64,000 nt of DNA. It comes from Bdellovibrionales bacterium. Lineage in GTDB: Bacteria; Bdellovibrionota; Bdellovibrionia; Bdellovibrionales; JAGQZY01. Every line of letters starts with the position of its first letter. Within the stretch, counting starts at the first letter, position 1. The DNA lies in assembly GCA_031426555.1 (NCBI GenBank), contig JANPLN010000015.1, positions 191,863 to 255,862 on the forward strand, read 5' to 3'. The notes below the pieces were generated by a model. It was not told where the DNA came from, ran no database searches, and saw only the letters and a list, made by a program, of their open reading frames with translations. Both the position numbers and the translations under genes were made by a program. Below, in pieces: positions 1-64,000 of the stretch.

Positions 1-3
1 GAA

Positions 4-552
4 GTGGTTATTAAATACAATACCAATGTGACGATCTTCCCAGAAAAAATCGTCGCTCTTTGGGCAAATTTTAAGACGGTTCGACTCAATTTAAGTATCG
101 ATGGCGTGGGCGCTACGAACGATTATATTCGTTTTCCTGCAAAATGGGCCTCGGTAGAAAAAAATTTAAAAAGCTTTTTTGAATTAAAAAAAGCGGGCGT
201 TCCCTTGGAAATCAGCGTGCATACAACCGTACAAATTTGTAATATTTTAGAGCTCGCAAAAATCCTTCAATACTTTAGAGAAAATTACGGCCTGACTCCG
301 TATTTTAATATTCTCAATCACCCTGCCTGTTTAAATATACGGTCTATGCCGCAGACCTTAAAAGACGTTGCGCTGCAAAGACTGCATCCTTGGGCCAATG
401 AAAAGGGAGTGGGCGAAGTGATTTCGTACATGCTGGCCGAGGATTGGTCGGAGTCTTACTGGCCAGAGTTTATCAAATACACGTCGCAACTAGATGCAAA
501 CCGCCATCAGAAATATATGGTCAGCGACGTCGATTTACAGCTTGTGGACTGA
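4..552 (+). CDS. C-terminal part of a radical SAM protein (N-terminal twitch-like class), truncated by the window edge
   Basis: YNTN, LSIDGVG..NDYIRFPAKW..VEKNL, HPACL and LD..R motifs align with the C-terminal halves of 6276..7700, 10097..11228 and 19989..21386. Confidence 0.85.
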   Translation: MVIKYNTNVTIFPEKIVALWANFKTVRLNLSIDGVGATNDYIRFPAKWASVEKNLKSFFELKKAGVPLEISVHTTVQICNILELAKILQYFRENYGLTPYFNILNHPACLNIRSMPQTLKDVALQRLHPWANEKGVGEVISYMLAEDWSESYWPEFIKYTSQLDANRHQKYMVSDVDLQLVD

Positions 553-579
553 TGGGGACTTAGATATGTAATTAGGGGT

Positions 580-1725
580 ATGGCTAATTACTGGTCCTCA
601 TATGATTTCACCAAAATCCCCTTTGCAGATATAGAGTCAGTAGGGCAGCGAACTCTCCTTTATCGAGATTTGTTTTGCGTCAGTTGGCTGCTGGGTCGTT
701 TTTGCAATTATAAATGCTCCTATTGTTGGCCCTACGCTCGCTCCGACACAAGAGATCACCGCCCCACAGAATTAGTTTTGAAAACGCTCAGCGAAATCAA
801 ACGTCAAGCGCGGGCGAGAAATTTTAACTCTTTTCATTTTTCGTTCAGCGGCGGTGAGCCAACACTTCACCCAGGATATCTGGACATACTAAAAACATAT
901 TCGGAAGATCAACCTCAGTGTAATTATCAATCATTGCACATGACAAGCAACATCAGTGCTGGTTTGGGTTACTTTAAAAAGTATGCCGAAGTTACCAAAA
1001 ATATAAATCGCGTGAGTATCACTGCCAGCTATCACAAAGAAATGACAACGAAAGAACCTTTTGCAGAAAAATTAATTTTTTTACAAGAGCAAGACATCAA
1101 CGTCACCATCAACATGGTCATGGTTCCTGAGCGCTTTGAGCTTTTGTGGGAAGAGGCTCTCTATTTTCACGAGCAGGGTATTAACGTTACCCTCAAGCCG
1201 CAAAGCAATCCAACGGCTACGGCGGTAGTTTCAGGATATTCTGATGAGATGTTAAAACGTTTACGCAACGGAATGCCACAAAGGGATTACACGACAAAAC
1301 GATTAGAGTCGAAAATGAAAACTTCGCAAAGACCAAAGCCGCGTCTCGCAGCACTGCCAGAAAAAGATGAAACTGGCGATGATATTCCTCAGATCATGCA
1401 AGTGGAGTTTAATGATAAGCTGGGAAAGAAGTGGTTTATGGACCAAGCCGAACGCTTTAACGCCTTTAATTTTAATCAATTCCGTGGCTGGGAATGTAGC
1501 GCGGGTTATCGCAGTATTATCATTCGTGAGCCCGATGGCGCCATTAAAAGAAGTTACAGCTGCAATGACAAACCCCTTGGCTTTATTGAAACCGGCTTCG
1601 AACTTTTTCCAACAGCAATGCCATGTATTACTCAGAGCTGCGTAAGTAGTGCGGACAGTAAAATTCCAAAACGTAAAGCGGGGTCCAAGTGGCCTCTTTG
1701 GCCTGGGGACACCGCGAGTGTATAA
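580..1725 (+). CDS. Radical SAM protein with C-terminal auxiliary Cys domain
   Basis: CNYKCSYC (CxxxCxxC), SGGEPT, C-terminal GWECSAG..C..PC....C. Confidence 0.92.
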   Translation: MANYWSSYDFTKIPFADIESVGQRTLLYRDLFCVSWLLGRFCNYKCSYCWPYARSDTRDHRPTELVLKTLSEIKRQARARNFNSFHFSFSGGEPTLHPGYLDILKTYSEDQPQCNYQSLHMTSNISAGLGYFKKYAEVTKNINRVSITASYHKEMTTKEPFAEKLIFLQEQDINVTINMVMVPERFELLWEEALYFHEQGINVTLKPQSNPTATAVVSGYSDEMLKRLRNGMPQRDYTTKRLESKMKTSQRPKPRLAALPEKDETGDDIPQIMQVEFNDKLGKKWFMDQAERFNAFNFNQFRGWECSAGYRSIIIREPDGAIKRSYSCNDKPLGFIETGFELFPTAMPCITQSCVSSADSKIPKRKAGSKWPLWPGDTASV

Positions 1726-2794
1726 GGCGTATGAAATACGGGTCGTTCACCTCGAAATAACCAGCAAATGCAATGCCTCGTGCCCAATGTGTTTGCGAAA
1801 TGTATGTGGTGGCAAGGTAAACCCCCAGCTGCCCCTTACAGAACTTTCGCTTTTTGATTTAAAAAAAATCTTCACTACTGATTTCGTTCAGCAGCTCGAC
1901 AGAATCTATTTATGTGGAAATTATGGGGATCCTGTAGCGGCACAAGATACGCTAGAGTCTCTAAAATATTTTAAGGAGACCAATCCGCAAATTCAACTGT
2001 CCCTGTTTTCAAATGCATCGGCACGCGCCGCGGTTTGGTGGCGCGAGCTCGCGACCCTGACCAAGGATGTGCATTTTGCAATTGATGGGCTCTCCGACAC
2101 CAATTCGATTTACCGCCGTGGTACCCAGTGGGAGGTCATTATGCGAAATGCACAGGCTTTTATTGATGCCGGTGGCCGCGCCATTTGGGATTATATTGTT
2201 TTTAGACATAACGAACACCAAATCGAAGAAGCGCAAGAGCTTGCAAAAAAAATGGGCTTTCATAAATTCAATTTAAAAAAAACCGGCAGATTTTTTAGCA
2301 ACACCAAAACCGAGGTAAAGTCGCAGCAAGCCGTCTACAACTTGGACGGTGAGATTGATTATTTCTTAGAGCTGCCTCTCAATCCAAAGTATCACAACGC
2401 AGCGCTGGTCAAAGAGGACGAGCTGGTGAAGAAGTATGGGCATCTCGAAAAATATTTAGATCAAACGCTTATCGACTGTAAAGTAGACGCAGAAAAAAGT
2501 GTGTATGTTTCGGCGGAAGGTTTCATTTTCCCCTGTTGTTGGACGGCGAATCAATTGTACCCTTGGTATTTGGAAAAAAGATCTTCACAGGTTTGGGATA
2601 TCATTCGTTCACTGCCAGAACAAGAACAAGAAATTTCGGCGCTCAAACAGCCATTGTCAAAGATCGTCGAAGGGGAGCTTTTTGCAAAAATCAAAGACAG
2701 CTGGTCATTGCCCAGCACTAAACTCGGCAAGCTGAAACCTTGTGCGAAAACCTGTGGGCGGGAATTTGATCCCTTTAGCGAGCAGTTTCGCTAG
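1718..2794 (+). CDS. Radical SAM protein with C-terminal SPASM/twitch-like domain
   Basis: HLEITSKCNASCPMC, GNYGDP, C-terminal CK..YVSAEGFIFPCCW..CAKTC; start moved to GTG 1718 (GGGG upstream, overlaps upstream stop). Confidence 0.9.
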   Translation: MYKAYEIRVVHLEITSKCNASCPMCLRNVCGGKVNPQLPLTELSLFDLKKIFTTDFVQQLDRIYLCGNYGDPVAAQDTLESLKYFKETNPQIQLSLFSNASARAAVWWRELATLTKDVHFAIDGLSDTNSIYRRGTQWEVIMRNAQAFIDAGGRAIWDYIVFRHNEHQIEEAQELAKKMGFHKFNLKKTGRFFSNTKTEVKSQQAVYNLDGEIDYFLELPLNPKYHNAALVKEDELVKKYGHLEKYLDQTLIDCKVDAEKSVYVSAEGFIFPCCWTANQLYPWYLEKRSSQVWDIIRSLPEQEQEISALKQPLSKIVEGELFAKIKDSWSLPSTKLGKLKPCAKTCGREFDPFSEQFR

Positions 2795-3963
2795 TGAGAA
2801 TTTTAATTGTTATATTTAGCCTGTTATTGTCGCCCTTATTAATGTTATTTGCCTTAGAAGGCGCAACTCGCTGGATTCTTCCTACGGACTTCTGGAATGG
2901 CCTTCAGTTACAAAAAAAAATTAACAGTAATTCGAATTTAGATATTTCACCGCTATATCGTTTAACTATGGATTTGGACTATCTTCCACAAACGCAGTTC
3001 GACCAACCCGTCTATGAACTTAAACCCCTCGTCAAAGACTATCGATATTTGCGTAAGAACACTTCTGGTTATGTTTTCAATGCGCCAAATGAAACCTTTC
3101 GGCACGTTGGGCGTGCTCTACAGGATGGGCAAATAATATTTGATGTCGAATATAATTTCGATGAACATGGGCGTCGAAAACTGCCTTTCGAACCTGAAAA
3201 TCCTTTTTTGAGTTCACGACACCTTATACTTTCAGGCTGTTCATTTGACTTTGGAGAAGGGCTTCAGGACAACGAAACATTGGCAGCTCAGTTACAAAAA
3301 CGCTTCCCTGGGAAAGTTTATAATTTAAGCCGATCAGGAGCGTCTGTCGTGGATGCTGTTGCGTTGATGCAAACAACCCAGGCATGGGATACAGTGGAGC
3401 CTTCGTCTGGCATGGTCCTCGCGCATTTTTCGATAAATTTGCATATGGTTAGATTTTTAGGCACGTTGATGAGTATCGGTCGGTGGAATCAGTTTGGAGC
3501 CTTTCTTGAGGAGGATCCAAAGAACTCTGGCCATTTTCGGTTTGGAGGACTGTACGCAAAAAACCAACCGTTTCGAACGGGTATCGGTATGGTAATGGCG
3601 CAATCGAATTTTTTAAAGGCCATCGAATTTGATTGGCCCCCCATCGATGATAGAGCTTTAGAAAACTACGCAAGGGTTCTTCTTTTTTTGAAGCTAAAAT
3701 ATCAGCAAAAAACTCGTTCCAGCAACCAACTGGTTGTTTACCTTCATCCTGGCGAGGAGCAAGCGAGAAGGATAATCCCATTTTTAGAAAAATATGGAAT
3801 TTATTATCTGGACTATTCCAATTTACTGCTCAAAAAGTTTGCCACGGAATCATTAACTATTCCTCACGAAGGGCATCCCTCAAAAGAGTATAATAGAATC
3901 TTGGGGCAACAAATTACGCACGATCTTACTTTGCAGGAGAACAGCCTAAAAATTTCTAATTAA
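2794..3963 (+). CDS. Membrane-anchored SGNH/GDSL-like hydrolase or acyltransferase-associated protein
   Basis: N-terminal TM helix ending LEGATR, GCSFDFGEG block I-like motif, C-terminal EGHPS. Confidence 0.7.
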   Translation: MRILIVIFSLLLSPLLMLFALEGATRWILPTDFWNGLQLQKKINSNSNLDISPLYRLTMDLDYLPQTQFDQPVYELKPLVKDYRYLRKNTSGYVFNAPNETFRHVGRALQDGQIIFDVEYNFDEHGRRKLPFEPENPFLSSRHLILSGCSFDFGEGLQDNETLAAQLQKRFPGKVYNLSRSGASVVDAVALMQTTQAWDTVEPSSGMVLAHFSINLHMVRFLGTLMSIGRWNQFGAFLEEDPKNSGHFRFGGLYAKNQPFRTGIGMVMAQSNFLKAIEFDWPPIDDRALENYARVLLFLKLKYQQKTRSSNQLVVYLHPGEEQARRIIPFLEKYGIYYLDYSNLLLKKFATESLTIPHEGHPSKEYNRILGQQITHDLTLQENSLKISN

Positions 3964-4109
3964 AAAATCGTGTAGATAAACGGTGTGGCAACAGTCCCGC
4001 TTCCTAAGTAGAGAAGTGCTGAAAGCGAAACAAGAACTAGAAAAAACGGAATCAGCCACCATTTTTTATTTTCGACGGCAAACTGCCAAAGTTCTAGAAT
4101 TAGCTTCAT
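3960..4109 (-). CDS. 49-aa SxtK/DUF5989-like membrane peptide (absent from the ORF track)
   Basis: Hand translation MKLILELWQFAVENKKWWLIPFFLVLVSLSALLYLGSGTVATPFIYTIF; KKWWLxP and PFIYTxF signature; ATGA overlap with the carbamoyltransferase stop. Confidence 0.88.
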   Translation of the reverse strand: MKLILELWQFAVENKKWWLIPFFLVLVSLSALLYLGSGTVATPFIYTIF

Positions 4110-5923
4110 TTTTTTGCCTCTATTATTATAAGTCTATGCATATTTTTTTTCTTTTCCAATATAAAGTTCCCCAAGACTAACAAATCCAGGTCCGTTTTTA
4201 AAAAACATAAAATGGCATCACGGGGGGACTCTACAATCGGTTCGCCGCGAACATTAAAACTCGTATTTACAAGCATTGGCACGCCGGTGCGCTGTTCAAA
4301 CATCTGGAGAAGCCGGTAAAGCAAAGGGTTTTGTTCCCGTGTTACCGTCTGAAGTCGAGCGGAGTAATCTAAGTGGGTCACTGCGGGAATCGCGGACCGC
4401 ACGGCTTTTATTCGTTCTTGAGAGGTGAAAAAATGACTGGAAGGCTCAAGCCGATGCTTTGGCAATAGATCGGCAACAAATAACATATAAGGGCTTTCCG
4501 AGGGACATCCGAAAAACCATTCATGGGCTTTTTCTGCCATCACAATCGGAGCAAAAGGCCGAAAGGATTCGCGAAATTTAATTTTCAAATTTAATTTTTC
4601 CTGCATCTCCGGTGAACGGGAGTCCGCAAGAATCGAACGCGACCCTAAAGCTCTCGGACCATACTCCGATCGGCCCTGAAACCAACCCACCGCATCTCCT
4701 TTAACTAAGGAGTCGCAGGTTTTTTCGAAAAGAGAAGCTTCGTCGTGCATTTCATAAACGAGCCCCATTTCGTCGAGACATTTTTGAATTTCATCATCTG
4801 TGTACTCAGTGCCTAACAAAGCATTAAACATGCTGTCACTATTTCTCAATGTGTACCGAGGCTTTTGAAAATGTAGGGAATGGGCAGCCAGCGCTGCACC
4901 GAGAGCACTTCCGGCGTCTCCTGCCGCGGGCTGAATCCATATCTCTTTAAAAGATCCATCGCGGAGGATTTGGCTATTACTCACACAGTTAAGAGCCACA
5001 CCACCAGAGAGGCACAGCGAGGGAAGCGAAAATTCTTTATGCAAAGAGCGCGTTAGGCAAAGCAAAAGATGATTGAGTGCAGCCTGTGTAGACGCAGCAA
5101 TATCCATGTAAACCTGCTCAATAAAAGATTCTGGAAGCCTTGGAGGTGCGCCAAAAAGCTCAGAAAGTTTTTCACTAAACATGTTCCGTGTTGAGGCAAA
5201 GTCAAAATACTGAAGATTGATCTCAAAGGAACCGTCATCTTTCATACAGACAAGATTTTTTAATATCGCATCAAAAAATCGTGGCTGCCCATAGGGCGCA
5301 AGACCCATGAGTTTGTATTCCCCTGAATTCACTTTGAATCCGCAAAAAGTCGTCATCGTGGAATAAAAGAGTCCGAGTGAATGTGGGAAATGGATCTCCT
5401 TTTGCATTTCGATTCGATTATTCTGTCCCACAGAAACGGTCGACGTCGACCACTCCCCCAGTCCATCCAAGGTGAGAATCACCGCCTCAGAAAATGGAGA
5501 AGGAAAGAAAGCACTGGCCGCATGACTGAGGTGATGCTCCGAAAAGAGCAGCTTCTTTTCGTCAAATCCAGCGTCAATCTCGCGTAGGGCTTTTAGAAGA
5601 TCATTTCGTAGAAACAAAGTTTTGGTAAAAGATTCTGAAAAGGTTTCAACAAACGAGACAGGTTTCCAGGGTGCATCGCGAAGAAAGCTCTCGATCTGCC
5701 GGTCTAGTTTTAGGAGTGGTTTTTCGTAAAACACAACAGCGTCAAGCTCGTGCAGCTTTAATTTGCTGTGGGCTAAACCCGCTAAAACTGAGCGACGTGG
5801 GAATTTTGAATCATTTTTTATCCTTGAGAATCGCTCCTCTTGCATCGCAAAAACCGGTCTGCCATTTTGCAGGAAGGCTGCAGCACTATCGTGATAGTAA
5901 CAAGAGACACCAAGTATATTCAT
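4106..5923 (-). CDS. O-carbamoyltransferase, NodU/CmcH/SxtI family
   Basis: HDSAAA, EERFSR, EHHLSHAASAF, SGEYKLMGLAPYG, GGVALNC, GPRALG, KFRESFRPFAP, NTSFNVRGEPIV. Confidence 0.96.
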   Translation of the reverse strand: MNILGVSCYYHDSAAAFLQNGRPVFAMQEERFSRIKNDSKFPRRSVLAGLAHSKLKLHELDAVVFYEKPLLKLDRQIESFLRDAPWKPVSFVETFSESFTKTLFLRNDLLKALREIDAGFDEKKLLFSEHHLSHAASAFFPSPFSEAVILTLDGLGEWSTSTVSVGQNNRIEMQKEIHFPHSLGLFYSTMTTFCGFKVNSGEYKLMGLAPYGQPRFFDAILKNLVCMKDDGSFEINLQYFDFASTRNMFSEKLSELFGAPPRLPESFIEQVYMDIAASTQAALNHLLLCLTRSLHKEFSLPSLCLSGGVALNCVSNSQILRDGSFKEIWIQPAAGDAGSALGAALAAHSLHFQKPRYTLRNSDSMFNALLGTEYTDDEIQKCLDEMGLVYEMHDEASLFEKTCDSLVKGDAVGWFQGRSEYGPRALGSRSILADSRSPEMQEKLNLKIKFRESFRPFAPIVMAEKAHEWFFGCPSESPYMLFVADLLPKHRLEPSSHFFTSQERIKAVRSAIPAVTHLDYSARLQTVTREQNPLLYRLLQMFEQRTGVPMLVNTSFNVRGEPIVESPRDAILCFLKTDLDLLVLGNFILEKKKNMHRLIIIEAKK

Positions 5924-5929
5924 GCCGCC

Positions 5930-6319
5930 TCAAAACATTCGATCAAAGCGTTGACTGCTGCGGCTCTTATGCCACCCATGGGTTGTGGTTCTCGATCGCA
6001 CAAGACGTAAACTTAATCCCAGGGGAGTTATGATTAGAAAATAAAAAAGGAGCAAAAAAACGGGCTGAAGCAACCAAGCTAAGACAATTCCGACATAAAA
6101 CCATAGGGTATTTAAAAAAGACGAGTAGCCTTGATGGAAAACAGCTGGAATCAATAGTAAGCAACTGAGTCCCCACGGGTGGGGAGCAAGGCAAAAGATA
6201 ACGATTGATAAAATGGCGGAAAAATAAGAAAAACTTTTCGGCGATGGACGAGGCGAATTTTTTAAACGGCGAAAATTAAATCGAGTCCACATAGACTTCA
6301 GATCGGGTCGAAGAATCAT
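5930..6319 (-). CDS. SxtJ-like membrane protein
   Basis: Hydrophobic helices, FYFLIITPLGL..R motif and C-terminal FDRMF; directly upstream of the carbamoyltransferase. Confidence 0.75.
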   Translation of the reverse strand: MILRPDLKSMWTRFNFRRLKNSPRPSPKSFSYFSAILSIVIFCLAPHPWGLSCLLLIPAVFHQGYSSFLNTLWFYVGIVLAWLLQPVFLLLFYFLIITPLGLSLRLVRSRTTTHGWHKSRSSQRFDRMF

Positions 6320-7700
6320 CTTGGTTTAAAAGCTCACCCATATCGGGGAAAACCGAAGCGAACGACGTCCCCCTGATAGAATCCATGCGCGTGATGTACT
6401 CACGGAATTGCGGCATTCTGTTAGACCAGTCTTCAGATTCCATAAACTTAAGCATTCCCTCGAGGCGTTTAATCCCGTAATCGTTATTTACAAATTCTGG
6501 ATCATTTCGGTAATTCTTAAGAAGCCACGAATAAAAACCTTCGTACTTACAGCGAATTTTTCGTTTAAACTCTTTAGGAAAAACTTTTACGTTCAAATGG
6601 GCGGGGTGATAGACAAAATGGTAATTAATCAAACCAGCGCCCAGAGGCCATGCATTTATTTTTTTAAAATTTTGTTCTAATTTCCATCGAATAAAGTCGG
6701 GTATGTAATACATGTTCAGCATCTGCACAGCACAAGCGATGGTGACTTCCACATGGTCTGGAGTTTCATCGAGCAGGCGCAAATGTTTTTCGATGGTTTC
6801 CCAGTTAGCGGGATAACGAATGTACGAATTCATTTCGTGGACGCTATCGATACTAAAGTGAAAACGGACACGGCGAAATTTTTCCCATAAAGTGAACAGT
6901 CTTTCGGGAAGTTCAATGCCGTTGCTGTTGTAGCGAAGTTCAATATTTTTTGCGTAGCCTCTTCGCACGCATTCCTCGAGAAGTTCGTAATGCTCTTCAA
7001 TGATGGTGCTTTCGCCCCCGGCAAAGTACAACTGTTGCATGTGCGGAATTTGCTCGTAGAGCTCTTCCCAAAAAATGGGATTGTCGCGATGCCAATCGTA
7101 ACTTGCGCCATCCACGCGACCGCTATTATCCCAGACCATAACTTGCTTCAGTTCCGCATTTTGGATCTGTGGGGAAAGCTTTTTCCAGTCTGAGACCCAA
7201 AGCGAACTGTCGTGGGGTGAACACATGATGCATTTCAAATTACATTTCGTACCGAGACGCAAATCCACATAATAAATTCGCGCGGGCACAGAGCCGTCCG
7301 TGGAGGTCTCATCGATCAATTTTTGCAAATCAATTCGTGAACTCCAATATTCGGTCTCCCAATTTCTTTTCGAGCGGTGGCCAGCAGCTTCCTCTTTAAA
7401 GCATTTTGTACACGACGCAGGAATTTCACCTGCCAGCATTTTCAGTCGCACATCACGCATGTATCCGTTGTTCCAGCCTTCCAAAAGGGGAGTGTGGTTC
7501 AGGTTGGCGGGTTTTCCGTTGTCGTTTTTTAAAATACCCACTTCTCCTCCCCAGATTTTGTCGTTGGTGGCCCCGGCGGAAGACGCGTTGGCCGTGCAAC
7601 AGACGCGCATGTGTCCGTTGGGCCGCGTAGAGAGATGAATCCACGGCAGAGCGCAGTAGGTTTTACTGGGGGGTAGGAGGGTTTTTTTATCCATGGGCAA
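6276..7700 (-). CDS. Radical SAM protein with N-terminal twitch-like Cys domain
   Basis: N-terminal CALPW..RVCC..CTKC, core CNLKCIMC, FAGGE, YNSNG, FSIDS. Confidence 0.93.
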   Translation of the reverse strand: MPMDKKTLLPPSKTYCALPWIHLSTRPNGHMRVCCTANASSAGATNDKIWGGEVGILKNDNGKPANLNHTPLLEGWNNGYMRDVRLKMLAGEIPASCTKCFKEEAAGHRSKRNWETEYWSSRIDLQKLIDETSTDGSVPARIYYVDLRLGTKCNLKCIMCSPHDSSLWVSDWKKLSPQIQNAELKQVMVWDNSGRVDGASYDWHRDNPIFWEELYEQIPHMQQLYFAGGESTIIEEHYELLEECVRRGYAKNIELRYNSNGIELPERLFTLWEKFRRVRFHFSIDSVHEMNSYIRYPANWETIEKHLRLLDETPDHVEVTIACAVQMLNMYYIPDFIRWKLEQNFKKINAWPLGAGLINYHFVYHPAHLNVKVFPKEFKRKIRCKYEGFYSWLLKNYRNDPEFVNNDYGIKRLEGMLKFMESEDWSNRMPQFREYITRMDSIRGTSFASVFPDMGELLNQDDSSTRSEVYVDSI

Positions 7701-7813
7701 AAGAATATGTCAGAGACGTTAGAACAGGCAAAGGGAGAGACGCACTTAACAAGCCGAGTTAGCTGATATCAATCCAACTTCACATCCGTTTAGGAATCGA
7801 GTACAGCCATCCC

Positions 7814-8977
7814 ATGGAAACGAGCGAGTACAAAAACAAAGTCATCAATCAAGAAGCCATGCATTTTTGTTTAAATGTAGTGGAATTTTTTGAGGCTTTA
7901 CCAGGCGACCGAGAGTTTTTTAAAAAAGCGGCTCTGGATGGGCTCACATTTTGCCAATCTCTGCAGGAAGTGGGGCTCTACATCTTAAGCCTTAAGGAGT
8001 TGGCACTTCATCATCCGGTGGTTGATAAGGATAAGTTTTTGAATGTGGCCCACCGAGTTGGAAACGACACGCGACATTTGTTTGCATTCTTACAAACTAC
8101 AAAGCTCTTGGCAGAAAAAAAAGATTTTAAATCATGGGATCATTTTTTTAGCGCCGCAATGGTTGCCGTGGAAAACGAAGAATCCATGGCGGACTATCTG
8201 ACAACAGTGCGCCACCTCACAGAGAAACTGAATTTCACCCAATGGCCCGATTTTTTCACAATGGTAAAGCGCCTCAAGGAGCAATCTTCGTTTTTGGAGG
8301 TAGAGGTATTTTCTGCCGTGCGCCATGGTATCCAATACTTCGAGGAAAGCGACACCATTAAAGGCTTGTTTCGAGTTCTTGCCGAGACACCGCAGTTTTC
8401 TGGAGCCTTTGCCTATGGGCAGCTCGACAGCAAAAAATGGCTCATCGAAGAAGCGCAAAAAGTATGGGGCCCTCACTGGGGCACGGTTTTCGTTCTTGCG
8501 GGATGGATTGGCGTATTGCCTCGGATGATCTACGACAAAAAAATCACAACCACAAAAATCTATTCTTTCGATATCGACGGTAGCGCCACCAGAGCTTCTG
8601 AATTTCTTAACCAGGCGGAAGTTCAAAACGATTGGTCCTTTAAATCATCCTCGCAAGACATTACGACGATGCACTTTCCAACAACTTTCACGGTACTTCG
8701 TAAAGATGGAAGCCCTTGTGAGCTTTTGACGATGCCAGATGTCGTGATCAACACCAGCTGCGAACACATCCAAGACATCACATCGTGGTGGTCGCAAATT
8801 CCCTTAGGTACCAGGGTGATTTTGCAATCGAACGATGGATTTCACATTCCTGAACATGTTGCTTGTTTTAAGAGTCTCGAAGACTTTGCGAAGGCGATGT
8901 CCCTCACTCGAACCGATTTCATCGGGGAGAAAGCGTTACCGGAATTCAATCGTTTTATGTTGATTGGTGTAAAGTAG
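7814..8977 (+). CDS. Protein with helical N-terminus and C-terminal class I SAM-dependent methyltransferase-like domain
   Basis: VFVLAGWIG (motif I-like), SFDID (acidic motif II), DVVINTSCEH, LQSND, RFMLIG. Confidence 0.65.
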   Translation: METSEYKNKVINQEAMHFCLNVVEFFEALPGDREFFKKAALDGLTFCQSLQEVGLYILSLKELALHHPVVDKDKFLNVAHRVGNDTRHLFAFLQTTKLLAEKKDFKSWDHFFSAAMVAVENEESMADYLTTVRHLTEKLNFTQWPDFFTMVKRLKEQSSFLEVEVFSAVRHGIQYFEESDTIKGLFRVLAETPQFSGAFAYGQLDSKKWLIEEAQKVWGPHWGTVFVLAGWIGVLPRMIYDKKITTTKIYSFDIDGSATRASEFLNQAEVQNDWSFKSSSQDITTMHFPTTFTVLRKDGSPCELLTMPDVVINTSCEHIQDITSWWSQIPLGTRVILQSNDGFHIPEHVACFKSLEDFAKAMSLTRTDFIGEKALPEFNRFMLIGVK

Positions 8978-10043
8978 TTTCTTTTCGAGCCTTAAAATCA
9001 TGTGAGCAATAACATCGCTTGTGCGGACAAATGACAGGCGTCGTTGGCCACTGCACAGAATCTAAGTTTTCCACTTTTTTAAGATGCTCGACCCGTCGCC
9101 ACGAACCTAACGGTGGGCTCACTCCGCACATAACAGATCTTTTGATGTCTCCATTTTGTTCGAGGTAAAGAGTGTCGATACCAACATAGCAATTCCAGCC
9201 CTGCCAATTATTTAAATTATTAGTTGTTAAAAACGAGTTCGAAATCATTCCCGATGTTTCGTTCGTGTTCCTCTTAAAATACTGATTGTTTAATTCTTTG
9301 GCTCGCTTCCCTGTGAACATGGTACGCCAAGGTAACTTGTTGGCATGAATTGAATTCGATTTCATCCACTCAAGTTGTTCCTCACGATAAGGCCAGTCCT
9401 GATTTACTTTTGCTTCGGGAGCGACTTCTTGAGCAAACTTCGACGACGGGAGGAGTGTGAGTTTTTGTAAGGAAATTGTTTTCGCTTTGCTAAATTTTTT
9501 AAAATACCCATGGGCAGCGACGCATTCGTCCCATTTTTTCGAGTACATCAAAAGGAGAATGCAAACCGACACTCCCTTGCGAGTGAGAATGTTGGAAACC
9601 GCCGTTAAATGCTTGGGATCGGCAAATTCCGGGTGATAACTTAAAGTCACATGATGAAAGAATTCCGCATGTCGTTCCCACCAATCGAGGGTGCGAATCC
9701 CGTTGGTGACCAGCATCACTTTATTTTTGGTTTCGTGAATAGCGTTGATGAGGTGCTCAAAGTCTTTCCAAAGCGTGACTTCGCCTCCGAGAAGTTCAAA
9801 AAAGATGGTCTTTTTTTTATGCAGAGTTTTAAAGATCTCGTCGATGGTCTTTACGGTTTTTACAGCCTCGCTCAGCGTGGGCCAAGCGAAACTTCCATCA
9901 TGGCATTCCTTGGCACAATAGGCGCATTTGTAAGTGCAATGATTGCCGAGGTTCCAATTCACAAAGAGCAATGGATTTTCAAACGTTGTTCGATTGGTAA
10001 GAGATGGCCCGAAACCATCAAATTTTTCAAAGGCGATCGACAT
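8955..10043 (-). CDS. Radical SAM protein, same subfamily as 580..1725
   Basis: VNWNLGNHCTYKCAYC, LGGEVT, LSYH, C-terminal GWNCYVG..C..ICPHKRCYC. Confidence 0.92.
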   Translation of the reverse strand: MSIAFEKFDGFGPSLTNRTTFENPLLFVNWNLGNHCTYKCAYCAKECHDGSFAWPTLSEAVKTVKTIDEIFKTLHKKKTIFFELLGGEVTLWKDFEHLINAIHETKNKVMLVTNGIRTLDWWERHAEFFHHVTLSYHPEFADPKHLTAVSNILTRKGVSVCILLLMYSKKWDECVAAHGYFKKFSKAKTISLQKLTLLPSSKFAQEVAPEAKVNQDWPYREEQLEWMKSNSIHANKLPWRTMFTGKRAKELNNQYFKRNTNETSGMISNSFLTTNNLNNWQGWNCYVGIDTLYLEQNGDIKRSVMCGVSPPLGSWRRVEHLKKVENLDSVQWPTTPVICPHKRCYCSHDFKARKETTLHQST

Positions 10044-10096
10044 GACCTAAATCTATTGTTGTTCTACTTTGTCGGCTAGTTTATTCTCGAAGTCAT

Positions 10097-11228
10097 ATGG
10101 CACTGGGCGGCAACTCACGATTTTGTTCTCTTCCGTTTGTTCGACGAGTTGTTGCGCCGTCGGGAATGCTCCGACCTTGTTGTGATTTTTCGGCACCCTA
10201 CAGCTACAGCGACGAGGATTTCAAAAATTTGCAAGCTGCGTTATTGGCCGATATTCCCCATCCCCATTGCAGGATCTGCTGGGAAAAAGAAGCGGTGGGT
10301 GTGGAGTCGCTGCGCTCCGAAAAAACCTACGATAACTTAAATCGAATTCGAGTTCTCGAATTGAATTTATCAAACCTCTGCAACCTGAAGTGTAGAATGT
10401 GCGGTTCAGATTCCAGCAGTGCATGGATTGAGGATGAGATCTTTCTGAGGGAAAAAATTATCGATGATCCGTTTCGACCAAAACAAATTGAAAAGCTTGA
10501 GCGGGCTTTTAATAACAAAAAAGCTCTTTTTGATTTTTTAAATTCTTTAGATTTGCAGGATTTGGAGCACATCACGTTTTTTGGCGGTGAGCCTTTTCTT
10601 CAACCACTGTTTGCGGAAGTGCTGGAGTATTTAATCCGTAGTAATAGAACCAATATTTCTCTTCGTGTGACAACAAATGGAACAATTGTTTTAGATAAAC
10701 ATTTGTCCCTGCTAAAACAGTTTGAGCGCGTTGATTACAGACTGAGTATAGAGGCCGTTGGAAGTTTGTATAAATACATCCGGGGTGGTGAAAAGTTTTC
10801 CTTGGCCGACGTCGAAAAAAAATCTTCATAATATTAAAAACACCACCCACTTTCAGGTTTCTGCAAACTGCGCCCTCAGCGCATACAGCGCTTTTGGAAT
10901 TGCAGATCTTTACATTTGGCTGAACGAAAATCTTGGTGGCGCCGTTGGAAAGGCGCATTGGTATGATGTTTTTGATCCTCCATATCTCGCACCGAAGGTG
11001 CTCCCTTTAGCGATCCGTTTACGAGCAAGAGATCACAATGTTGAAATTCTTCAAAACCATGGGCTTTTATCAAAACACCTTGAACTAGAGGTAAGCAGGT
11101 TACTGCAAATACAAATACCCACGAAACGCGAGGAAACTGCGCAATTTTTAAAATTTACTCGGATATTGGATGAAAGAAGGAATGAAAACTTTTTTTCTTT
11201 TTTACCAAAGGATATCGATTTTATTTAA
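10097..11228 (+). pseudogene. Twitch-like radical SAM gene split by a one-base frameshift in an A8 run (10815-10822)
   Basis: 5' ORF has CSLPF..RPCC..CRIC, CNLKCRMC, GGEP; 3' ORF has PPYL and FTRILDERRNENF; removing one A gives VEKNL as in the paralogue at 4..552. Confidence 0.85.
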
Positions 11229-11533
11229 ATTTCAGTATTGTCGGTATCGCCGGCCGCATCGCTGTCCTGCGAGGGTTTCGAATTTCCACTGAGCTGGAGT
11301 TGAGCATTGTCTTTAGAAACATCGCTCGATGCAGGATCGAGTGACGTCACTCCCGGTCCACCGCTATTTAGAGAGGCCGCGATGGCCACAAAATTTGCAA
11401 CTTGATCGGCAAATGAGGGAGTGGACGACCCGCCGGCGCGCAGGTTTGGATCGTCAGCGGAATTTAAACGAGCGAATGCAACGGATGCGGTGAGTGCGCT
11501 CATTGAAACAAAAAGAATATATTTTTTTATCAC
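11225..11533 (-). CDS. Small exported low-complexity protein
   Basis: GTG 11533 with GAGGGG SD; signal peptide KKYILFVSMSALTASVAFA; Ser/Ala/Asp-rich body. Confidence 0.65.
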   Translation of the reverse strand: MIKKYILFVSMSALTASVAFARLNSADDPNLRAGGSSTPSFADQVANFVAIAASLNSGGPGVTSLDPASSDVSKDNAQLQLSGNSKPSQDSDAAGDTDNTEI

Positions 11534-11562
11534 GAAATTCCCCTCAAAAAATCTTAACATAC

Positions 11563-11589
11563 CTATCGACATATTCCACAAGTGATTCA
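11563..11589 (-). promoter_or_regulatory. Sigma28-like promoter
   Basis: TGAA-N15-GTCGATAG on the minus strand, 30 nt upstream of GTG 11533. Confidence 0.45.
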
Positions 11590-11633
11590 AATTTTTTTGT
11601 AAAAAGTCTCGTATTGAGACAATGGCTAAAAGT

Positions 11634-12104
11634 CTAGAATGCGCGCTTTGCTTTAAAAAATTCTTTTAAAACCAAAGCGCATTCGGACTCGAGAATGCCA
11701 CCGACCACTTCCACTTGATGGTTGTGTTTGCGATTTGATAGAAGACCAAAAATACTTTCGGCCCCACCCTTGGGATCGGAAGCGCCATAGACCAATGTTT
11801 TAATCCGGGCCTGAATCAAGGCCCCAGCACACATCGCACAGGGTTCTAGGGTGGTGACCAACACACAGTCCACCAACCGCCACGAACCCAGGCGCTGACT
11901 GGCCTCCTGAAGGGCGAGGAGTTCGGCATGGGCCGAAGGGGATTGTAGAGCTTCGCGTAAATTATGGGCACGTGCAATAACTCGGTCATCCTTGATCACC
12001 AAGGCCCCCACCGGCACCTCGTCTTTGCCAGCGGCAATACGAGCCTCATCCAGGGCCAAACGCATCCAGTTTTCATGATTTTCGGAAAGATTCACGGCAT
12101 CCAT
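11634..12104 (-). CDS. tadA: tRNA adenosine(34) deaminase
   Basis: EVPVGA, AHAE, TLEPCAMCAGA, DPKGG, C-terminal FF..KR. Confidence 0.93.
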   Translation of the reverse strand: MDAVNLSENHENWMRLALDEARIAAGKDEVPVGALVIKDDRVIARAHNLREALQSPSAHAELLALQEASQRLGSWRLVDCVLVTTLEPCAMCAGALIQARIKTLVYGASDPKGGAESIFGLLSNRKHNHQVEVVGGILESECALVLKEFFKAKRAF

Positions 12105-12202
12105 AGTCCGCCAATTTATAAGGCGTTTCGCCCAATGTCATTAAAGATGACAGCCTAAAGTACTTTTGTTAAGACCATCCGTTGAAGGGCAGGTGATTGA
12201 CT

Positions 12203-12403
12203 ATGTCATTAGTAAGATTGCGCGATGGCGAGAGCTTTGAACAGGCTTTCCGTCGTTTTAAGAAATCCTGCGAAAAATCAGGCGTATTATCCGAAGTTAA
12301 AAAGCGCGAACATTACGAAAAACCTGGCGTTCGAAAAAAGAAAAAATCGATGTCGGCTCGTAAACGTTCGTTAAAAAAAGTACGCCGCTTTGGAGATTAC
12401 TAG
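12203..12403 (+). CDS. rpsU: 30S ribosomal protein S21
   Basis: [19 protein letters not shown]; first gene of the rpsU-dnaG-rpoD operon. Confidence 0.96.
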
Positions 12404-12436
12404 CCAGTAGATTACTAACTTGGAGATTTATTAGTC

Positions 12437-12889
12437 ATGTCGCTTAAGCAACAGATATCAGATGACACCAAAGACGCTATGAAGGCGAGGGATGCTGACA
12501 AGGTTAGCACTCTTCGCTTTTTACAAGCTGCTGTTAAAAATAAGGAAATCGAAATCCGTCCCAACGCTTTAACCGATGAAGACGTGGTGACGGTCCTTAG
12601 AAAGTCCGTCAAACAACGACAGGACTCGATCGAACAGTATGTGTCTGCGGGGCGAACAGACCTCGCCGACAAAGAAAAAATGGAGTTATCGATTATCGAG
12701 GGATACTTACCCAAGCAAATGAGCGCAGATCAAATCGAGGCTGTTGTAAAACAGGCTATCAAAGATGTCGGTGCCACGTCGCCCAAGGAAATGGGAGCCG
12801 TGATGAAAGCGGTTCAAGCGAAAACTAACGGTACCGCAGACAACAAGATCGTCAGCGAAATAGTCAAAAAGTTACTTCAGCCCCAATAA
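12437..12889 (+). CDS. GatB/YqeY domain protein
   Basis: DAMKARD, KQRQDSIEQY..AGRTDLA, YLPKQMS, MGAVM. Confidence 0.93.
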   Translation: MSLKQQISDDTKDAMKARDADKVSTLRFLQAAVKNKEIEIRPNALTDEDVVTVLRKSVKQRQDSIEQYVSAGRTDLADKEKMELSIIEGYLPKQMSADQIEAVVKQAIKDVGATSPKEMGAVMKAVQAKTNGTADNKIVSEIVKKLLQPQ

Positions 12890-12905
12890 TTAATGTTGAG
12901 ATAAC

Positions 12906-12938
12906 GGAGCCCCCTTCCAAGGGAGCTCCTCTTTATTT
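12906..12938 (+). terminator. Hairpin between yqeY and dnaG, probable attenuating terminator
   Basis: GGAGC-C-CCCTT / AAGGG-A-GCTCC stem followed by TCTTTATTT. Confidence 0.55.
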
Positions 12939-12955
12939 GGGGATAGGAACTACAA

Positions 12956-14782
12956 TTGAAATTTAACCAAGACTTTATTGAGCAGGTCCGAGAGGCCAAT
13001 AACGTCGTCGATATTATTGGTCAGTACACGGAGCTCAAAGGCCGAGGGCACCAATTTATGGGGCTCTGTCCATTCCCTACCCACAACGAAAAATCCCCCA
13101 GCTTTTCAGTCTCGGACGACAAACAACTTTATCACTGCTTCGGCTGCAAAAGATCAGGCAATCTCTACACTTTTTTGCAGGAGCACAGCGGACTTAGCTT
13201 TACCGATGCTGTTGAGTTTCTAGCTCGCAGAGCCAACATTCCAATGCCCGAGAACATCGAAGATAACAAAGAGCGCACTCATAGAACTACTTTTTTCCGC
13301 ATCAACAAGTTTGCAGCCTCCTTCTTTTACCGCCAGCTTAAAACCTTGCCCGACGATCACATCGCCAAAAAATATCTCGTGCAGCGCGGGCTCACCGATG
13401 AGGTGGTCGATGAAATGAAAATCGGCTACGCCGGCGATAATTGGTCAGACCTTTACGAATTTTTCCGCGACAAAAGCGTGCCTCTCGAAGAAGCCGAACG
13501 CCTCGGTCTCATTAAGCCAAAAAAGAACGGCTATTTTGATTTGTTTCACCACCGCTTGATCTTTCCCATTCTCTCCACTCAAGAAGACGTGGTGGGCTTT
13601 GGCGGACGGGTGCTAGACAAAGAGCAAAAACCCAAATACCTCAACAGTCCCGAGTCGCCAGTTTTTCACAAAGGGCGCACCTTTTACGGACTCAACTTTG
13701 CTGCCAAGGCTATTCGCCAACACGATCGCGTTGTGATTGTGGAAGGCTACATGGATCAAATCGCCCTCTATTCAGCCGGGATTAAAAATGTGGTTGCCAC
13801 CTTGGGAACTGCCCTCACCGAGGACCACGCGCGGGTGATTCACAAGTACACGTCGCAGGTTGTCCTGATGTTTGATGGCGATTTTGCCGGCATGACGGCC
13901 GCCGAGCGCAGTTTGCTGCCGATGTTTGCCCAAGGATTGTGTCCGCTGGCCGTTTTTTTACCCGAGTCCTTGGATCCCGACGACTATGTAAAAAAATATG
14001 GCGCCGAAGACTTACAGAACAAAATCAATCAGGCTCAGGAGCTTTTTATCCTCATGATCAACGATTGGTTGAAAGACTCTAAGTTTACGGCGGGCGAAAA
14101 ACTCGTTTTTATGGAAAAGGTCGCACCCTTTCTCAACGCGATCAGCGATCGAAGTCTCAAAGATCTTTACGTTAAAGAGGTGGCCGCGCGACTTTCTGTG
14201 GACACAAAATGGGTGATTCGCTCTCTGCAGGACGAGGCACCAAAGCCTCTGGTTTCGCAAAAACCAGCATCGCTTGAACAAAAACCAACGGCACCCGCTG
14301 TTGACCCCAATGAACCTCCTCAGTGGAAGCTCAAAGGCGCTCCAAAGGAGGAGCTTTATCTGCTGGGGGTTGTCCTTAACTCACCAGAATCACTTGTCAA
14401 AGTGATCGATACAGAGGTGGGAGCGAAATTTTCTTCAGAGTCCGTGAAAAAACTACTGTCCCTTGTCATCGAGAGATATAGACAAAATCCAAGTGATTTT
14501 GATAAGCTGGCGCCGCTAGTGGTCTCGCGCATAAAGGACCCTGAAGAACTTACAGGTTTGTTTAAATTTTGGTCCCTGGATGGACCCGATGGCGAGGTTA
14601 TGAAGACCACCTTGAGCTGTATTAAAAGGGTCGAAGCGCACCATTCTCGGCGCCAAAGCCAAATAATAGCAGGACAGCTCCAAAACGGAGTGGAAGGTAC
14701 GAGTTTAGAAAAGTTGGAACAGATCATGAATATACACAAGAATCGAATTCAATTAAATCGCCCCGTAAAAGGAGAGCCATGA
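12956..14782 (+). CDS. dnaG: DNA primase
   Basis: CHC2 zinc finger ([17 protein letters not shown]), [32 protein letters not shown]. Confidence 0.98.
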
Positions 14783-16578
14783 ACAAGCCGAAAAAAGAAG
14801 AGGTTCCCGTTATAACCGTCGACGAACAAAAAAAGATGATCAAAGAAGAGCTCAGAAAGCTCGTGGAGCTTTCGTTAAAAAAAGGCTCTCTCACTGTTGA
14901 AGAAATCAATGAGTCCGTCGCTGTTGAAATCATAGCTTCCGAGGCTTTAGATTCTCTTATGCATGGCCTCGAGGTGCAAGGTGTGAGTATCACTGAGCAT
15001 GTGCACGAAGAGGAAGAGGGCGAAGAAACAGCCTTCCTCGAAGAGATAGATGACAGCGAAGAAGAAGACGTGGCAGAAGCTACCGACGTTAAAGGCAGTG
15101 ATCCTGTTCGCATGTACTTGCGCAAGATGGGAAGCGTTTCGCTTTTAACTCGCGAAGGTGAAGTGCAAATTGCCCAGAGAATCGAAAAAGGGGAGCGCCA
15201 AATCGTGCGCGCCATCCTTACTACACCCATCGGAACGCGCGAGATCATCAACCTTGGTGAGCGCGTGGACAAAGGCCGTTTAAAAGTAAAAGCGATTTTC
15301 CGTGGTCTTGAGGACGAAGAAACTCAATACAACGAGCAAGAGTACATCGATAAAATTCACGAATTGATTGGCGAAGTTAAAAAGTACGAAAAGAAAGCCA
15401 AGCGATTTTTTAAAGTTCTCGAGCAAGTCGAAGTTTCCGAAAAAGACAAAAAAGATGCCGAGCAAGAAATCTCTGTAATGGTGGACGAGTTGATGGTGAA
15501 GTTTGAATCCATTAACTTTAACCGCAAAACAATCAACCGGGTTGTTATTAAGTTTAAAAACTTAGTTCAACGCATGTCGCAGCTTCAAGGTCGCGTGAAA
15601 GAAGCCGTTGCAAAAACGTTCTCCAAAGATCTTACGGTTCTTGCCGAGCGCTATGCAAAAGTGGAATCCAGCGAAAAAGAAATCGCAGTTATGACCCGCG
15701 AAACAGGTTTAAATTTTAACAAATTCCGCGGGTACTATTTGTCGGCGTCGGACGCACAGTTGCGTGTTTCCACACTGACCGAAGACACGCAGATGCATTT
15801 CAATTGGATTCGCGAAACCAACACAGCCATTTGGCGTGGTGAGCGCGATGCAGACCGTGCAAAATCAGAGCTCGTTGAGGCCAATCTTCGACTTGTGGTT
15901 TCCATCGCAAAAAAATACACCAACCGTGGACTTCAGTTTTTGGATTTGATTCAAGAAGGCAACATCGGTTTGATGAAAGCCGTTGATAAGTTTGAATACC
16001 GTCGTGGATACAAGTTTTCTACGTACGCCACGTGGTGGATTCGTCAGGCTATTACTCGCGCCATTGCCGATCAAGCGCGCACAATTCGTATTCCCGTGCA
16101 CATGATCGAAACCATCAACAAGCTTGTTCGTACATCGCGCTACCTTGTTCAGGAATTGGGGCGCGAGCCACAGCCTGAAGAGATCGCAGTGAAAATGGAT
16201 ATGCACGTTGATAAAGTTCGCAAGGTTTTAAAAATCGCCAAAGAGCCAATCAGTCTCGAAACCCCAGTGGGTGAAGAGGAAGATTCGCACTTGGGAGATT
16301 TTATTGAAGACAAAAAAGTTATCAATCCTGCAGAAGCCATTGTGAACTTAAACTTGGCCGAACAAACACGCCGAGTTCTTTCCACGCTCACAGCGCGCGA
16401 AGAAAAAGTTCTCCGCATGCGTTTTGGTATCGGCGAAGAGAGCGATCACACGTTAGAAGAAGTGGGTCAGGATTTTAACGTAACACGCGAACGAATTCGT
16501 CAAATTGAAGCGAAGGCTTTGCGCAAGCTTCGTCATCCATCCCGCTCTGCCAAACTCAAAGCGTTTATAGATAGTTAA
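14779..16578 (+). CDS. rpoD: RNA polymerase primary sigma factor
   Basis: [62 protein letters not shown]. Confidence 0.99.
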
Positions 16579-16590
16579 ACTACCAATTCG

Positions 16591-16632
16591 GAATCCTGGA
16601 GACTGTTAACGGTATCCGGGATTCTGTATTTT
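16591..16632 (+). terminator. Hairpin after rpoD
   Basis: GAATCCTGGA...TCCGGGATTC inverted repeat followed by TGTATTTT. Confidence 0.45.
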
Positions 16633-16635
16633 CAC

Positions 16636-16712
16636 GGGGGTGTAGCTTAGTTGGTTAAAGCATCCGGCTCATAACCGGAGGATCCGCGGTTCAAGTCCGT
16701 GCACCCCTACCA
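16636..16712 (+). tRNA. tRNA with CAT anticodon (elongator Met or Ile2; not initiator type)
   Basis: Acceptor GGGGGTG/CACCCCT-A-CCA, anticodon arm TCCGG-CTCATAA-CCGGA, GGTTCAAGTCC T-arm; lacks the C1:A72 mismatch and three G-C pairs of fMet. Confidence 0.93.
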
Positions 16713-16899
16713 TACTTTCGATCGTTAGTTTTGTGGTTTTCGTTTTTCCATTTTCATTTCTTAGTTTACCTGCACGGACAGATCGCTTTCGCGATCATGC
16801 GTGCTCACCTTCGCCTTCGCTTCGGGTCGCACGCATATGCTCCGCACTAAAACGCGCCGTCGGTAAATTTAATAGTCCGCGTTTTACCCGCGGGCACAA

Positions 16900-16914
16900 C
16901 GTGCACCCCTACCA
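16900..16914 (+). repeat. 15-bp direct repeat of the tRNA 3' end
   Basis: CGTGCACCCCTACCA identical to 16698..16712. Confidence 0.9.
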
Positions 16915-17076
16915 CTCTTCGTCCCGTCATCCTGACGGTGCCGTCGCTTTGCCGGCCCTGTCATAATGAGTTTCGTGAAGGATCTGGCTTTCAGGCGCAT
17001 AGGGTTCGAGCTGGAAAGGTTATTAAAGTACCATTACAATTGTGGTTTCTCTTTTTCAAACTCGAAGGGGTAAAAC

Positions 17077-17499
17077 ATGATGGCTAAAAATGAAGTGCGG
17101 GAAGTTATAGATCGCGAGACTCGGGCTTGGACTGAAAAGTCGACGGATTTGCTTTTGTCGATATTTCATCCGGATATGGTTTGGGTGTGGCCGACCGACA
17201 CGAAAAACTATGATCCTCTTTCGTGGAATATGCCTCAGGGTAAGTTTGATCACGATAAGTATCTTAAAATTTATTCCGATTGGTTTTCCAAATTCGAAAT
17301 TGTAAAAAACGAACGCATCACCAGAAAAATCACGATGACTACAGAGAATGATGGTGCATTTGCCGTTGTTGATATTGATACGCTATGGCGCTCCAAAGAC
17401 GGTGAGGAATCTCATTGGTTTGGCCGTACGGGCAAGACATACGTTAAAACCAGCAACGGCTGGAAAATGATCAATCAAGTCGGTGTGTTCAATTTTTAA
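17077..17499 (+). CDS. NTF2/SnoaL-like (DUF4440-type) protein
   Basis: RAW....DLLLSIFHPD N-terminus, C-terminal YVKTSNGWKM strand pattern. Confidence 0.7.
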   Translation: MMAKNEVREVIDRETRAWTEKSTDLLLSIFHPDMVWVWPTDTKNYDPLSWNMPQGKFDHDKYLKIYSDWFSKFEIVKNERITRKITMTTENDGAFAVVDIDTLWRSKDGEESHWFGRTGKTYVKTSNGWKMINQVGVFNF

Positions 17500-17658
17500 C
17501 TAAATGTTCGCCCTATGGTGGGAAATATCAAACTGAGTCGGACGAAACATTCATCAACGATTAAATCGTTATTCACGTCTCAAAATAAATCTCAATAGAA
17601 AAATTTTAGAAATAAAAGTTATTTATCGATAAGCTAGGGACTCAAGAAACCGGGGGGT

Positions 17659-19350
17659 TTGGTGAGATTTTATTTTTTTGGTACGGTAACGGTCTTTTCT
17701 TTCTTCACTCAAGCCGCATTTGCTTACACAAATAATGGTAACAACCCTGGCAACAACAATGCTTCGGGTTACAACGGTGGTGGCTCATCACGAGGTTCCA
17801 CCAGCACAGGCTCTACGCGCTCTGGCTCTACGAGCACTTCAAGTTCCTCGCGAAGCAACACCGGTAACAACCCTGGCAATAACAATGCTGCAGGTTACAA
17901 TGGTGGGACATCTCGGAGTTCAAGCAGCACAGGCTCTACGCGCTCTGGCTCTACGAGTACTTCAAGTTCCTCGCGAAGAAACACCGGTAACAATCCGGGC
18001 AACAACAATGCTTCAGGTTACAACGGTGGTGGCTCATCACGAAGTTCAAGCAGCACAGGCTCTACGCGCTCTGGCTCTACAAGTACTTCAAGTTCTTCGC
18101 GAAGCAACACCGGTAACAACCCAGGCAATAACAACGCTGCAGGTTATAACGGCGGCACTCGAAGTTCATCAAGCTCAGGAAGTTCGACTTCCATGACTCG
18201 CGCAGAAGCGCAGAGATACACATCATCAGTCTCGACGGGAACGGCAAGAACAACTGCGCCAACCATGACGCGCGCCCAGGCGCAGGGGTATACATCGGCA
18301 ATGAGTTATGCGGGAACCCCCGAGGGTGTTCGCAGAGCCAATCAAGCCGCTGTGCTGTCGGGGTTTAGAAATGCGGAGGCAAGCTATAGAGGTCCTGCAG
18401 CCGGTACTGATTTATTTTCGGGAACTGGTCACTTGAACGATTATCAACGATCATTTTATCGAGGTGTGCACCAGCACTACACGCGGGCCGGTGTGGACCC
18501 CACACAACAACAAGTGGCTAGCGGACCGCTGCAAGACATGCTGAGCGTCCACGGAACCAACGTTACGCCGTATGACGCGCAGTTTGCGAGAGCACTGGAC
18601 GACGGGTACCGACGTGGGTTGGTTTCCATTTCGGTGCCAGGTCGAACATTTGATGGAGCACTGTTAAACGATCTCGCTCCAGCCCAACGATTTGCTCTGC
18701 AAAATTCGGTGGTGGTCGTCGGTGATGGTCAGTTTCTCATGGAAAGCGTCCAGCTCACTGGAGCCAATGGGTATTCATCAGGATCCGTGTTTTCAAGGGC
18801 GGCCACTGGCGGTCTTGTTGTTGTTAACCAGACAAGTCTTAACTTTACTTCGCGGACGCGGCGAGAGTTTGTTCAGGATACACTTTATCATGAACTGGAT
18901 CACGCCGCCGACCATGCCATTCGCGCCCATTCAAGAGCTGTCCTCGACGGACGAGTTCCAGGGGTGACAGCACGAGATCTTCAGTTGGCAGAAGAAGCCC
19001 ACGCTTTAACTACCGCCTTGACCAATCGAACGCTGGTTTCACAAATTGAAAATGTAACCATCGAAAACGGCGTGGTTGTTACTGAAGACACCGCCCGCCG
19101 AATCGCGGCCGTGAATCCCGATTTTTTGGTGAAGGACGAGTATTATATGCGGCTGAACGAGATGGAATCTTATTTTAGTCAACCAAATGTACCGGTCGAG
19201 GATCTCGCGGAGCGACTGTCTATGACGAGCAATTCGGGGCTGACTCAGCAAGAGGCGCGAGAAATCGCCCAGATTTTAAGTGAGAGCCCAGCTTTGGGCC
19301 TCGTGCGCGACGTTACAAATTCCTATGCTGAACAACATTTAAAACCATAA
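17659..19350 (+). CDS. Exported protein with Gly/Ser/Asn tandem repeats and C-terminal HExxH zinc-metalloprotease-like domain
   Basis: Signal peptide (..QAAFA), repeats, LYHELDH and downstream NEMESY. Confidence 0.7.
   Translation: MVRFYFFGTVTVFSFFTQAAFAYTNNGNNPGNNNASGYNGGGSSRGSTSTGSTRSGSTSTSSSSRSNTGNNPGNNNAAGYNGGTSRSSSSTGSTRSGSTSTSSSSRRNTGNNPGNNNASGYNGGGSSRSSSSTGSTRSGSTSTSSSSRSNTGNNPGNNNAAGYNGGTRSSSSSGSSTSMTRAEAQRYTSSVSTGTARTTAPTMTRAQAQGYTSAMSYAGTPEGVRRANQAAVLSGFRNAEASYRGPAAGTDLFSGTGHLNDYQRSFYRGVHQHYTRAGVDPTQQQVASGPLQDMLSVHGTNVTPYDAQFARALDDGYRRGLVSISVPGRTFDGALLNDLAPAQRFALQNSVVVVGDGQFLMESVQLTGANGYSSGSVFSRAATGGLVVVNQTSLNFTSRTRREFVQDTLYHELDHAADHAIRAHSRAVLDGRVPGVTARDLQLAEEAHALTTALTNRTLVSQIENVTIENGVVVTEDTARRIAAVNPDFLVKDEYYMRLNEMESYFSQPNVPVEDLAERLSMTSNSGLTQQEAREIAQILSESPALGLVRDVTNSYAEQHLKP
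17737..18185 (+). repeat. In-frame coding tandem repeat, about 3.5 units of 126/123 bp
   Basis: Unit starts at 17737, 17863, 17986, 18112 encoding GNNPGNNNA(S/A)GYNGG..STGSTRSGSTSTSSSSR. Confidence 0.95.
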
Positions 19351-19364
19351 TTGAGGGGCTACCA

Positions 19365-20006
19365 ATGAAAACTATTTCTAAAAAAGCAATCATGATAAGC
19401 ACCTTCCTTGCAATCATCTCCGGTACAACTTTCTTATTTTTTAACGCAACACTCTTCGATCGCACGTTGAGTGAGTTGATCCAAGAATCAAATAAAATTG
19501 AAAGATTGCTAAACACAAAGAGAAATCGGAGCGAAGCGAGCAAGGGATTGCTACGGGAGCACCAAGAAAGTATTAGCAACGTTATCGCCTTTAGAGCGAA
19601 AGCAAAAAGTTGCAGAGAATTGATCCGCAGAGATAAAAATCTGAAAACTGGAATCTATACGCTGTATCCTAATGACGCCGAAATTGCAGGGACTCCCGTT
19701 TTTTGCAACATAGAAGGTCGCACTGTAACTGAGATCGCCGTACAAACAAAATTGGTCAAATCCAAACAGCAGTTGGCGATTGAACAGCAAGCTGCACAAG
19801 CCCAACGAAACGCTGAGGAAGCAGCGCAAGCGGCCGAGGCGGCTCGAGTTGCACAAGAAGCGGTAGAAGCTGCAAGGGTTGCCGATTTAGCAAGAGCAGC
19901 AGCAGCAGCTCGAATCTCTCAAGCGGCCAAAGCGAAAGCTTACAAAGATATGTTATACAAGAAGGATTTAATGGGTACTTCCAGCCGTTCAGGGAATAGC
20001 CGCTGA
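19365..20006 (+). CDS. Membrane-anchored protein with a fibrinogen-C-like fragment and Ala/Gln-rich coiled coil
   Basis: N-terminal TM; SCREL..KTGIYTLYP..PVFCN; EEAAQAAEAARVA repeats. Confidence 0.55.
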   Translation: MKTISKKAIMISTFLAIISGTTFLFFNATLFDRTLSELIQESNKIERLLNTKRNRSEASKGLLREHQESISNVIAFRAKAKSCRELIRRDKNLKTGIYTLYPNDAEIAGTPVFCNIEGRTVTEIAVQTKLVKSKQQLAIEQQAAQAQRNAEEAAQAAEAARVAQEAVEAARVADLARAAAAARISQAAKAKAYKDMLYKKDLMGTSSRSGNSR

Positions 20007-21386
20007 TGAAGCCATAGATGTCTGTGATATTTTGTGGGAGCACGCGACCCAAAAGTCCGCGAGTTCGGGAAACACTTCGATCAATGAATGCCCACGCTTG
20101 CGGTCGTTGGCTGAAAACCAATTAAAAAACTCAAGCATTTGCATATCATTTGGCTGTTGAGAGGCAAGGGCACGACTCATTTCACTTAAATCTTTGCGAA
20201 AATTCTTCCAAGATCCATTCACGGCTGTGGCTAAATCCATTTCATCTTCCACAGTTTCTAAAAAGTGACTGGCGTCATCAAGAGACTTCGAAAAGCTCGG
20301 CGGAAGAGACAAAAAGGAATGTACGGCTGGTTCGGTAACGACAATTTTTTTAATGTAAATAGGTACGTTAAAGTGTTTAGACTTTTGATAAAGGTACTCA
20401 AAGAAACCCTTCAAGGTAGAAACGCTCAAGGCGCTCACAGCAATCAAAAAAGAAATATGAAAATTTTCGGTCTTCAAACTCAACAGTTGGTTTAAATTTT
20501 CATCCCAGCGCTGCCAGTCCAGGCCGAAACGAATGTACTCCGCCCTTTTGCCAACGCTATCCATGCTGAGATAAAGTTTAACATTAAAAAACTCGGTGAG
20601 CTCTGGCAAAATTTGTTTGAAGTTGTCTATTTGCTTCTGACTCAAGTTCAAATTTGTGATGATCGCTAAGTCAATTTGGTATCTTTTTACTTTTTTATCT
20701 TTCGCGAGGTTCAGCAGCCGATAGATTAACGGATAAAAGTCTTTATTCAAAAAAGGCTCTCCACCAATGAGCGAGATCGTATCGATTTCGTGGATGGCGC
20801 CGTGCTCAAGCCAGTTCCAAAAAACATCTTTTAATTCATGAACCTGTTGCACGTTTTCTGGGGTGGGGGTTTGCTTTTTTCCTAAACCAAATCGAATATT
20901 TTCCTGTTCCCATAACGAGCTGAACTGTTCGCTGCAGTAAATGCACTTCATGTTACAGGTGTTATCGAGCACAATCTCTAAAGTGTAGGGAGCATTGCTG
21001 GACGTTAAATCTTTTTCTTTTCGCAAACGGCGAAGGTGGTCAGCATCTGATTCGTGCAAGCGTTGTCCGCCGGGATCGATATAATCCGAAAATTTCTTCG
21101 CGTGATTGCGGAAGCTGGCAATGCCTTTGTCTTCAAGTTGCCAGCAAGCTGAACATTCTTGGTGGCGAACGCCATCGAGCATTTCTTGGCGGCGCTTAAG
21201 AATCAGATCGTTTTTGCTAAAGTAAGCTTCGCCTTTTTGGCGCAACTCTAAAAAATCCACTTTGTGCGCAGGAGTTTTGCAGCAATGTCTAAATTCCAAA
21301 CGGTCAAAATTGATGATGGGGTAATTCCAACGGTAGGTGCAAACTGATAGGGTGGGATCCGGTTTTTCCATGGTCCCCTCGATCAC
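19989..21386 (-). CDS. Radical SAM protein with N-terminal twitch-like Cys domain
   Basis: CTYRW..RHCC..CSACW, CNMKCIYC, IGGEPF, LSMDS..EYIRFG; likely start ATG 21371. Confidence 0.9.
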   Translation of the reverse strand: MIEGTMEKPDPTLSVCTYRWNYPIINFDRLEFRHCCKTPAHKVDFLELRQKGEAYFSKNDLILKRRQEMLDGVRHQECSACWQLEDKGIASFRNHAKKFSDYIDPGGQRLHESDADHLRRLRKEKDLTSSNAPYTLEIVLDNTCNMKCIYCSEQFSSLWEQENIRFGLGKKQTPTPENVQQVHELKDVFWNWLEHGAIHEIDTISLIGGEPFLNKDFYPLIYRLLNLAKDKKVKRYQIDLAIITNLNLSQKQIDNFKQILPELTEFFNVKLYLSMDSVGKRAEYIRFGLDWQRWDENLNQLLSLKTENFHISFLIAVSALSVSTLKGFFEYLYQKSKHFNVPIYIKKIVVTEPAVHSFLSLPPSFSKSLDDASHFLETVEDEMDLATAVNGSWKNFRKDLSEMSRALASQQPNDMQMLEFFNWFSANDRKRGHSLIEVFPELADFWVACSHKISQTSMASSAAIP

Positions 21387-22069
21387 GAGTCACAAAAGTT
21401 GATAAGCACGTCGGTAAATCGATTCAGTTCTAAGATTTCGTCATGGCTACCGCCCAGGTCAGGATGAAACACCCGGGCTAATTTTTTTCGCGCCAAACCC
21501 ACAGCCTCGGCACTCAATGAGTCCGCCAATGCAAAACCATTCTCGGAAAAATACCGCAAAGCCTCAGCGACGTTGTCCGGAAAGAGCGGGGCCATCGGCG
21601 TTTTGGCGTTCTTGGTTTTTTTAAATTTTTGCGCCCGTTCTTTTTGGAGCTGGTATTGCTGTTTTCGGTAGTCGGCTTGTTTTAATTTGTAAGCCGCCTG
21701 GGAGTCGATTTGCGTTTGCGAAAGCTTTGGTCTCAGGGCCTCTGGCGCTGAAGTGGCATCCGCAGTTGTAAGTTCGGTTTTACCGGAAAAAAAATCAGGA
21801 TTTTTTTCTTCCACCACCATCATGGTGGCCCAAATGTGTTTGCACAAATTCCCTTTTTTTCCTAGTGGGCAATTGCAAAAAGCCGTCAAAAGGGGGCTAT
21901 CGATGGAGGGGCTTTTTAACTGCACTTTTAACGACGTAGAGGCTCGAATGTAAGCCAGAAGCTCGGTATCCGTAGCACGCATCAGCGCCACCTGCCCCTT
22001 GTTGACAAAGGCCTGCCCCGCACTACGCACCTCAGATTTGAAAAAATCCACCCAAGTTTCAATCGCCAT
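21383..22069 (-). CDS. SWIM zinc-finger protein with C-terminal J-domain-like segment
   Basis: CNC-x7-CKH SWIM motif; RKKLARVFHPDLGG. Confidence 0.75.
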   Translation of the reverse strand: MAIETWVDFFKSEVRSAGQAFVNKGQVALMRATDTELLAYIRASTSLKVQLKSPSIDSPLLTAFCNCPLGKKGNLCKHIWATMMVVEEKNPDFFSGKTELTTADATSAPEALRPKLSQTQIDSQAAYKLKQADYRKQQYQLQKERAQKFKKTKNAKTPMAPLFPDNVAEALRYFSENGFALADSLSAEAVGLARKKLARVFHPDLGGSHDEILELNRFTDVLINFCDS

Positions 22070-22169
22070 ATTTTAGATTTACCGCGAAGTTGTTCCCAAG
22101 GACAAACAAATTAATGGCCCTTTAGCTGGACACACTTAATTTTTCTCACATATTTCCGATAACGTATTC

Positions 22170-23381
22170 GTGAATCGAACTTATTTTTGCAAGAAAGCTA
22201 TTATACTTCAAAGCCTTTGCCTGCTGATCCTTTTCGGTTGTTCGAGCAATACCTCTGTTTCAATTTGGGACACAAGTTTTAACGGATCCAGCTATAAAAC
22301 TTTTTTCCAAGTTATATTCGACACAACTATCCAAGGCTTCTCCTTAACGCCAGACGGTAACTATGCCGGTGGGGCGAATGGCCTTTTTGCTTTTGGCGAA
22401 AAACAGGTTTGGCGAGTGAAACCCAACGCAGCCCTCGACACAAGCTTTGGGGGAACCGGCATAATCACCTTAAGTAACGCTATCGTAAAAGGCATCGAGG
22501 ACACATTGGTGACCGCCGATGGAAAAATGCTCGTTTGCGGACTATCTGCAGTTGGCGATGCGATGTTTGTGATGCGACTGAATGTGGATGGGAGTTTAGA
22601 CACCTCCTTCAATGGAACAGGCTACATGACCCACAGCTCCGCTGCAGGTGGAAACTACGATTTCGCAAAGACAATTTCTGTGGACGGTAATGGCAAAATC
22701 GTTGTTGCAGGAACTTCGAAAGATGCCGGAGGTGATCCCGATTTTGCTGTTTGGCGAATCAATACGGATGGTACGCTCGACTCCACATTTAACGGGACAG
22801 GTTTTACTTCTGTGGACCTTGGGTTGGGAGACGAGTCGGCAGTGGATATTGCCATTGAATCTTCTGGGAGGATCGTCGTTTTAGGTTCGTATGTGAGCGG
22901 GGGCACAAATTACATGGCTCACTTCCGACTCAGTGCAAACGGCATTTTGGATAACATCTACGATACAGCATTTGTGAGCGCAAGGCTTAGGGGAGGGACC
23001 ATTGCACTTGATTCAGCGGACAACTCGTATGTAACGGCAAATTTTTCAATACTAAAGTTCGATCCAAATGGAAACTTGCAATTAACGTTTGCGACAAGCA
23101 CGAGCACAGCATCCTCAGTTTCCAATATTGTTGTGATGCCGGATGATCGTATTTTCGCGATCTATAGCTATTCGGACCCAGTAAGTATCGCGCGATTTAC
23201 AACGGAAGGTGTCTTTAAAGGATCCCACCGGTTTCCACAAATACCAAACCCCTACGGTGGTACCGCCGACTTAGGCTGGAACTCTTTAATCAGTGATGGG
23301 GCAGGAAAACTGGTCATCGCTGGAACTATTTACTACGATATCGATTCAAACCTTACCCTGTGGCGTCTTTTCGAGTTTTAA
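22170..23381 (+). CDS. Lipoprotein with delta-60-type beta-propeller repeats
   Basis: Lipobox LFGC; repeated DG(S/T)LDTSF(N/G)GTG and GKIVVAG. Confidence 0.82.
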   Translation: MNRTYFCKKAIILQSLCLLILFGCSSNTSVSIWDTSFNGSSYKTFFQVIFDTTIQGFSLTPDGNYAGGANGLFAFGEKQVWRVKPNAALDTSFGGTGIITLSNAIVKGIEDTLVTADGKMLVCGLSAVGDAMFVMRLNVDGSLDTSFNGTGYMTHSSAAGGNYDFAKTISVDGNGKIVVAGTSKDAGGDPDFAVWRINTDGTLDSTFNGTGFTSVDLGLGDESAVDIAIESSGRIVVLGSYVSGGTNYMAHFRLSANGILDNIYDTAFVSARLRGGTIALDSADNSYVTANFSILKFDPNGNLQLTFATSTSTASSVSNIVVMPDDRIFAIYSYSDPVSIARFTTEGVFKGSHRFPQIPNPYGGTADLGWNSLISDGAGKLVIAGTIYYDIDSNLTLWRLFEF

Positions 23382-23472
23382 AGCAAATAATTTGCCATTT
23401 TGACCCTCAGATATTGACCAGAAGGGGATTTTTATCCAATATGGGGCCCAAATCTTTAACGAGGAACAAATT

Positions 23473-23934
23473 ATGCGAGCAATGGGTGAATTTCCGGTAC
23501 ATATTTTGACAAAAGGCATCGAAGCAAAAAAGGCATTGATGGCCGAAGGTAAAACCGAAGAGGAAATCTCGGCAGCCATTGGCGAAACGTTTAAATACAG
23601 CGAAGGCAAGTTGAAAAACTTTATCACGGCCGTTGGCATTGTTGAGCCTAAAACCGAAAAGCTGTATCGCGTGCGCATTTTCGCTTTTAACGAAGGCGAA
23701 AAAGTTCCTGAAGATGCAGTTAAAGTGGAAGAGCTTCATTTTGTTGCTGAGTACTTTGGCGACAAGCCAACGGGAGCAGCGCCAGTGACCGAAAAAGTAA
23801 GTCGCAGCGGCGGCGCCAAAAAAGATCGTCCTCGCGGACCAAAAGCCTCTCCATGGGGTCTTTCGCCCGAAGAAATCAATGCTAAAAAAGAGGCCAGCCT
23901 CCGCGCTCAGGCCGCCAAAGCGAAACCCTCTTAA
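23473..23934 (+). CDS. Hypothetical protein
   Basis: GAGGA SD, coding-like composition, terminator at its end. Confidence 0.7.
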   Translation: MRAMGEFPVHILTKGIEAKKALMAEGKTEEEISAAIGETFKYSEGKLKNFITAVGIVEPKTEKLYRVRIFAFNEGEKVPEDAVKVEELHFVAEYFGDKPTGAAPVTEKVSRSGGAKKDRPRGPKASPWGLSPEEINAKKEASLRAQAAKAKPS

Positions 23935-23947
23935 GGAGGGTTTTTTT
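23923..23947 (+). terminator. Intrinsic terminator
   Basis: AAACCCTC-TTAAG-GAGGGTTT followed by a T run. Confidence 0.7.
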
Positions 23948-23954
23948 AAGCAGC

Positions 23955-26339
23955 ATGGGGTTCTCTGAACTTCTTAAGCGAATCATGTCGTTTTATCAGC
24001 TTCAGCCTGTAACAGACGCTGATCAGGGACAAATTTGGCTGATGAAGACCCTCGATATATTTCCAAAGCCATTTTTCCTGGTGGACTATCAACAAAAGCG
24101 AGTGTCCTTTACCAATGCGGCGGCTCGCCAAATGCTAGGGCTGGAATATGCCACGCGAAGTATTGCCGAAATCTATGGGAAAGAACTTTCGGTTTTCGAC
24201 ACCGACGGCGTGTTAGTCCCCATGGGCAACCTGCCCAGCGCTCGCGTGGCTCGTGGAGAAAAAGTAGAGGGTGAAGAATTTCTTTTAACGACGCCCAACG
24301 GCCAATTTAATATCAAAGTCTATTCTGGAGAAATTCCAAAAATGCACAATCGGCCGGCGGTGGGGCTGATTATTTTTCAAGACATCACGGAGCTCAAGGC
24401 AACAGAAAGCAATTTACTCCAGGCGCAGTCGGATTTAAACGAAGCGGTAGAAACTGCCATGGTGGGATTTTGGAGTTTGGACAAACAAACAAACAAAATA
24501 ATCATCAGCAAGCAACTCGAAAAACAATTTGGTTTGGCTGAGGGTGACTTCGATGGAACGTTGCAATCGGTTATGACCCACATTCATCCCGACGACGTGG
24601 AGCGTGTTGAAAAAGAAATCCAGAAAAGTCTTACCACCGGAGCTCCTTACCGCATTGAATATCGCGTGCGACACAAGGATGGTAGCATTCGTTGGATCGA
24701 AGCCAAAAGTGGAACCACCGGCGATAAAACAATTGATAGCCATCGGTTTGCCGGAACAACTCTCGACATCACCGAGAGGGTCAACAGCCGGTTGCAGCTG
24801 GAGGCCAGCGAACGCGAGTTTCGTTTACTTGCGGACTCCATGCCGCAGATTGTATGGAGCGCCGATCCACAAGGTCAGCTCGATTATTTCAATAAGGTGT
24901 GGTTTGACTACAGCGGTTCCACCTACGAAATCAACAAAGGGGCGGGATGGGCTCAGTTTGTTCATCCCGAAGATATGCCCCAAACCCTCGAGCGCTGGAA
25001 AAATTCTTTGCAAACCAGTCAGCCCTACGAAAATGAATTTCGCTTGCTCCATCGTTCGGGTGAGTATCGTTGGCATGTGGCTCGTGCGCGCGCCATTTTT
25101 AAAGAGTCTTCAGCCAACGAAGTAAAAAAATGGTACGGAACCAACACCGACATCCACGAGCAAAAGATTTTAACCGAAAAATTAGCCGAGGCTCGCACGA
25201 CCGCCGAGCGGGCGAATTCGGCCAAATCGCAGTTTCTGGCAAATATGAGTCACGAAATTCGCACTCCGCTGGGAGCCATCATCGGCTTTTCGGAGCTGAT
25301 CAAGGAGCGCGGACTCGAACAAAACCAGACAAGCGAATTTATTTCGGTGATCGAGCGAAACTCCGCACAGCTGTTACGGATTATTGACGACATTTTAGAT
25401 TTATCAAAAGTAGAAGCGGGCAAGATGCTCATCGAAAATCTCGCGTTCTCGCTCCCAGAGATGCTGCGAGAATTCTCTGCCCAAATGAACTTCAAAGCGA
25501 GTGCTCGCGGAATTCGCTTTCAGCTCAAAGCAACAACTCCCATACCACAAACAATTATTTCCGACATCACCCGTCTTCGCCAGATTTTGATGAACGTCGT
25601 GGGAAACGCCATTAAGTTTACCGATAAAGGATTTGTGGAATTGCGAGTGAAGTTTGCAGACACTCTTTTAGAATTCGAAGTGCAAGACACGGGACGTGGA
25701 ATTTCAGAAGAGCAAAGAAAAATTCTTTTTCAACCCTTCACGCAAGCCGATGCATCGACCACCAGAAAGTATGGAGGTACGGGCCTGGGCCTCACTCTCA
25801 CTCGCAGTCTTGCAGAGGCTCTCGGCGGAACCTTCGATCTAAAACACAGCGAATTGGGCAGCGGCAGCACCTTTGTTGTACATCTGAAGGTGAAAACTCA
25901 AGTGGGAACAAGTCTCTATTCAGGATTTGCCGAGTCCATGGCCGAAAGCAAACCTTTGGACAAGCAGGGACAGCTTGCAAGCTTGCAAGTGCTGTTGGTG
26001 GAAGATTCTCCCGACAATCAAACATTGATTTCCATTTATCTCCATCGCGCCGGGGCGAGTGTTGATATCGCTTCCGACGGTGAGGAGGGCTGCAGGATGG
26101 CCACCTCTAAGGACTACGACATTGTGTTGATGGATGTGCAGATGCCAGTTATGGACGGTATTACCGCCGTAAAACACCTGCGAAAGCACGATTACAAAAA
26201 ACCCATCATCGCCCTCACAGCCCATGCCATGAAAGAGGAGCGCGATCGTTGCCTCCAGGCGGGTTTCACCGAGTTTTTAACCAAACCTGTGGTGCGGGAA
26301 GATTTAGTTAATCTTCTCCATAGCTATAAGTCATTATAG
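23955..26339 (+). CDS. PAS-domain hybrid sensor histidine kinase / response regulator
   Basis: Three PAS/PAC regions (IHPDD, VHPED), H-box FLANMSHEIRTPL, N/G boxes, receiver LLVED..LMDVQMP..KP. Confidence 0.96.
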   Translation: MGFSELLKRIMSFYQLQPVTDADQGQIWLMKTLDIFPKPFFLVDYQQKRVSFTNAAARQMLGLEYATRSIAEIYGKELSVFDTDGVLVPMGNLPSARVARGEKVEGEEFLLTTPNGQFNIKVYSGEIPKMHNRPAVGLIIFQDITELKATESNLLQAQSDLNEAVETAMVGFWSLDKQTNKIIISKQLEKQFGLAEGDFDGTLQSVMTHIHPDDVERVEKEIQKSLTTGAPYRIEYRVRHKDGSIRWIEAKSGTTGDKTIDSHRFAGTTLDITERVNSRLQLEASEREFRLLADSMPQIVWSADPQGQLDYFNKVWFDYSGSTYEINKGAGWAQFVHPEDMPQTLERWKNSLQTSQPYENEFRLLHRSGEYRWHVARARAIFKESSANEVKKWYGTNTDIHEQKILTEKLAEARTTAERANSAKSQFLANMSHEIRTPLGAIIGFSELIKERGLEQNQTSEFISVIERNSAQLLRIIDDILDLSKVEAGKMLIENLAFSLPEMLREFSAQMNFKASARGIRFQLKATTPIPQTIISDITRLRQILMNVVGNAIKFTDKGFVELRVKFADTLLEFEVQDTGRGISEEQRKILFQPFTQADASTTRKYGGTGLGLTLTRSLAEALGGTFDLKHSELGSGSTFVVHLKVKTQVGTSLYSGFAESMAESKPLDKQGQLASLQVLLVEDSPDNQTLISIYLHRAGASVDIASDGEEGCRMATSKDYDIVLMDVQMPVMDGITAVKHLRKHDYKKPIIALTAHAMKEERDRCLQAGFTEFLTKPVVREDLVNLLHSYKSL

Positions 26340-26469
26340 CTCTTAAAGCCTTTATTTGTGCGCTTCTGAGACACAAGTGTCTCTGACTGATGCACGAGAT
26401 GAAAAAATCTTTATAAGAGGTCCAGGTCGAGATATTCTGGTTAAGTAATAAAAGTTCATAGGGGGGATC

Positions 26470-26667
26470 ATGAACGGACTATTAACAAGTTTAGAACAAT
26501 TGCAATACGACACGCGACCAATAGTGTACGCCGCGCTCGCGCTTTATTCATTTATGAATTATCGAGCCGTAGAGATACTGTTGTATTGTGGAATTGCGCT
26601 CAGCTTTTGCTGTATTTACGTTCTTCGCAAAAGATTCTTTAGCTATTCAACAGTGAACATTAAGTAG
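26470..26667 (+). CDS. 65-aa membrane protein, paralogue of the next gene
   Basis: GGGGGA SD; ungapped alignment with 26676..26873. Confidence 0.75.
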   Translation: MNGLLTSLEQLQYDTRPIVYAALALYSFMNYRAVEILLYCGIALSFCCIYVLRKRFFSYSTVNIK

Positions 26668-26675
26668 GATGTCCC

Positions 26676-26873
26676 ATGGAGGACCTACTGAATTACTTTG
26701 AACAGGTGCAGTACGAGTCGAGGCCGATGTTTTATGCGGCCCTCTCTTTGTACGCATTTTTATCCAGGGAAATGACTCCTCTGAGTTTTGCGTGTGGAGT
26801 CATTTTGGCGGTCTGTAGCTTTTACGTGTTCAAAATGCGTTATGTTTACCGCTCTCGTTTGATGAAGAGATAG
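26676..26873 (+). CDS. 65-aa membrane protein, paralogue of the previous gene
   Basis: AGGA SD; shared EQxQYxxRPxxYAALxLYxF and CG..L..C..YV. Confidence 0.75.
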   Translation: MEDLLNYFEQVQYESRPMFYAALSLYAFLSREMTPLSFACGVILAVCSFYVFKMRYVYRSRLMKR

Positions 26874-26905
26874 ACTCTGCATTATATTTTCGATAGCTTT
26901 AGGGC

Positions 26906-27346
26906 ATGGGCATTTGGACAAAATTAAGGGCTCTGCCTTCGGCAGCTCTCATCGAAAAATCAAGACTCTTTACAATGATCTTAGTTTGGGTTCTTGGCTT
27001 TATCGTCATCATTCGCGGCTTGGCCCTCGTCCAATTTTTACTGGATTTGGATTATTCGGAAGTCAACATGGTCCGCTTGATTCAATTTGTTTTTCTTAAG
27101 ATTTTGATTCTCAGTTTTCTCGGTTACTATATGCGCTTGCTGTGGCGACGACCTCACCGACTGGCTCTCGGATTTTTAATTTTCTTTTGTGTGGCTAGTC
27201 TTTACCAGTATCGCGATTTGGTGTCTGTGTTTTCGTCGTTGAGTATCGGAGTTATTACCTTCTTACTTTATCTTAAATTGTACGTCTCGGAGAAGAGCCT
27301 CGAAGCACCCGAGCCTAATGCGGTGCAAATTCCTAGCAATAAATAA
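26906..27346 (+). CDS. Hypothetical protein with about four TM helices
   Basis: Four hydrophobic segments. Confidence 0.65.
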   Translation: MGIWTKLRALPSAALIEKSRLFTMILVWVLGFIVIIRGLALVQFLLDLDYSEVNMVRLIQFVFLKILILSFLGYYMRLLWRRPHRLALGFLIFFCVASLYQYRDLVSVFSSLSIGVITFLLYLKLYVSEKSLEAPEPNAVQIPSNK

Positions 27347-27403
27347 CCCCTCAGGTATTTTTAAAGAACTGGGATTTTTAATCCCCCCAGGGAGGGAAGT
27401 TAT

Positions 27404-27850
27404 ATGAAGCATGTATTCGCTTTAGTTTTATTTTTTGCCGCCAATGTGCACGCCATTGATGACTACAATTTTACGTGCGATGTCGAGAGTGATGTTATTG
27501 CAAGCATTCCAGGTTTGAAAAAGGCCCCAGAAAGTCCTGTTGTGGGCTTGAAAATCAAAGTTTTAAAGAGTGAGGTTCCGTTGTACCTCATCAAGGCCTC
27601 CAGTTCGAACGGCGATAAAAACTTGTTTGTGACTGATTGGGTTGCTCCTTCGGAGCTCAGTCAAGAGGGGCTAGATTTGCTGGATCTGTTGTCTTTGTTT
27701 AAAGGCATTGATGTTTCAAGCCTCGAGTCCTTGAGAGCCGGACTGCCCACAGACTTACTAGATACCTTTGCCTATCTAGAGTTGAAGGATCAGTCCGGAA
27801 GCATCTACAAGCTCGGTTTCGACGGGCTTACGATGTATGACTGTCAATAG
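27404..27850 (+). CDS. Exported hypothetical protein
   Basis: GGAGG SD, signal peptide MKHVFALVLFFAANVHA, one N- and one C-terminal Cys. Confidence 0.75.
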   Translation: MKHVFALVLFFAANVHAIDDYNFTCDVESDVIASIPGLKKAPESPVVGLKIKVLKSEVPLYLIKASSSNGDKNLFVTDWVAPSELSQEGLDLLDLLSLFKGIDVSSLESLRAGLPTDLLDTFAYLELKDQSGSIYKLGFDGLTMYDCQ

Positions 27851-27985
27851 TTAGAATCTGACTGTAAACAGTTTCGACAGCTGTCACGCGCCCTTTGGCA
27901 CAGTTGACGCCAAGGGGTACCCAAGTTCGCTGTACGAGTTCCTATAAGCACGGTGATTGCTATTTCTCTAAGTAGGAGAAATACC

Positions 27986-28882
27986 ATGTTCCATAGATTC
28001 TGCATTCAACTGATTGTTCTTTTGTTACCTCTGGCGACATTTGCCAGCGGTAGAAACTATATAAGCAACGGCTTTATCATGCTGCCAAGCCCCAGTGAAA
28101 CCACTGAGGCCGCTCCCCAGGTGGGAGTGTCTGAGGTGACAAGCGCATCGGCCGCCGTAGCACCGGCAGACGCGGAGTCTCCGCAAGCTGTGCGCACTTC
28201 AAAACGACCCGAAGCGCGCCCGGCAGGGCTCACCACTCAGACAGCTCCGCCGAGCACTCCCGGCCTCTATGATATGCGCGGCTGTACTTATAATCGCGGA
28301 TCAACTGATCCAGATTGTTATAGATCCATGTCTACAGTGGATCGCGCCCGTCGCATTATGCATGCTGTGAATTATATCAATGGTTTGCACGAAACCCGCT
28401 TTGATGGGCGATACATGCTTTGCACAGGTTACCGAGAGTCCAATTTTAATCCTGGAGCGAAGGGTGCCGACGGCGAACGCGGAATGTTCCAAGTGATGAA
28501 AGCCACCGGACGTGGTGCTCTGAGATATGGCGTTGAGTTGCCAGAATTCGACCGCATGAACAGCGAAAACTACATGACCAGCATGAGAAATAGCACGGTG
28601 GCTCAGGTTGAGTTGTCGTTTTTAGTTTTAAAAATGAAGTTGCACGAAGATTGTAACGGTGGGCGAGACGCCCCCGCGTGCGGACGAAGAACTAAAATTA
28701 TGAGCGGCCGCGGTGAGACCGACGACTACCGCCGCTTGGCAGGTAAATACAATGGCGGCGGTTACAGTTCGACCTATGCAAAGCGTATCTCCTCCTGTTA
28801 CAGTTGTTTACGAGGAAAAATGTCGGCGACGGCAACCAACATCGGAACCGAAATTCAAAGCTGTTTAAACAAAGCGAAGTAA
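27986..28882 (+). CDS. Exported lytic transglycosylase (SLT domain)
   Basis: RESNFNPGA (catalytic Glu), GMFQVM, KYNGG; signal peptide; AGGAG SD before ATG 27986. Confidence 0.82.
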   Translation: MFHRFCIQLIVLLLPLATFASGRNYISNGFIMLPSPSETTEAAPQVGVSEVTSASAAVAPADAESPQAVRTSKRPEARPAGLTTQTAPPSTPGLYDMRGCTYNRGSTDPDCYRSMSTVDRARRIMHAVNYINGLHETRFDGRYMLCTGYRESNFNPGAKGADGERGMFQVMKATGRGALRYGVELPEFDRMNSENYMTSMRNSTVAQVELSFLVLKMKLHEDCNGGRDAPACGRRTKIMSGRGETDDYRRLAGKYNGGGYSSTYAKRISSCYSCLRGKMSATATNIGTEIQSCLNKAK

Positions 28883-28891
28883 GGACTATTT

Positions 28892-29377
28892 ATGCGAATG
28901 ATTGCACTCACTGTTTTATTGATCTCGAATGTTTGTTTTGCAAAAAGCAGTTTGCTCATTGGAGCTAGCACCAGCGATAGCTTTTTAGCCGATGTAGCTA
29001 CAAGCAACCCCATGCAGGTGATTGTGCAAAATCAACAGTCACAAAAAAGCGAAATGATCAATTTTGAAAACACAGTCAGTGATCTTAAAAAGCTCACGAT
29101 TAAAAAAGCCAATTCCACAAATTCCATGGAGTTATTGTTGGTTGTTTTGACAGTGGCAGATAAAGAGCAAGCCGTGCTGGTGCTCGATTTGCAAAAAGCC
29201 AACAGCTCTCTTTGTAAGCTTCGCAACGAAGGCGACTTTTCATGGTCTGACGATCAAGAACTCATGTCCCGCGTGCGCATTACTAATAAAAATCAAAAAG
29301 AATTCCTGCAGTTTAAAATCGGCAACCGCAAAACCGGCAGCACCAAGTTCTCGTGGATGAATTGCGGCGTAATTTAA
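28892..29377 (+). CDS. Exported hypothetical protein in operon with the SLT gene
   Basis: AAGGA SD 9 bp after SLT stop; signal peptide. Confidence 0.7.
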   Translation: MRMIALTVLLISNVCFAKSSLLIGASTSDSFLADVATSNPMQVIVQNQQSQKSEMINFENTVSDLKKLTIKKANSTNSMELLLVVLTVADKEQAVLVLDLQKANSSLCKLRNEGDFSWSDDQELMSRVRITNKNQKEFLQFKIGNRKTGSTKFSWMNCGVI

Positions 29378-29380
29378 CAG

Positions 29381-30196
29381 CTATTGTGGCAGCAGAAAAG
29401 AAGCTATTTCTTTTTTGTAGGCGTCTGGAAATAGTTTAAGCCCATCCAGGTGGTGAGCGTTCGCGATGGTCCACACCTTTATATTTAACTCCGAATGATC
29501 TTTAAAAATTCCGTTGATGTTTTTTGGAAATACCAAAGGATCCAGCGTGCCGCGAATGGAGAGAATGGGAATAGTCTTGTTCCAACTGCGCAGAGCTTTT
29601 TGCGATCTGCGAAACGCATTGGGGCCCCATAAAAAAACCGACACCGTGGTGAACAGCGCGCGCAGTGGGGCGGTGGGGATGTGCCAAATCTGTGTAAGTA
29701 AACGATAGGTACATTGCCAAACTTCTTTAAACGGACCACTGTCGCAAATCAGATGGGTCACATCTGTGCGTTGGGTGCCCGCGATGATTCCCGCAATGGC
29801 GGGACCCGACATGGCAAAAATAATTTTTTGTCCTTCTACGGAATCGAGCACGTCATGCACTTGTTCTACCCAAACTTGGTACATAAATTGAAAGTTCTTA
29901 ATAAACCCAAAGGGATGGGGATCCCTAATGGAGCTCGCTCGGTAGAGATTAAAAGTAACACAGTGAAAGCCAAGCTCGTTAAATAGCTGAACATGGCGGT
30001 GCAAAATCCGGTGATTGCCCCACATGTTGTGAATCAGCACCACAGTTGGCGTCGCACCGCCTGGCGAAGTCATCTCGAGCGGAGCGAGGGACCCTGCAAT
30101 GGCCACTTTACCTGGCGTAAAGTAAATCACGGTCCCGCGACGGCTCACTCGTTTTTCGACCGTCGATTCTAGTTTTTGTTCCAAAGTTGTTGCCAA
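29381..30196 (-). CDS. Alpha/beta-hydrolase fold protein
   Basis: VVLIHNMWG, atypical elbow FAMSGP, GTLDPLV, AHHLDG. Confidence 0.7.
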   Translation of the reverse strand: MATTLEQKLESTVEKRVSRRGTVIYFTPGKVAIAGSLAPLEMTSPGGATPTVVLIHNMWGNHRILHRHVQLFNELGFHCVTFNLYRASSIRDPHPFGFIKNFQFMYQVWVEQVHDVLDSVEGQKIIFAMSGPAIAGIIAGTQRTDVTHLICDSGPFKEVWQCTYRLLTQIWHIPTAPLRALFTTVSVFLWGPNAFRRSQKALRSWNKTIPILSIRGTLDPLVFPKNINGIFKDHSELNIKVWTIANAHHLDGLKLFPDAYKKEIASFLLPQ

Positions 30197-32979
30197 TCTG
30201 TTCCAGCGCTCGCGCCAGTATTCAAACTCGCTTGCGAGGTTTGTTCCAAAACACTCGTGGTCAGGCGAACAGATTCCATGGCGGTTTCTGAAAGAACTTT
30301 TCCGCAGGCTTCCAAAATCGCTTCACTGTCGATGTGATGATAGTGATAAATATCCACCGGTCGTCCGCACTTGGAATGCTTCCGCACAGCCAAGGCTTCT
30401 TGTTTCACACCCACGATACTTCCGAGGTTATCCAACAAGCCAGGTTCGCCATCGTGCACACTCACAATGGGAATTCGACGGCCCGACAGAGTGATAATTT
30501 CTCCTTGAGTGGAGTGTCCGTTGAGTGCCGGCTGCAAGTATAAATCGCCCGAAATACCGAGTTCTGCTTTTAACAGAGCGTAATTGTTCTGATGAGCCAG
30601 CGTTCCGCACAATAAATCCGACGACGTCACCACAATCACGTTGCCGTAAATACCGCGGGCCAAAAGATTTTCTGAGGCCGTGACGGCTTCGGTCACGAGC
30701 GACCCCATGCAAAAAATATTCACCACGTTGTCGCCAGGTTCGTAATTTTGATAACCGCGATAATCCACCAGATAATAAGCCCCGCGCAAAATATCGGCGC
30801 GCATGGACTGCATAATTTCGGCTTCGCCTAAGCTTTCTAAGGTGGCTTCGTCCACCGCTCCCTCAAGAGGGTAAGCCGAAACACAAAGCTTTGTTTGCCC
30901 GTCGAAGTTAGTTTTAAAACGTGTTTGTTTTTTAAGATTTTGCACCCAAATTTTTTGGTCGATTCCGCGAGTCACGCCGCGAATCAAAACTCCGTTGCGC
31001 CCTTCGTTGTCGCCTGTCATATGGCGACGAACAGCGTCCGACAAAATCCAGTCGAGCTCTTGGCAAAATGCCGGCTCCCACGTGATTTGATTGGGAATCT
31101 GAAAGTCGGACTTCCAGCCGTGTTGCGCGCCTTCAGGCGACAGAGTTACGCCCGACGGTGTGCCCACTAAAATGAAGCTGGATTTCCAATAAAGATTGTA
31201 AAAGTATTGATCGAGCGCACGCTTAATAAAAAAATCGTACACGGTCATAAGCGGGAGAATTGGAATTCCCAATTGATCCCGCAATTTTCCATAGGAACCT
31301 GCGCAGGACATGGTGTTGGCTTCCACAATTTCGAAACGTAAAAAGCGATCCGAATTGTCCTCACCAGGAATTAAATCTGGCGACTTTGTATCCTTCACCC
31401 CAAGCTCGGTTTCAATGTCCTGCACCACCTGGGCGCCAAAGATTTTTCCGTCCATGGCAGGGTTCAGGTTTGTGCTAGTGCCCACATCAGGAGCCATGGT
31501 GGTGAGCATCTCTGCGGGAAGTTTCCAACGAACTTCTTCTTCACTTAAAGATTTTTGGCCGTCTTTGATTTTAGCAGCCATGCGATGGGTGTTGGCAATT
31601 CGTGTGAGCTTGGCCGTGCACTGCCCCAGCATCCACTGCGTGTGGGGATGATTGGCCATTTTAAAATTGATGTTTAAAGAGTCCGGAATTCCACCATCTT
31701 TTTCCATTTGCGTTTGAAACTGCTGCCAATTCTTTTCTTTTAACTTTTTCTGCTCGTCGATTTCGTTATACAGTTTTTCACCGCGCTCGCTTAAAAATTT
31801 TCCAGCCGGAGTTTTAGCTTCGAAGCCTGCAAACAGAGTTGTGCCGCTCAAACCTTGCGTTTTTTGTAACAGATCCATTTCTTCTTGATCGGGGAGTGCC
31901 GAGTGGTTGCTCTGCGACGCCGCCATGTCTAGACCCCAGCCCTTGAGGGTGTGGGCGATGATGATGGTTGGCTGCTGCGTGGTTTTTTTACTTTTCTCAA
32001 GCGCTTCGGCCACCGCTATGATGTCGTGGCCGCCAAAATCGCGAAGGGCAAAATATAAATCCTCTTCCGACGTGTTCTTTAAAAAGTCTTTCAACTGCGC
32101 AAAGCGATTCTGTATTTCGGTTTTTAAAACTTTTTTATCTTTCACGAGCAACAGAGACTGCAGAGTGTAGTCGTCCATATCCATCTCTAAAAGTTTTTGA
32201 AACGCATCGCCACCTTTGGTTTTAAACAGCGCCAAACGTTTTTGGCCGTGACGAAGTTGAATCACTTCCCAGCCGTTGGCCGCCATGGTGCGCTCGATGC
32301 GATCGGCATCCGTACCGTTCATGATGTTTTTATTTACCATGCGGTGACCATCTAAGCTCTGACGATTGTAGTCCACAATCCAAGTCAGGTTTCCAATTTC
32401 GCGCTCAGCAAAATCAGGTGTGGCTTCAAACAGCGAGCCTTCACGAAATTCAGAATCGCCAAGGATACACCAGAAGTGAGCTTCGGGAACATTGTAGCCG
32501 TGTTTTTTAGCAAATCGATAGGCAAGAGCCAAGTAACCCGCATTCACCTGCGGAATGCCCACAGTGCCTGTCGGCAAAAAATTGTGATTATCAGAATCGT
32601 AAGCCGAGTGATACGACTGGAAAACATAGGGGTTCTCTTCGGTGGCATAGGCGCGAAGTCCCATCATGGCTTGGTTTTTTTCGTCCGTGCTCAAGCGAGA
32701 GCCATCCGGTTTTAAAAATAAATCCAAAAGGTAATTAAAGGAGTGATCGGCGGGAGACGCGTGGGGTTTGTTGGCGATGTAATCAAAACCCGATTTCGCA
32801 ATCAAGTGAATGGCGCCGAGAATATGCAGAGAGCTTGAGCTTGCCGACGAATGGCCGCCAATTTTAGGATCGCCTGGCAGTTTATCTTTTCGATGATTCG
32901 CCTGAAAAATCATTTGATTTGCCAGGTAGTGAGCTCGCAAGCAGATCTGATCCAAGACGTCTTTAGAAACACCCTTCAT
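30169..32979 (-). CDS. aceE: Pyruvate dehydrogenase E1-like (AceE-type, single-chain) ThDP enzyme
   Basis: IGGHSSAS, KPHASP, GDSEFREG..NRQSLD ThDP motif, AHTLKGWG, EGAQH. Confidence 0.8.
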   Translation of the reverse strand: MKGVSKDVLDQICLRAHYLANQMIFQANHRKDKLPGDPKIGGHSSASSSSLHILGAIHLIAKSGFDYIANKPHASPADHSFNYLLDLFLKPDGSRLSTDEKNQAMMGLRAYATEENPYVFQSYHSAYDSDNHNFLPTGTVGIPQVNAGYLALAYRFAKKHGYNVPEAHFWCILGDSEFREGSLFEATPDFAEREIGNLTWIVDYNRQSLDGHRMVNKNIMNGTDADRIERTMAANGWEVIQLRHGQKRLALFKTKGGDAFQKLLEMDMDDYTLQSLLLVKDKKVLKTEIQNRFAQLKDFLKNTSEEDLYFALRDFGGHDIIAVAEALEKSKKTTQQPTIIIAHTLKGWGLDMAASQSNHSALPDQEEMDLLQKTQGLSGTTLFAGFEAKTPAGKFLSERGEKLYNEIDEQKKLKEKNWQQFQTQMEKDGGIPDSLNINFKMANHPHTQWMLGQCTAKLTRIANTHRMAAKIKDGQKSLSEEEVRWKLPAEMLTTMAPDVGTSTNLNPAMDGKIFGAQVVQDIETELGVKDTKSPDLIPGEDNSDRFLRFEIVEANTMSCAGSYGKLRDQLGIPILPLMTVYDFFIKRALDQYFYNLYWKSSFILVGTPSGVTLSPEGAQHGWKSDFQIPNQITWEPAFCQELDWILSDAVRRHMTGDNEGRNGVLIRGVTRGIDQKIWVQNLKKQTRFKTNFDGQTKLCVSAYPLEGAVDEATLESLGEAEIMQSMRADILRGAYYLVDYRGYQNYEPGDNVVNIFCMGSLVTEAVTASENLLARGIYGNVIVVTSSDLLCGTLAHQNNYALLKAELGISGDLYLQPALNGHSTQGEIITLSGRRIPIVSVHDGEPGLLDNLGSIVGVKQEALAVRKHSKCGRPVDIYHYHHIDSEAILEACGKVLSETAMESVRLTTSVLEQTSQASLNTGASAGTDWQQLWNKN

Positions 32980-33069
32980 AACGCACTCCGTAATTTTAGG
33001 CTAAGCCTGTCGTTTAATAATGGCCGGTTATAGCACTGCTTAGGGCAACAGTGAATAGTCTTTTCTGAC

Positions 33070-34050
33070 CTACGACTCCAAAATAAAGTCCCAATTGAGG
33101 GTTACAAAACCCTCGCGGACGAGATCTTTTGGCGGATTTGGAAATTGGGCGGCCTCTTGAAGGGCTTCAACGGCGGCGTCATCTAAATCCTCAAGGCCTG
33201 AGGTTGTCGAAACCTGGACTCGTCGTAAAACGCCACTCTCATCCAAGGTGATAATCACCCGAGTTGACAGGGTGGTTTCCGCAGACGCAATTTCCCGTCC
33301 CTTTTTTACCATGGATTTCACCTTGGCGTGAACCATGGGCTCCCAGTGCTGGCGCAATTTCTTTTTAATGCGGTTGAAATACGAGTAATACAAAAACTCG
33401 CGAGTGTTAAGATGGGTTTCCGCACCAATCGCCACGTCTTTTAAGTGATCGCTGGTTTGACTCAACATCGAGTTGGCCGACATCTCTTGCATGGTGTTGG
33501 GCCGCAAATCAGAGACTGTCTTGGCTTTGGTGACCTTTTTTTGTGGCTCTTGCTTGTTGTTCTCGTTCTGTACCACCGGCATGTCGCCGTTTGCAAAAGT
33601 TTTCATCGGTTCGGAAGACGTATTTGTTTTTTCGGTTTTTGCAGTTTCGCTAGGAGCCTGAGGCGGTGGCGGAGGAGCAAACTGTTGTGAGGTGGCGGCC
33701 TGGGTTTGTTTGTTTTGAAACTCTCCATGGCGCGGAGCGCGGGTTTCTTTTTCCACACTTTTATCCACTTTACTAACAAACTTGGCGTCTTTCGGTTTTT
33801 CGTTAGCTTTCTCGTCTTCGCTCTGTTCAACGAGTTTGCCACTATCCAGAGCGCTGATATCAAGAAACTGAATATCAGGTGTTGCCTCTTGTTTCACAAC
33901 CATTGGCGGTTGGTTTTTAAAATAAACTTGGTAAGTGTAAAATCCCCCAAGGAGTAGAATGTGGAGCAATGCCGAGATGATTAAAAATGAGACACTTCGC
34001 AGTCGTTTTTTAGAGGTTGAAGTTCGTGTCTGAGTTTTCACATTTTCCAT
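33070..34050 (-). CDS. TonB family protein
   Basis: N-terminal TM with S..LH, Pro/Lys-rich linker, C-terminal SG..LDDAAVEA..FPNPP. Confidence 0.88.
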   Translation of the reverse strand: MENVKTQTRTSTSKKRLRSVSFLIISALLHILLLGGFYTYQVYFKNQPPMVVKQEATPDIQFLDISALDSGKLVEQSEDEKANEKPKDAKFVSKVDKSVEKETRAPRHGEFQNKQTQAATSQQFAPPPPPQAPSETAKTEKTNTSSEPMKTFANGDMPVVQNENNKQEPQKKVTKAKTVSDLRPNTMQEMSANSMLSQTSDHLKDVAIGAETHLNTREFLYYSYFNRIKKKLRQHWEPMVHAKVKSMVKKGREIASAETTLSTRVIITLDESGVLRRVQVSTTSGLEDLDDAAVEALQEAAQFPNPPKDLVREGFVTLNWDFILES

Positions 34051-34056
34051 AAAACT

Positions 34057-34083
34057 TATTCGGAGGCGAACAGTGATTACTCA
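34057..34083 (-). promoter_or_regulatory. Sigma28-like promoter, leaderless geometry
   Basis: TGAG-N15-TCCGAATA ending 6 nt before ATG 34050; no SD. Confidence 0.4.
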
Positions 34084-34153
34084 AGACGAGTCTAGGAACA
34101 ATTGTACATTTCTCTTTGTTTTATTGCGGACTCTCCCCTAAAATAGGACCCAT

Positions 34154-34897
34154 ATGGAAATAACTTTGACATCTTTCGGACAAACCGACGTCGGCCTGAG
34201 ACGATTAAAAAACGAAGACTCGTTTTTAGTCGACGATGAGCTGAAACTCTTTGTGGTGGCGGATGGTATGGGGGGGCACAAAGGCGGGGATCTCGCCTCT
34301 TCCATGGCCGTGGATGTTTTGCGCAGCTCGCTGTCTCATAATCTAACAAAAAATCCCAGTATGTTTTCTCCGCGCGAAGCTCTGATGGATGGTTATTCCC
34401 AGGCAAGTTTGCAAATTTATAATAAAAGTCATCTGGAACAACCCGAATTGCAAGGCATGGGGACCACTCTGGTGTCGGCCTTTTATTTTTCGGGCTCAAT
34501 TTATATCGGCAACGTGGGCGACTCGCGAGCTTACCTGGTGCGCGACCAAAAAATGTGGCAGTTGACCGAAGACCATTCTCTTCTCAACGAGCATATTCGC
34601 GCGGGCTTTATTCGCGATGTGGATGTTTCGCAGTTTCAGGCAAAAAATGTGATCACGCGCAGTGTGGGTTTTGAGCGCGATGCGCTTTGCGATGTGATCG
34701 AGCGTCGCGTGTCCCCCGGGGATCGCTACATGATGTGCTCGGATGGATTGTGCGGATTGATAAAGCCCGAACGACTTCAGGCCCTTTGTCAGATCCAGGA
34801 CATCCGTGAGGCCACCAGTCAGTGTATTGAAGAAGCAAAGAGGAACGGTGGGGACGACAACATAACGGTGGTAATCGTTGACGCCTCGGGACGTTAA
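34154..34897 (+). CDS. PP2C-family Ser/Thr phosphatase (Stp1/PrpC type)
   Basis: NEDS, VADGMGGH, MGTT, NVGDSRAY, DHS, CSDGL, GGDDNIT. Confidence 0.95.
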   Translation: MEITLTSFGQTDVGLRRLKNEDSFLVDDELKLFVVADGMGGHKGGDLASSMAVDVLRSSLSHNLTKNPSMFSPREALMDGYSQASLQIYNKSHLEQPELQGMGTTLVSAFYFSGSIYIGNVGDSRAYLVRDQKMWQLTEDHSLLNEHIRAGFIRDVDVSQFQAKNVITRSVGFERDALCDVIERRVSPGDRYMMCSDGLCGLIKPERLQALCQIQDIREATSQCIEEAKRNGGDDNITVVIVDASGR

Positions 34898-34964
34898 TCC
34901 ATCTTTTTGGCGATTTAGTAAGACTCTGCTCAACAGAAATTCGAAACAATGGTAGGCTTTGGAC

Positions 34965-35990
34965 ATGGATCGTAATTCGAAAAAAACGTATACAATTCTG
35001 CTATTTAGCGACAGCGCTGAGATGCCTAAAAAAGTAGTAGTTCCGGGTGCCGTTGCCAAATGCGCGGTTGTTATGCTTGGCGTCTTAATTGTTTTAGGCA
35101 GTTCGGTTTTGGTGGATTACGTTCAGCTTCTTTTCGAAAAAAATCAAACGCGCTGGTTGCGCACCGAAAATCAATATCTCAAAGAACAGTTTAAAGACGT
35201 GGAAGGCAAACTGGTTGCGCTGGAAACAAGTTTAGAGCGCGTTGAGAGTTTTTCTAAAAAATTAAAATTGATCACCAACGTGGGTTCCGCCGATCGCGAG
35301 CTTGAACTCACTTTACCAATGCGCGCTGACGCCGCTCCGGTCGGAGAGCCAATGGCGAGACCATCGGCACAGACCGCGCCACAACAGCGCTGGCCCGCCA
35401 GCATCGGACCTATTGAAGGTTATTTCGAAAAAGATATTCACAATTCTCCGGTGCAAAACTCTGGAGACAGTGTGGCCATTCAAAGCAATTACAGCACGAT
35501 TTCTGTGCGCATGGATAAAGTGTTGCGCGGAACGGAGCTTCGCGAAAAAGAGGCTCTGCAACTTTGGAAAGACCTTTCCGACAAAAACGATATTTTGCTC
35601 ACAACGCCAAGTATTCGCCCCACAGGGGGATGGATTTCGTCCACCTTCGGAACTCGCGCTTCGCCCTTCTCCGGCGATCTTGCGCAACATAAAGGTTTGG
35701 ATATTGCCGCCGATAGCGGCACACCGATCATTGCACCCGCGAGTGGTATCGTCAGCTACGCGAGTTTCGATGAAGGCTACGGCAAATTAATTTCCATCGA
35801 CCATGGTCATGGCATCGTCACGCGTTTTGGGCACTGTTCGCAAATGTACGTAAAAGTTGGCCAGCAGGTTCGCCGCGGAGACATCATCGGCGCCGTGGGG
35901 ACTACGGGTCGCTCCACCGGCCCGCACTTGCACTACGAAGTCCGCTTGGGCGGCGTTCCCGTCAACCCCGAAAAATTTATTCTCGAGTAA
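34965..35990 (+). CDS. M23-family metallopeptidase with TM and coiled coil
   Basis: HKGLD, GYG, STGPHLHYEV. Confidence 0.93.
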   Translation: MDRNSKKTYTILLFSDSAEMPKKVVVPGAVAKCAVVMLGVLIVLGSSVLVDYVQLLFEKNQTRWLRTENQYLKEQFKDVEGKLVALETSLERVESFSKKLKLITNVGSADRELELTLPMRADAAPVGEPMARPSAQTAPQQRWPASIGPIEGYFEKDIHNSPVQNSGDSVAIQSNYSTISVRMDKVLRGTELREKEALQLWKDLSDKNDILLTTPSIRPTGGWISSTFGTRASPFSGDLAQHKGLDIAADSGTPIIAPASGIVSYASFDEGYGKLISIDHGHGIVTRFGHCSQMYVKVGQQVRRGDIIGAVGTTGRSTGPHLHYEVRLGGVPVNPEKFILE

Positions 35991-36000
35991 CGCGCTAAAA

Positions 36001-37401
36001 TTAAAGCAAGCTTTTTAAGCGAACCATGGAAAGCATGGATTTTAATCCAAAACCTATGGATGGTAGAAGCGTGGGAAGAAATATTTGCTGAGCGAGGATA
36101 TTGGCCTCGATGGCCTGGAGGTCCGCGTAGATTTGTGGGTCCACATCCATTGGTGAAATTTCTGTCAATGTGGCTCTCACCAGGTCTCTGTAGGCATTGC
36201 TCTCTTGTTGAATGCTGTAAATGGAAAGCGCAGTTCCACCAACGATCGTTGTGGTTAACAGCAAAGGACCACTGATCATGGGCGCCACCGCCAGAGCCGC
36301 AACCATCAAAACCATGTTACCGATTTGTCGATTGGAAAGTCGTTTAAAGTGAATGGCCAGCGCGCGCTCCATCACTTCGCAGGAGTTTGGATTTAGCAAA
36401 GTTCCTTCTTCCATCGCAGGAATATAATCAAAAATAGCTTCAAGTTTTGAAAGTGCATGGGCCACCGTGACCCTTTTGTGGCTTGGCGTGCGGTTTTGCA
36501 CTTGCGAAATTAATGTGGCAAACCGCTTGTCAGAGAGCCATAAATCTAAACCTCTCTGCAGAGTTTGTACTTCGTGATCCCCATTTTGAATCACTTGGTC
36601 CACAGCTTGCTGATAGTTTTGCGCTGTCACCGAATGTCTTACAACGGTGTAGGCTAAAGGGGGGTATCGCAGAATAGCCATTAGAGAAAGCTCTCTCTGC
36701 TGGGAACGAAACTCTCTCAATTTTTCAATCATGTAGGTTTGCAGCGTTCGATTTTGGTTTAAAAGTTTCTCGCCAAGATTTTTTGCATTTCCAAGCTCCG
36801 TTTGTAAATAAACGAGAGGATGGTTCTGGGCCAGTCCAACATTGTTTCGAGCGAGCAAGCTTTCGAAAAGGCGCATCTCCAAAGTAAAAAATTCTTGCAT
36901 AATACCAACAGCTTTTTGAATTTCTACCGATGTGAGAGGCGCAACAGTTTTGTTGGGAAGGGCTCGAAAGTAAGCCATTTCCATATTTGTGTTTATAGAA
37001 TACCTAAGATCAGAGTTTAAATACTCTTCACTCAGTGCGGGTCGAAAGCCAATGGCCATGCTCACACGTAGATCATGATGAGACACAGAGTAAGAACTCA
37101 AAAATGCGTTGAGCGAGTTTGCATCTTGTATCAGTCGCTGAGTCTCGGTGCGAATCTCTTGTGCCCGCGACTGCTGAAACTCGCTGACGACGTTAAAAGA
37201 CACCTTCACTGTGTCGCGAAGCGCGCGGAGTTTTTCCGTATCTAGAAAGTAAGAAGCATCCTTCGTGTCTAAGGTGCTTTGCCAAGTCATTGCTTTGCAG
37301 CTTAATAAGTTTTGCCCGTTGGCCTGTGGGGCCCACCAAAGCAAAACTAAAAAGCAGCTCGAAAGCAATTTACCGGCTGATATCATTGGCATCCACACCA
37401 C
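36001..37401 (-). CDS. Exported hypothetical helical protein with C-terminal hydrophobic hairpin
   Basis: Signal-like N-terminus; hydrophobic MVLMVAALAVAPMISGPLLLTTTIVGGTALSI. Confidence 0.75.
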   Translation of the reverse strand: MVWMPMISAGKLLSSCFLVLLWWAPQANGQNLLSCKAMTWQSTLDTKDASYFLDTEKLRALRDTVKVSFNVVSEFQQSRAQEIRTETQRLIQDANSLNAFLSSYSVSHHDLRVSMAIGFRPALSEEYLNSDLRYSINTNMEMAYFRALPNKTVAPLTSVEIQKAVGIMQEFFTLEMRLFESLLARNNVGLAQNHPLVYLQTELGNAKNLGEKLLNQNRTLQTYMIEKLREFRSQQRELSLMAILRYPPLAYTVVRHSVTAQNYQQAVDQVIQNGDHEVQTLQRGLDLWLSDKRFATLISQVQNRTPSHKRVTVAHALSKLEAIFDYIPAMEEGTLLNPNSCEVMERALAIHFKRLSNRQIGNMVLMVAALAVAPMISGPLLLTTTIVGGTALSIYSIQQESNAYRDLVRATLTEISPMDVDPQIYADLQAIEANILAQQIFLPTLLPSIGFGLKSMLSMVRLKSLL

Positions 37402-40400
37402 TGGTTTGTGCCCGTGGATTCACAGCACTGAGTATCACTTTTTTGGTCATCAAAGCTTTTTGTGTTCCGGTACGACCAATCGCTCCACGCACGCGATTCT
37501 TAATACGCTCCTTCACCTGATTCACCGAGCTTAGCGCCGTCGCATTTAACCCTTTGATAAATGGTGATTGTACTAGCTGTTGAGAAATGGTCGATGCGAA
37601 ACCGCCATCCTCACCCATGGTGAGTAGCATTGCCAAAAATTCGTGAAACTTACCCTGGGCTTCTGGGGTTGATGCCGCATAAAAGCCTTTAAGAGCTTCG
37701 AGATACTTCAGTGTTTTCTATGTATCGGCAGAGTTTTTTATCCAGTCCTGATAGATATCGTGTTGAATGCAGCTCAGGATGGGTCTGAGGTAAAGATCGC
37801 TGGTTTGTTTTTTTGCTAAAACAGCTTTCAGAACTTTCAATCGAGCCGAGGCATTTAACGATAAGCACATAGACCGAACATTGTCGGCGCTGGCAATAAA
37901 ATTTGTGGTGCTTTGCGAGCGTTGTGTTGGAAGGAGAACAAGTTTTGATTTATTTAAATCAATTCCTTTGCGCACAAGAATGCGTCCCAAATCGTAGGTT
38001 GCGCGCAATCCAGAGCCGGTCTGCTTGGGGTCAAAAACGATGGAGGTCATAAAGTATTGACCAGGGAATGTCGTTCTTAAATAGCCATCGATTTCGTTTT
38101 TGCTTTCGATCATCGTATCCATGCGCGGTGTGCGTACAAAAAAGTAAGACTCTTGCACTTTAATCTCATGGCGTTCGCCATCGGCAAAAACATATCCAGC
38201 TTTGGCTTTTGCAAAAAAGTGGGCCTTTTCTTGATGCTGAATGATTTTCGTTGTGCTCAATGAGTTTTGTAAAAGCGCCTGAAAGTCCTTTGTCTCATAG
38301 CCAATCATATAAAGACTGTTGTTTTGTTCGGCAGCTGCCGAAAACAACTCGCCATGGGCGCGAGTTAAAAGACCGTTTACACTTCCATGATCGAAAATTT
38401 TTGGCAGGACCACGGATTTACCTTTAAAGTCTCGACTGAGAGACCCGCCGCCACTGAGGGCGTTGAAGAACGAAAATCCACCATCAATAGAAAGATCCCA
38501 AATATTTCCTTGCAAGCCCAAAGTTTGAAAGAGGCCTGTCCAAGCGCGATAGATGTCGCGGTTGCTTTCGGTAAGCACTAACAAAACATCATCACTGGCT
38601 CGCGAGCGATACACGCGGGTCACGCGAATGTCATGTTGCAAACTTTGCAGGGCGACCATCTCTTGACTGTTAAATTTGTTAATAGAAAGTCCAAGACCTA
38701 AACGAGCCGTGGAGTAAGGTTCTGCATTGGAGCTCACGGTGAGCACGCCCTCAACAACGCGCGTTTCGTTGGCTTTTAAGCCACTGATCATTTGCACAAC
38801 ACCTTGTCCGATATTTTTTTGCTCGCCGCCCATTTGCAGTGAGAGAAGGTCTGAGCTCATGTTGCTAGACTGATAATCCAAGGTGGTGAGAACGGATCGT
38901 GCGTAAGGTCCCAATGCCGGAATATTTGTGCTCGATAAATTCTGCACGCTCCAAGAGATCGGAACTGATTGTCCCGCTTCGATGTTTGCAGGTATTGTGA
39001 ACGCGGTGAGTTTTACCGGAAACGTGATGTAGAACGATTTAGACAACGCCAGGCGATCCCATTGTTTTTCGATGCGCGTAATTCTATTGTACGGCACGAT
39101 GGTGTCTTCCCAAACGGGAGCCGTGCTATTCGCTTTGAAAGAATTTGAGCGAACGGTGAAAGTCAAACCGGGCTGACGAATGGTGATTGTTTCTCCGGCT
39201 TTGACTTGCGGAATCTCAAGCTGTTGAGGGTCGGCAATCATCCACGATGATGTTTTTAAGAAGACCAAGGTTTGCGCTTTGGTAAATTTATAGTCCATGG
39301 CGCCGCGGTTGCGGATTCTCAAGTTTGTTAGAGTCACTTTTTCGCCGGGTTCAAAGATGCCATTTCGGTCTTCGTCCACCATGTCGTAGCCGAGCATTTC
39401 CAGATTCATCAGATCTGATGTTGAATATTTGTTAACTTGGCCGGTGTTGGCATCGACAACTTCAAAGATCGCCGTGCCAGCGACTCCTGCTTTCGCAGAT
39501 CCTGCCGAACTATTTCCTGGACCTGCAGAGGGGCTTGCATGTCCTGTGCTGCCATCAGAGGTTTGTACGATGACGCGGCGAAAAACCATCTCTGGCACTT
39601 GGCGACAGCGAATTTCCGACCTGTACTCCTCGACTTCAACTTGGCGGCAGGAGTTTCCAGGAGCGTAAACGCTAGTAGCCACGCACTCCATAGACTCGGT
39701 ATCACCGGTGACTGTACCTCTCCACTCGCACGGACCCTCTTCATAACTACTAGATGTGGGTGTGCAGCCGTCTTCGTCTTTGTAGCGACCGGTGCCGTAA
39801 TAGCCTCCGCTTCGAGGTGTACACCCAGGCTCATCAATTTGGCGTCCTGTGGGATAATCGCCCGAGCGGTCTTCGTAGAAACCTGCGGCGCCTTGCCCAC
39901 CACCAGCTCGGTCCCCAGGGCGTCCACCAGGTAACATGTCACCCGGGCGTCCCCCGCTGACATCTGTAGAAAGGGCTAAAAGAAGATGTGTGTCTTCGCT
40001 GGAAAGTCGGACGCGAATGATTCCACCAGCACCGCCGTCGCCAGGGACTCCCGAATTGCCACCAGAGCCAGGCGTGCTGGCGTCGCAACCATCGCCACCA
40101 TTTTGATATTCATTGGTGGCGTCGGCGCGTGAGTCTTGACCTTCCTGAGCGCCTTCCCCATCGCCGCCTTGCCCAGGGCGACCACCGGTTCCACCGCGAG
40201 AAGAGATTTGCAAAACGCTGGTGATGGTCGCATTTTTATAAATATCTTCGACGAGCTGTCGGCCCGTTTCGTAAGTGGTCATAGAACCCGTTACGAGAAT
40301 TTGTCCCACATCGGAAATATTCAAATTAAAATCGGCACCTCGTGAACCCGGTCCAGCATTCGTGGCATGACCTCCAGAACGGCCATTTGTAGATTGGCAC

Positions 40401-40579
40401 TGTCCTCGGCGGATCACTGTGCTGGGATTGCCCCGAACATTCCGAGGATAACTCGTGCCATTTTTTCCGGACGCTCCGGTATTACCTGTGCCATCCAACG
40501 TTTGCGCGAGTGAACTTTGCTGGGTGAAACAGCTGAGCAAAAAAAGAATTCGTACTGTTAAAGAAATTGTTTTACTCAT
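37370..40579 (-). CDS. Large exported Gly-rich multidomain protein, interrupted by one in-frame TAG at 37718-37720
   Basis: ATG 40579 with GGAG SD and signal peptide; GGxGGxG tracts; DEDRNGIFEPGE; frame stays open after the TAG through ORF 37370..37636. Confidence 0.75.
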
Positions 40580-41600
40580 TGGCGTCTCCAGATATTGAAA
40601 ACAGATCAATGGGTAAAATTTGAATAACGCCGTCATCGCGAGACCACCACACATCCACCATGTCGACGTTTTGATAAACATCGAGAGTGGTTTTTGTGTA
40701 GATGTCGTTATCGTATTGAGTGTCGGAATCGTATTTCAAAACTAAAGGTTGGGCGAACCCTGGAACATGGATGATCACTTCTTCAGGACTTATAACTTCA
40801 ACTCGTCCACGGGAAATATGCACATCATCGCCAGTCATCACATAACCTATGCCTAAAGCGATACCTGCAACAGCTACCGTCGAAACCCCACCAATGGCGG
40901 CTATTTTAACTACGCGTGGGTTGATTCTGCGCGTGGCGCGAGGAGGAGCAACAACGGCTGGTGCTGTGGTCACTGCGCCTCTCATCGTGCGCGTGCGAGT
41001 TTGTCGAATCGTATCCTGTACCGTTTGTTGAGTCGGCATGTGGTCATTGCCCGTGATGGGAGTTGTGACTTGTTGGGCGGGACGGATTTTAGTTTTATCA
41101 ATCGCCGTGCCGCAACCCCAGCACGAGTTGTTAGGGAGGGTCGGATTGTTTAATCGTCCGCAACTGCAGGGTTGAAGTTCAGGGATTAATTCGGCAATGG
41201 CCGCATAAGCGGCCTTTGCTTGGGGACTCAATGCCCCCTTGGCTGTGGCTACGGGAGTAAAAATTCTTAAACTGCCATCGGCAAGAATTTGTTTGGGAGT
41301 GACAAAACGTCTTGAGTTTGCGGTTACGGGATGTGGGCAGTTTGGACAGGTATTATTGGCAGCATTCGGCTGCGAAAAAAATGGCGTGCCGCAGGCTTCA
41401 CACATCACCGGACGACCAATGGTAAGTTTGGTCCCAGCTACAGGAGCGAGCGTTCGCCACTCGCCAATTCCAGCTTCCACCATCTCATCGAAAAGTTGTT
41501 GGGGAAGTGCCACGCTGCTGAGTAAATCTGCCGCAACCGCAGGTTTTGCGCCGGCCACTATAAACAGCACTATTAATAAGGATAAAAACACTCTCAACAT
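40572..41600 (-). CDS. Exported/membrane protein with multiple CxxC zinc-ribbon-like motifs
   Basis: GGAGG SD, signal peptide, CEAC, CPNC, CSC, CWGC, internal TM helix. Confidence 0.75.
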   Translation of the reverse strand: MLRVFLSLLIVLFIVAGAKPAVAADLLSSVALPQQLFDEMVEAGIGEWRTLAPVAGTKLTIGRPVMCEACGTPFFSQPNAANNTCPNCPHPVTANSRRFVTPKQILADGSLRIFTPVATAKGALSPQAKAAYAAIAELIPELQPCSCGRLNNPTLPNNSCWGCGTAIDKTKIRPAQQVTTPITGNDHMPTQQTVQDTIRQTRTRTMRGAVTTAPAVVAPPRATRRINPRVVKIAAIGGVSTVAVAGIALGIGYVMTGDDVHISRGRVEVISPEEVIIHVPGFAQPLVLKYDSDTQYDNDIYTKTTLDVYQNVDMVDVWWSRDDGVIQILPIDLFSISGDANE

Positions 41601-41642
41601 TGCGCCTCCAATATATTTTGCAACTGATTCACAACCTTATAA

Positions 41643-41658
41643 GGCAAACGAAGTGCCA
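41643..41658 (-). promoter_or_regulatory. Sigma54 (-24/-12) promoter
   Basis: TGGCAC-TTCGT-TTGCC matches TGGCAC-N5-TTGC, 42 nt upstream of ATG 41600. Confidence 0.75.
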
Positions 41659-41753
41659 GTCGGGGGGCTATTTACCCTCCGAGGGAGGTGGCTGGCGAAG
41701 ATTGCTTCGCAGCTGTCAAAAGAATAGACAGTCGTTTTTTGAGCGCTGAAAAT

Positions 41754-41785
41754 AAAAAAGCCAAACATTTCTGTTTGGCTTTTTT
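41754..41785 (-). terminator. Intrinsic terminator after rpsI
   Basis: AAAAAAGCCAAACA-TTTC-TGTTTGGCTTTTTT. Confidence 0.85.
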
Positions 41786-41811
41786 GGAACACAAAATGTT
41801 GAGAACAATTC

Positions 41812-42207
41812 TTAACGTTTTGAGAACTGAGTTGAGCGACGAGCTCCGTGCTTTCCGTATTTTTTTCTTTCAACCATACGAGAGTCACGAGTGAGGTAGC
41901 CGGCCTTTTTCAGAGTCGGACGAAGAGTTTCATCAAGGCTAACGAGCGCGCGAGAAACTGCGTGTCTCATGGCTCCTGCTTGTCCAGATTCACCACCACC
42001 GCGAACAGTGATGCGCAAATCAACTTTACCGTTTTTGCTCACTAAAATAAGAGGCTGCATTAGAGCGGCGCGCGAGGCGGACATGCAAAGATACACTTCC
42101 GGCTTTTTCCCGTTGATCGTGATGAGACCAGTTCCGTTTTTAAGGAACACACGAGCTGCGCTTGTTTTTCTTCTTCCAGTTGCGTAAATAACTTTTTCAG
42201 CGGCCAT
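41812..42207 (-). CDS. rpsI: 30S ribosomal protein S9
   Basis: ATGRRK, GGGESGQAGA, LTRDSRMVERKKYG, QFSKR. Confidence 0.98.
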   Translation of the reverse strand: MAAEKVIYATGRRKTSAARVFLKNGTGLITINGKKPEVYLCMSASRAALMQPLILVSKNGKVDLRITVRGGGESGQAGAMRHAVSRALVSLDETLRPTLKKAGYLTRDSRMVERKKYGKHGARRSTQFSKR

Positions 42208-42228
42208 TCTTCTTCCTCTTCGATTAAA

Positions 42229-42657
42229 TTAAACGTTTAAAGCTTCAGGTTTTTGTGAGGCGTGAGGATGTTCCCCTTCGCCGTATACTTTTAGTTTTGT
42301 TAAAAGAACTTTTCCAAGACGATTTTTTGGGAGCATGCCTTTCACAGCATCTATCAACATAAACGTTGGATCTTTTTCTTTCATATCTTTGGCTTTGAAT
42401 TCTTGAAGTGAACCAAAGTAACGAGAGTGTCTGTAATAGATTTTATCGCTCCACTTGTTACCAGTCATGGTTACGTGTTTTGCGTTGATCACAACAACAA
42501 AATCACCAGTGTCGGCGTGAGGTGTAAAGATCGGTTTATTTTTTCCGCGAAGTACAGAAGCAATTTGAGTTGCGATACGACCCAAGCTTTTTCCATTGGC
42601 ATCAACAAGGTGCCATTTTCTTTCCACGTCTTCAGTTTTTGCCATCCAAGTACTCAT
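42229..42657 (-). CDS. rplM: 50S ribosomal protein L13
   Basis: WHLVDA, LRGKNKPIFTPH, GDFVVVINA, VKGMLPK; ATG 42657 after GAGGAG. Confidence 0.98.
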   Translation of the reverse strand: MSTWMAKTEDVERKWHLVDANGKSLGRIATQIASVLRGKNKPIFTPHADTGDFVVVINAKHVTMTGNKWSDKIYYRHSRYFGSLQEFKAKDMKEKDPTFMLIDAVKGMLPKNRLGKVLLTKLKVYGEGEHPHASQKPEALNV

Positions 42658-42736
42658 TGAGATCTCCTCGAAGTTTTGCGAGTTTTGCGAAGGAAAAGTG
42701 TTATAATTTTCGGCACTTATTGTCAAGAATGGTTTC

Positions 42737-43516
42737 TCAAGAATTGATAGGTTTCAGCAACATTGAAAGACTTTTTGGATAATGCACACTTTTTAGGAAG
42801 AGAGCATGGGCCGGGGCCGGCATTTTAGCCTTTCTGCGGTCCAAAGAGGCAATAATACTGGCAAATTCCTGTTCTGGCGACGGCCGTTGGGTGCACCAGA
42901 TCATTGTTCCCACGATGTTTCGCACCATTTGTTTTAAAAAACCATCGCCCACAATATGAAAAGTGAAGTTGTCCTCGGATAAAAGCCAATAGGCCGCAAA
43001 AATAGTGCGAACCGTGGTTTCCACGTCAGTGCCGGTGGATTGAAAGCTTTTAAAATCCTGCTGACCAATAAGATAAGTAGCTAATTTATTGAGTAAATTC
43101 ACGTCCATCGCATGGCGTACATGATAGTAATAGCTCTGCTTGAAGGGGTGGGGAACCGACGCATTTTGAATTTTATAGAGATACTCTTTTTTTTCCACAG
43201 ACTGCTGGGCATGAAAAGCCCGGGTGGTCACATAAAGGCGATTGATGCGCAGGCTGTCGGGGGTGAGGCGGTTGAGTTTGTGTAGGAGGTTGGCACCCAC
43301 AGGGTCCTTGGGTACATCCACATGGGCCCATTGGGAGAGCGCATGGGCCCCGCGATCGGTGCGACCCGAGGCCACCACGCTGACTTTTTTATTCATGATC
43401 TGGCCAATCTTTTCTTCGAGCACGCCCTGAATCGTCGGCTCCTGATTGGTTTGCCTCTGCCACCCAAAATAATCCGCACCATCGTAAGTTAAATTCATCA
43501 CTAATCGGTAATTCAT
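42737..43516 (-). CDS. truA: tRNA pseudouridine(38-40) synthase
   Basis: YDGADYFGWQRQ, SGRTDRGAHA, GFLKQMVRNIVG. Confidence 0.95.
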   Translation of the reverse strand: MNYRLVMNLTYDGADYFGWQRQTNQEPTIQGVLEEKIGQIMNKKVSVVASGRTDRGAHALSQWAHVDVPKDPVGANLLHKLNRLTPDSLRINRLYVTTRAFHAQQSVEKKEYLYKIQNASVPHPFKQSYYYHVRHAMDVNLLNKLATYLIGQQDFKSFQSTGTDVETTVRTIFAAYWLLSEDNFTFHIVGDGFLKQMVRNIVGTMIWCTQRPSPEQEFASIIASLDRRKAKMPAPAHALFLKSVHYPKSLSMLLKPINS

Positions 43517-43528
43517 GACACTTCTGTA

Positions 43529-43564
43529 ACGCAGATCTCAACAAAAAGGTACGGCGTACCTTTT
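43529..43564. repeat. REP-like palindromic dispersed repeat, copy 1
   Basis: ACGCAGATCTCAACA-AAAAGGTACGGCGTACCTTTT; reverse complement matches 63879..63912 at 33/34. Confidence 0.85.
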
Positions 43565-43571
43565 CGTAATG

Positions 43572-44339
43572 CTAGAAGGCGAAGCCGAAGCCGCCGGTGA
43601 TCATATTGGAGGAAAAATCTTTTTTGCTGTCGATGCCTTGATAGCGGCGAAATTGCAGATCAAACCACAAGTGGTTTACGCCGTAGTCTTCGTACATGAT
43701 GCTGGCGGCGTTGCGATCCAGTAAATTCATAGAGATGAGCAATCCTCCAGAGGCCGCGAGAACGCCGGCTCCGCCGAAGGTGGGATCATCGCCGTCGGTG
43801 CGATATTCAACAAACGTAAAATATCCCGCGCCGGCCTCCACGTAGGGGGTGAAAATCTGAGCGTCGGAAAATTTGAGTTTGTAATTGAGCATGGCCGTGT
43901 TCGGAAAAATAACAAAATTAAATTTTTCGCGCGGCACCGTTGCGGGATCGCTAACAAAGCGGCCGTTGCCTTCTTCGGTCGTAATTCCTGAGCCAAACTT
44001 AACAGTCCACTTGCCCAAAAGATTTCCCAAATAGCGCTCGTACTCGGCAACGATCACCAGGCTTCCACTGGTGCTATACATTTGTTGAAATGTGGTGCCG
44101 GAATCGCCGGTGATGTCGTAGGGACCGATGCTTCCGAAGCGCAGGTAAAATGCGCCCTTGATGGGTGGTAAATCGCTCACTTTGTAATAGAGAGCCTCGG
44201 AAGGTTTTTCGCCTTTGTAAAAATAATCACCCTCATCACTGATGGATTCGGGTTTCGGCGATGGCGGTGGTGCTTGCTCAGCAGCGAAAGACGATAAAAA
44301 AGAAAATCCAATAACAAGCACAACGATCCAACGACTCAT
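43572..44339 (-). CDS. Outer-membrane beta-barrel protein
   Basis: Signal peptide, alternating strands, FTPYVEAGAG, C-terminal GFGFAF; ATGA overlap with upstream gene. Confidence 0.75.
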   Translation of the reverse strand: MSRWIVVLVIGFSFLSSFAAEQAPPPSPKPESISDEGDYFYKGEKPSEALYYKVSDLPPIKGAFYLRFGSIGPYDITGDSGTTFQQMYSTSGSLVIVAEYERYLGNLLGKWTVKFGSGITTEEGNGRFVSDPATVPREKFNFVIFPNTAMLNYKLKFSDAQIFTPYVEAGAGYFTFVEYRTDGDDPTFGGAGVLAASGGLLISMNLLDRNAASIMYEDYGVNHLWFDLQFRRYQGIDSKKDFSSNMITGGFGFAF

Positions 44340-45604
44340 GTAAGTTGCTCCTTGCGCTGCCGTCGCCAAAATAAAATTCCGCTAAAAATTAATAATGCAA
44401 AAAAGCAAAACAGAAGTGGCTGTTCCATTAAAAATGTTGTGAGAAGCACAATCGGAGTCAGCACCGTGCGCGCCACCGATCGACGAGTGGCGGATTGCCC
44501 AACCCATTTTGCAAGCGGCGGACTGAGTAAGTAGTACGCCTTCACAAAGAGCTGACCCACGCTAGTTTTTAAAAGAATTTGATCGCGGAACGCGCGCAGA
44601 ACTTTTACATTTTTTTCCAGTGGTGATCCGTATGCAGCCGTGGCGATAAAGCAGGAGTTTTCATCAAACAGCCCGACGACATCGTCTGGTCTCACTTGCT
44701 GGTTGGCTGTGTCTAAATTCAAAAACAGCCCAATGTTTCCAGCAATATCGACAGTGGCTGCGCGAAACACATAATCTTTTCCGTTCCCCAAACCGTCGAT
44801 AACATCGTCTGCAAGGCCGTTTCCGCTGATCGCCACTTTATCGGTACAGGCACTGTTGATCGCGCTGAAGATAGTTCCCTCGGCACAAAAGAAGAGAACG
44901 TACTTATAAGTCGTGCCCAAGCCAGTGCCGCTCACACTAATGTCGCTGAGGTACGCCTTTTCATCACCCTTGGTAAGGGTGTAGTTGCAAAACCCCCCGC
45001 TGACGCAAGTAGAATCCGTATAGGTCCCGGTGAAAGCAGTTCCCTCCGTATCGACAACATGAATGGTAAATGTTATGAAGTCGTCATCGGAGCCATTCAA
45101 AAAGCCATCATTGTTTCCGTCGATGCCAACGCGAAAAGGTTGATTATCCACCATACCAGCGCAATTCGCAGTGCCGTTATCAAAAGCTGAACAAAGAGTT
45201 CCCCAAGAAACTCGCAGGGTGGTGATTTGATTAATGGCGAGAGTGGGGGAGAGGGACGCGGTGGCAGTGACTGGCTGCTCTGTTGTTATGGTGGTTGTGA
45301 GTTTTGGTGTTCCAAATTTAGACGTCGAAGAGAAACTAAGAACGAGTTCTGTGCTTGGTGTAATCCGAGTTCTGTTGCACGAGTCGGGAGTCGAAATCCA
45401 ATTCGTGGGGCAACTGTCGCAAGTTCCAGTTCCTGACGTGCACGCATCGCCGGCAAGTCCGCCAGCCACATCAAAACCAAGATCTGGTGCATTTTGATTA
45501 AAATTATAAATTTCGGAAAGCCCTGTGGGCTGTCCATTAAAAATAAGTTCTGCGTGTGCAGGAATTTGCCAGAATGCGAGGAGAAGTAGACTTAACAGAC
45601 GCAT
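44336..45604 (-). CDS. Exported Cys-rich protein with FN3-like region and C-terminal CFI-box (CFIATAAYG) domain plus TM
   Basis: GLGNGKDYVFRAATVDIAGNIG; CFIATAAYGSPL..VLRAFRD..GQLFVKAYY..SPPLA. Confidence 0.8.
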   Translation of the reverse strand: MRLLSLLLLAFWQIPAHAELIFNGQPTGLSEIYNFNQNAPDLGFDVAGGLAGDACTSGTGTCDSCPTNWISTPDSCNRTRITPSTELVLSFSSTSKFGTPKLTTTITTEQPVTATASLSPTLAINQITTLRVSWGTLCSAFDNGTANCAGMVDNQPFRVGIDGNNDGFLNGSDDDFITFTIHVVDTEGTAFTGTYTDSTCVSGGFCNYTLTKGDEKAYLSDISVSGTGLGTTYKYVLFFCAEGTIFSAINSACTDKVAISGNGLADDVIDGLGNGKDYVFRAATVDIAGNIGLFLNLDTANQQVRPDDVVGLFDENSCFIATAAYGSPLEKNVKVLRAFRDQILLKTSVGQLFVKAYYLLSPPLAKWVGQSATRRSVARTVLTPIVLLTTFLMEQPLLFCFFALLIFSGILFWRRQRKEQLT

Positions 45605-45652
45605 AGCATAAGGCTGACATGCTCCGCAGCTGTTGTCAAATCGAAGGCTCTT

Positions 45653-46654
45653 CTATTGAAAAAGCTTTTGCGCGATAAACAGGCCGTTTGAAGCAGCGCC
45701 GCGACGGATATTGTCAGCGACCACCCAAATTTGCCACGTGTTTTCGAAATCCCGTACTTTTTTGAGACGACTCACAAAAACATCATCTTTATCGGTCGCC
45801 GTCTGAAGTGATGAAAAATCTTTTTTATCTTCCATCACCTGAATGCCTTTAAAGTTTTTCAGAAGTGAGTAGATCTCGTCTTGAGTAGCTGCTTTTTTAG
45901 TTTCAAACCAAATCGCTTCCGCATGGGAATTCAGCGTTGGAACGCGAACTGTAAAAGCCGAAACTTTTAAATTTGGTAAGGAAAGAATTTTTTTAGTCTC
46001 AGCGACAATTTTGTTTTCCTCGGAGCAAAAACCATCCTCGTCTAAGGAGCCGATAATTGGATGGCAATCAAAGGCGATGGAGCGCTTAAAGTTTTTACCT
46101 GGCTGCGGACTTTTGTTATCGAGCACAGCCTGTGATTGCACGCGAAGATCTTCGATAGCCTCTTTACCAGCGCCACTCACAGATTGGTAGGACGCCACAC
46201 GGACACTCACAAGCTCGAGTGGCTTTAAGGCCTCCAGCGGAAGAACCATCTGAATGGTTGAACAGTTGGGGTTGGCAATAATCTGTGGCCGCGGTGGCTG
46301 AGCGATGTGATGAAAATTGATTTCGGGAACCACGAGGGCCGTTTTTGGGTCCATGCGAAACGCCGCCGAGTTGTCGATGGCGTAGGCGCCGTCCTCAACA
46401 GCTTTTGGTGCCCACTCGGCGCTGATGTTATCGCCCGACGAAAAAAACACCACATCGAGTCCTTTAAAACACTGCGGAGTCAGCGTGCGAACAGAAATCT
46501 CCTTGCCGCGAAAGGCAATCTTTTTCCCCAAGGACTGTTCGCTGGCGAAGAGTCGCAACTCATCTACGGGCGTTTGGTGCTCTTCAAGAATTTTTAAAAA
46601 CGTTTCACCGACGAGCCCTGTGGCGCCAACAATGCCTAAATTAATCTTTTTCAT
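45653..46654 (-). CDS. asd: Aspartate-semialdehyde dehydrogenase
   Basis: GIVGATGLVG, IDNSAAFRMD, IIANPNCSTIQ, SYQSVSGAG, VRVP, DNIRRGAA. Confidence 0.96.
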   Translation of the reverse strand: MKKINLGIVGATGLVGETFLKILEEHQTPVDELRLFASEQSLGKKIAFRGKEISVRTLTPQCFKGLDVVFFSSGDNISAEWAPKAVEDGAYAIDNSAAFRMDPKTALVVPEINFHHIAQPPRPQIIANPNCSTIQMVLPLEALKPLELVSVRVASYQSVSGAGKEAIEDLRVQSQAVLDNKSPQPGKNFKRSIAFDCHPIIGSLDEDGFCSEENKIVAETKKILSLPNLKVSAFTVRVPTLNSHAEAIWFETKKAATQDEIYSLLKNFKGIQVMEDKKDFSSLQTATDKDDVFVSRLKKVRDFENTWQIWVVADNIRRGAASNGLFIAQKLFQ

Positions 46655-47423
46655 AGCCGTCCTTTTCGCTGCGTTTGTGGAAGAAAATTCCGAAAACGGC
46701 GCCCAGTGTAGCATAGGACAAAAAGAGTGCAAAGAGCATGACCTCGGGTCGCAGCGCTATTAAAATAAATACAAGAACGCCGACCACCAGATAACTAAAC
46801 GGCTGTTTCTTGCGGAAGTCCAAATCCTTAAAACTGCGATAGCGAAACTGGCTCACCATGGTGATGGATAATAAGAACGAGAGGCAGAGAATATAGAATG
46901 AATGATAGGCGTCGATGCTCAGATCGTTAAAGCATAAAACCGAGCTCGAAACGATACCGGCAGCCATGGGAGTTGGCAGACCCTGAAAGTAATTTTTTTC
47001 TTCGCTAGCTTGCACATTAAAACGTGCAAGACGAAGTGCTGCGCAGGCCACGATGCTAAAACTTGCGAGCCAGCCCAAGCGACCAAAGGGCTGTAGCGCC
47101 CACATATACAATAAAAACGAGGGAGCCACACCAAAGCTGATCACATCAGACAAAGAGTCATACTGAGCTCCAAAAGGACTCTCCGTGTGGGTCATGCGGG
47201 CTACGCGGCCATCCAGCATATCAAAAACGGCGGCGGCAACGATGGCGTAAGCCGCAATGGTGAATTCGCCCCGCATGGCGTAGATCACCGAAAAAAAGCC
47301 GCAGAACATATTTCCGGTGGTGAGAAGGTTTGGCAGCACATAAATATGCACGCCCACGCGCTCGCGCAATTTTTTACGAGTTTTAAACTGTCTCACGTCG
47401 GCTGAGGGTTTGTTGTAGTTCAT
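46641..47423 (-). CDS. pssA: CDP-diacylglycerol-serine O-phosphatidyltransferase
   Basis: LPNLLT, DMLDGRVAR..FGAQYDSLSDVISFGVAP, LRLARFN, FQGLPTP. Confidence 0.95.
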   Translation of the reverse strand: MNYNKPSADVRQFKTRKKLRERVGVHIYVLPNLLTTGNMFCGFFSVIYAMRGEFTIAAYAIVAAAVFDMLDGRVARMTHTESPFGAQYDSLSDVISFGVAPSFLLYMWALQPFGRLGWLASFSIVACAALRLARFNVQASEEKNYFQGLPTPMAAGIVSSSVLCFNDLSIDAYHSFYILCLSFLLSITMVSQFRYRSFKDLDFRKKQPFSYLVVGVLVFILIALRPEVMLFALFLSYATLGAVFGIFFHKRSEKDGYEKD

Positions 47424-48046
47424 GCGAAGCCCCCGTACAGGGAAAAGAGACCATAGAGCAAAAGCGAATTTAAAACAGGTTGAGTAAAATTATCATCGAT
47501 TTTAGCCAAAGGAACAAGCTCCGTGAGAGCCCCAATAAGTCCCGAAAACAAAGCTGCTACAAACCAATGATCCAGCATGAGTTTATTGTAATGGTAATAA
47601 ATCAATGAAATGCCGGTACAAACCAAAAAAGCCGCCAGCGTTCCTTCAAAAGTTTTTTTACCAAGGATCTTCACCGACCCAAAGCGAATCCCAAAATAGC
47701 TGGCCAAAGGGTCTGCCGTCGCCAAAAAAAGAAGCGAGAGAGTCACGATGGTTGGCGGAAAGAAAAAGAAAATAAGAATCGTACCAAGAAATAAATAGGT
47801 GGTCCCAGTGATATGATGCAACTCGCGCCGACGCATGATCATGCCAAAAATTTTCGGCATCCACTGGTTGAGCTTCTCGTTGCGCAGCCGTAAAAAATCC
47901 AAAGAGATTTGCGGAATAGCAATACCCAGCAAAATCACCCAAGCCAACCAAACAGGACAAAGCACTTGGATCAAAACCATGCCCAACACACCGAGAAAGT
48001 GGGCCAATTTACGTTCTATATGAACATCTGCAGTTGCCTTAATCAT
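47420..48046 (-). CDS. CTP-dependent diacylglycerol/polyprenol kinase family membrane protein
   Basis: RKLAH, ADPLASYFG, KKTFEG, IDDN. Confidence 0.85.
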   Translation of the reverse strand: MIKATADVHIERKLAHFLGVLGMVLIQVLCPVWLAWVILLGIAIPQISLDFLRLRNEKLNQWMPKIFGMIMRRRELHHITGTTYLFLGTILIFFFFPPTIVTLSLLFLATADPLASYFGIRFGSVKILGKKTFEGTLAAFLVCTGISLIYYHYNKLMLDHWFVAALFSGLIGALTELVPLAKIDDNFTQPVLNSLLLYGLFSLYGGFA

Positions 48047-48123
48047 GAAGGTAGAGAGCTATCATAGAAGCCCAGAAGAGTCTCCGGCTAGCCACACACA
48101 CCAACGCTATGCACAACGGGGCT

Positions 48124-48272
48124 CCAGACTTTTTGAATCGAAGGCAGATTTTCAAAACTTTCTTTTTAGGACCTCTCGCCAACAGGATGTTGGCAGCTGC
48201 GAGTTGAGCCCAGGATGGGCGCGTCCTAAAAAGAAGGTTTTGAAAATCTGCCTTCGATTCAAAAAAGTCTGG
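48124..48272 (+). repeat. Long inverted repeat (49/50-bp arms) enclosing two GGA-loop hairpins; candidate structured ncRNA or MITE/REPIN
   Basis: Arms 48124..48172 and 48223..48272 differ by one indel and one G.U pair; internal GCCAACA-GGA-TGTTGGC and GCCCA-GGA-TGGGC. Confidence 0.9.
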
Positions 48273-48312
48273 TCTTCGTCTTGTAGAATGTTTTGGAGGT
48301 CGGTCTCAATAC

Positions 48313-48744
48313 TTAGTAGCGGATGATGAGGACCTTGTAGACTTTGCCGGCCATTTTAATTTCGAAGGGGTTGTCGCCGTTGGAGAGGTAGGCGTACTCG
48401 CTTGAAAATTGATTGTTAGGTAGTGGAAAAGTTTTTAGTTCCTGTTGGAAACGTAAATCATACAGCCCGGGTTTTTGTGAACAGTTTTTTGTCGTGAGGC
48501 GGATTGTTTCGTGCTGGGTGCTGAGTTCTTGAAATTCATGGGGTTTTTTGCAATCGAATTCGAACGTTTGCTGAAGCATATTTGCCGGCATTCTGCGGGC
48601 ATATTTACTTTTGGTTGATGCTTGGAACGAGGAAGCTGAAGTGAGTTGCGTGCTTTCTAAAAAATAAGTGGCCAACAGAAGTGTGACGACACAACATCTG
48701 TGGATGATTTTTTCGCTGCGGGTTTTTGGCGGCCGATATCGCAT
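48313..48744 (-). CDS. Hypothetical membrane-anchored or exported protein
   Basis: N-terminal hydrophobic helix, RMPAN linker, C-terminal beta-rich LSNGDNPFEI. Confidence 0.65.
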   Translation of the reverse strand: MRYRPPKTRSEKIIHRCCVVTLLLATYFLESTQLTSASSFQASTKSKYARRMPANMLQQTFEFDCKKPHEFQELSTQHETIRLTTKNCSQKPGLYDLRFQQELKTFPLPNNQFSSEYAYLSNGDNPFEIKMAGKVYKVLIIRY

Positions 48745-48750
48745 ATGTAG

Positions 48751-48777
48751 ACATCGGCTTTTTGACTGGTGACTTGA
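48751..48777 (-). promoter_or_regulatory. Sigma28 (FliA)-like promoter, leaderless geometry
   Basis: TCAAG-N14-GCCGATGT ending 6 nt before ATG 48744; no SD. Confidence 0.6.
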
Positions 48778-48858
48778 GACGGGTTTTTTGCATCCGTCTC
48801 ACTTTGATATGATAATTGATTAAAATAGTGAGCAGTGTCTTTATATGAGACGTTTCTT

Positions 48859-50283
48859 CTAGTCACATTTCAAGGCGACGGGCGCGTTTTTTCCTTCGAG
48901 GATTTTTTTGGGTCCGTACAAATCAAAGCGCAAATTTCCGGTTTTGCATTGCGCTTTTAAAATATCCAATACCTCGGCGGTGTTTTGTACGATTTTAGCC
49001 ACGTCTTTTTCGCTTAAACGAAACTCTGAGGCGATGAATTTATAGATTTCGCCCTGTGATTTTAAGTCCGCGTCCAACAATTTAAGTTTTTCGTAAATGT
49101 CGGCGCTGAAGTGGTAAAGCCCAATCAACCACTCGTTGCTTTTTGCACGGTTCGAGTAGGCGTATCGACCGCCAGCATCGTTGTCGGTGATGCGTGTTCG
49201 CTGCACGAATTGCGCTGCAGCGCCTTCCATCTGCTGAGGGTAATTTAAGTTGGCCATATTTCTGCGGGAAATATCTGTGTCCTCTGTCTCAGGCTCCCAC
49301 TTTTTAGATTTAGCTTTGCCCTTTGCATCCACCCAGTACAGGTACCATTTGTAATCGATATTGCCCACACGATCTTGTTGCGAAAAGATGTAATCAAGAA
49401 CGACAATTTCACTGAGTTCTTTCATCCAAACAGCCATCTGAAAATTGCTCAGCTGAGGGCCCAAAGCTTTTTTCATTTCGGAGTTTTTCTTAGCTTTTTC
49501 GATACCGGCTTGGATGGCTGTTGCGAGATCGGTATTTTCGCGAAGCGCGTAGTAAGCAGGGGTTTGTTGAAATTGTGTGTTTTGATTATTTGTGCGAAGG
49601 CCGTTGATTTCGGCGCCGTAGCGTTCGCCTCCGGCATGCACGAGAGCTCCAAAAATTTGCTGCATGTCGTCCGTAAAAAGATCGGATGTTGGCTGATAAA
49701 CTTCGGGATTTTTTTCTGAGCGATAGAGCCAGTCCCAGCCTTTACGAATCATTTCGCCTTTGCCCATTCTGTCTTCGTGGGCTTTGCGGGTGACGCGGTC
49801 GAAATGCGCCTGACGGTCCATGGTGCGGTAGACGGCGACAGGAACTTCAACCGTGGTGTCGAAAAAACGCGACAGATGATAGTACAACAGCGAGCTCGGA
49901 GAATAGGTTCCGCTGGTTCCGCTCTGATTCATGGACTGCTTGTATTTCGTCAGGGTCTCGTGACCGCTTTTTGAACCGCCACAGGATTTTTGTGCCTCAT
50001 AAGCATTTTGCGTAAGGCCCGACTCGCTGATGTCATAAATCATCGTACCAGGGCTGGTGCTCCACGTTTTGGGACAAAGTGCGATGGTCGGAGTGGTGTA
50101 AAAATCCAGGGAGCAGTATTCAATTTCCTCCGCCACATCTTTACTCGAATATTTTCCACCGGCGATCGGGGGCAAGGCGCGACAGTTTTCTTTAAGTCCG
50201 TTAGGAGACGTAAATTGCGTTTGAATGTTGGCGAAAGAACTTCCAATAAATCCGTTTAAGAAGAGAATAACTAAAACTTTCAT
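48859..50283 (-). CDS. Exported protein with atypical kinase-like motifs
   Basis: Signal peptide; YHLSRFFD..VPVAVYR, LDYIFSQQDRVGN, ITDNDAG. Confidence 0.55.
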   Translation of the reverse strand: MKVLVILFLNGFIGSSFANIQTQFTSPNGLKENCRALPPIAGGKYSSKDVAEEIEYCSLDFYTTPTIALCPKTWSTSPGTMIYDISESGLTQNAYEAQKSCGGSKSGHETLTKYKQSMNQSGTSGTYSPSSLLYYHLSRFFDTTVEVPVAVYRTMDRQAHFDRVTRKAHEDRMGKGEMIRKGWDWLYRSEKNPEVYQPTSDLFTDDMQQIFGALVHAGGERYGAEINGLRTNNQNTQFQQTPAYYALRENTDLATAIQAGIEKAKKNSEMKKALGPQLSNFQMAVWMKELSEIVVLDYIFSQQDRVGNIDYKWYLYWVDAKGKAKSKKWEPETEDTDISRRNMANLNYPQQMEGAAAQFVQRTRITDNDAGGRYAYSNRAKSNEWLIGLYHFSADIYEKLKLLDADLKSQGEIYKFIASEFRLSEKDVAKIVQNTAEVLDILKAQCKTGNLRFDLYGPKKILEGKNAPVALKCD

Positions 50284-50464
50284 GGGATCCCCTATTTTAG
50301 ATTTGCAAACCCGTTACGAGAGCGAATCTAGACGGAACTGCGCCGCAGCACAACAGGCAAAATTTGCAGGGTTCAAGGTAATCTCTTCAGTGAGCTTCGC
50401 CGGGGGTACTTGCCTCTTTACCGAGGCGAGCGACCCTGTTAAATGTTTGTTTTAAGGAGAATTT

Positions 50465-51124
50465 ATGAAAGTACTCGTTTTGTTTAGTTTTTTGCTGGCA
50501 GCGGAGACTGGTTTTGGTTTTTCCTCACTTTCCGAGCAGGCAAATTACTATCAGGATCTTTATAACAATCCCGCAGATTCAACACAAATTAGTAAGTCGC
50601 AAATGAACCAAGGCGAAACACGGCCCAAAGCTCTTCTGAAGGGTGTTTTTTACTTTGGCGGCTCCGACCGGAAGCGCGAAGCCCTGTCGTCGAATTATCA
50701 GGGACTTCTTTGCTCAGAGGGTTTTTCCCAAGCCTATTCCGTATATACAAAAGTCGACAAGGCCGCTTCGTGCTCAGAGGGGGAATTAAATTACAACCAT
50801 ATTGGCACGCCTAAAGCAGACGGCGCCCGCCCTCGAGAGGTTATGCAAAGTATCTACAATGTGATTAAAGCTGGTGGGTCTTTAGGTCCCATCTATTTGC
50901 ACTGTTATTACGGAGTTCATGCTTCAAACAGCTTTGCGCAAATGGCGCTCAAACAATTTTGCGGTATCAGCAACGACCAAGCAGTGGCGAACTGGAACAA
51001 AGTGAACATTTATAACTCCCTGGATGCTGCGAACAAAGCCAAGCAACTCGAAATCATCCGATCGTTTAACCCCTATCCAGAATTTGCCATTTCAGCGGAT
51101 GAACGTTCGACTGTTTGCTATTAG
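50465..51124 (+). CDS. Exported protein with PTP/DSP-like P-loop lacking the conserved Arg
   Basis: AAGGAG SD, signal peptide, GPIYLHCYYGVHAS. Confidence 0.55.
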   Translation: MKVLVLFSFLLAAETGFGFSSLSEQANYYQDLYNNPADSTQISKSQMNQGETRPKALLKGVFYFGGSDRKREALSSNYQGLLCSEGFSQAYSVYTKVDKAASCSEGELNYNHIGTPKADGARPREVMQSIYNVIKAGGSLGPIYLHCYYGVHASNSFAQMALKQFCGISNDQAVANWNKVNIYNSLDAANKAKQLEIIRSFNPYPEFAISADERSTVCY

Positions 51125-51135
51125 GAAATGCCCTA

Positions 51136-54100
51136 CTAGTAGCCCAAACACGGGCGGAGCCAGCGTTCCGCCTCTTCGATTGTCAATCCTTTGCGGCGAG
51201 CATAGTGCTCCACTTGATCCCGCGTAATTTTACCGACATGAAAGTATGAGGCTTCGGGGCGAATAAAATAATATCCGCAGACCGAACTTGCCGGATTCAT
51301 CGCAAAATTTTCTGTCAGTTCTACGCCGAGAGTTTCCTGGGCGTTGAGTAGCCTCCAGATCTTTTCTTTTTCGGTGTGATCGGGGCACGCGGGATAACCT
51401 GGGGCCGGCCGAATTCCTTGATACTTTTCTTGCAGAATCTCAGCAAAACTTAAGTACTCGCGCAGCTGGTAACCCCACTCTCCACGGACTTTTCGATGCA
51501 TAAATTCGGCGCTGGCCTCTGCCAGGCGATCGCCAAGGGCTTTGATAATGATGGCGGTGTAATCGTCGTTCTGAGCGATGTATTCGTTGGCAATCACATC
51601 GATTTCGGGCCCCGCGGTGACAACAAAGGCGCCGATCGTATCCATGTGCTCCGAGGTTTTGGGAGCCACATAATCAGCTAGGCACTTGTAAGGGGCGTTA
51701 CCCTCTTTTTTGATTTGCTGCTGCCGTAAGAAACTAAAGCGCGTGATCTCTTCTTGAGTTTGGAAAGGATTGTACACAATCACATCGTCGCCATCACTTT
51801 GCGCAGGCCAAATGCCAAAAGTGCCGCGCAGAGTGACTCGCGGATCGGTGACAAGATCGCGAAGTATTTTTTGTGCATCATCAAAAAGTTTTTGCGATTC
51901 AACACCATATTTTTCGTTTTTTAAAATGTCAGGAAAAATCCCCTTCATCTGCCAGGCCCAAAAAAATGGGGACCAATCAATCAGCGAAATAACTTCGCTG
52001 GGCTTGATAGTTAAAATCCGTTTGGCATAAAACGAAGGAGTATAGGTTTTTGAAAAATCAATGTTGCGAGTGGATTTTTTTTGCGCCTCTGCATAGGGAA
52101 TCAAGTTGTCGTCTTTGGCGTTAAAATTATCGCGAAGTTTTTGGTACTGCGCACTCACTTTTTCTTTGTAGGCCTCGGCGTTGTCTCCCCCCAGCTGTCG
52201 GCAGGCATCGACAACCAGCGAGGCATCGCTGATGTGAACTGTGGAGCCCGTATAGTGAGGAGCAATTTTTACGGCCGTATGAATTTTACTGGTAGTTGCG
52301 CCACCAATAAGCAGAGGGATTGTGCATTTTTTCTTGGTGAGTTCCTGAGCATTAAAAATCATCTCATCCAACGACGGAGTGATCAATCCACTCAGACCAA
52401 TAAACGAGGCGTTGTTTTCGATAGCGGCCTCGTAAATCTTTTGCATCGAAACCATCACACCTAAGTCGATCACCTTGTAGCCGTTGCAAGCGAGAACAAC
52501 AGACACAATATTTTTACCAATGTCGTGCACGTCGCCTTTGACCGTGGCAATTACAAACACATCTTGCGCCAGAGCTTCGGCCGAATTTTTAAGAAGGTAG
52601 GGTTCAAGAACGGCCACGGCTTTTTTCATCACTCGCGCACTCTTTACAACCTGCGGTAAAAACATTTGGCCTGTGCCGAAGAGCTCCCCCACTTTTTTCA
52701 TACCGTTCATCAGAGGAATTTCGATAACTTTTAAAGGAATTCCATATTTTTTAAGGGCTTCTAAGGTGTCGACATCAATAAAGTCCACGATTCCAGAAAC
52801 CAAAGAATGGGAGAGGCGTTCCTCCAGGGACCAGTCGCGCCAGGAAAGATCTTCTTTGTCCGTAGCTCCTTTTTGACCCTTAAACTGTTCGGCAAAAATG
52901 AGGAGACGCTCGGTGGAGTCTTTTCGACGGTTGAGGATAACGTCTTCGATCCGGTCCCGTAACACGGGCTCGATGTTTTCGTAAACGGCCAGCATACCAG
53001 CGTTGACGATACCCATGTCTAAGCCGGCTTGGATAGCATGATAGAGAAATACACTGTGCATGGCTTCGCGCACAACGTTGTTACCGCGAAACGAAAAGGA
53101 AATATTGCTCACGCCACCGCTCGTGAGAGCGCCGGGGCAGGTTTTTTTTATTTGTCGAACGGCTTCGATAAAATCGACGCCGTAATTATCGTGTTCCTCG
53201 ATGCCCGTTGCGACAGTAAGAACATTGCAATCGAAGATAATATCTTCGGGAGCAAAGCCCACGCGCTCTGTGAGAATTTTATAGGCGCGCTGACAAATTC
53301 GAACTTTGTCCTCGGTGTTGGCGGCTTGTCCATTTTCGTCGAAGGCCATCACCACCACAGCAGCGCCATAGCGTAAAATTTCCTGGGCTTGCTTAATAAA
53401 GCCCGCTTCGCCTTCTTTAAGACTGATGGAATTGACGATGCCTTTGCCTTGCAAGCATTTGAGGCCCGCGTGGAGCACGTCCCACTTAGAGCTATCGATC
53501 ATTATTGGCACTCGGGAAATATCGGGATCGGAACCTATGAGGTTGAGAAACTCGCGCATCAACGTGACGCTGTCGAGGAGACCTTCGTCAAAGTTAATGT
53601 CGATAATATTGGCGCCGTTTTCGACCTGTTGTCGAGCCACCTTGAGGGCTTCATCAAAATTTTGTTCTTTGATTAATTTGTAAAAACGGGGAGAGCCTGT
53701 AACATTCGTGCGTTCGCCCACCATTAAAAATGTTTTGCTCTTTTCAATAGGAACAACATTAAGAGGCTCAAGGCCACTCAAACGCATTTTTTGTTCCGGT
53801 GCGGGAATTATGCGCGCGGGATCATTTTTTGTGATTTCAATAATTTTGCGAATATGCTCCGGCGTTGTTCCGCAACACCCACCGATGATATTGAGCAAGC
53901 CCTCCGACGACATTTCGCGAATGGCTTGGGCGGTGATGTCGGGAGTTTCGTCGTAACCAGTGGGAGCCAGCGGATTTGGTAAACCCGCATTTGGATAGCA
54001 ACAAACATAGGACGTGGAAATTTTTGCCAGTTCCTGAATGTACGGCTTTAAATCCCGAGCTCCCAGAGCGCAATTGATTCCCACCGCTAATGGTTTTGCA

Positions 54101-54801
54101 TGTTGTATGGAATTCCACGCGGCTTCGATGGTTTGCCCTGAAAGCGTTCTTCCCGATTTGTCGGTGATGGTAAGAGAGGCTATGACCGGAAGATCTACGT
54201 TTTTTTCGCGCAAGACAGAATCGATGGCGTACAGCGCCGCCTTCAAATTAAGAGTGTCGAAAGTTGTTTCTGGCAACAACAGATCCACTCCGCCTTCCAC
54301 AAGAGCGATCACCTGTTCTCGATAAATTTCGACGAGGTCATCAAAGTGAGTCGCGCGATAACCGGGGTTGTTGACGTCAGGAGAGAGAGACGCTGTGCGA
54401 TTTGTTGGGCCAATGGAGCCCGCAATCCAAACAGGGCGCTGGTTGGAGTTTTGATAAATGGCGCGAGCTTCTTGCGCCACAAGAAGAGACGAAATATTGA
54501 GATCGCGCACTAATCCTTCCGTACCGTATTCAATTTGTCCGTACTTTGTCGCGTTAAAGGTGTTCGTGCAAATCACATCCACGCCCGCTTCGAGATATTT
54601 TAGGTGAATATCGCGAATGATTTTGGGCTGGGTGATGGAAAGTAGATCGTTATTACCCTTGAGATCTTTGGGATGATTGATCAATCGCGTCCCGCGAAAG
54701 TCCTGCTCGCTGAGGGGATGCTGTTGAATCATGGTGCCCATGGCGCCGTCGAGATAAACAATTCGCTGCTTGATGAGATCTGCAAGTTTCATAACAGGCA
54801 A
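51136..54801 (-). CDS. metH: Cobalamin-dependent methionine synthase
   Basis: [62 protein letters not shown]. Confidence 0.98.
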
Positions 54802-54803
54802 AA

Positions 54804-55529
54804 TTATAGCGTTAATAAAGTGCGAGAGTCAGGTGTTATTTTTTGCGAAGTTTTCAAAAATTCATGATCAAGCCAACCGAAGTCGTTGATGGTTTGTAAA
54901 TCCTCGCCGCGCTCCAATGCCGTGAGAGCAAATTGCCGCCCTTGCTGAGCGCCAAGAAGGCACCAGTTTCCGTGCAGGCTGTGTGAACCATCCGAAAGCC
55001 AAATGGATAGCCGCTCGCGGCTTTGGACATCGTCGGGATCTTTGTTAAGGTTGTGTGTGAGTTTTGCACATTCGCGAAAGGCCCCGCGCCAACTTTCCAA
55101 AGGAGTGGCATTAAAACACGTTGTGGAAGCGAGGGTCATAACCGGAATGTACTTCGGAGCAATGGTAGTGGCGACGTCGGGGCCTGTGGCTTTTGGTGTT
55201 TGAAAGAGACTGCGGTTGTAAAGTTTAATACCACCGAAGCCATAGACCAGTTGGTTGACGGCGTTCTGTGCGCGCCAAACATACAATGAGTCTTTGTTCG
55301 GAGAAAAGGGAACTGAAAAATCGAAATCATGTTTTACCAGATTGTCTCCATCGACGATGAAGTAAAAGTCTGTATCACTGCATCCGGCGATAATGGCGTG
55401 AGCCTTGTAGACACCGCGGATTCCATGCAGGCGCTTTGCGCGGGGAAAACGCGTGGTCAGCTCGAGCCAATTGCTCTCGGCATTGCTCTCGGAATAGGAA
55501 AGAAAAAAAATATCAAACGCTGGCATCAT
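54804..55529 (-). CDS. Glycosyltransferase-A-like hypothetical protein
   Basis: [23 protein letters not shown] (DxD-like), [21 protein letters not shown]. Confidence 0.6.
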
Positions 55530-56463
55530 GAGTGGGAGAGGCGGACCCGTCGGTGAACATGGGCCCTTGTCGAGGACGGTTGAAATAAACCGATTTAAAA
55601 AATTCAGAACTTTGCGGATCTAAAAGTTGAATACCAAGGGCTATTTTTTTATTGAGCGCGAGTCCAAGTTTTTCGATCTCTTTGAGTAAAAACACTTCGC
55701 TGGGCAGTTGTGATTTTTTGGCGAAGGTTTCTTGCCAGTAAGTTTCGAACCAGTCGTAGTCGCGTATTTTTTCGATAGGTAATTTGTTAAAATAGAACTC
55801 ATAGAGTCCAAGGCGAGCACCGAAAATGGCCCACAGCCCGTTGGTGACGTCCGCGCCCACCGAGCACCAAATTTTGAGTCGCTCTAAATTTGCTGGGTGC
55901 AGAAGCTGTAAAAAAGAGGCTGGATTTTTACGGTCGAAATCCAGGGGCAAGCCGCGATCCAGAGACATTTTAATGCCCTCACGAAAACCGGCGCGGAAGG
56001 CTTGAAAAGGTGTGTGGTGAATGTGCGAGGTGGAAAGAGTTTCTGGCATTTGGTAATAGTTCAGATCGAAACAAAAATCCACCGCGCCTTGCGGGCTGGT
56101 GCTGTCTTCGTGGGATTCGAGTTTAATGACGATTTCTCGGGGCCAGTTTTTAATTCCACCATTGCCGTAGGCGAGACCATTGATTGAATTTTTAGCAGAC
56201 CAAGATAAAACTTGCGTCGTAATGATCAGTTTCATTGGTATTTTTAAGCTTGAGAAATTGCTGTGCAGAACGTTATCGCCGTCGATGGTAAAAAAACGCA
56301 ACGTACGCGCTCGTTCGGCGCACTCACGGTGCGCGCGATTAAAACCTTTAATGCCATCCACCCTTTGGGCAAATGGGATCTGTGCTTTGACCGCTTCCCA
56401 AAAAAGATCTTTTTGGGGCTCGTCGTAACTTATGAAAAACACGTCCATATTCTGCATGGGCAC
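55513..56463 (-). CDS. Glycosyltransferase-A-like hypothetical protein, paralogue of 54804..55529
   Basis: DVFFISYDEP, DGIKG..AH, FTIDGDN, NGLAYGNGGIK, FRAGFREGIK. Confidence 0.6.
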   Translation of the reverse strand: MPMQNMDVFFISYDEPQKDLFWEAVKAQIPFAQRVDGIKGFNRAHRECAERARTLRFFTIDGDNVLHSNFSSLKIPMKLIITTQVLSWSAKNSINGLAYGNGGIKNWPREIVIKLESHEDSTSPQGAVDFCFDLNYYQMPETLSTSHIHHTPFQAFRAGFREGIKMSLDRGLPLDFDRKNPASFLQLLHPANLERLKIWCSVGADVTNGLWAIFGARLGLYEFYFNKLPIEKIRDYDWFETYWQETFAKKSQLPSEVFLLKEIEKLGLALNKKIALGIQLLDPQSSEFFKSVYFNRPRQGPMFTDGSASPTHDASV

Positions 56464-56536
56464 AGAATACTCATGGCGGGGGTAGAGATCAAGCCTGGAA
56501 CATGGTAACGGTACGTTCTGTGCATTGGAGGAAGCT

Positions 56537-57004
56537 ATGCAAAAAGGATATTTCGCCGCTGGATGTTTTTGGGGAGTGGAAGCCCGTTTTAAAGATATTG
56601 AAGGCGTTGTTGATACGACGAGTGGCTACGGTGGAGGCCATCTAGAAAACCCCACCTACGAACAAGTTTGCGATGGCGTTAGCGGCCATGCCGAGATTGT
56701 CGAAGTGGTGTTTGATCCCAATATTGTTTCGTTTGAATCCCTTGTTCGGGAGTTTTTTGCTCTGCATGATCCCACAACCAAAAATCGCCAAGGCCCTGAT
56801 GTAGGAACGCAGTATCGATCGGGTGTGTTCGTGGTGGACGACGAGCAAAAACAAATTTCTGAAAAGGTGATCCGTGACTTAACGGCGAAAAAAGTTTTTT
56901 CGAAGCCAATTGTCAGCGAAGTGACACAGTTTACAAATTTTTATGCGGCCGAGGAGTACCATCAAGATTACCTCGATAAGCACCCCGGCATGTGTCACAT
57001 CTAG
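56537..57004 (+). CDS. msrA: Peptide-methionine (S)-S-oxide reductase
   Basis: AGCFWGVE, HDPT..RQGPDVGTQYRS, AEEYHQDY. Confidence 0.96.
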   Translation: MQKGYFAAGCFWGVEARFKDIEGVVDTTSGYGGGHLENPTYEQVCDGVSGHAEIVEVVFDPNIVSFESLVREFFALHDPTTKNRQGPDVGTQYRSGVFVVDDEQKQISEKVIRDLTAKKVFSKPIVSEVTQFTNFYAAEEYHQDYLDKHPGMCHI

Positions 57005-57780
57005 CGGCGTTTTTCTTCGGCTTCAAGACCGAAAATAACTTTTTCCACGCTCTTCAGCTCTGTTTTTTTGCTGCCGAGAATCGAATTGTAATGGGTTTTT
57101 GCGTCGGCGGGGACATTGGCGTCGTACACTTTTGCTGTAAGATCGTTAATTTCAGCTTCCAGCGTTGTGGCTTTTTGGCGCGATTCCGTTAATCTTTTTC
57201 CGCGCGCATGGGCGGCGATGAGTGAGCCACGAATTGTTGGCGCACAGCCCTTTGGTTCAAAGTCTTTATTTTCCAGGCCATTTTTAAAAGCCACTGCCGA
57301 CGAGCAAAGTTCTTTTAAACCCAGAGCGTAGCCATTTTGGTAAGGGGTGACCTTGGCGCAAACCTCGGCGCGAGCGGTGCCGGCGAGGGCATGTTGTTTG
57401 CCCGTATCTGGAGTGCAAAACTCATGGAGGCCGAGGTCGTAACCTTCTTCGAAGCGCGTGGTGTCGCTTTTCTCAGAACACTGGGATACCACGTCGACAG
57501 GTGAGCCCTTTTTGCCGGCTTCAAAACCTTTTACATGACAAAACTTGCTGAGACCTTTTGTATAGCCTTTTTCGTATTTCGCAGTGTCAGGAGTCGTGCC
57601 GAATTGTTGGCAGCGAGTGGTCCACGCCGCCACGTCTTTGTTTGCCCGCTCTCCATCCTTCTCGCCGACAGCTTCCCAATTGTTACTTGTGCAAGAGCTC
57701 TTGTACAAAAGGGCATTCATCGAAGAACAGTGAGTGAGGGATAAAAATAAACAGGCCAATAAAAGACGGTTAGAAAGCAT
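57001..57780 (-). CDS. Lipoprotein with repeated DUF2799-like Cys motifs
   Basis: Lipobox LTHC; repeated Y..GY..GL..(F/L)C units and C-terminal coiled coil. Confidence 0.7.
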   Translation of the reverse strand: MLSNRLLLACLFLSLTHCSSMNALLYKSSCTSNNWEAVGEKDGERANKDVAAWTTRCQQFGTTPDTAKYEKGYTKGLSKFCHVKGFEAGKKGSPVDVVSQCSEKSDTTRFEEGYDLGLHEFCTPDTGKQHALAGTARAEVCAKVTPYQNGYALGLKELCSSAVAFKNGLENKDFEPKGCAPTIRGSLIAAHARGKRLTESRQKATTLEAEINDLTAKVYDANVPADAKTHYNSILGSKKTELKSVEKVIFGLEAEEKRR

Positions 57781-57820
57781 GGAATCTCCTTAAAATGTAT
57801 GCGCCCATAATAGGATCCGG

Positions 57821-58585
57821 CTATTGTGAGTCAATGGAATTTTGCTGGTTTTTCGTCACAAAAGAACGGTCTTTGAGTTTTCGAATCGTTTGCTGCAAAA
57901 CAGTTTCCAGCATATGCAACTCTTTGCTCGTGGGAAACCCCTTGAGAAGCAGCTTGCGCAAAACGGTGTAGGAATTCACTTTTTCGTGGCTCGACAAATC
58001 AATGTTGAGGGCCTCGAGCCAGCGCTTTAAAGTTTGATCTGGAAAAAAAAAGTTTTCGCGCTCCTGTTTATCCGTGGGAATAGGGTGGGCGTCATCCGTG
58101 GCTTGATGAAGAATTGTTAAAGCACACTGAACGGCATGGGATAAGTTAAGACTGGTATTCTCACCCGGTAATTTGATCTGAAAAACTCGGTGAACAAAAT
58201 CCAAATCACTTTCGGCCAGACCATGATCCTCCGGTCCAAAAATAAGATACGTGTTTTTATTCAAGAGTTCAGCTTTCATCTCTGAGTCGTTTTTGAGGCT
58301 GGAAGCAAAATCAAAAGCGTCGCGGCGTTTTCCATCGCGAGCAGAAAAAGCAATTCGAATGCCTTCATGCTCCCAATCATAAAACCGCTGCCAATGAGGA
58401 TAAATCTGACATTTTTCCAACTGCAGCTGCGCGTGCGCCGCGCCTTCGCGCGCGTCCTGATCGATTTCACACCGCGGCTCGATCAAAATTAATTTTTCTA
58501 GGCCATAATTGGACATGGCCCTTGCAACCATACCGACATTTCTTGAATATTTTGGGCGAACAAGCACAACACTCAAATTGTTCAT
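57821..58585 (-). CDS. SPOUT RNA methyltransferase, TrmJ/LasT type
   Basis: VVLVRP..NVGMVARAMSNYG, IFGPEDHGL, SLNLSHAV. Confidence 0.9.
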   Translation of the reverse strand: MNNLSVVLVRPKYSRNVGMVARAMSNYGLEKLILIEPRCEIDQDAREGAAHAQLQLEKCQIYPHWQRFYDWEHEGIRIAFSARDGKRRDAFDFASSLKNDSEMKAELLNKNTYLIFGPEDHGLAESDLDFVHRVFQIKLPGENTSLNLSHAVQCALTILHQATDDAHPIPTDKQERENFFFPDQTLKRWLEALNIDLSSHEKVNSYTVLRKLLLKGFPTSKELHMLETVLQQTIRKLKDRSFVTKNQQNSIDSQ

Positions 58586-60288
58586 AATTTAATTCGATCC
58601 GAAAGTTGCAACCCCAATGAGATATACTCTTGGTTGGCAGGGTATTTTTTTTGCAGGTCTAATAAATGGGTTTCTATGAGAGTGCACAGATCACCGTCGA
58701 CGACAGTGTCACAGAGCTCCAGAAGCTCGACAAAAGCCAACCACTGATCGGGCAACTGCTTGTGAGCCTCGTGGAAAAGTGCCGCGATTTGTTTGGAAGA
58801 AATCTTTTGCGATTCACGCAGTGTGCGAATTTTTTGGTACAGCTCGTTTTTGAGCCTGGACTGGCCTGAAAGATCTTTTGCAGGGATCACCTTTTTTACA
58901 AAAGTTTCAGTCGCGCCGTAACTCTCTCGGTCCGCCGGGCCGGCAAAAACAGAGATCACTTTTGTACCAACAGCCATATCAAAAGTGCCCCAATCTGGTT
59001 GAAACAAAACGCGCCCTTGGTGTTTCACAGTACAATCGTCGAAAGAGATAATCATTGGCGTTTTATTTTTTCCAAGCAGAATCGATTGAACTCGTCCTGC
59101 GACGGTAACACCGGATGTAAACTCCAAGACGGCAGTCTGGCCCACCTCAAGCGAAGTGGTTTTGTACTCGCCAATAGGAGAGCTAAAGCCGCTGCCGTGA
59201 TAACTTTTATCATGTCCTTGCAGCTGCACGTCGTTTTCGCAGAGCTGGGTGGGGCCCGATAACTTATAATAAAGAACGTTGTTGGCGGCGTCGGTGATCA
59301 CCTCGCTCACCACACCCGAAATTTGCAAACCAGAGTCGAGAACAAGGCTGTTTACTGTTTTTGCTTTGATCGCCGTTTGCAAACCATAAAGACCACCGCG
59401 ACGAAACGAAAGGCGCTCCTCAAGTTCGCGCAACACGAGCGAAAGATCGGCAAAGCTTTTAGCCACAAACAGTTGGGGCTGTTGCTCCGTTATATCGTAG
59501 CTTGTTTCAATGCAGTCAACAGTGAGCGGAAGTTTTTTAACGGAGTCTTGCAGACACTGGCGAGATTCACCCACCGACGAAAGTAAACCAGCGCCAAAAA
59601 TTTTGGGATTTTGCAAATCGCCGATGAGGCCATATTCGGCCGTCCACCAGTTCATACGTCCAAGGAGTGAGGCCTCTGAAACGTGGCTGATAGACGCGTT
59701 GACCTGAGTGAGTCGCGCTTCAGCGGCGCGAACTTGCTCCGGCGTCGACTGAGGGTCTTCCTTAATATCCGAAAGGTCGCGAATGGCCTCGTACTGCGAA
59801 AGATCTTCCGAAGATATGATCGCCTTTTTTGCAACCTGCGCATACTCTTTGAGGTAAGAAGCAAACTGCTCGTCCACCAAGATCGGAGCGTGCCCAGCAG
59901 CTTCGTGAACAATATCGGGAGCCGGCGTGTAGAGAATGTGATCGATGCTGCGCATGTCGCACGCGATGGGCAAGATATTTAGACTCTGCAGTTCCATAAA
60001 TGCCGCTGGCGGAATAAAGCCACTTACGGGAACGGCCGTCCAGCCAAATTCTTGCAACTTTTCGCATATCACTTCGATGCGGGGAATGGATTCGGTGTCG
60101 ATGCCGGTTTTGGAAAGACCGGCGATATAACTTTCGTGGGCGTTTTTTAACAAATAGCTTTTGAGTTGCCGAAGCGTGAAGCGCCAGGTGGCCTGTTCGA
60201 TGGGTGTGTAGTGCGAGTAATCTTGTTGGACAACATACTGCCTAAGATGAGGAGGAAGTTGTTCAATAATCTGTTTGAACTTTTTCAT
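58582..60288 (-). CDS. Pterin-dependent aromatic amino acid hydroxylase (long form)
   Basis: YTPAPDIVHEAAGHAP, WWTAEYGL, GAGLLSS. Confidence 0.92.
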   Translation of the reverse strand: MKKFKQIIEQLPPHLRQYVVQQDYSHYTPIEQATWRFTLRQLKSYLLKNAHESYIAGLSKTGIDTESIPRIEVICEKLQEFGWTAVPVSGFIPPAAFMELQSLNILPIACDMRSIDHILYTPAPDIVHEAAGHAPILVDEQFASYLKEYAQVAKKAIISSEDLSQYEAIRDLSDIKEDPQSTPEQVRAAEARLTQVNASISHVSEASLLGRMNWWTAEYGLIGDLQNPKIFGAGLLSSVGESRQCLQDSVKKLPLTVDCIETSYDITEQQPQLFVAKSFADLSLVLRELEERLSFRRGGLYGLQTAIKAKTVNSLVLDSGLQISGVVSEVITDAANNVLYYKLSGPTQLCENDVQLQGHDKSYHGSGFSSPIGEYKTTSLEVGQTAVLEFTSGVTVAGRVQSILLGKNKTPMIISFDDCTVKHQGRVLFQPDWGTFDMAVGTKVISVFAGPADRESYGATETFVKKVIPAKDLSGQSRLKNELYQKIRTLRESQKISSKQIAALFHEAHKQLPDQWLAFVELLELCDTVVDGDLCTLIETHLLDLQKKYPANQEYISLGLQLSDRIKL

Positions 60289-60301
60289 CCGTTCGTCCTT
60301 G

Positions 60302-61267
60302 TTAAAAGAAAGGGTCGGGCTGGTTGAGGTAGTTGTGAACATAATCCTTTATGCCTTTCTCTAGCGACCATTCAGGCCGAGAAAATCCTTGGCTTAAAAA
60401 TCGATCCATTTTTGCTTGCGTAAAATATTGGTAGCGCGGGCGAAGATTTTCGGGAACATCCATCCACTCCACTTTCATCGGCTTGCCGATCTCTTTAAAA
60501 ACGGCCGCAGCTAAATCAAGCCAGGTGCGGGCTTCGCCAAAACCCATATTAAAAATTCCTGAGTAACCTTTGTTTTCGAAAAGAATTTCGGCGATCCAGC
60601 GAGTGACGTCTTTCACGTAGATAAAATCGCGCAGTTGTTTACCATCCGCATACTGCGGGTTGTGCGAGCGAAACAGTTTGAGCTCGTTGTTGACGTGAAT
60701 CTGGCGGTACGCCTTAAACACCACACTAGACATATCCTTTTTGTAAAATTCGTTAGGGCCGTAGACGTTAAAAAAGCGCAAGCCCATCCACAGCGGAGGC
60801 GTTTTGGTTTGCTGAACAGCCCATATATCGAAGTTGAGTTTGGATTCGCCGTAGGGATTTAAGGGTTGAAAAGAACGCGGGTCTGTTTGGTCATCAAAGC
60901 CCTGGGCACCATCACCGTAAACAGCGCCGCTGCTTGCGTAGATCAAACGCGTCTTGTTTTCGGTGCACCATTCAAAAAGTCTCTGGGTGTATTCGGTATT
61001 GATTGTGCGCAAATAGGTGCGGTTGAGTTCGGTGGTCGAGGAGCAGGCCCCCATGTGCAAGATAGCTTCAACTTTAGGTTTGGTATTTAAAAAATCCCAA
61101 AGCTCTGTATGGGTTAAAAATTTATCGTATTTTCTTTTGGATAAAATTCCTGCGCGCAAATCAGGGCGAATCACATCCACAGCAACGATGTCTTCTCGAC
61201 CGCGTTGATTGAGTTCCCAAACAAGGGCACTTCCGATAAATCCTGTGGCGCCAGTTACAATAATCAT
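60302..61267 (-). CDS. hldD: ADP-L-glycero-D-manno-heptose 6-epimerase
   Basis: VTGATGFIGS, HMGACSSTTE, PLNPYGESK, RFFNVYGPNE, RDFIYVKD, YQYFTQA. Confidence 0.93.
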   Translation of the reverse strand: MIIVTGATGFIGSALVWELNQRGREDIVAVDVIRPDLRAGILSKRKYDKFLTHTELWDFLNTKPKVEAILHMGACSSTTELNRTYLRTINTEYTQRLFEWCTENKTRLIYASSGAVYGDGAQGFDDQTDPRSFQPLNPYGESKLNFDIWAVQQTKTPPLWMGLRFFNVYGPNEFYKKDMSSVVFKAYRQIHVNNELKLFRSHNPQYADGKQLRDFIYVKDVTRWIAEILFENKGYSGIFNMGFGEARTWLDLAAAVFKEIGKPMKVEWMDVPENLRPRYQYFTQAKMDRFLSQGFSRPEWSLEKGIKDYVHNYLNQPDPFF

Positions 61268-61279
61268 CGCTGTTTGTTA

Positions 61280-62023
61280 TCACTGAACGACAGTAGAGTC
61301 ACCGCGAGAGTTCCAGATCAGATTGAGCTCCTCGATGGTTTTATGTTCGCAAAGTCCCATATAAACGAGATAAACCAGCGGAAAGGTCAACGGCATGAAA
61401 TAGAGAAAGAACGGAACGACACAGAGGGCCATGGCGGCCAGGCCCAATGCTAAAAGAAAGATCATCAGGCAGAGAAGATTGCCGATATTTTTCCAGGTCT
61501 GAGAGAGGACAAAATCCATGGCCTGTTTTTCGGTTATGCCGGGATTTCGAAATTGGTAGTAGGCCATAAAAGGAATCAGGTAGATCCCCAAAGTCGTGAC
61601 AATTGTGAGCCAATAGAAGTGAGGAATGTTGGCGCGTAAGCCAATCTCCACGACCAACCCAATTCCAGCACAGGCGAGAAGATAATTTTTAAACGGCTTC
61701 AAAAGGCTTTCGTCGAAACAAAGTTTGAAATAAGACTCCACTGTATAAGTCTGCTCTGCAGTTTGAGTCTGCTTCTGCATCAGGGCATCCATCAATCTCA
61801 AACCACCAAAAGAGTAGATAAAGCGCAGAACAGGATTTGCAATAGAACCCAAGTAAGGAATTACACTGATCATGGCCTCGGTGATAAAAACAATGACACC
61901 TAAGAAAGCAAAAAGTGAAAAATGTTTTTCCACCATGTTGAACGCGGCTCGTATCCAACGATGGCAATAATCAAAGGGCAATAAAAAGTTTTGTTGTGGT
62001 TCCATAGAGAACGAAACTGACAT
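61280..62023 (-). CDS. Multi-pass membrane protein
   Basis: Six or more hydrophobic segments. Confidence 0.7.
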   Translation of the reverse strand: MSVSFSMEPQQNFLLPFDYCHRWIRAAFNMVEKHFSLFAFLGVIVFITEAMISVIPYLGSIANPVLRFIYSFGGLRLMDALMQKQTQTAEQTYTVESYFKLCFDESLLKPFKNYLLACAGIGLVVEIGLRANIPHFYWLTIVTTLGIYLIPFMAYYQFRNPGITEKQAMDFVLSQTWKNIGNLLCLMIFLLALGLAAMALCVVPFFLYFMPLTFPLVYLVYMGLCEHKTIEELNLIWNSRGDSTVVQ

Positions 62024-62028
62024 GTTTC

Positions 62029-63156
62029 TTACACTATTTCAAGCGGAGTTAGGCCCCCCAAAGGGGTTTGCAAGTTGGTGAGCTGTCCCTGGTAAAGGCG
62101 AGCCACGGCAAGATGAATTTCGGCGTGAGTTGCATGAGCAAAAAAGTAAAAGCGCAAATCATATTTAAAAGTATGGGCCTGGTTTTCGTAGTTAAACGTC
62201 ACCTCAGGTGCCGGCACTATTTGCTGAGCCAAGTAGTCGGGAGCGTAAATTCGGTTAAACACCGTACGGCTGATGGATTTTCCTCGGTACACGGAGCGGC
62301 TACCGTAGGCGTTGGGTGGTTTGAAAAAAAACTGGGCGCGCTTCGACCAGAGGTCTTCGGCGTCTTTAAAGTCTGCAAAACGAAAAGTTTTTAGCAGAGC
62401 TTTTTGTAAATGCGGAAGGGGTAAATCCTTCTGCGACCATTCGACCAGGCGATTTTTATCGGCAATGGCACCATAGGTCCAAGGATTTGGCGAAATTAAA
62501 GTTTTGTTAAAGCGGAAAGCCTCTGCAAGTGCAGGAATGTTAGCGAAATAAAAATCCGTGTGGCGGTTATAGATACCATGCACTTTTTTATTCCGCCAAA
62601 TCACTTGGTGTTCAGAGTCGATCGTTAGCTCTTGCGGAGAACTGATTTCGCAGTCGATGGAAAATTCTTTTTTTAAGAATTCGCAAAACATCAAAAACTC
62701 AAAATACATATTTTGCTGTTCGGGATTTTCGTCGACGATTAAAAACAAATTTCCCGGTTGTAAATTTGCGCCAAAGGCTTGCTGAAAGCTCGCTATAAAC
62801 TTTGCCTTCGCATTTTTAAAATCAGGAAGATTTTTAACCTCGTATTGCTCGGCATTGACTAAAAAGGAAGAGGCGTTGGTGTTGACTTCGATAATTTTGA
62901 GTTGGTCGTCGCTGTTGATGTGCACGTCGAGGCTGTTGATAATGGAAGAATTTTTTGGCTCGGGCGTTTGTTGAAGGATTTTCGCAAGATCGTGCACAAT
63001 ATTTTGTGCGTCTTCAAAGTGCTGGCGTTTCAGTTTAAAAACAAAGGGCGACGCCAACTGCGGCGACAATGATTGGACCAAGGTGTCCGAAAGTGTCGGA
63101 TAGTTTTTGCGCAAGTGCGCTTGATACTGCGAAAAGAAAGCATGCATTGAATTCAA
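62029..63156 (-). CDS. Circularly permuted ATP-grasp family ligase-like protein
   Basis: DVH..LKIIEVNTN, IYNRHTD, ADKNRL, FFKP..YGSR, KYDLR, ARLYQGQLTN..GG. Confidence 0.7.
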   Translation of the reverse strand: MNSMHAFFSQYQAHLRKNYPTLSDTLVQSLSPQLASPFVFKLKRQHFEDAQNIVHDLAKILQQTPEPKNSSIINSLDVHINSDDQLKIIEVNTNASSFLVNAEQYEVKNLPDFKNAKAKFIASFQQAFGANLQPGNLFLIVDENPEQQNMYFEFLMFCEFLKKEFSIDCEISSPQELTIDSEHQVIWRNKKVHGIYNRHTDFYFANIPALAEAFRFNKTLISPNPWTYGAIADKNRLVEWSQKDLPLPHLQKALLKTFRFADFKDAEDLWSKRAQFFFKPPNAYGSRSVYRGKSISRTVFNRIYAPDYLAQQIVPAPEVTFNYENQAHTFKYDLRFYFFAHATHAEIHLAVARLYQGQLTNLQTPLGGLTPLEIV

Positions 63157-63169
63157 TTCCAGAGTGAAA

Positions 63170-63250
63170 AGCCCACCCAGCGGCAGGCTAATGAAAGTTT
63201 CACTTCACAAGAAGTGAAACCTACAAGAAGCGGCCCTCTTGCAAGAGGGC
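63170..63250 (-). terminator. Three tandem hairpins after ahpC, the last followed by a U run
   Basis: GCCCTCTT-GC-AAGAGGGC; GTTTCACTTC-N4-GAAGTGAAAC; AGCCTGCC-GCTG-GGTGGGCT-TTT on the minus strand. Confidence 0.6.
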
Positions 63251-63258
63251 ACCAACCA

Positions 63259-63780
63259 TTAAGCTTTGATAAACTTAGAACCTGGCTTCCAACCGGCAGC
63301 GCAAAGCTCTCCTGATTGTAGACCACTGAGAACGCGAAGGATTTCGTTGCAGTCACGGCCAACGCTCAGGTTATGAATACCCATGTACTGGATCATTCCT
63401 TCTGGATCGATAATGTAAGTGCCGCGAGTGGCAATTCCTTTGTCTTCCAAAAGCACACCGTAGTCGCGAGAGACTCTTTTAGTCACATCGCCAATGAGCG
63501 GGTAGCCAAGATCTTTAAGATCGTCTTTGATCCAGCGCTTGTGCGAATGAACGGAATCGATGCTGCAGCCCAAAACTTGCGCGTTCACTTCTTTAAATTT
63601 TGGAAGATAATCGCGGAATTGCGTAATTTCGGTAGGGCAGACAAATGTGAAATCAAGTGGGTAGAAGTAAAGTACAACCCATTTACCTTTGTAATCGCTC
63701 AGATTGATGTCTTTAAATTCGCCACCATCAACAACAGCGGGTGCTGTAAATTGTGGAGCCGGTTGTCCGATCATAGGCAT
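63259..63780 (-). CDS. ahpC: 2-Cys peroxiredoxin (AhpC/Prx1)
   Basis: FYPLDFTFVCPTE, VGR, resolving Cys in GELCAAGW. Confidence 0.93.
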   Translation of the reverse strand: MPMIGQPAPQFTAPAVVDGGEFKDINLSDYKGKWVVLYFYPLDFTFVCPTEITQFRDYLPKFKEVNAQVLGCSIDSVHSHKRWIKDDLKDLGYPLIGDVTKRVSRDYGVLLEDKGIATRGTYIIDPEGMIQYMGIHNLSVGRDCNEILRVLSGLQSGELCAAGWKPGSKFIKA

Positions 63781-63857
63781 GAGTAACTCCTTTGAGTATA
63801 AAATTGAAAGGCCATATTGCGCGGCAAACGCACCCCAGTCAAGTTAGGCCAACAGAC

Positions 63858-63912
63858 AAAAGGTACGCCGTACCGTTTAAGGTACGCCGTACCTTTTAGT
63901 TGAGATCTGCGT
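63858..63912. repeat. REP-like palindromic dispersed repeat, copy 2 with tandem core
   Basis: Two AAGGTACGCCGTACC cores (63860, 63879) followed by TTTTAGTTGAGATCTGCGT. Confidence 0.85.
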
Positions 63913-64000
63913 CAAGTTGGATACCTGCGTACCCAAAATCATGATGAATTGATAGCTTGCTGCCATGAAAATCATTTCTTGGAACGTTAACGGCATTCGC

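What the first reader, a model, noticed from the sequence alone, without database searches (positions are those of the whole stretch)
4..11228. Six-radical-SAM cluster with carbamoyltransferase-SxtJ-SxtK, SGNH-like and methyltransferase-like genes: candidate undescribed tailoring pathway
Seen: six radical SAM genes in three architectures. These are N-terminal twitch-like Cys domain (6276, 10097, probably 4..552), WxLGxxCxYKCxYC with a GWxCxxG tail (580, 8955), and C-terminal SPASM/twitch (1718). They are interleaved with a NodU/CmcH carbamoyltransferase, its two small membrane partners, a TM-anchored SGNH-like protein and a class I MTase-like protein. No NRPS/PKS, precursor peptide, protease or exporter is visible. 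Established: NodU/CmcH/TobZ enzymes O-carbamoylate sugars or small molecules, and the twitch enzyme BtrN oxidises an aminocyclitol. Inference: a pathway that heavily modifies a surface glycan, lipid headgroup or nucleotide sugar. From memory and unverified, similar gene sets occur in large marine tailed-phage genomes. The cluster continues past the left edge.
Basis: partly seen in the sequence, partly recalled or inferred. Interest (0 to 1): 0.85.

Follow-up and report, generated by a model that had tools for sequence, protein, structure and literature searches.

The report
Predator–phage radical-SAM sugar-tailoring island
An uncultured bacterium of the Bdellovibrio group carries a 34-kb block of 32 genes, eleven for iron-sulfur radical enzymes, whose core is shared with large phages; it likely edits a surface sugar structure, and a tiny tyrosine-tailed membrane protein in it is predicted to pass on carbamoyl groups.

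Summary
Observation confirmed, with corrections. The six radical SAM (rSAM) genes are the right third of a 33.9-kb, 32-gene chromosomal island with 11 rSAMs, eight of NCBIfam NF033640. The last (10097-11228) is split by a one-base insertion.

The genes do not form one fixed pathway. A core of three rSAMs (580, 1718, 6276) co-occurs in 15 of 16 related loci examined, with the methyltransferase-fold gene in 12. Orthologues occur on viral contigs (580: 578 contigs; best 80 at 62-69%). A glycosyltransferase-fold partner lies at 54804-56463.

Carbamoyltransferase-SxtJ-SxtK-SGNH is an insert: present in 4 of 4 same-genus loci, 0 of 12 others. SxtK ends in the DltX/PatA acyl-shuttle motif FxYxxF in 30 of 30 loci; the only other such ending in this genome belongs to an MBOAT.

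Best reading (0.5): modular tailoring of a surface glycan, with a predicted MBOAT-free carbamoyl-tyrosine relay. The substrate is unknown and nothing is shown biochemically. This scan noted both the rSAM arrays and the SxtK motif before, on other DNA; my paper searches found neither.

The parts
1..552 (+). 3' part of an N-terminal-twitch rSAM (NF033640), 404 aa, which starts left of the window; the island continues 22.6 kb to the left (G000 C15:169215)
   Evidence: (350 bits, cut-off 170)
580..1725 (+). Core rSAM 'W1' (WxLGxxCxYxCxYC, four C-terminal Cys)
   Evidence: 71-96% identity in relatives; 578 viral contigs
1718..2794 (+). Core rSAM 'C1' with C-terminal twitch-type cysteines
   Evidence: (phrog_21308, 1e-27)
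2794..3963 (+). Membrane-anchored SGNH-like protein (Ser150, EGHPS at 359); predicted carbamoyl acceptor and transferase; only 43% identical to its counterpart in the nearest relative
   Evidence: no Pfam hit
3960..4109 (-). SxtK/DUF5989 membrane microprotein, 49 aa, ending FIYTIF (FxYxxF, Tyr46); predicted carbamoyl shuttle
   Evidence: motif defined in PMC12148441 (passages)
4106..5923 (-). NodU/CmcH/TobZ-type O-carbamoyltransferase, 605 aa
   Evidence: novobiocin carbamoyltransferase 5e-88, GdmN, TobZ
5930..6319 (-). SxtJ-like small membrane protein, two hydrophobic segments
   Evidence: no Pfam hit, label by position
6276..7700 (-). Core N-terminal-twitch rSAM 'N7' (NF033640)
   Evidence: 425 bits; 72-96%; at least 50% identity in 40 of 80 viral loci
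7814..8977 (+). Core partner: helical N-terminal half plus class I SAM methyltransferase fold (conserved INTSCEH)
8955..10043 (-). Accessory W-type rSAM 'W2'
10097..11228 (+). Accessory NF033640 rSAM 'N8', split by a one-base insertion in the A run at 10815-10822; intact in the nearest relative
54804..55529 (-). Displaced core partner 'F3': GT-A-fold glycosyltransferase-like protein with DGD motif
   Evidence: 3.5e-78 to the family profile; model of a homologue
55513..56463 (-). Second F3 paralogue
   Evidence: (2.1e-76)

Best explanation
The genes are the right end of a 32-gene chromosomal island that likely tailors a surface sugar structure (a glycolipid, polysaccharide or protein-linked glycan) with a conserved core and swappable add-on modules.

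Shown: a core of three rSAMs and a methyltransferase-fold protein, usually with a GT-A-fold partner, is kept in relatives and large phages; the other genes come and go.

Inferred: the cytoplasmic core oxidises, rearranges or methylates a sugar or cyclitol building block, and the GT-A protein attaches it. The upstream aminotransferase-like, amidinotransferase and rSAM genes would add an amino and then a guanidino group, as in streptidine synthesis.

Predicted: the carbamoyltransferase, held at the membrane by SxtJ, would load a carbamoyl group on Tyr46 of SxtK. SxtK would hand it to Ser150 of the outward-facing SGNH protein, which would transfer it to the glycan. This resembles DltB-DltX-DltD but has no MBOAT. 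How the group crosses the membrane is unexplained.
For: Core. W1, C1 and N7 lie together in 15 of 16 loci fetched around N7 orthologues, with the methyltransferase in 12 of 16; F3 lies beside N7 in 9 of 12 loci outside this genus. All 50 listed structural matches of the F3 homologue model are glycosyl- or nucleotidyltransferase-type chains or structural relatives, best Z 9.0, rmsd 2.9, 140 aligned; its E20 and D68 are invariant.

Envelope signs. Ten of the 32 island proteins have membrane segments, among them all three large membrane-anchored SGNH-like proteins of the genome. A Kdo-hydroxylase-like gene is present (PF11004 over cut-off). Same-genus islands add NeuB and cytidylyltransferase genes.

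Amine module. The amidinotransferase's best solved relative is inosamine-phosphate amidinotransferase (7.5e-34). It lies beside an aminotransferase-like gene in three relatives' loci.

Cultured phages. In Ralstonia phage RsoM2USA, F3-rSAM-F3-methyltransferase follows tail sheath, epimerase and tail tube genes. In Pelagibacter phage Mosig, rSAMs, an ArnB-like gene, carbamoyltransferase, methyltransferase, glycosyltransferase and epimerase lie next to tail-fibre and VrlC genes. PMC7029224 (passages) reports glycosyltransferases and rSAM cassettes in the host-recognition cluster of such phages and proposes O-chain modification.

Shuttle. FxYxxF is terminal in 30 of 30 and 20 of 20 (partly overlapping) SxtK loci. 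Only 1 of 11,316 genome ORFs of 60 aa or more ends so, and it is an MBOAT beside an AlgX-family gene. The sxtI-J-K-L set also pairs the trio with a GDSL protein (PMC2684587, passages).
Against: No substrate, product or activity is shown.

The island has no flippase, polymerase or recognisable nucleotide-sugar synthase. F3 lies 43 kb away here, its Z-scores are middling, and the same fold covers nucleotidyltransferases. Within 10 kb of W1 in 80 viral loci, F3 appears in only 6, the methyltransferase in 8 and the carbamoyltransferase in 1.

An SGNH protein was found within 9.5 kb in only 7 of 20 SxtK loci. Mosig's carbamoyltransferase showed no SxtJ or SxtK match among the 21 genes compared. sxtJ, K and L also occur in small-molecule clusters (PMC10157211, passages). 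The motif counts come from best-scoring family members and so lean towards the consensus. With its tail outside and no MBOAT, Tyr46 has no evident access to the cytoplasmic enzyme.

W1's best solved relatives are viperins and MoaA, which act on nucleotides. The amidinotransferase has His where its solved best match has the Asp recalled as catalytic, as do all 4 homologues printed.
Confidence: 0.5

Rival explanations
1. The island makes a diffusible or lipid-linked small molecule, such as a guanidino- and carbamoyl-bearing aminocyclitol or acyl-sugar, not a surface polymer.
For: The amidinotransferase is closest to inosamine-phosphate amidinotransferase and SxtG, and the carbamoyltransferase to novobiocin, geldanamycin and tobramycin enzymes. 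sxtI/J/K/L-type genes sit in saxitoxin and suomilide clusters (passages). Viral loci add ketoacyl synthase (13 of 80), desaturase (22) and AMP-binding genes (10). PMC7824862 (passages) leaves capsule decoration or a metabolite open for cyanophage carbamoyltransferase clusters.
Against: No NRPS, PKS, exporter or resistance gene was found in the island. Gene content varies widely between close relatives. It has three membrane-anchored SGNH-like proteins. In two cultured phages the homologues lie beside tail genes.
Confidence: 0.2
2. The enzymes modify protein side chains directly, for example on phage tail fibres and the adhesins or pili of the predator.
For: SPASM/twitch rSAMs, AspH-family hydroxylases, nitroreductase-fold and GNAT genes all have peptide-acting members (established knowledge). 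Homologues lie by tail genes in two cultured phages, and a tail-fibre domain is within 10 kb in 10 of 80 viral loci.
Against: There is no room for a precursor gene (largest gap 118 bases), no recognition element or protease was found, and peptide-maturase models score far below their cut-offs. The GT-A partner and sugar genes point to a glycan even if it is protein-linked.
Confidence: 0.15
3. The core modifies nucleotides or nucleic acids (DNA hypermodification, tRNA modification or viperin-like chain terminators).
For: The W1 profile's best solved matches are viperins (1e-8) and MoaA. QueC-like genes lie within 10 kb of W1 in 42 of 80 viral loci, and genes read from their sequence as thymidylate synthase (16) and dihydrofolate reductase (20) flank some (these two labels are recalled, not scanned).
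Against: The viperin family score is 44 bits against a cut-off of 180. The QueC hit is below cut-off, and this genome has no copy of that family. Ten membrane proteins in the island make little sense for DNA.
Confidence: 0.1
4. The island is a collection point for phage-derived genes with no common product, or a decaying prophage remnant.
For: It has slightly lower GC (43.8 against 46.0%), mixed gene orientation, one frameshifted gene, satellite blocks on two other contigs, and families whose Atlas clusters are 82-100% viral.
Against: PHROGs gave no virion or integrase hit for the 24 island proteins scanned. The chromosomal address is the same in 4 same-genus genomes and one other genus. dN/dS is 0.04-0.28. 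The paralogues are 23-33% identical to each other, and nearly all are closer to a gene of another genus or a phage.
Confidence: 0.05

Closest known systems
NCBIfam NF033640 (N_Twi_rSAM, twitch domain-containing radical SAM protein)
   Same: Seven intact island genes score 259-425 bits (cut-off 170); the eighth scores 166 plus 58 in two pieces.
   Different: It is a family label with no reaction named in the output. My paper search found no mention of it. The W-type and C-type partners score far below the cut-off.
DltB-DltX-DltD and PatA-PatB acyl-tyrosine shuttles (PMC12148441, passages read)
   Same: A single-pass membrane microprotein with terminal FxYxxF and invariant Tyr, next to a membrane-anchored SGNH-like protein.
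   Different: There is no MBOAT in the module. The donor enzyme is a soluble carbamoyltransferase, SxtJ is an extra part, and an SGNH protein was nearby in only 7 of 20 loci.
sxtI-sxtJ-sxtK-sxtL of the saxitoxin cluster (PMC2684587, passages read)
   Same: The same four kinds of gene; an amidinotransferase related to SxtG also lies in the island.
   Different: No hit to a PKS-like or other saxitoxin core gene among the island proteins scanned; the context is 11 rSAMs.
TobZ, NovN, GdmN, NodU O-carbamoyltransferases
   Same: Both Pfam domains and matches at 5e-88 to 1e-65.
   Different: NodU model 160 bits against cut-off 1000; the acceptor is unknown. That those enzymes transfer directly to the acceptor is recalled knowledge.
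Host-recognition clusters of pelagimyophages and carbamoyltransferase clusters of jumbo cyanophages (PMC7029224, PMC7824862, passages read)
   Same: Variable islands of glycosyltransferases, rSAMs, 2OG oxygenases, carbamoyl- and methyltransferases; Mosig shares several families with this genome.
   Different: Here the set is chromosomal in a bacterium, stable at one address and combined with membrane proteins. Neither paper's passages name these rSAM families or test a product.
Streptidine pathway (StrB1) and BtrN (roles recalled)
   Same: Amidinotransferase closest to StrB1, beside an aminotransferase-like gene and twitch rSAMs.
   Different: His for Asp at a conserved site. BtrN was not among the 22 solved matches of the W1 profile; the other rSAMs were not searched against solved structures.

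Membership tests
NF033640 N_Twi_rSAM | Score over the curated cut-off of 170 bits | tested here: met
   350 (gene at 1-552) and 425 (6276); five more upstream at 259-375; split gene 166 + 58
NF033640 N_Twi_rSAM | Cys-rich domain in front of the CxxxCxxC core | tested here: met
   C16, C34, C35, C97, C100 in 67 of 69 orthologues; core at 153/157/160
NF033640 N_Twi_rSAM | The extra cysteines bind an auxiliary Fe-S cluster | not testable with these tools
   needs spectroscopy or a solved structure
NodU/CmcH/TobZ carbamoyltransferases | Carbam_trans_N and Carbam_trans_C domains | tested here: met
   (289 and 231 bits)
NodU equivalog | NF041651 cut-off 1000 bits | tested here: not met
   160 bits
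SxtK / DUF5989 | PF19451 over cut-off | tested here: met
   68.4 bits, cut-off 27
SxtJ | Profile match to a curated SxtJ family | tested here: inconclusive
   no Pfam hit at E<=0.01; homologues beside SxtK in 16 of 20 loci
DltX/PatA acyl-tyrosine shuttle systems | Terminal FxYxxF after a membrane helix | tested here: met
DltX/PatA acyl-tyrosine shuttle systems | An MBOAT partner that loads the tyrosine | tested here: not met
   no MBOAT hit among island proteins; the MBOAT with this motif lies on another contig with its own AlgX-family gene
DltX/PatA acyl-tyrosine shuttle systems | SGNH partner with Ser-His-acid triad | tested here: inconclusive
   motifs present and gene adjacent, but no Pfam hit; nearby in 7 of 20 other loci
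DltX/PatA acyl-tyrosine shuttle systems | Covalent acyl-tyrosine intermediate | not testable with these tools
   needs biochemistry
Class I SAM methyltransferases (7814) | Rossmann-type methyltransferase fold | tested here: met
   Z 16.2, rmsd 2.7, 164 aligned; activity and substrate not shown
GT-A glycosyltransferases (F3) | GT-A fold with DxD motif | tested here: inconclusive
   Z 6.7-9.0, nucleotidyltransferases included; probability 1.9% against four GT2 proteins; DGD conserved
RiPP clusters with rSAM maturases | Precursor gene, recognition element or protease, maturase model over cut-off | tested here: not met
   a distant precursor is not excluded
Prokaryotic viperins | NF038283 cut-off 180 bits | tested here: not met
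   44 bits (580), 51 bits (8955)
Saxitoxin cluster | SxtA-type PKS-like core | tested here: not met
   no such hit among island proteins; the rest of the genome was not searched for it

The most novel reading that the evidence does not exclude
Bdellovibrio-type predators and jumbo phages share one ancient radical-SAM, methyltransferase and glycosyltransferase core that builds a radical-edited glycan on the structures they use to grip bacterial cells. In this genus the glycan is carbamoylated outside the cytoplasm by an MBOAT-free tyrosine shuttle, which would also give SxtJ, SxtK and SxtL their long-missing function.
Probability: 0.17. Interest if true: 0.85.

Novelty: new variant of a known kind. 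Interest (0 to 1): 0.6.

Why it matters
NF033640 and its W- and C-type partners occur in up to about 30 matches per genome in this bacterial family and 15-25 per phage record, yet my searches found no paper on them. A three-enzyme core at 45-70% identity between bacteria and phages narrows the question to a few proteins. A cultured marine phage carries related genes, so the product can be looked for. The SxtK motif gives a direct test (Tyr46, Ser150, +43 Da) of how carbamoyl groups might reach molecules outside the cytoplasm. It would also explain a microprotein family with 6,213 representative hits whose saxitoxin members are listed as hypothetical in the paper read.

Tried and rejected
Complex prediction of carbamoyltransferase, SxtJ and SxtK was not available; no verdict. 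No model of W1 was made, so its auxiliary site and fold neighbours are untested. Foldseek 'pdb' was never run.

Expression: no RNA holder was listed. The one contig laid on the frameshift has the same letters but may be this DNA's source, so it is no independent proof.

Direction of transfer: in a 57-row tree of W1, 23 of 26 viral rows form one supported clade with three rows from non-Bdellovibrionota bins (probably phage contigs), and the window groups with Bdellovibrionales. The outgroups are saturated and only 26 dereplicated rows from the best 80 of 578 viral hits went in, so no donor is claimed.

My recalled label 'HTTM-like' for the polytopic membrane proteins got no Pfam support (0 of 13 homologues over cut-off; none for this genome's two). 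A BtaA/DUF3419 link for the upstream 'FASG' family was inconclusive (probability 17%), and there was none for the methyltransferase. Sequence searches of solved structures found nothing for the methyltransferase, F3 or the aminotransferase-like protein.

SxtJ-SxtK fusions: one candidate among 150 representatives, possibly a frame error. 127 of 150 end in FxYxxF, 20 carry it internally before unrelated tails and 3 lack it. Cultured phages held no W1 match and only 21-25% matches to N7.

Paper searches: twitch domain, radical SAM, phage, carbamoyltransferase; SxtJ, SxtK, DUF5989, DltX, FXYXXF; NF033640, N-terminal twitch; Bdellovibrionota; cultured phages. None listed a paper tying SxtK to the shuttle motif or studying these rSAMs. 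The library lacks most subscription journals. No supplements were read; the supplementary gene tables of PMC10157211 and PMC5332604 may bear on this. PMC3544137 was a false hit (an SXTK lipase motif). In PMC8504454 (passages) the ten virion bands do not include the F3-rSAM-methyltransferase genes.

Full report
Setting. The window is the right end of contig C15 of a 3.14-Mb genome. Its nearest relatives are titled Bdellovibrionales (W1 is 97% identical to one), so the organism is placed there by inference. Right of the cluster lie a deaminase gene and genes read from their sequence as rpsU, dnaG and rpoD, then a tRNA. PHROGs gave no virion hit for the 24 island proteins scanned.

The observation. 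The six rSAM genes, the carbamoyltransferase, its two small partners, the SGNH-like and the methyltransferase-like gene are all there. Three points need adding. The first gene starts left of the window. The last is split by one extra A at 10815-10822 against an intact orthologue; both halves still show low dN/dS (0.08, 0.13), so the break is likely recent. The cluster runs from C15:169215 to 203090: 32 genes, largest gap 118 bases, 11 rSAMs of which 8 are NF033640. The upstream part adds a nitroreductase, a DMFA2_C protein, two AspH-family hydroxylases, a Kdo-hydroxylase-like gene, an amidinotransferase, an aminotransferase-like gene, two more SGNH-like proteins and five membrane proteins of no known family.

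Core and modules. NF033640 is over cut-off in 25 of 41 genomes searched and in none of 14 controls. A close orthologue of the 6276 gene (423-445 bits) is listed for 19 of the 25 genomes of this family. I fetched 18-55 kb around it in 16 of the 18 others. W1, C1 and N7 lie together in 15 of 16, and the methyltransferase in 12. The carbamoyltransferase with an SGNH-like gene sits between C1 and N7 in 4 of 4 same-genus loci and in 0 of 12 others. In 9 of those 12 a different gene, F3, lies beside N7. This genome has its two F3 genes at 54804-56463. In one phylum-wide sample DUF5989 occurs in 90 of 251 genomes and W1 in 11 of 251, so the carbamoyl module leads its own life. The SGNH protein is only 43% identical to its counterpart in the nearest relative while its neighbours are 85-94% identical, which would fit an acceptor-choosing part (inference).

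Phages. W1 relatives were confirmed in 578 of 582 candidate stretches of viral contigs; the best 80 were kept (62-69%). Within 10 kb, 40 of 80 have an N7 orthologue at 50% or more and 26 of 80 a C1 at 40% or more. Frequent neighbours are AspH-like (47), QueC-like (42), nitroreductase (35), B12-rSAM (33), aminotransferase-like (32), dehydrogenase (31), desaturase (22) and ketoacyl synthase genes (13). The methyltransferase (8), F3 (6) and carbamoyltransferase (1) are rare at that distance. Five long viral records hold 15-25 NF033640 matches each. PMC5332604 (passages) noted a T4-like genome with 12 rSAM genes but read them as iron-sulfur metabolism. Two cultured phages carry parts of the set beside tail genes: RsoM2USA (F3, rSAM, F3, methyltransferase) and Mosig (rSAMs, carbamoyltransferase, methyltransferase, glycosyltransferase, epimerase). 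The W1 tree shows several exchanges (at least 5 label changes) but no reliable root.

Folds. The 7814 protein has a class I methyltransferase domain with no substrate clue, since many families tie. An F3 homologue models well (pLDDT 91.1) and matches GT-A-type chains at middling Z. W1's profile matches viperins, MoaA and anSME weakly. The amidinotransferase is closest to inosamine-phosphate amidinotransferase but has His for a conserved Asp.

The microprotein. PMC12148441 (passages) defines FXYXXF as the acyl-shuttle motif of DltX and PatA, whose tyrosine is acylated and passes the group to an SGNH serine. SxtK here is a 49-aa single-pass protein with basic residues before the helix and FIYTIF at its end. 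The motif is terminal in 30 of 30 best loci and in 20 of 20 wider, partly overlapping loci; Pro43, Phe44, Tyr46 and Phe49 are invariant in 32 aligned rows. The only other such ending among 11,316 ORFs is an MBOAT beside an AlgX-family gene. In the 20 wider loci the carbamoyltransferase is present in 18, SxtJ in 16, an SGNH in 7 and rSAMs of this group in 7; 55 of 101 neighbours were scanned with Pfam and all ORFs with my own SGNH profile. I noted this idea. The scan's earlier reports, seen, state the same and are not independent support.

Verdict. What is shown is a real, selected, modular island with a conserved bacterium-phage core and an inserted carbamoyl module whose microprotein carries a known shuttle motif. 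What is inferred is the target (surface glycan 0.5, small molecule 0.2, protein 0.15, nucleic acid 0.1, no common product 0.05) and every chemical step. The parts belong to catalogued families, while their combination and the MBOAT-free relay were not found in the papers searched. I file it as a new variant of a known kind, interest 0.6. The scan has reported both the rSAM arrays and the SxtK motif on other DNA. This window adds both in one locus, the core-versus-insert split, the displaced F3 pair and two cultured phages with related blocks.

Noticed in passing
window 19989-21386 (-): A ninth NF033640 gene (247 bits) stands alone 9 kb right of the island. Its nearest match among the sequences compared was the rSAM of phage RsoM2USA's F3 block (25%).
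   Followed up: partly
G000 C30:138280-151791 (L006) and C35:106-2775: Satellite blocks with the phage-type neighbours that the island lacks: AspH-like genes, short-chain dehydrogenase, two nitroreductases, an N-twitch rSAM, desaturase, TauD.
   Followed up: partly
G000 C68:4774-6890 (L005): Two further W-type rSAMs, next to sequence that looks like an rRNA operon (the rRNA reading is mine, not scanned).
   Followed up: no
L001:9292-10374 (C15:181291-182373): Amidinotransferase subfamily with FHAA in place of FDAA in this genome and in all 4 homologues printed, two of them viral.
   Followed up: partly
L001:947-2203 and L001:4888-7110: 'FASG' family without Pfam match, mostly viral in the Atlas, once fused to AspH; faint likeness to the SAM-binding motif of BtaA/DUF3419.
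   Followed up: partly
L001:3430-4894 and L001:16688-17954: Two pairs of a polytopic membrane protein and a single-pass partner; the polytopic kind recurs in the fetched loci of 10 of 16 relatives and has no Pfam family.
   Followed up: partly
G000 C21:6608-7759 (L219): A full DUF3419/BtaA-type gene (381 bits), which suggests betaine-lipid synthesis.
   Followed up: no
window 17659-19350 (+): 563-aa protein with an N-terminal hydrophobic stretch and four repeats of an Asn/Gly/Ser-rich unit.
   Followed up: no
L078, L081, L086: W1 loci titled Crocinitomicaceae, Acidimicrobiaceae and Gammaproteobacteria fall inside the viral clade and are probably phage contigs in bacterial bins.
   Followed up: partly
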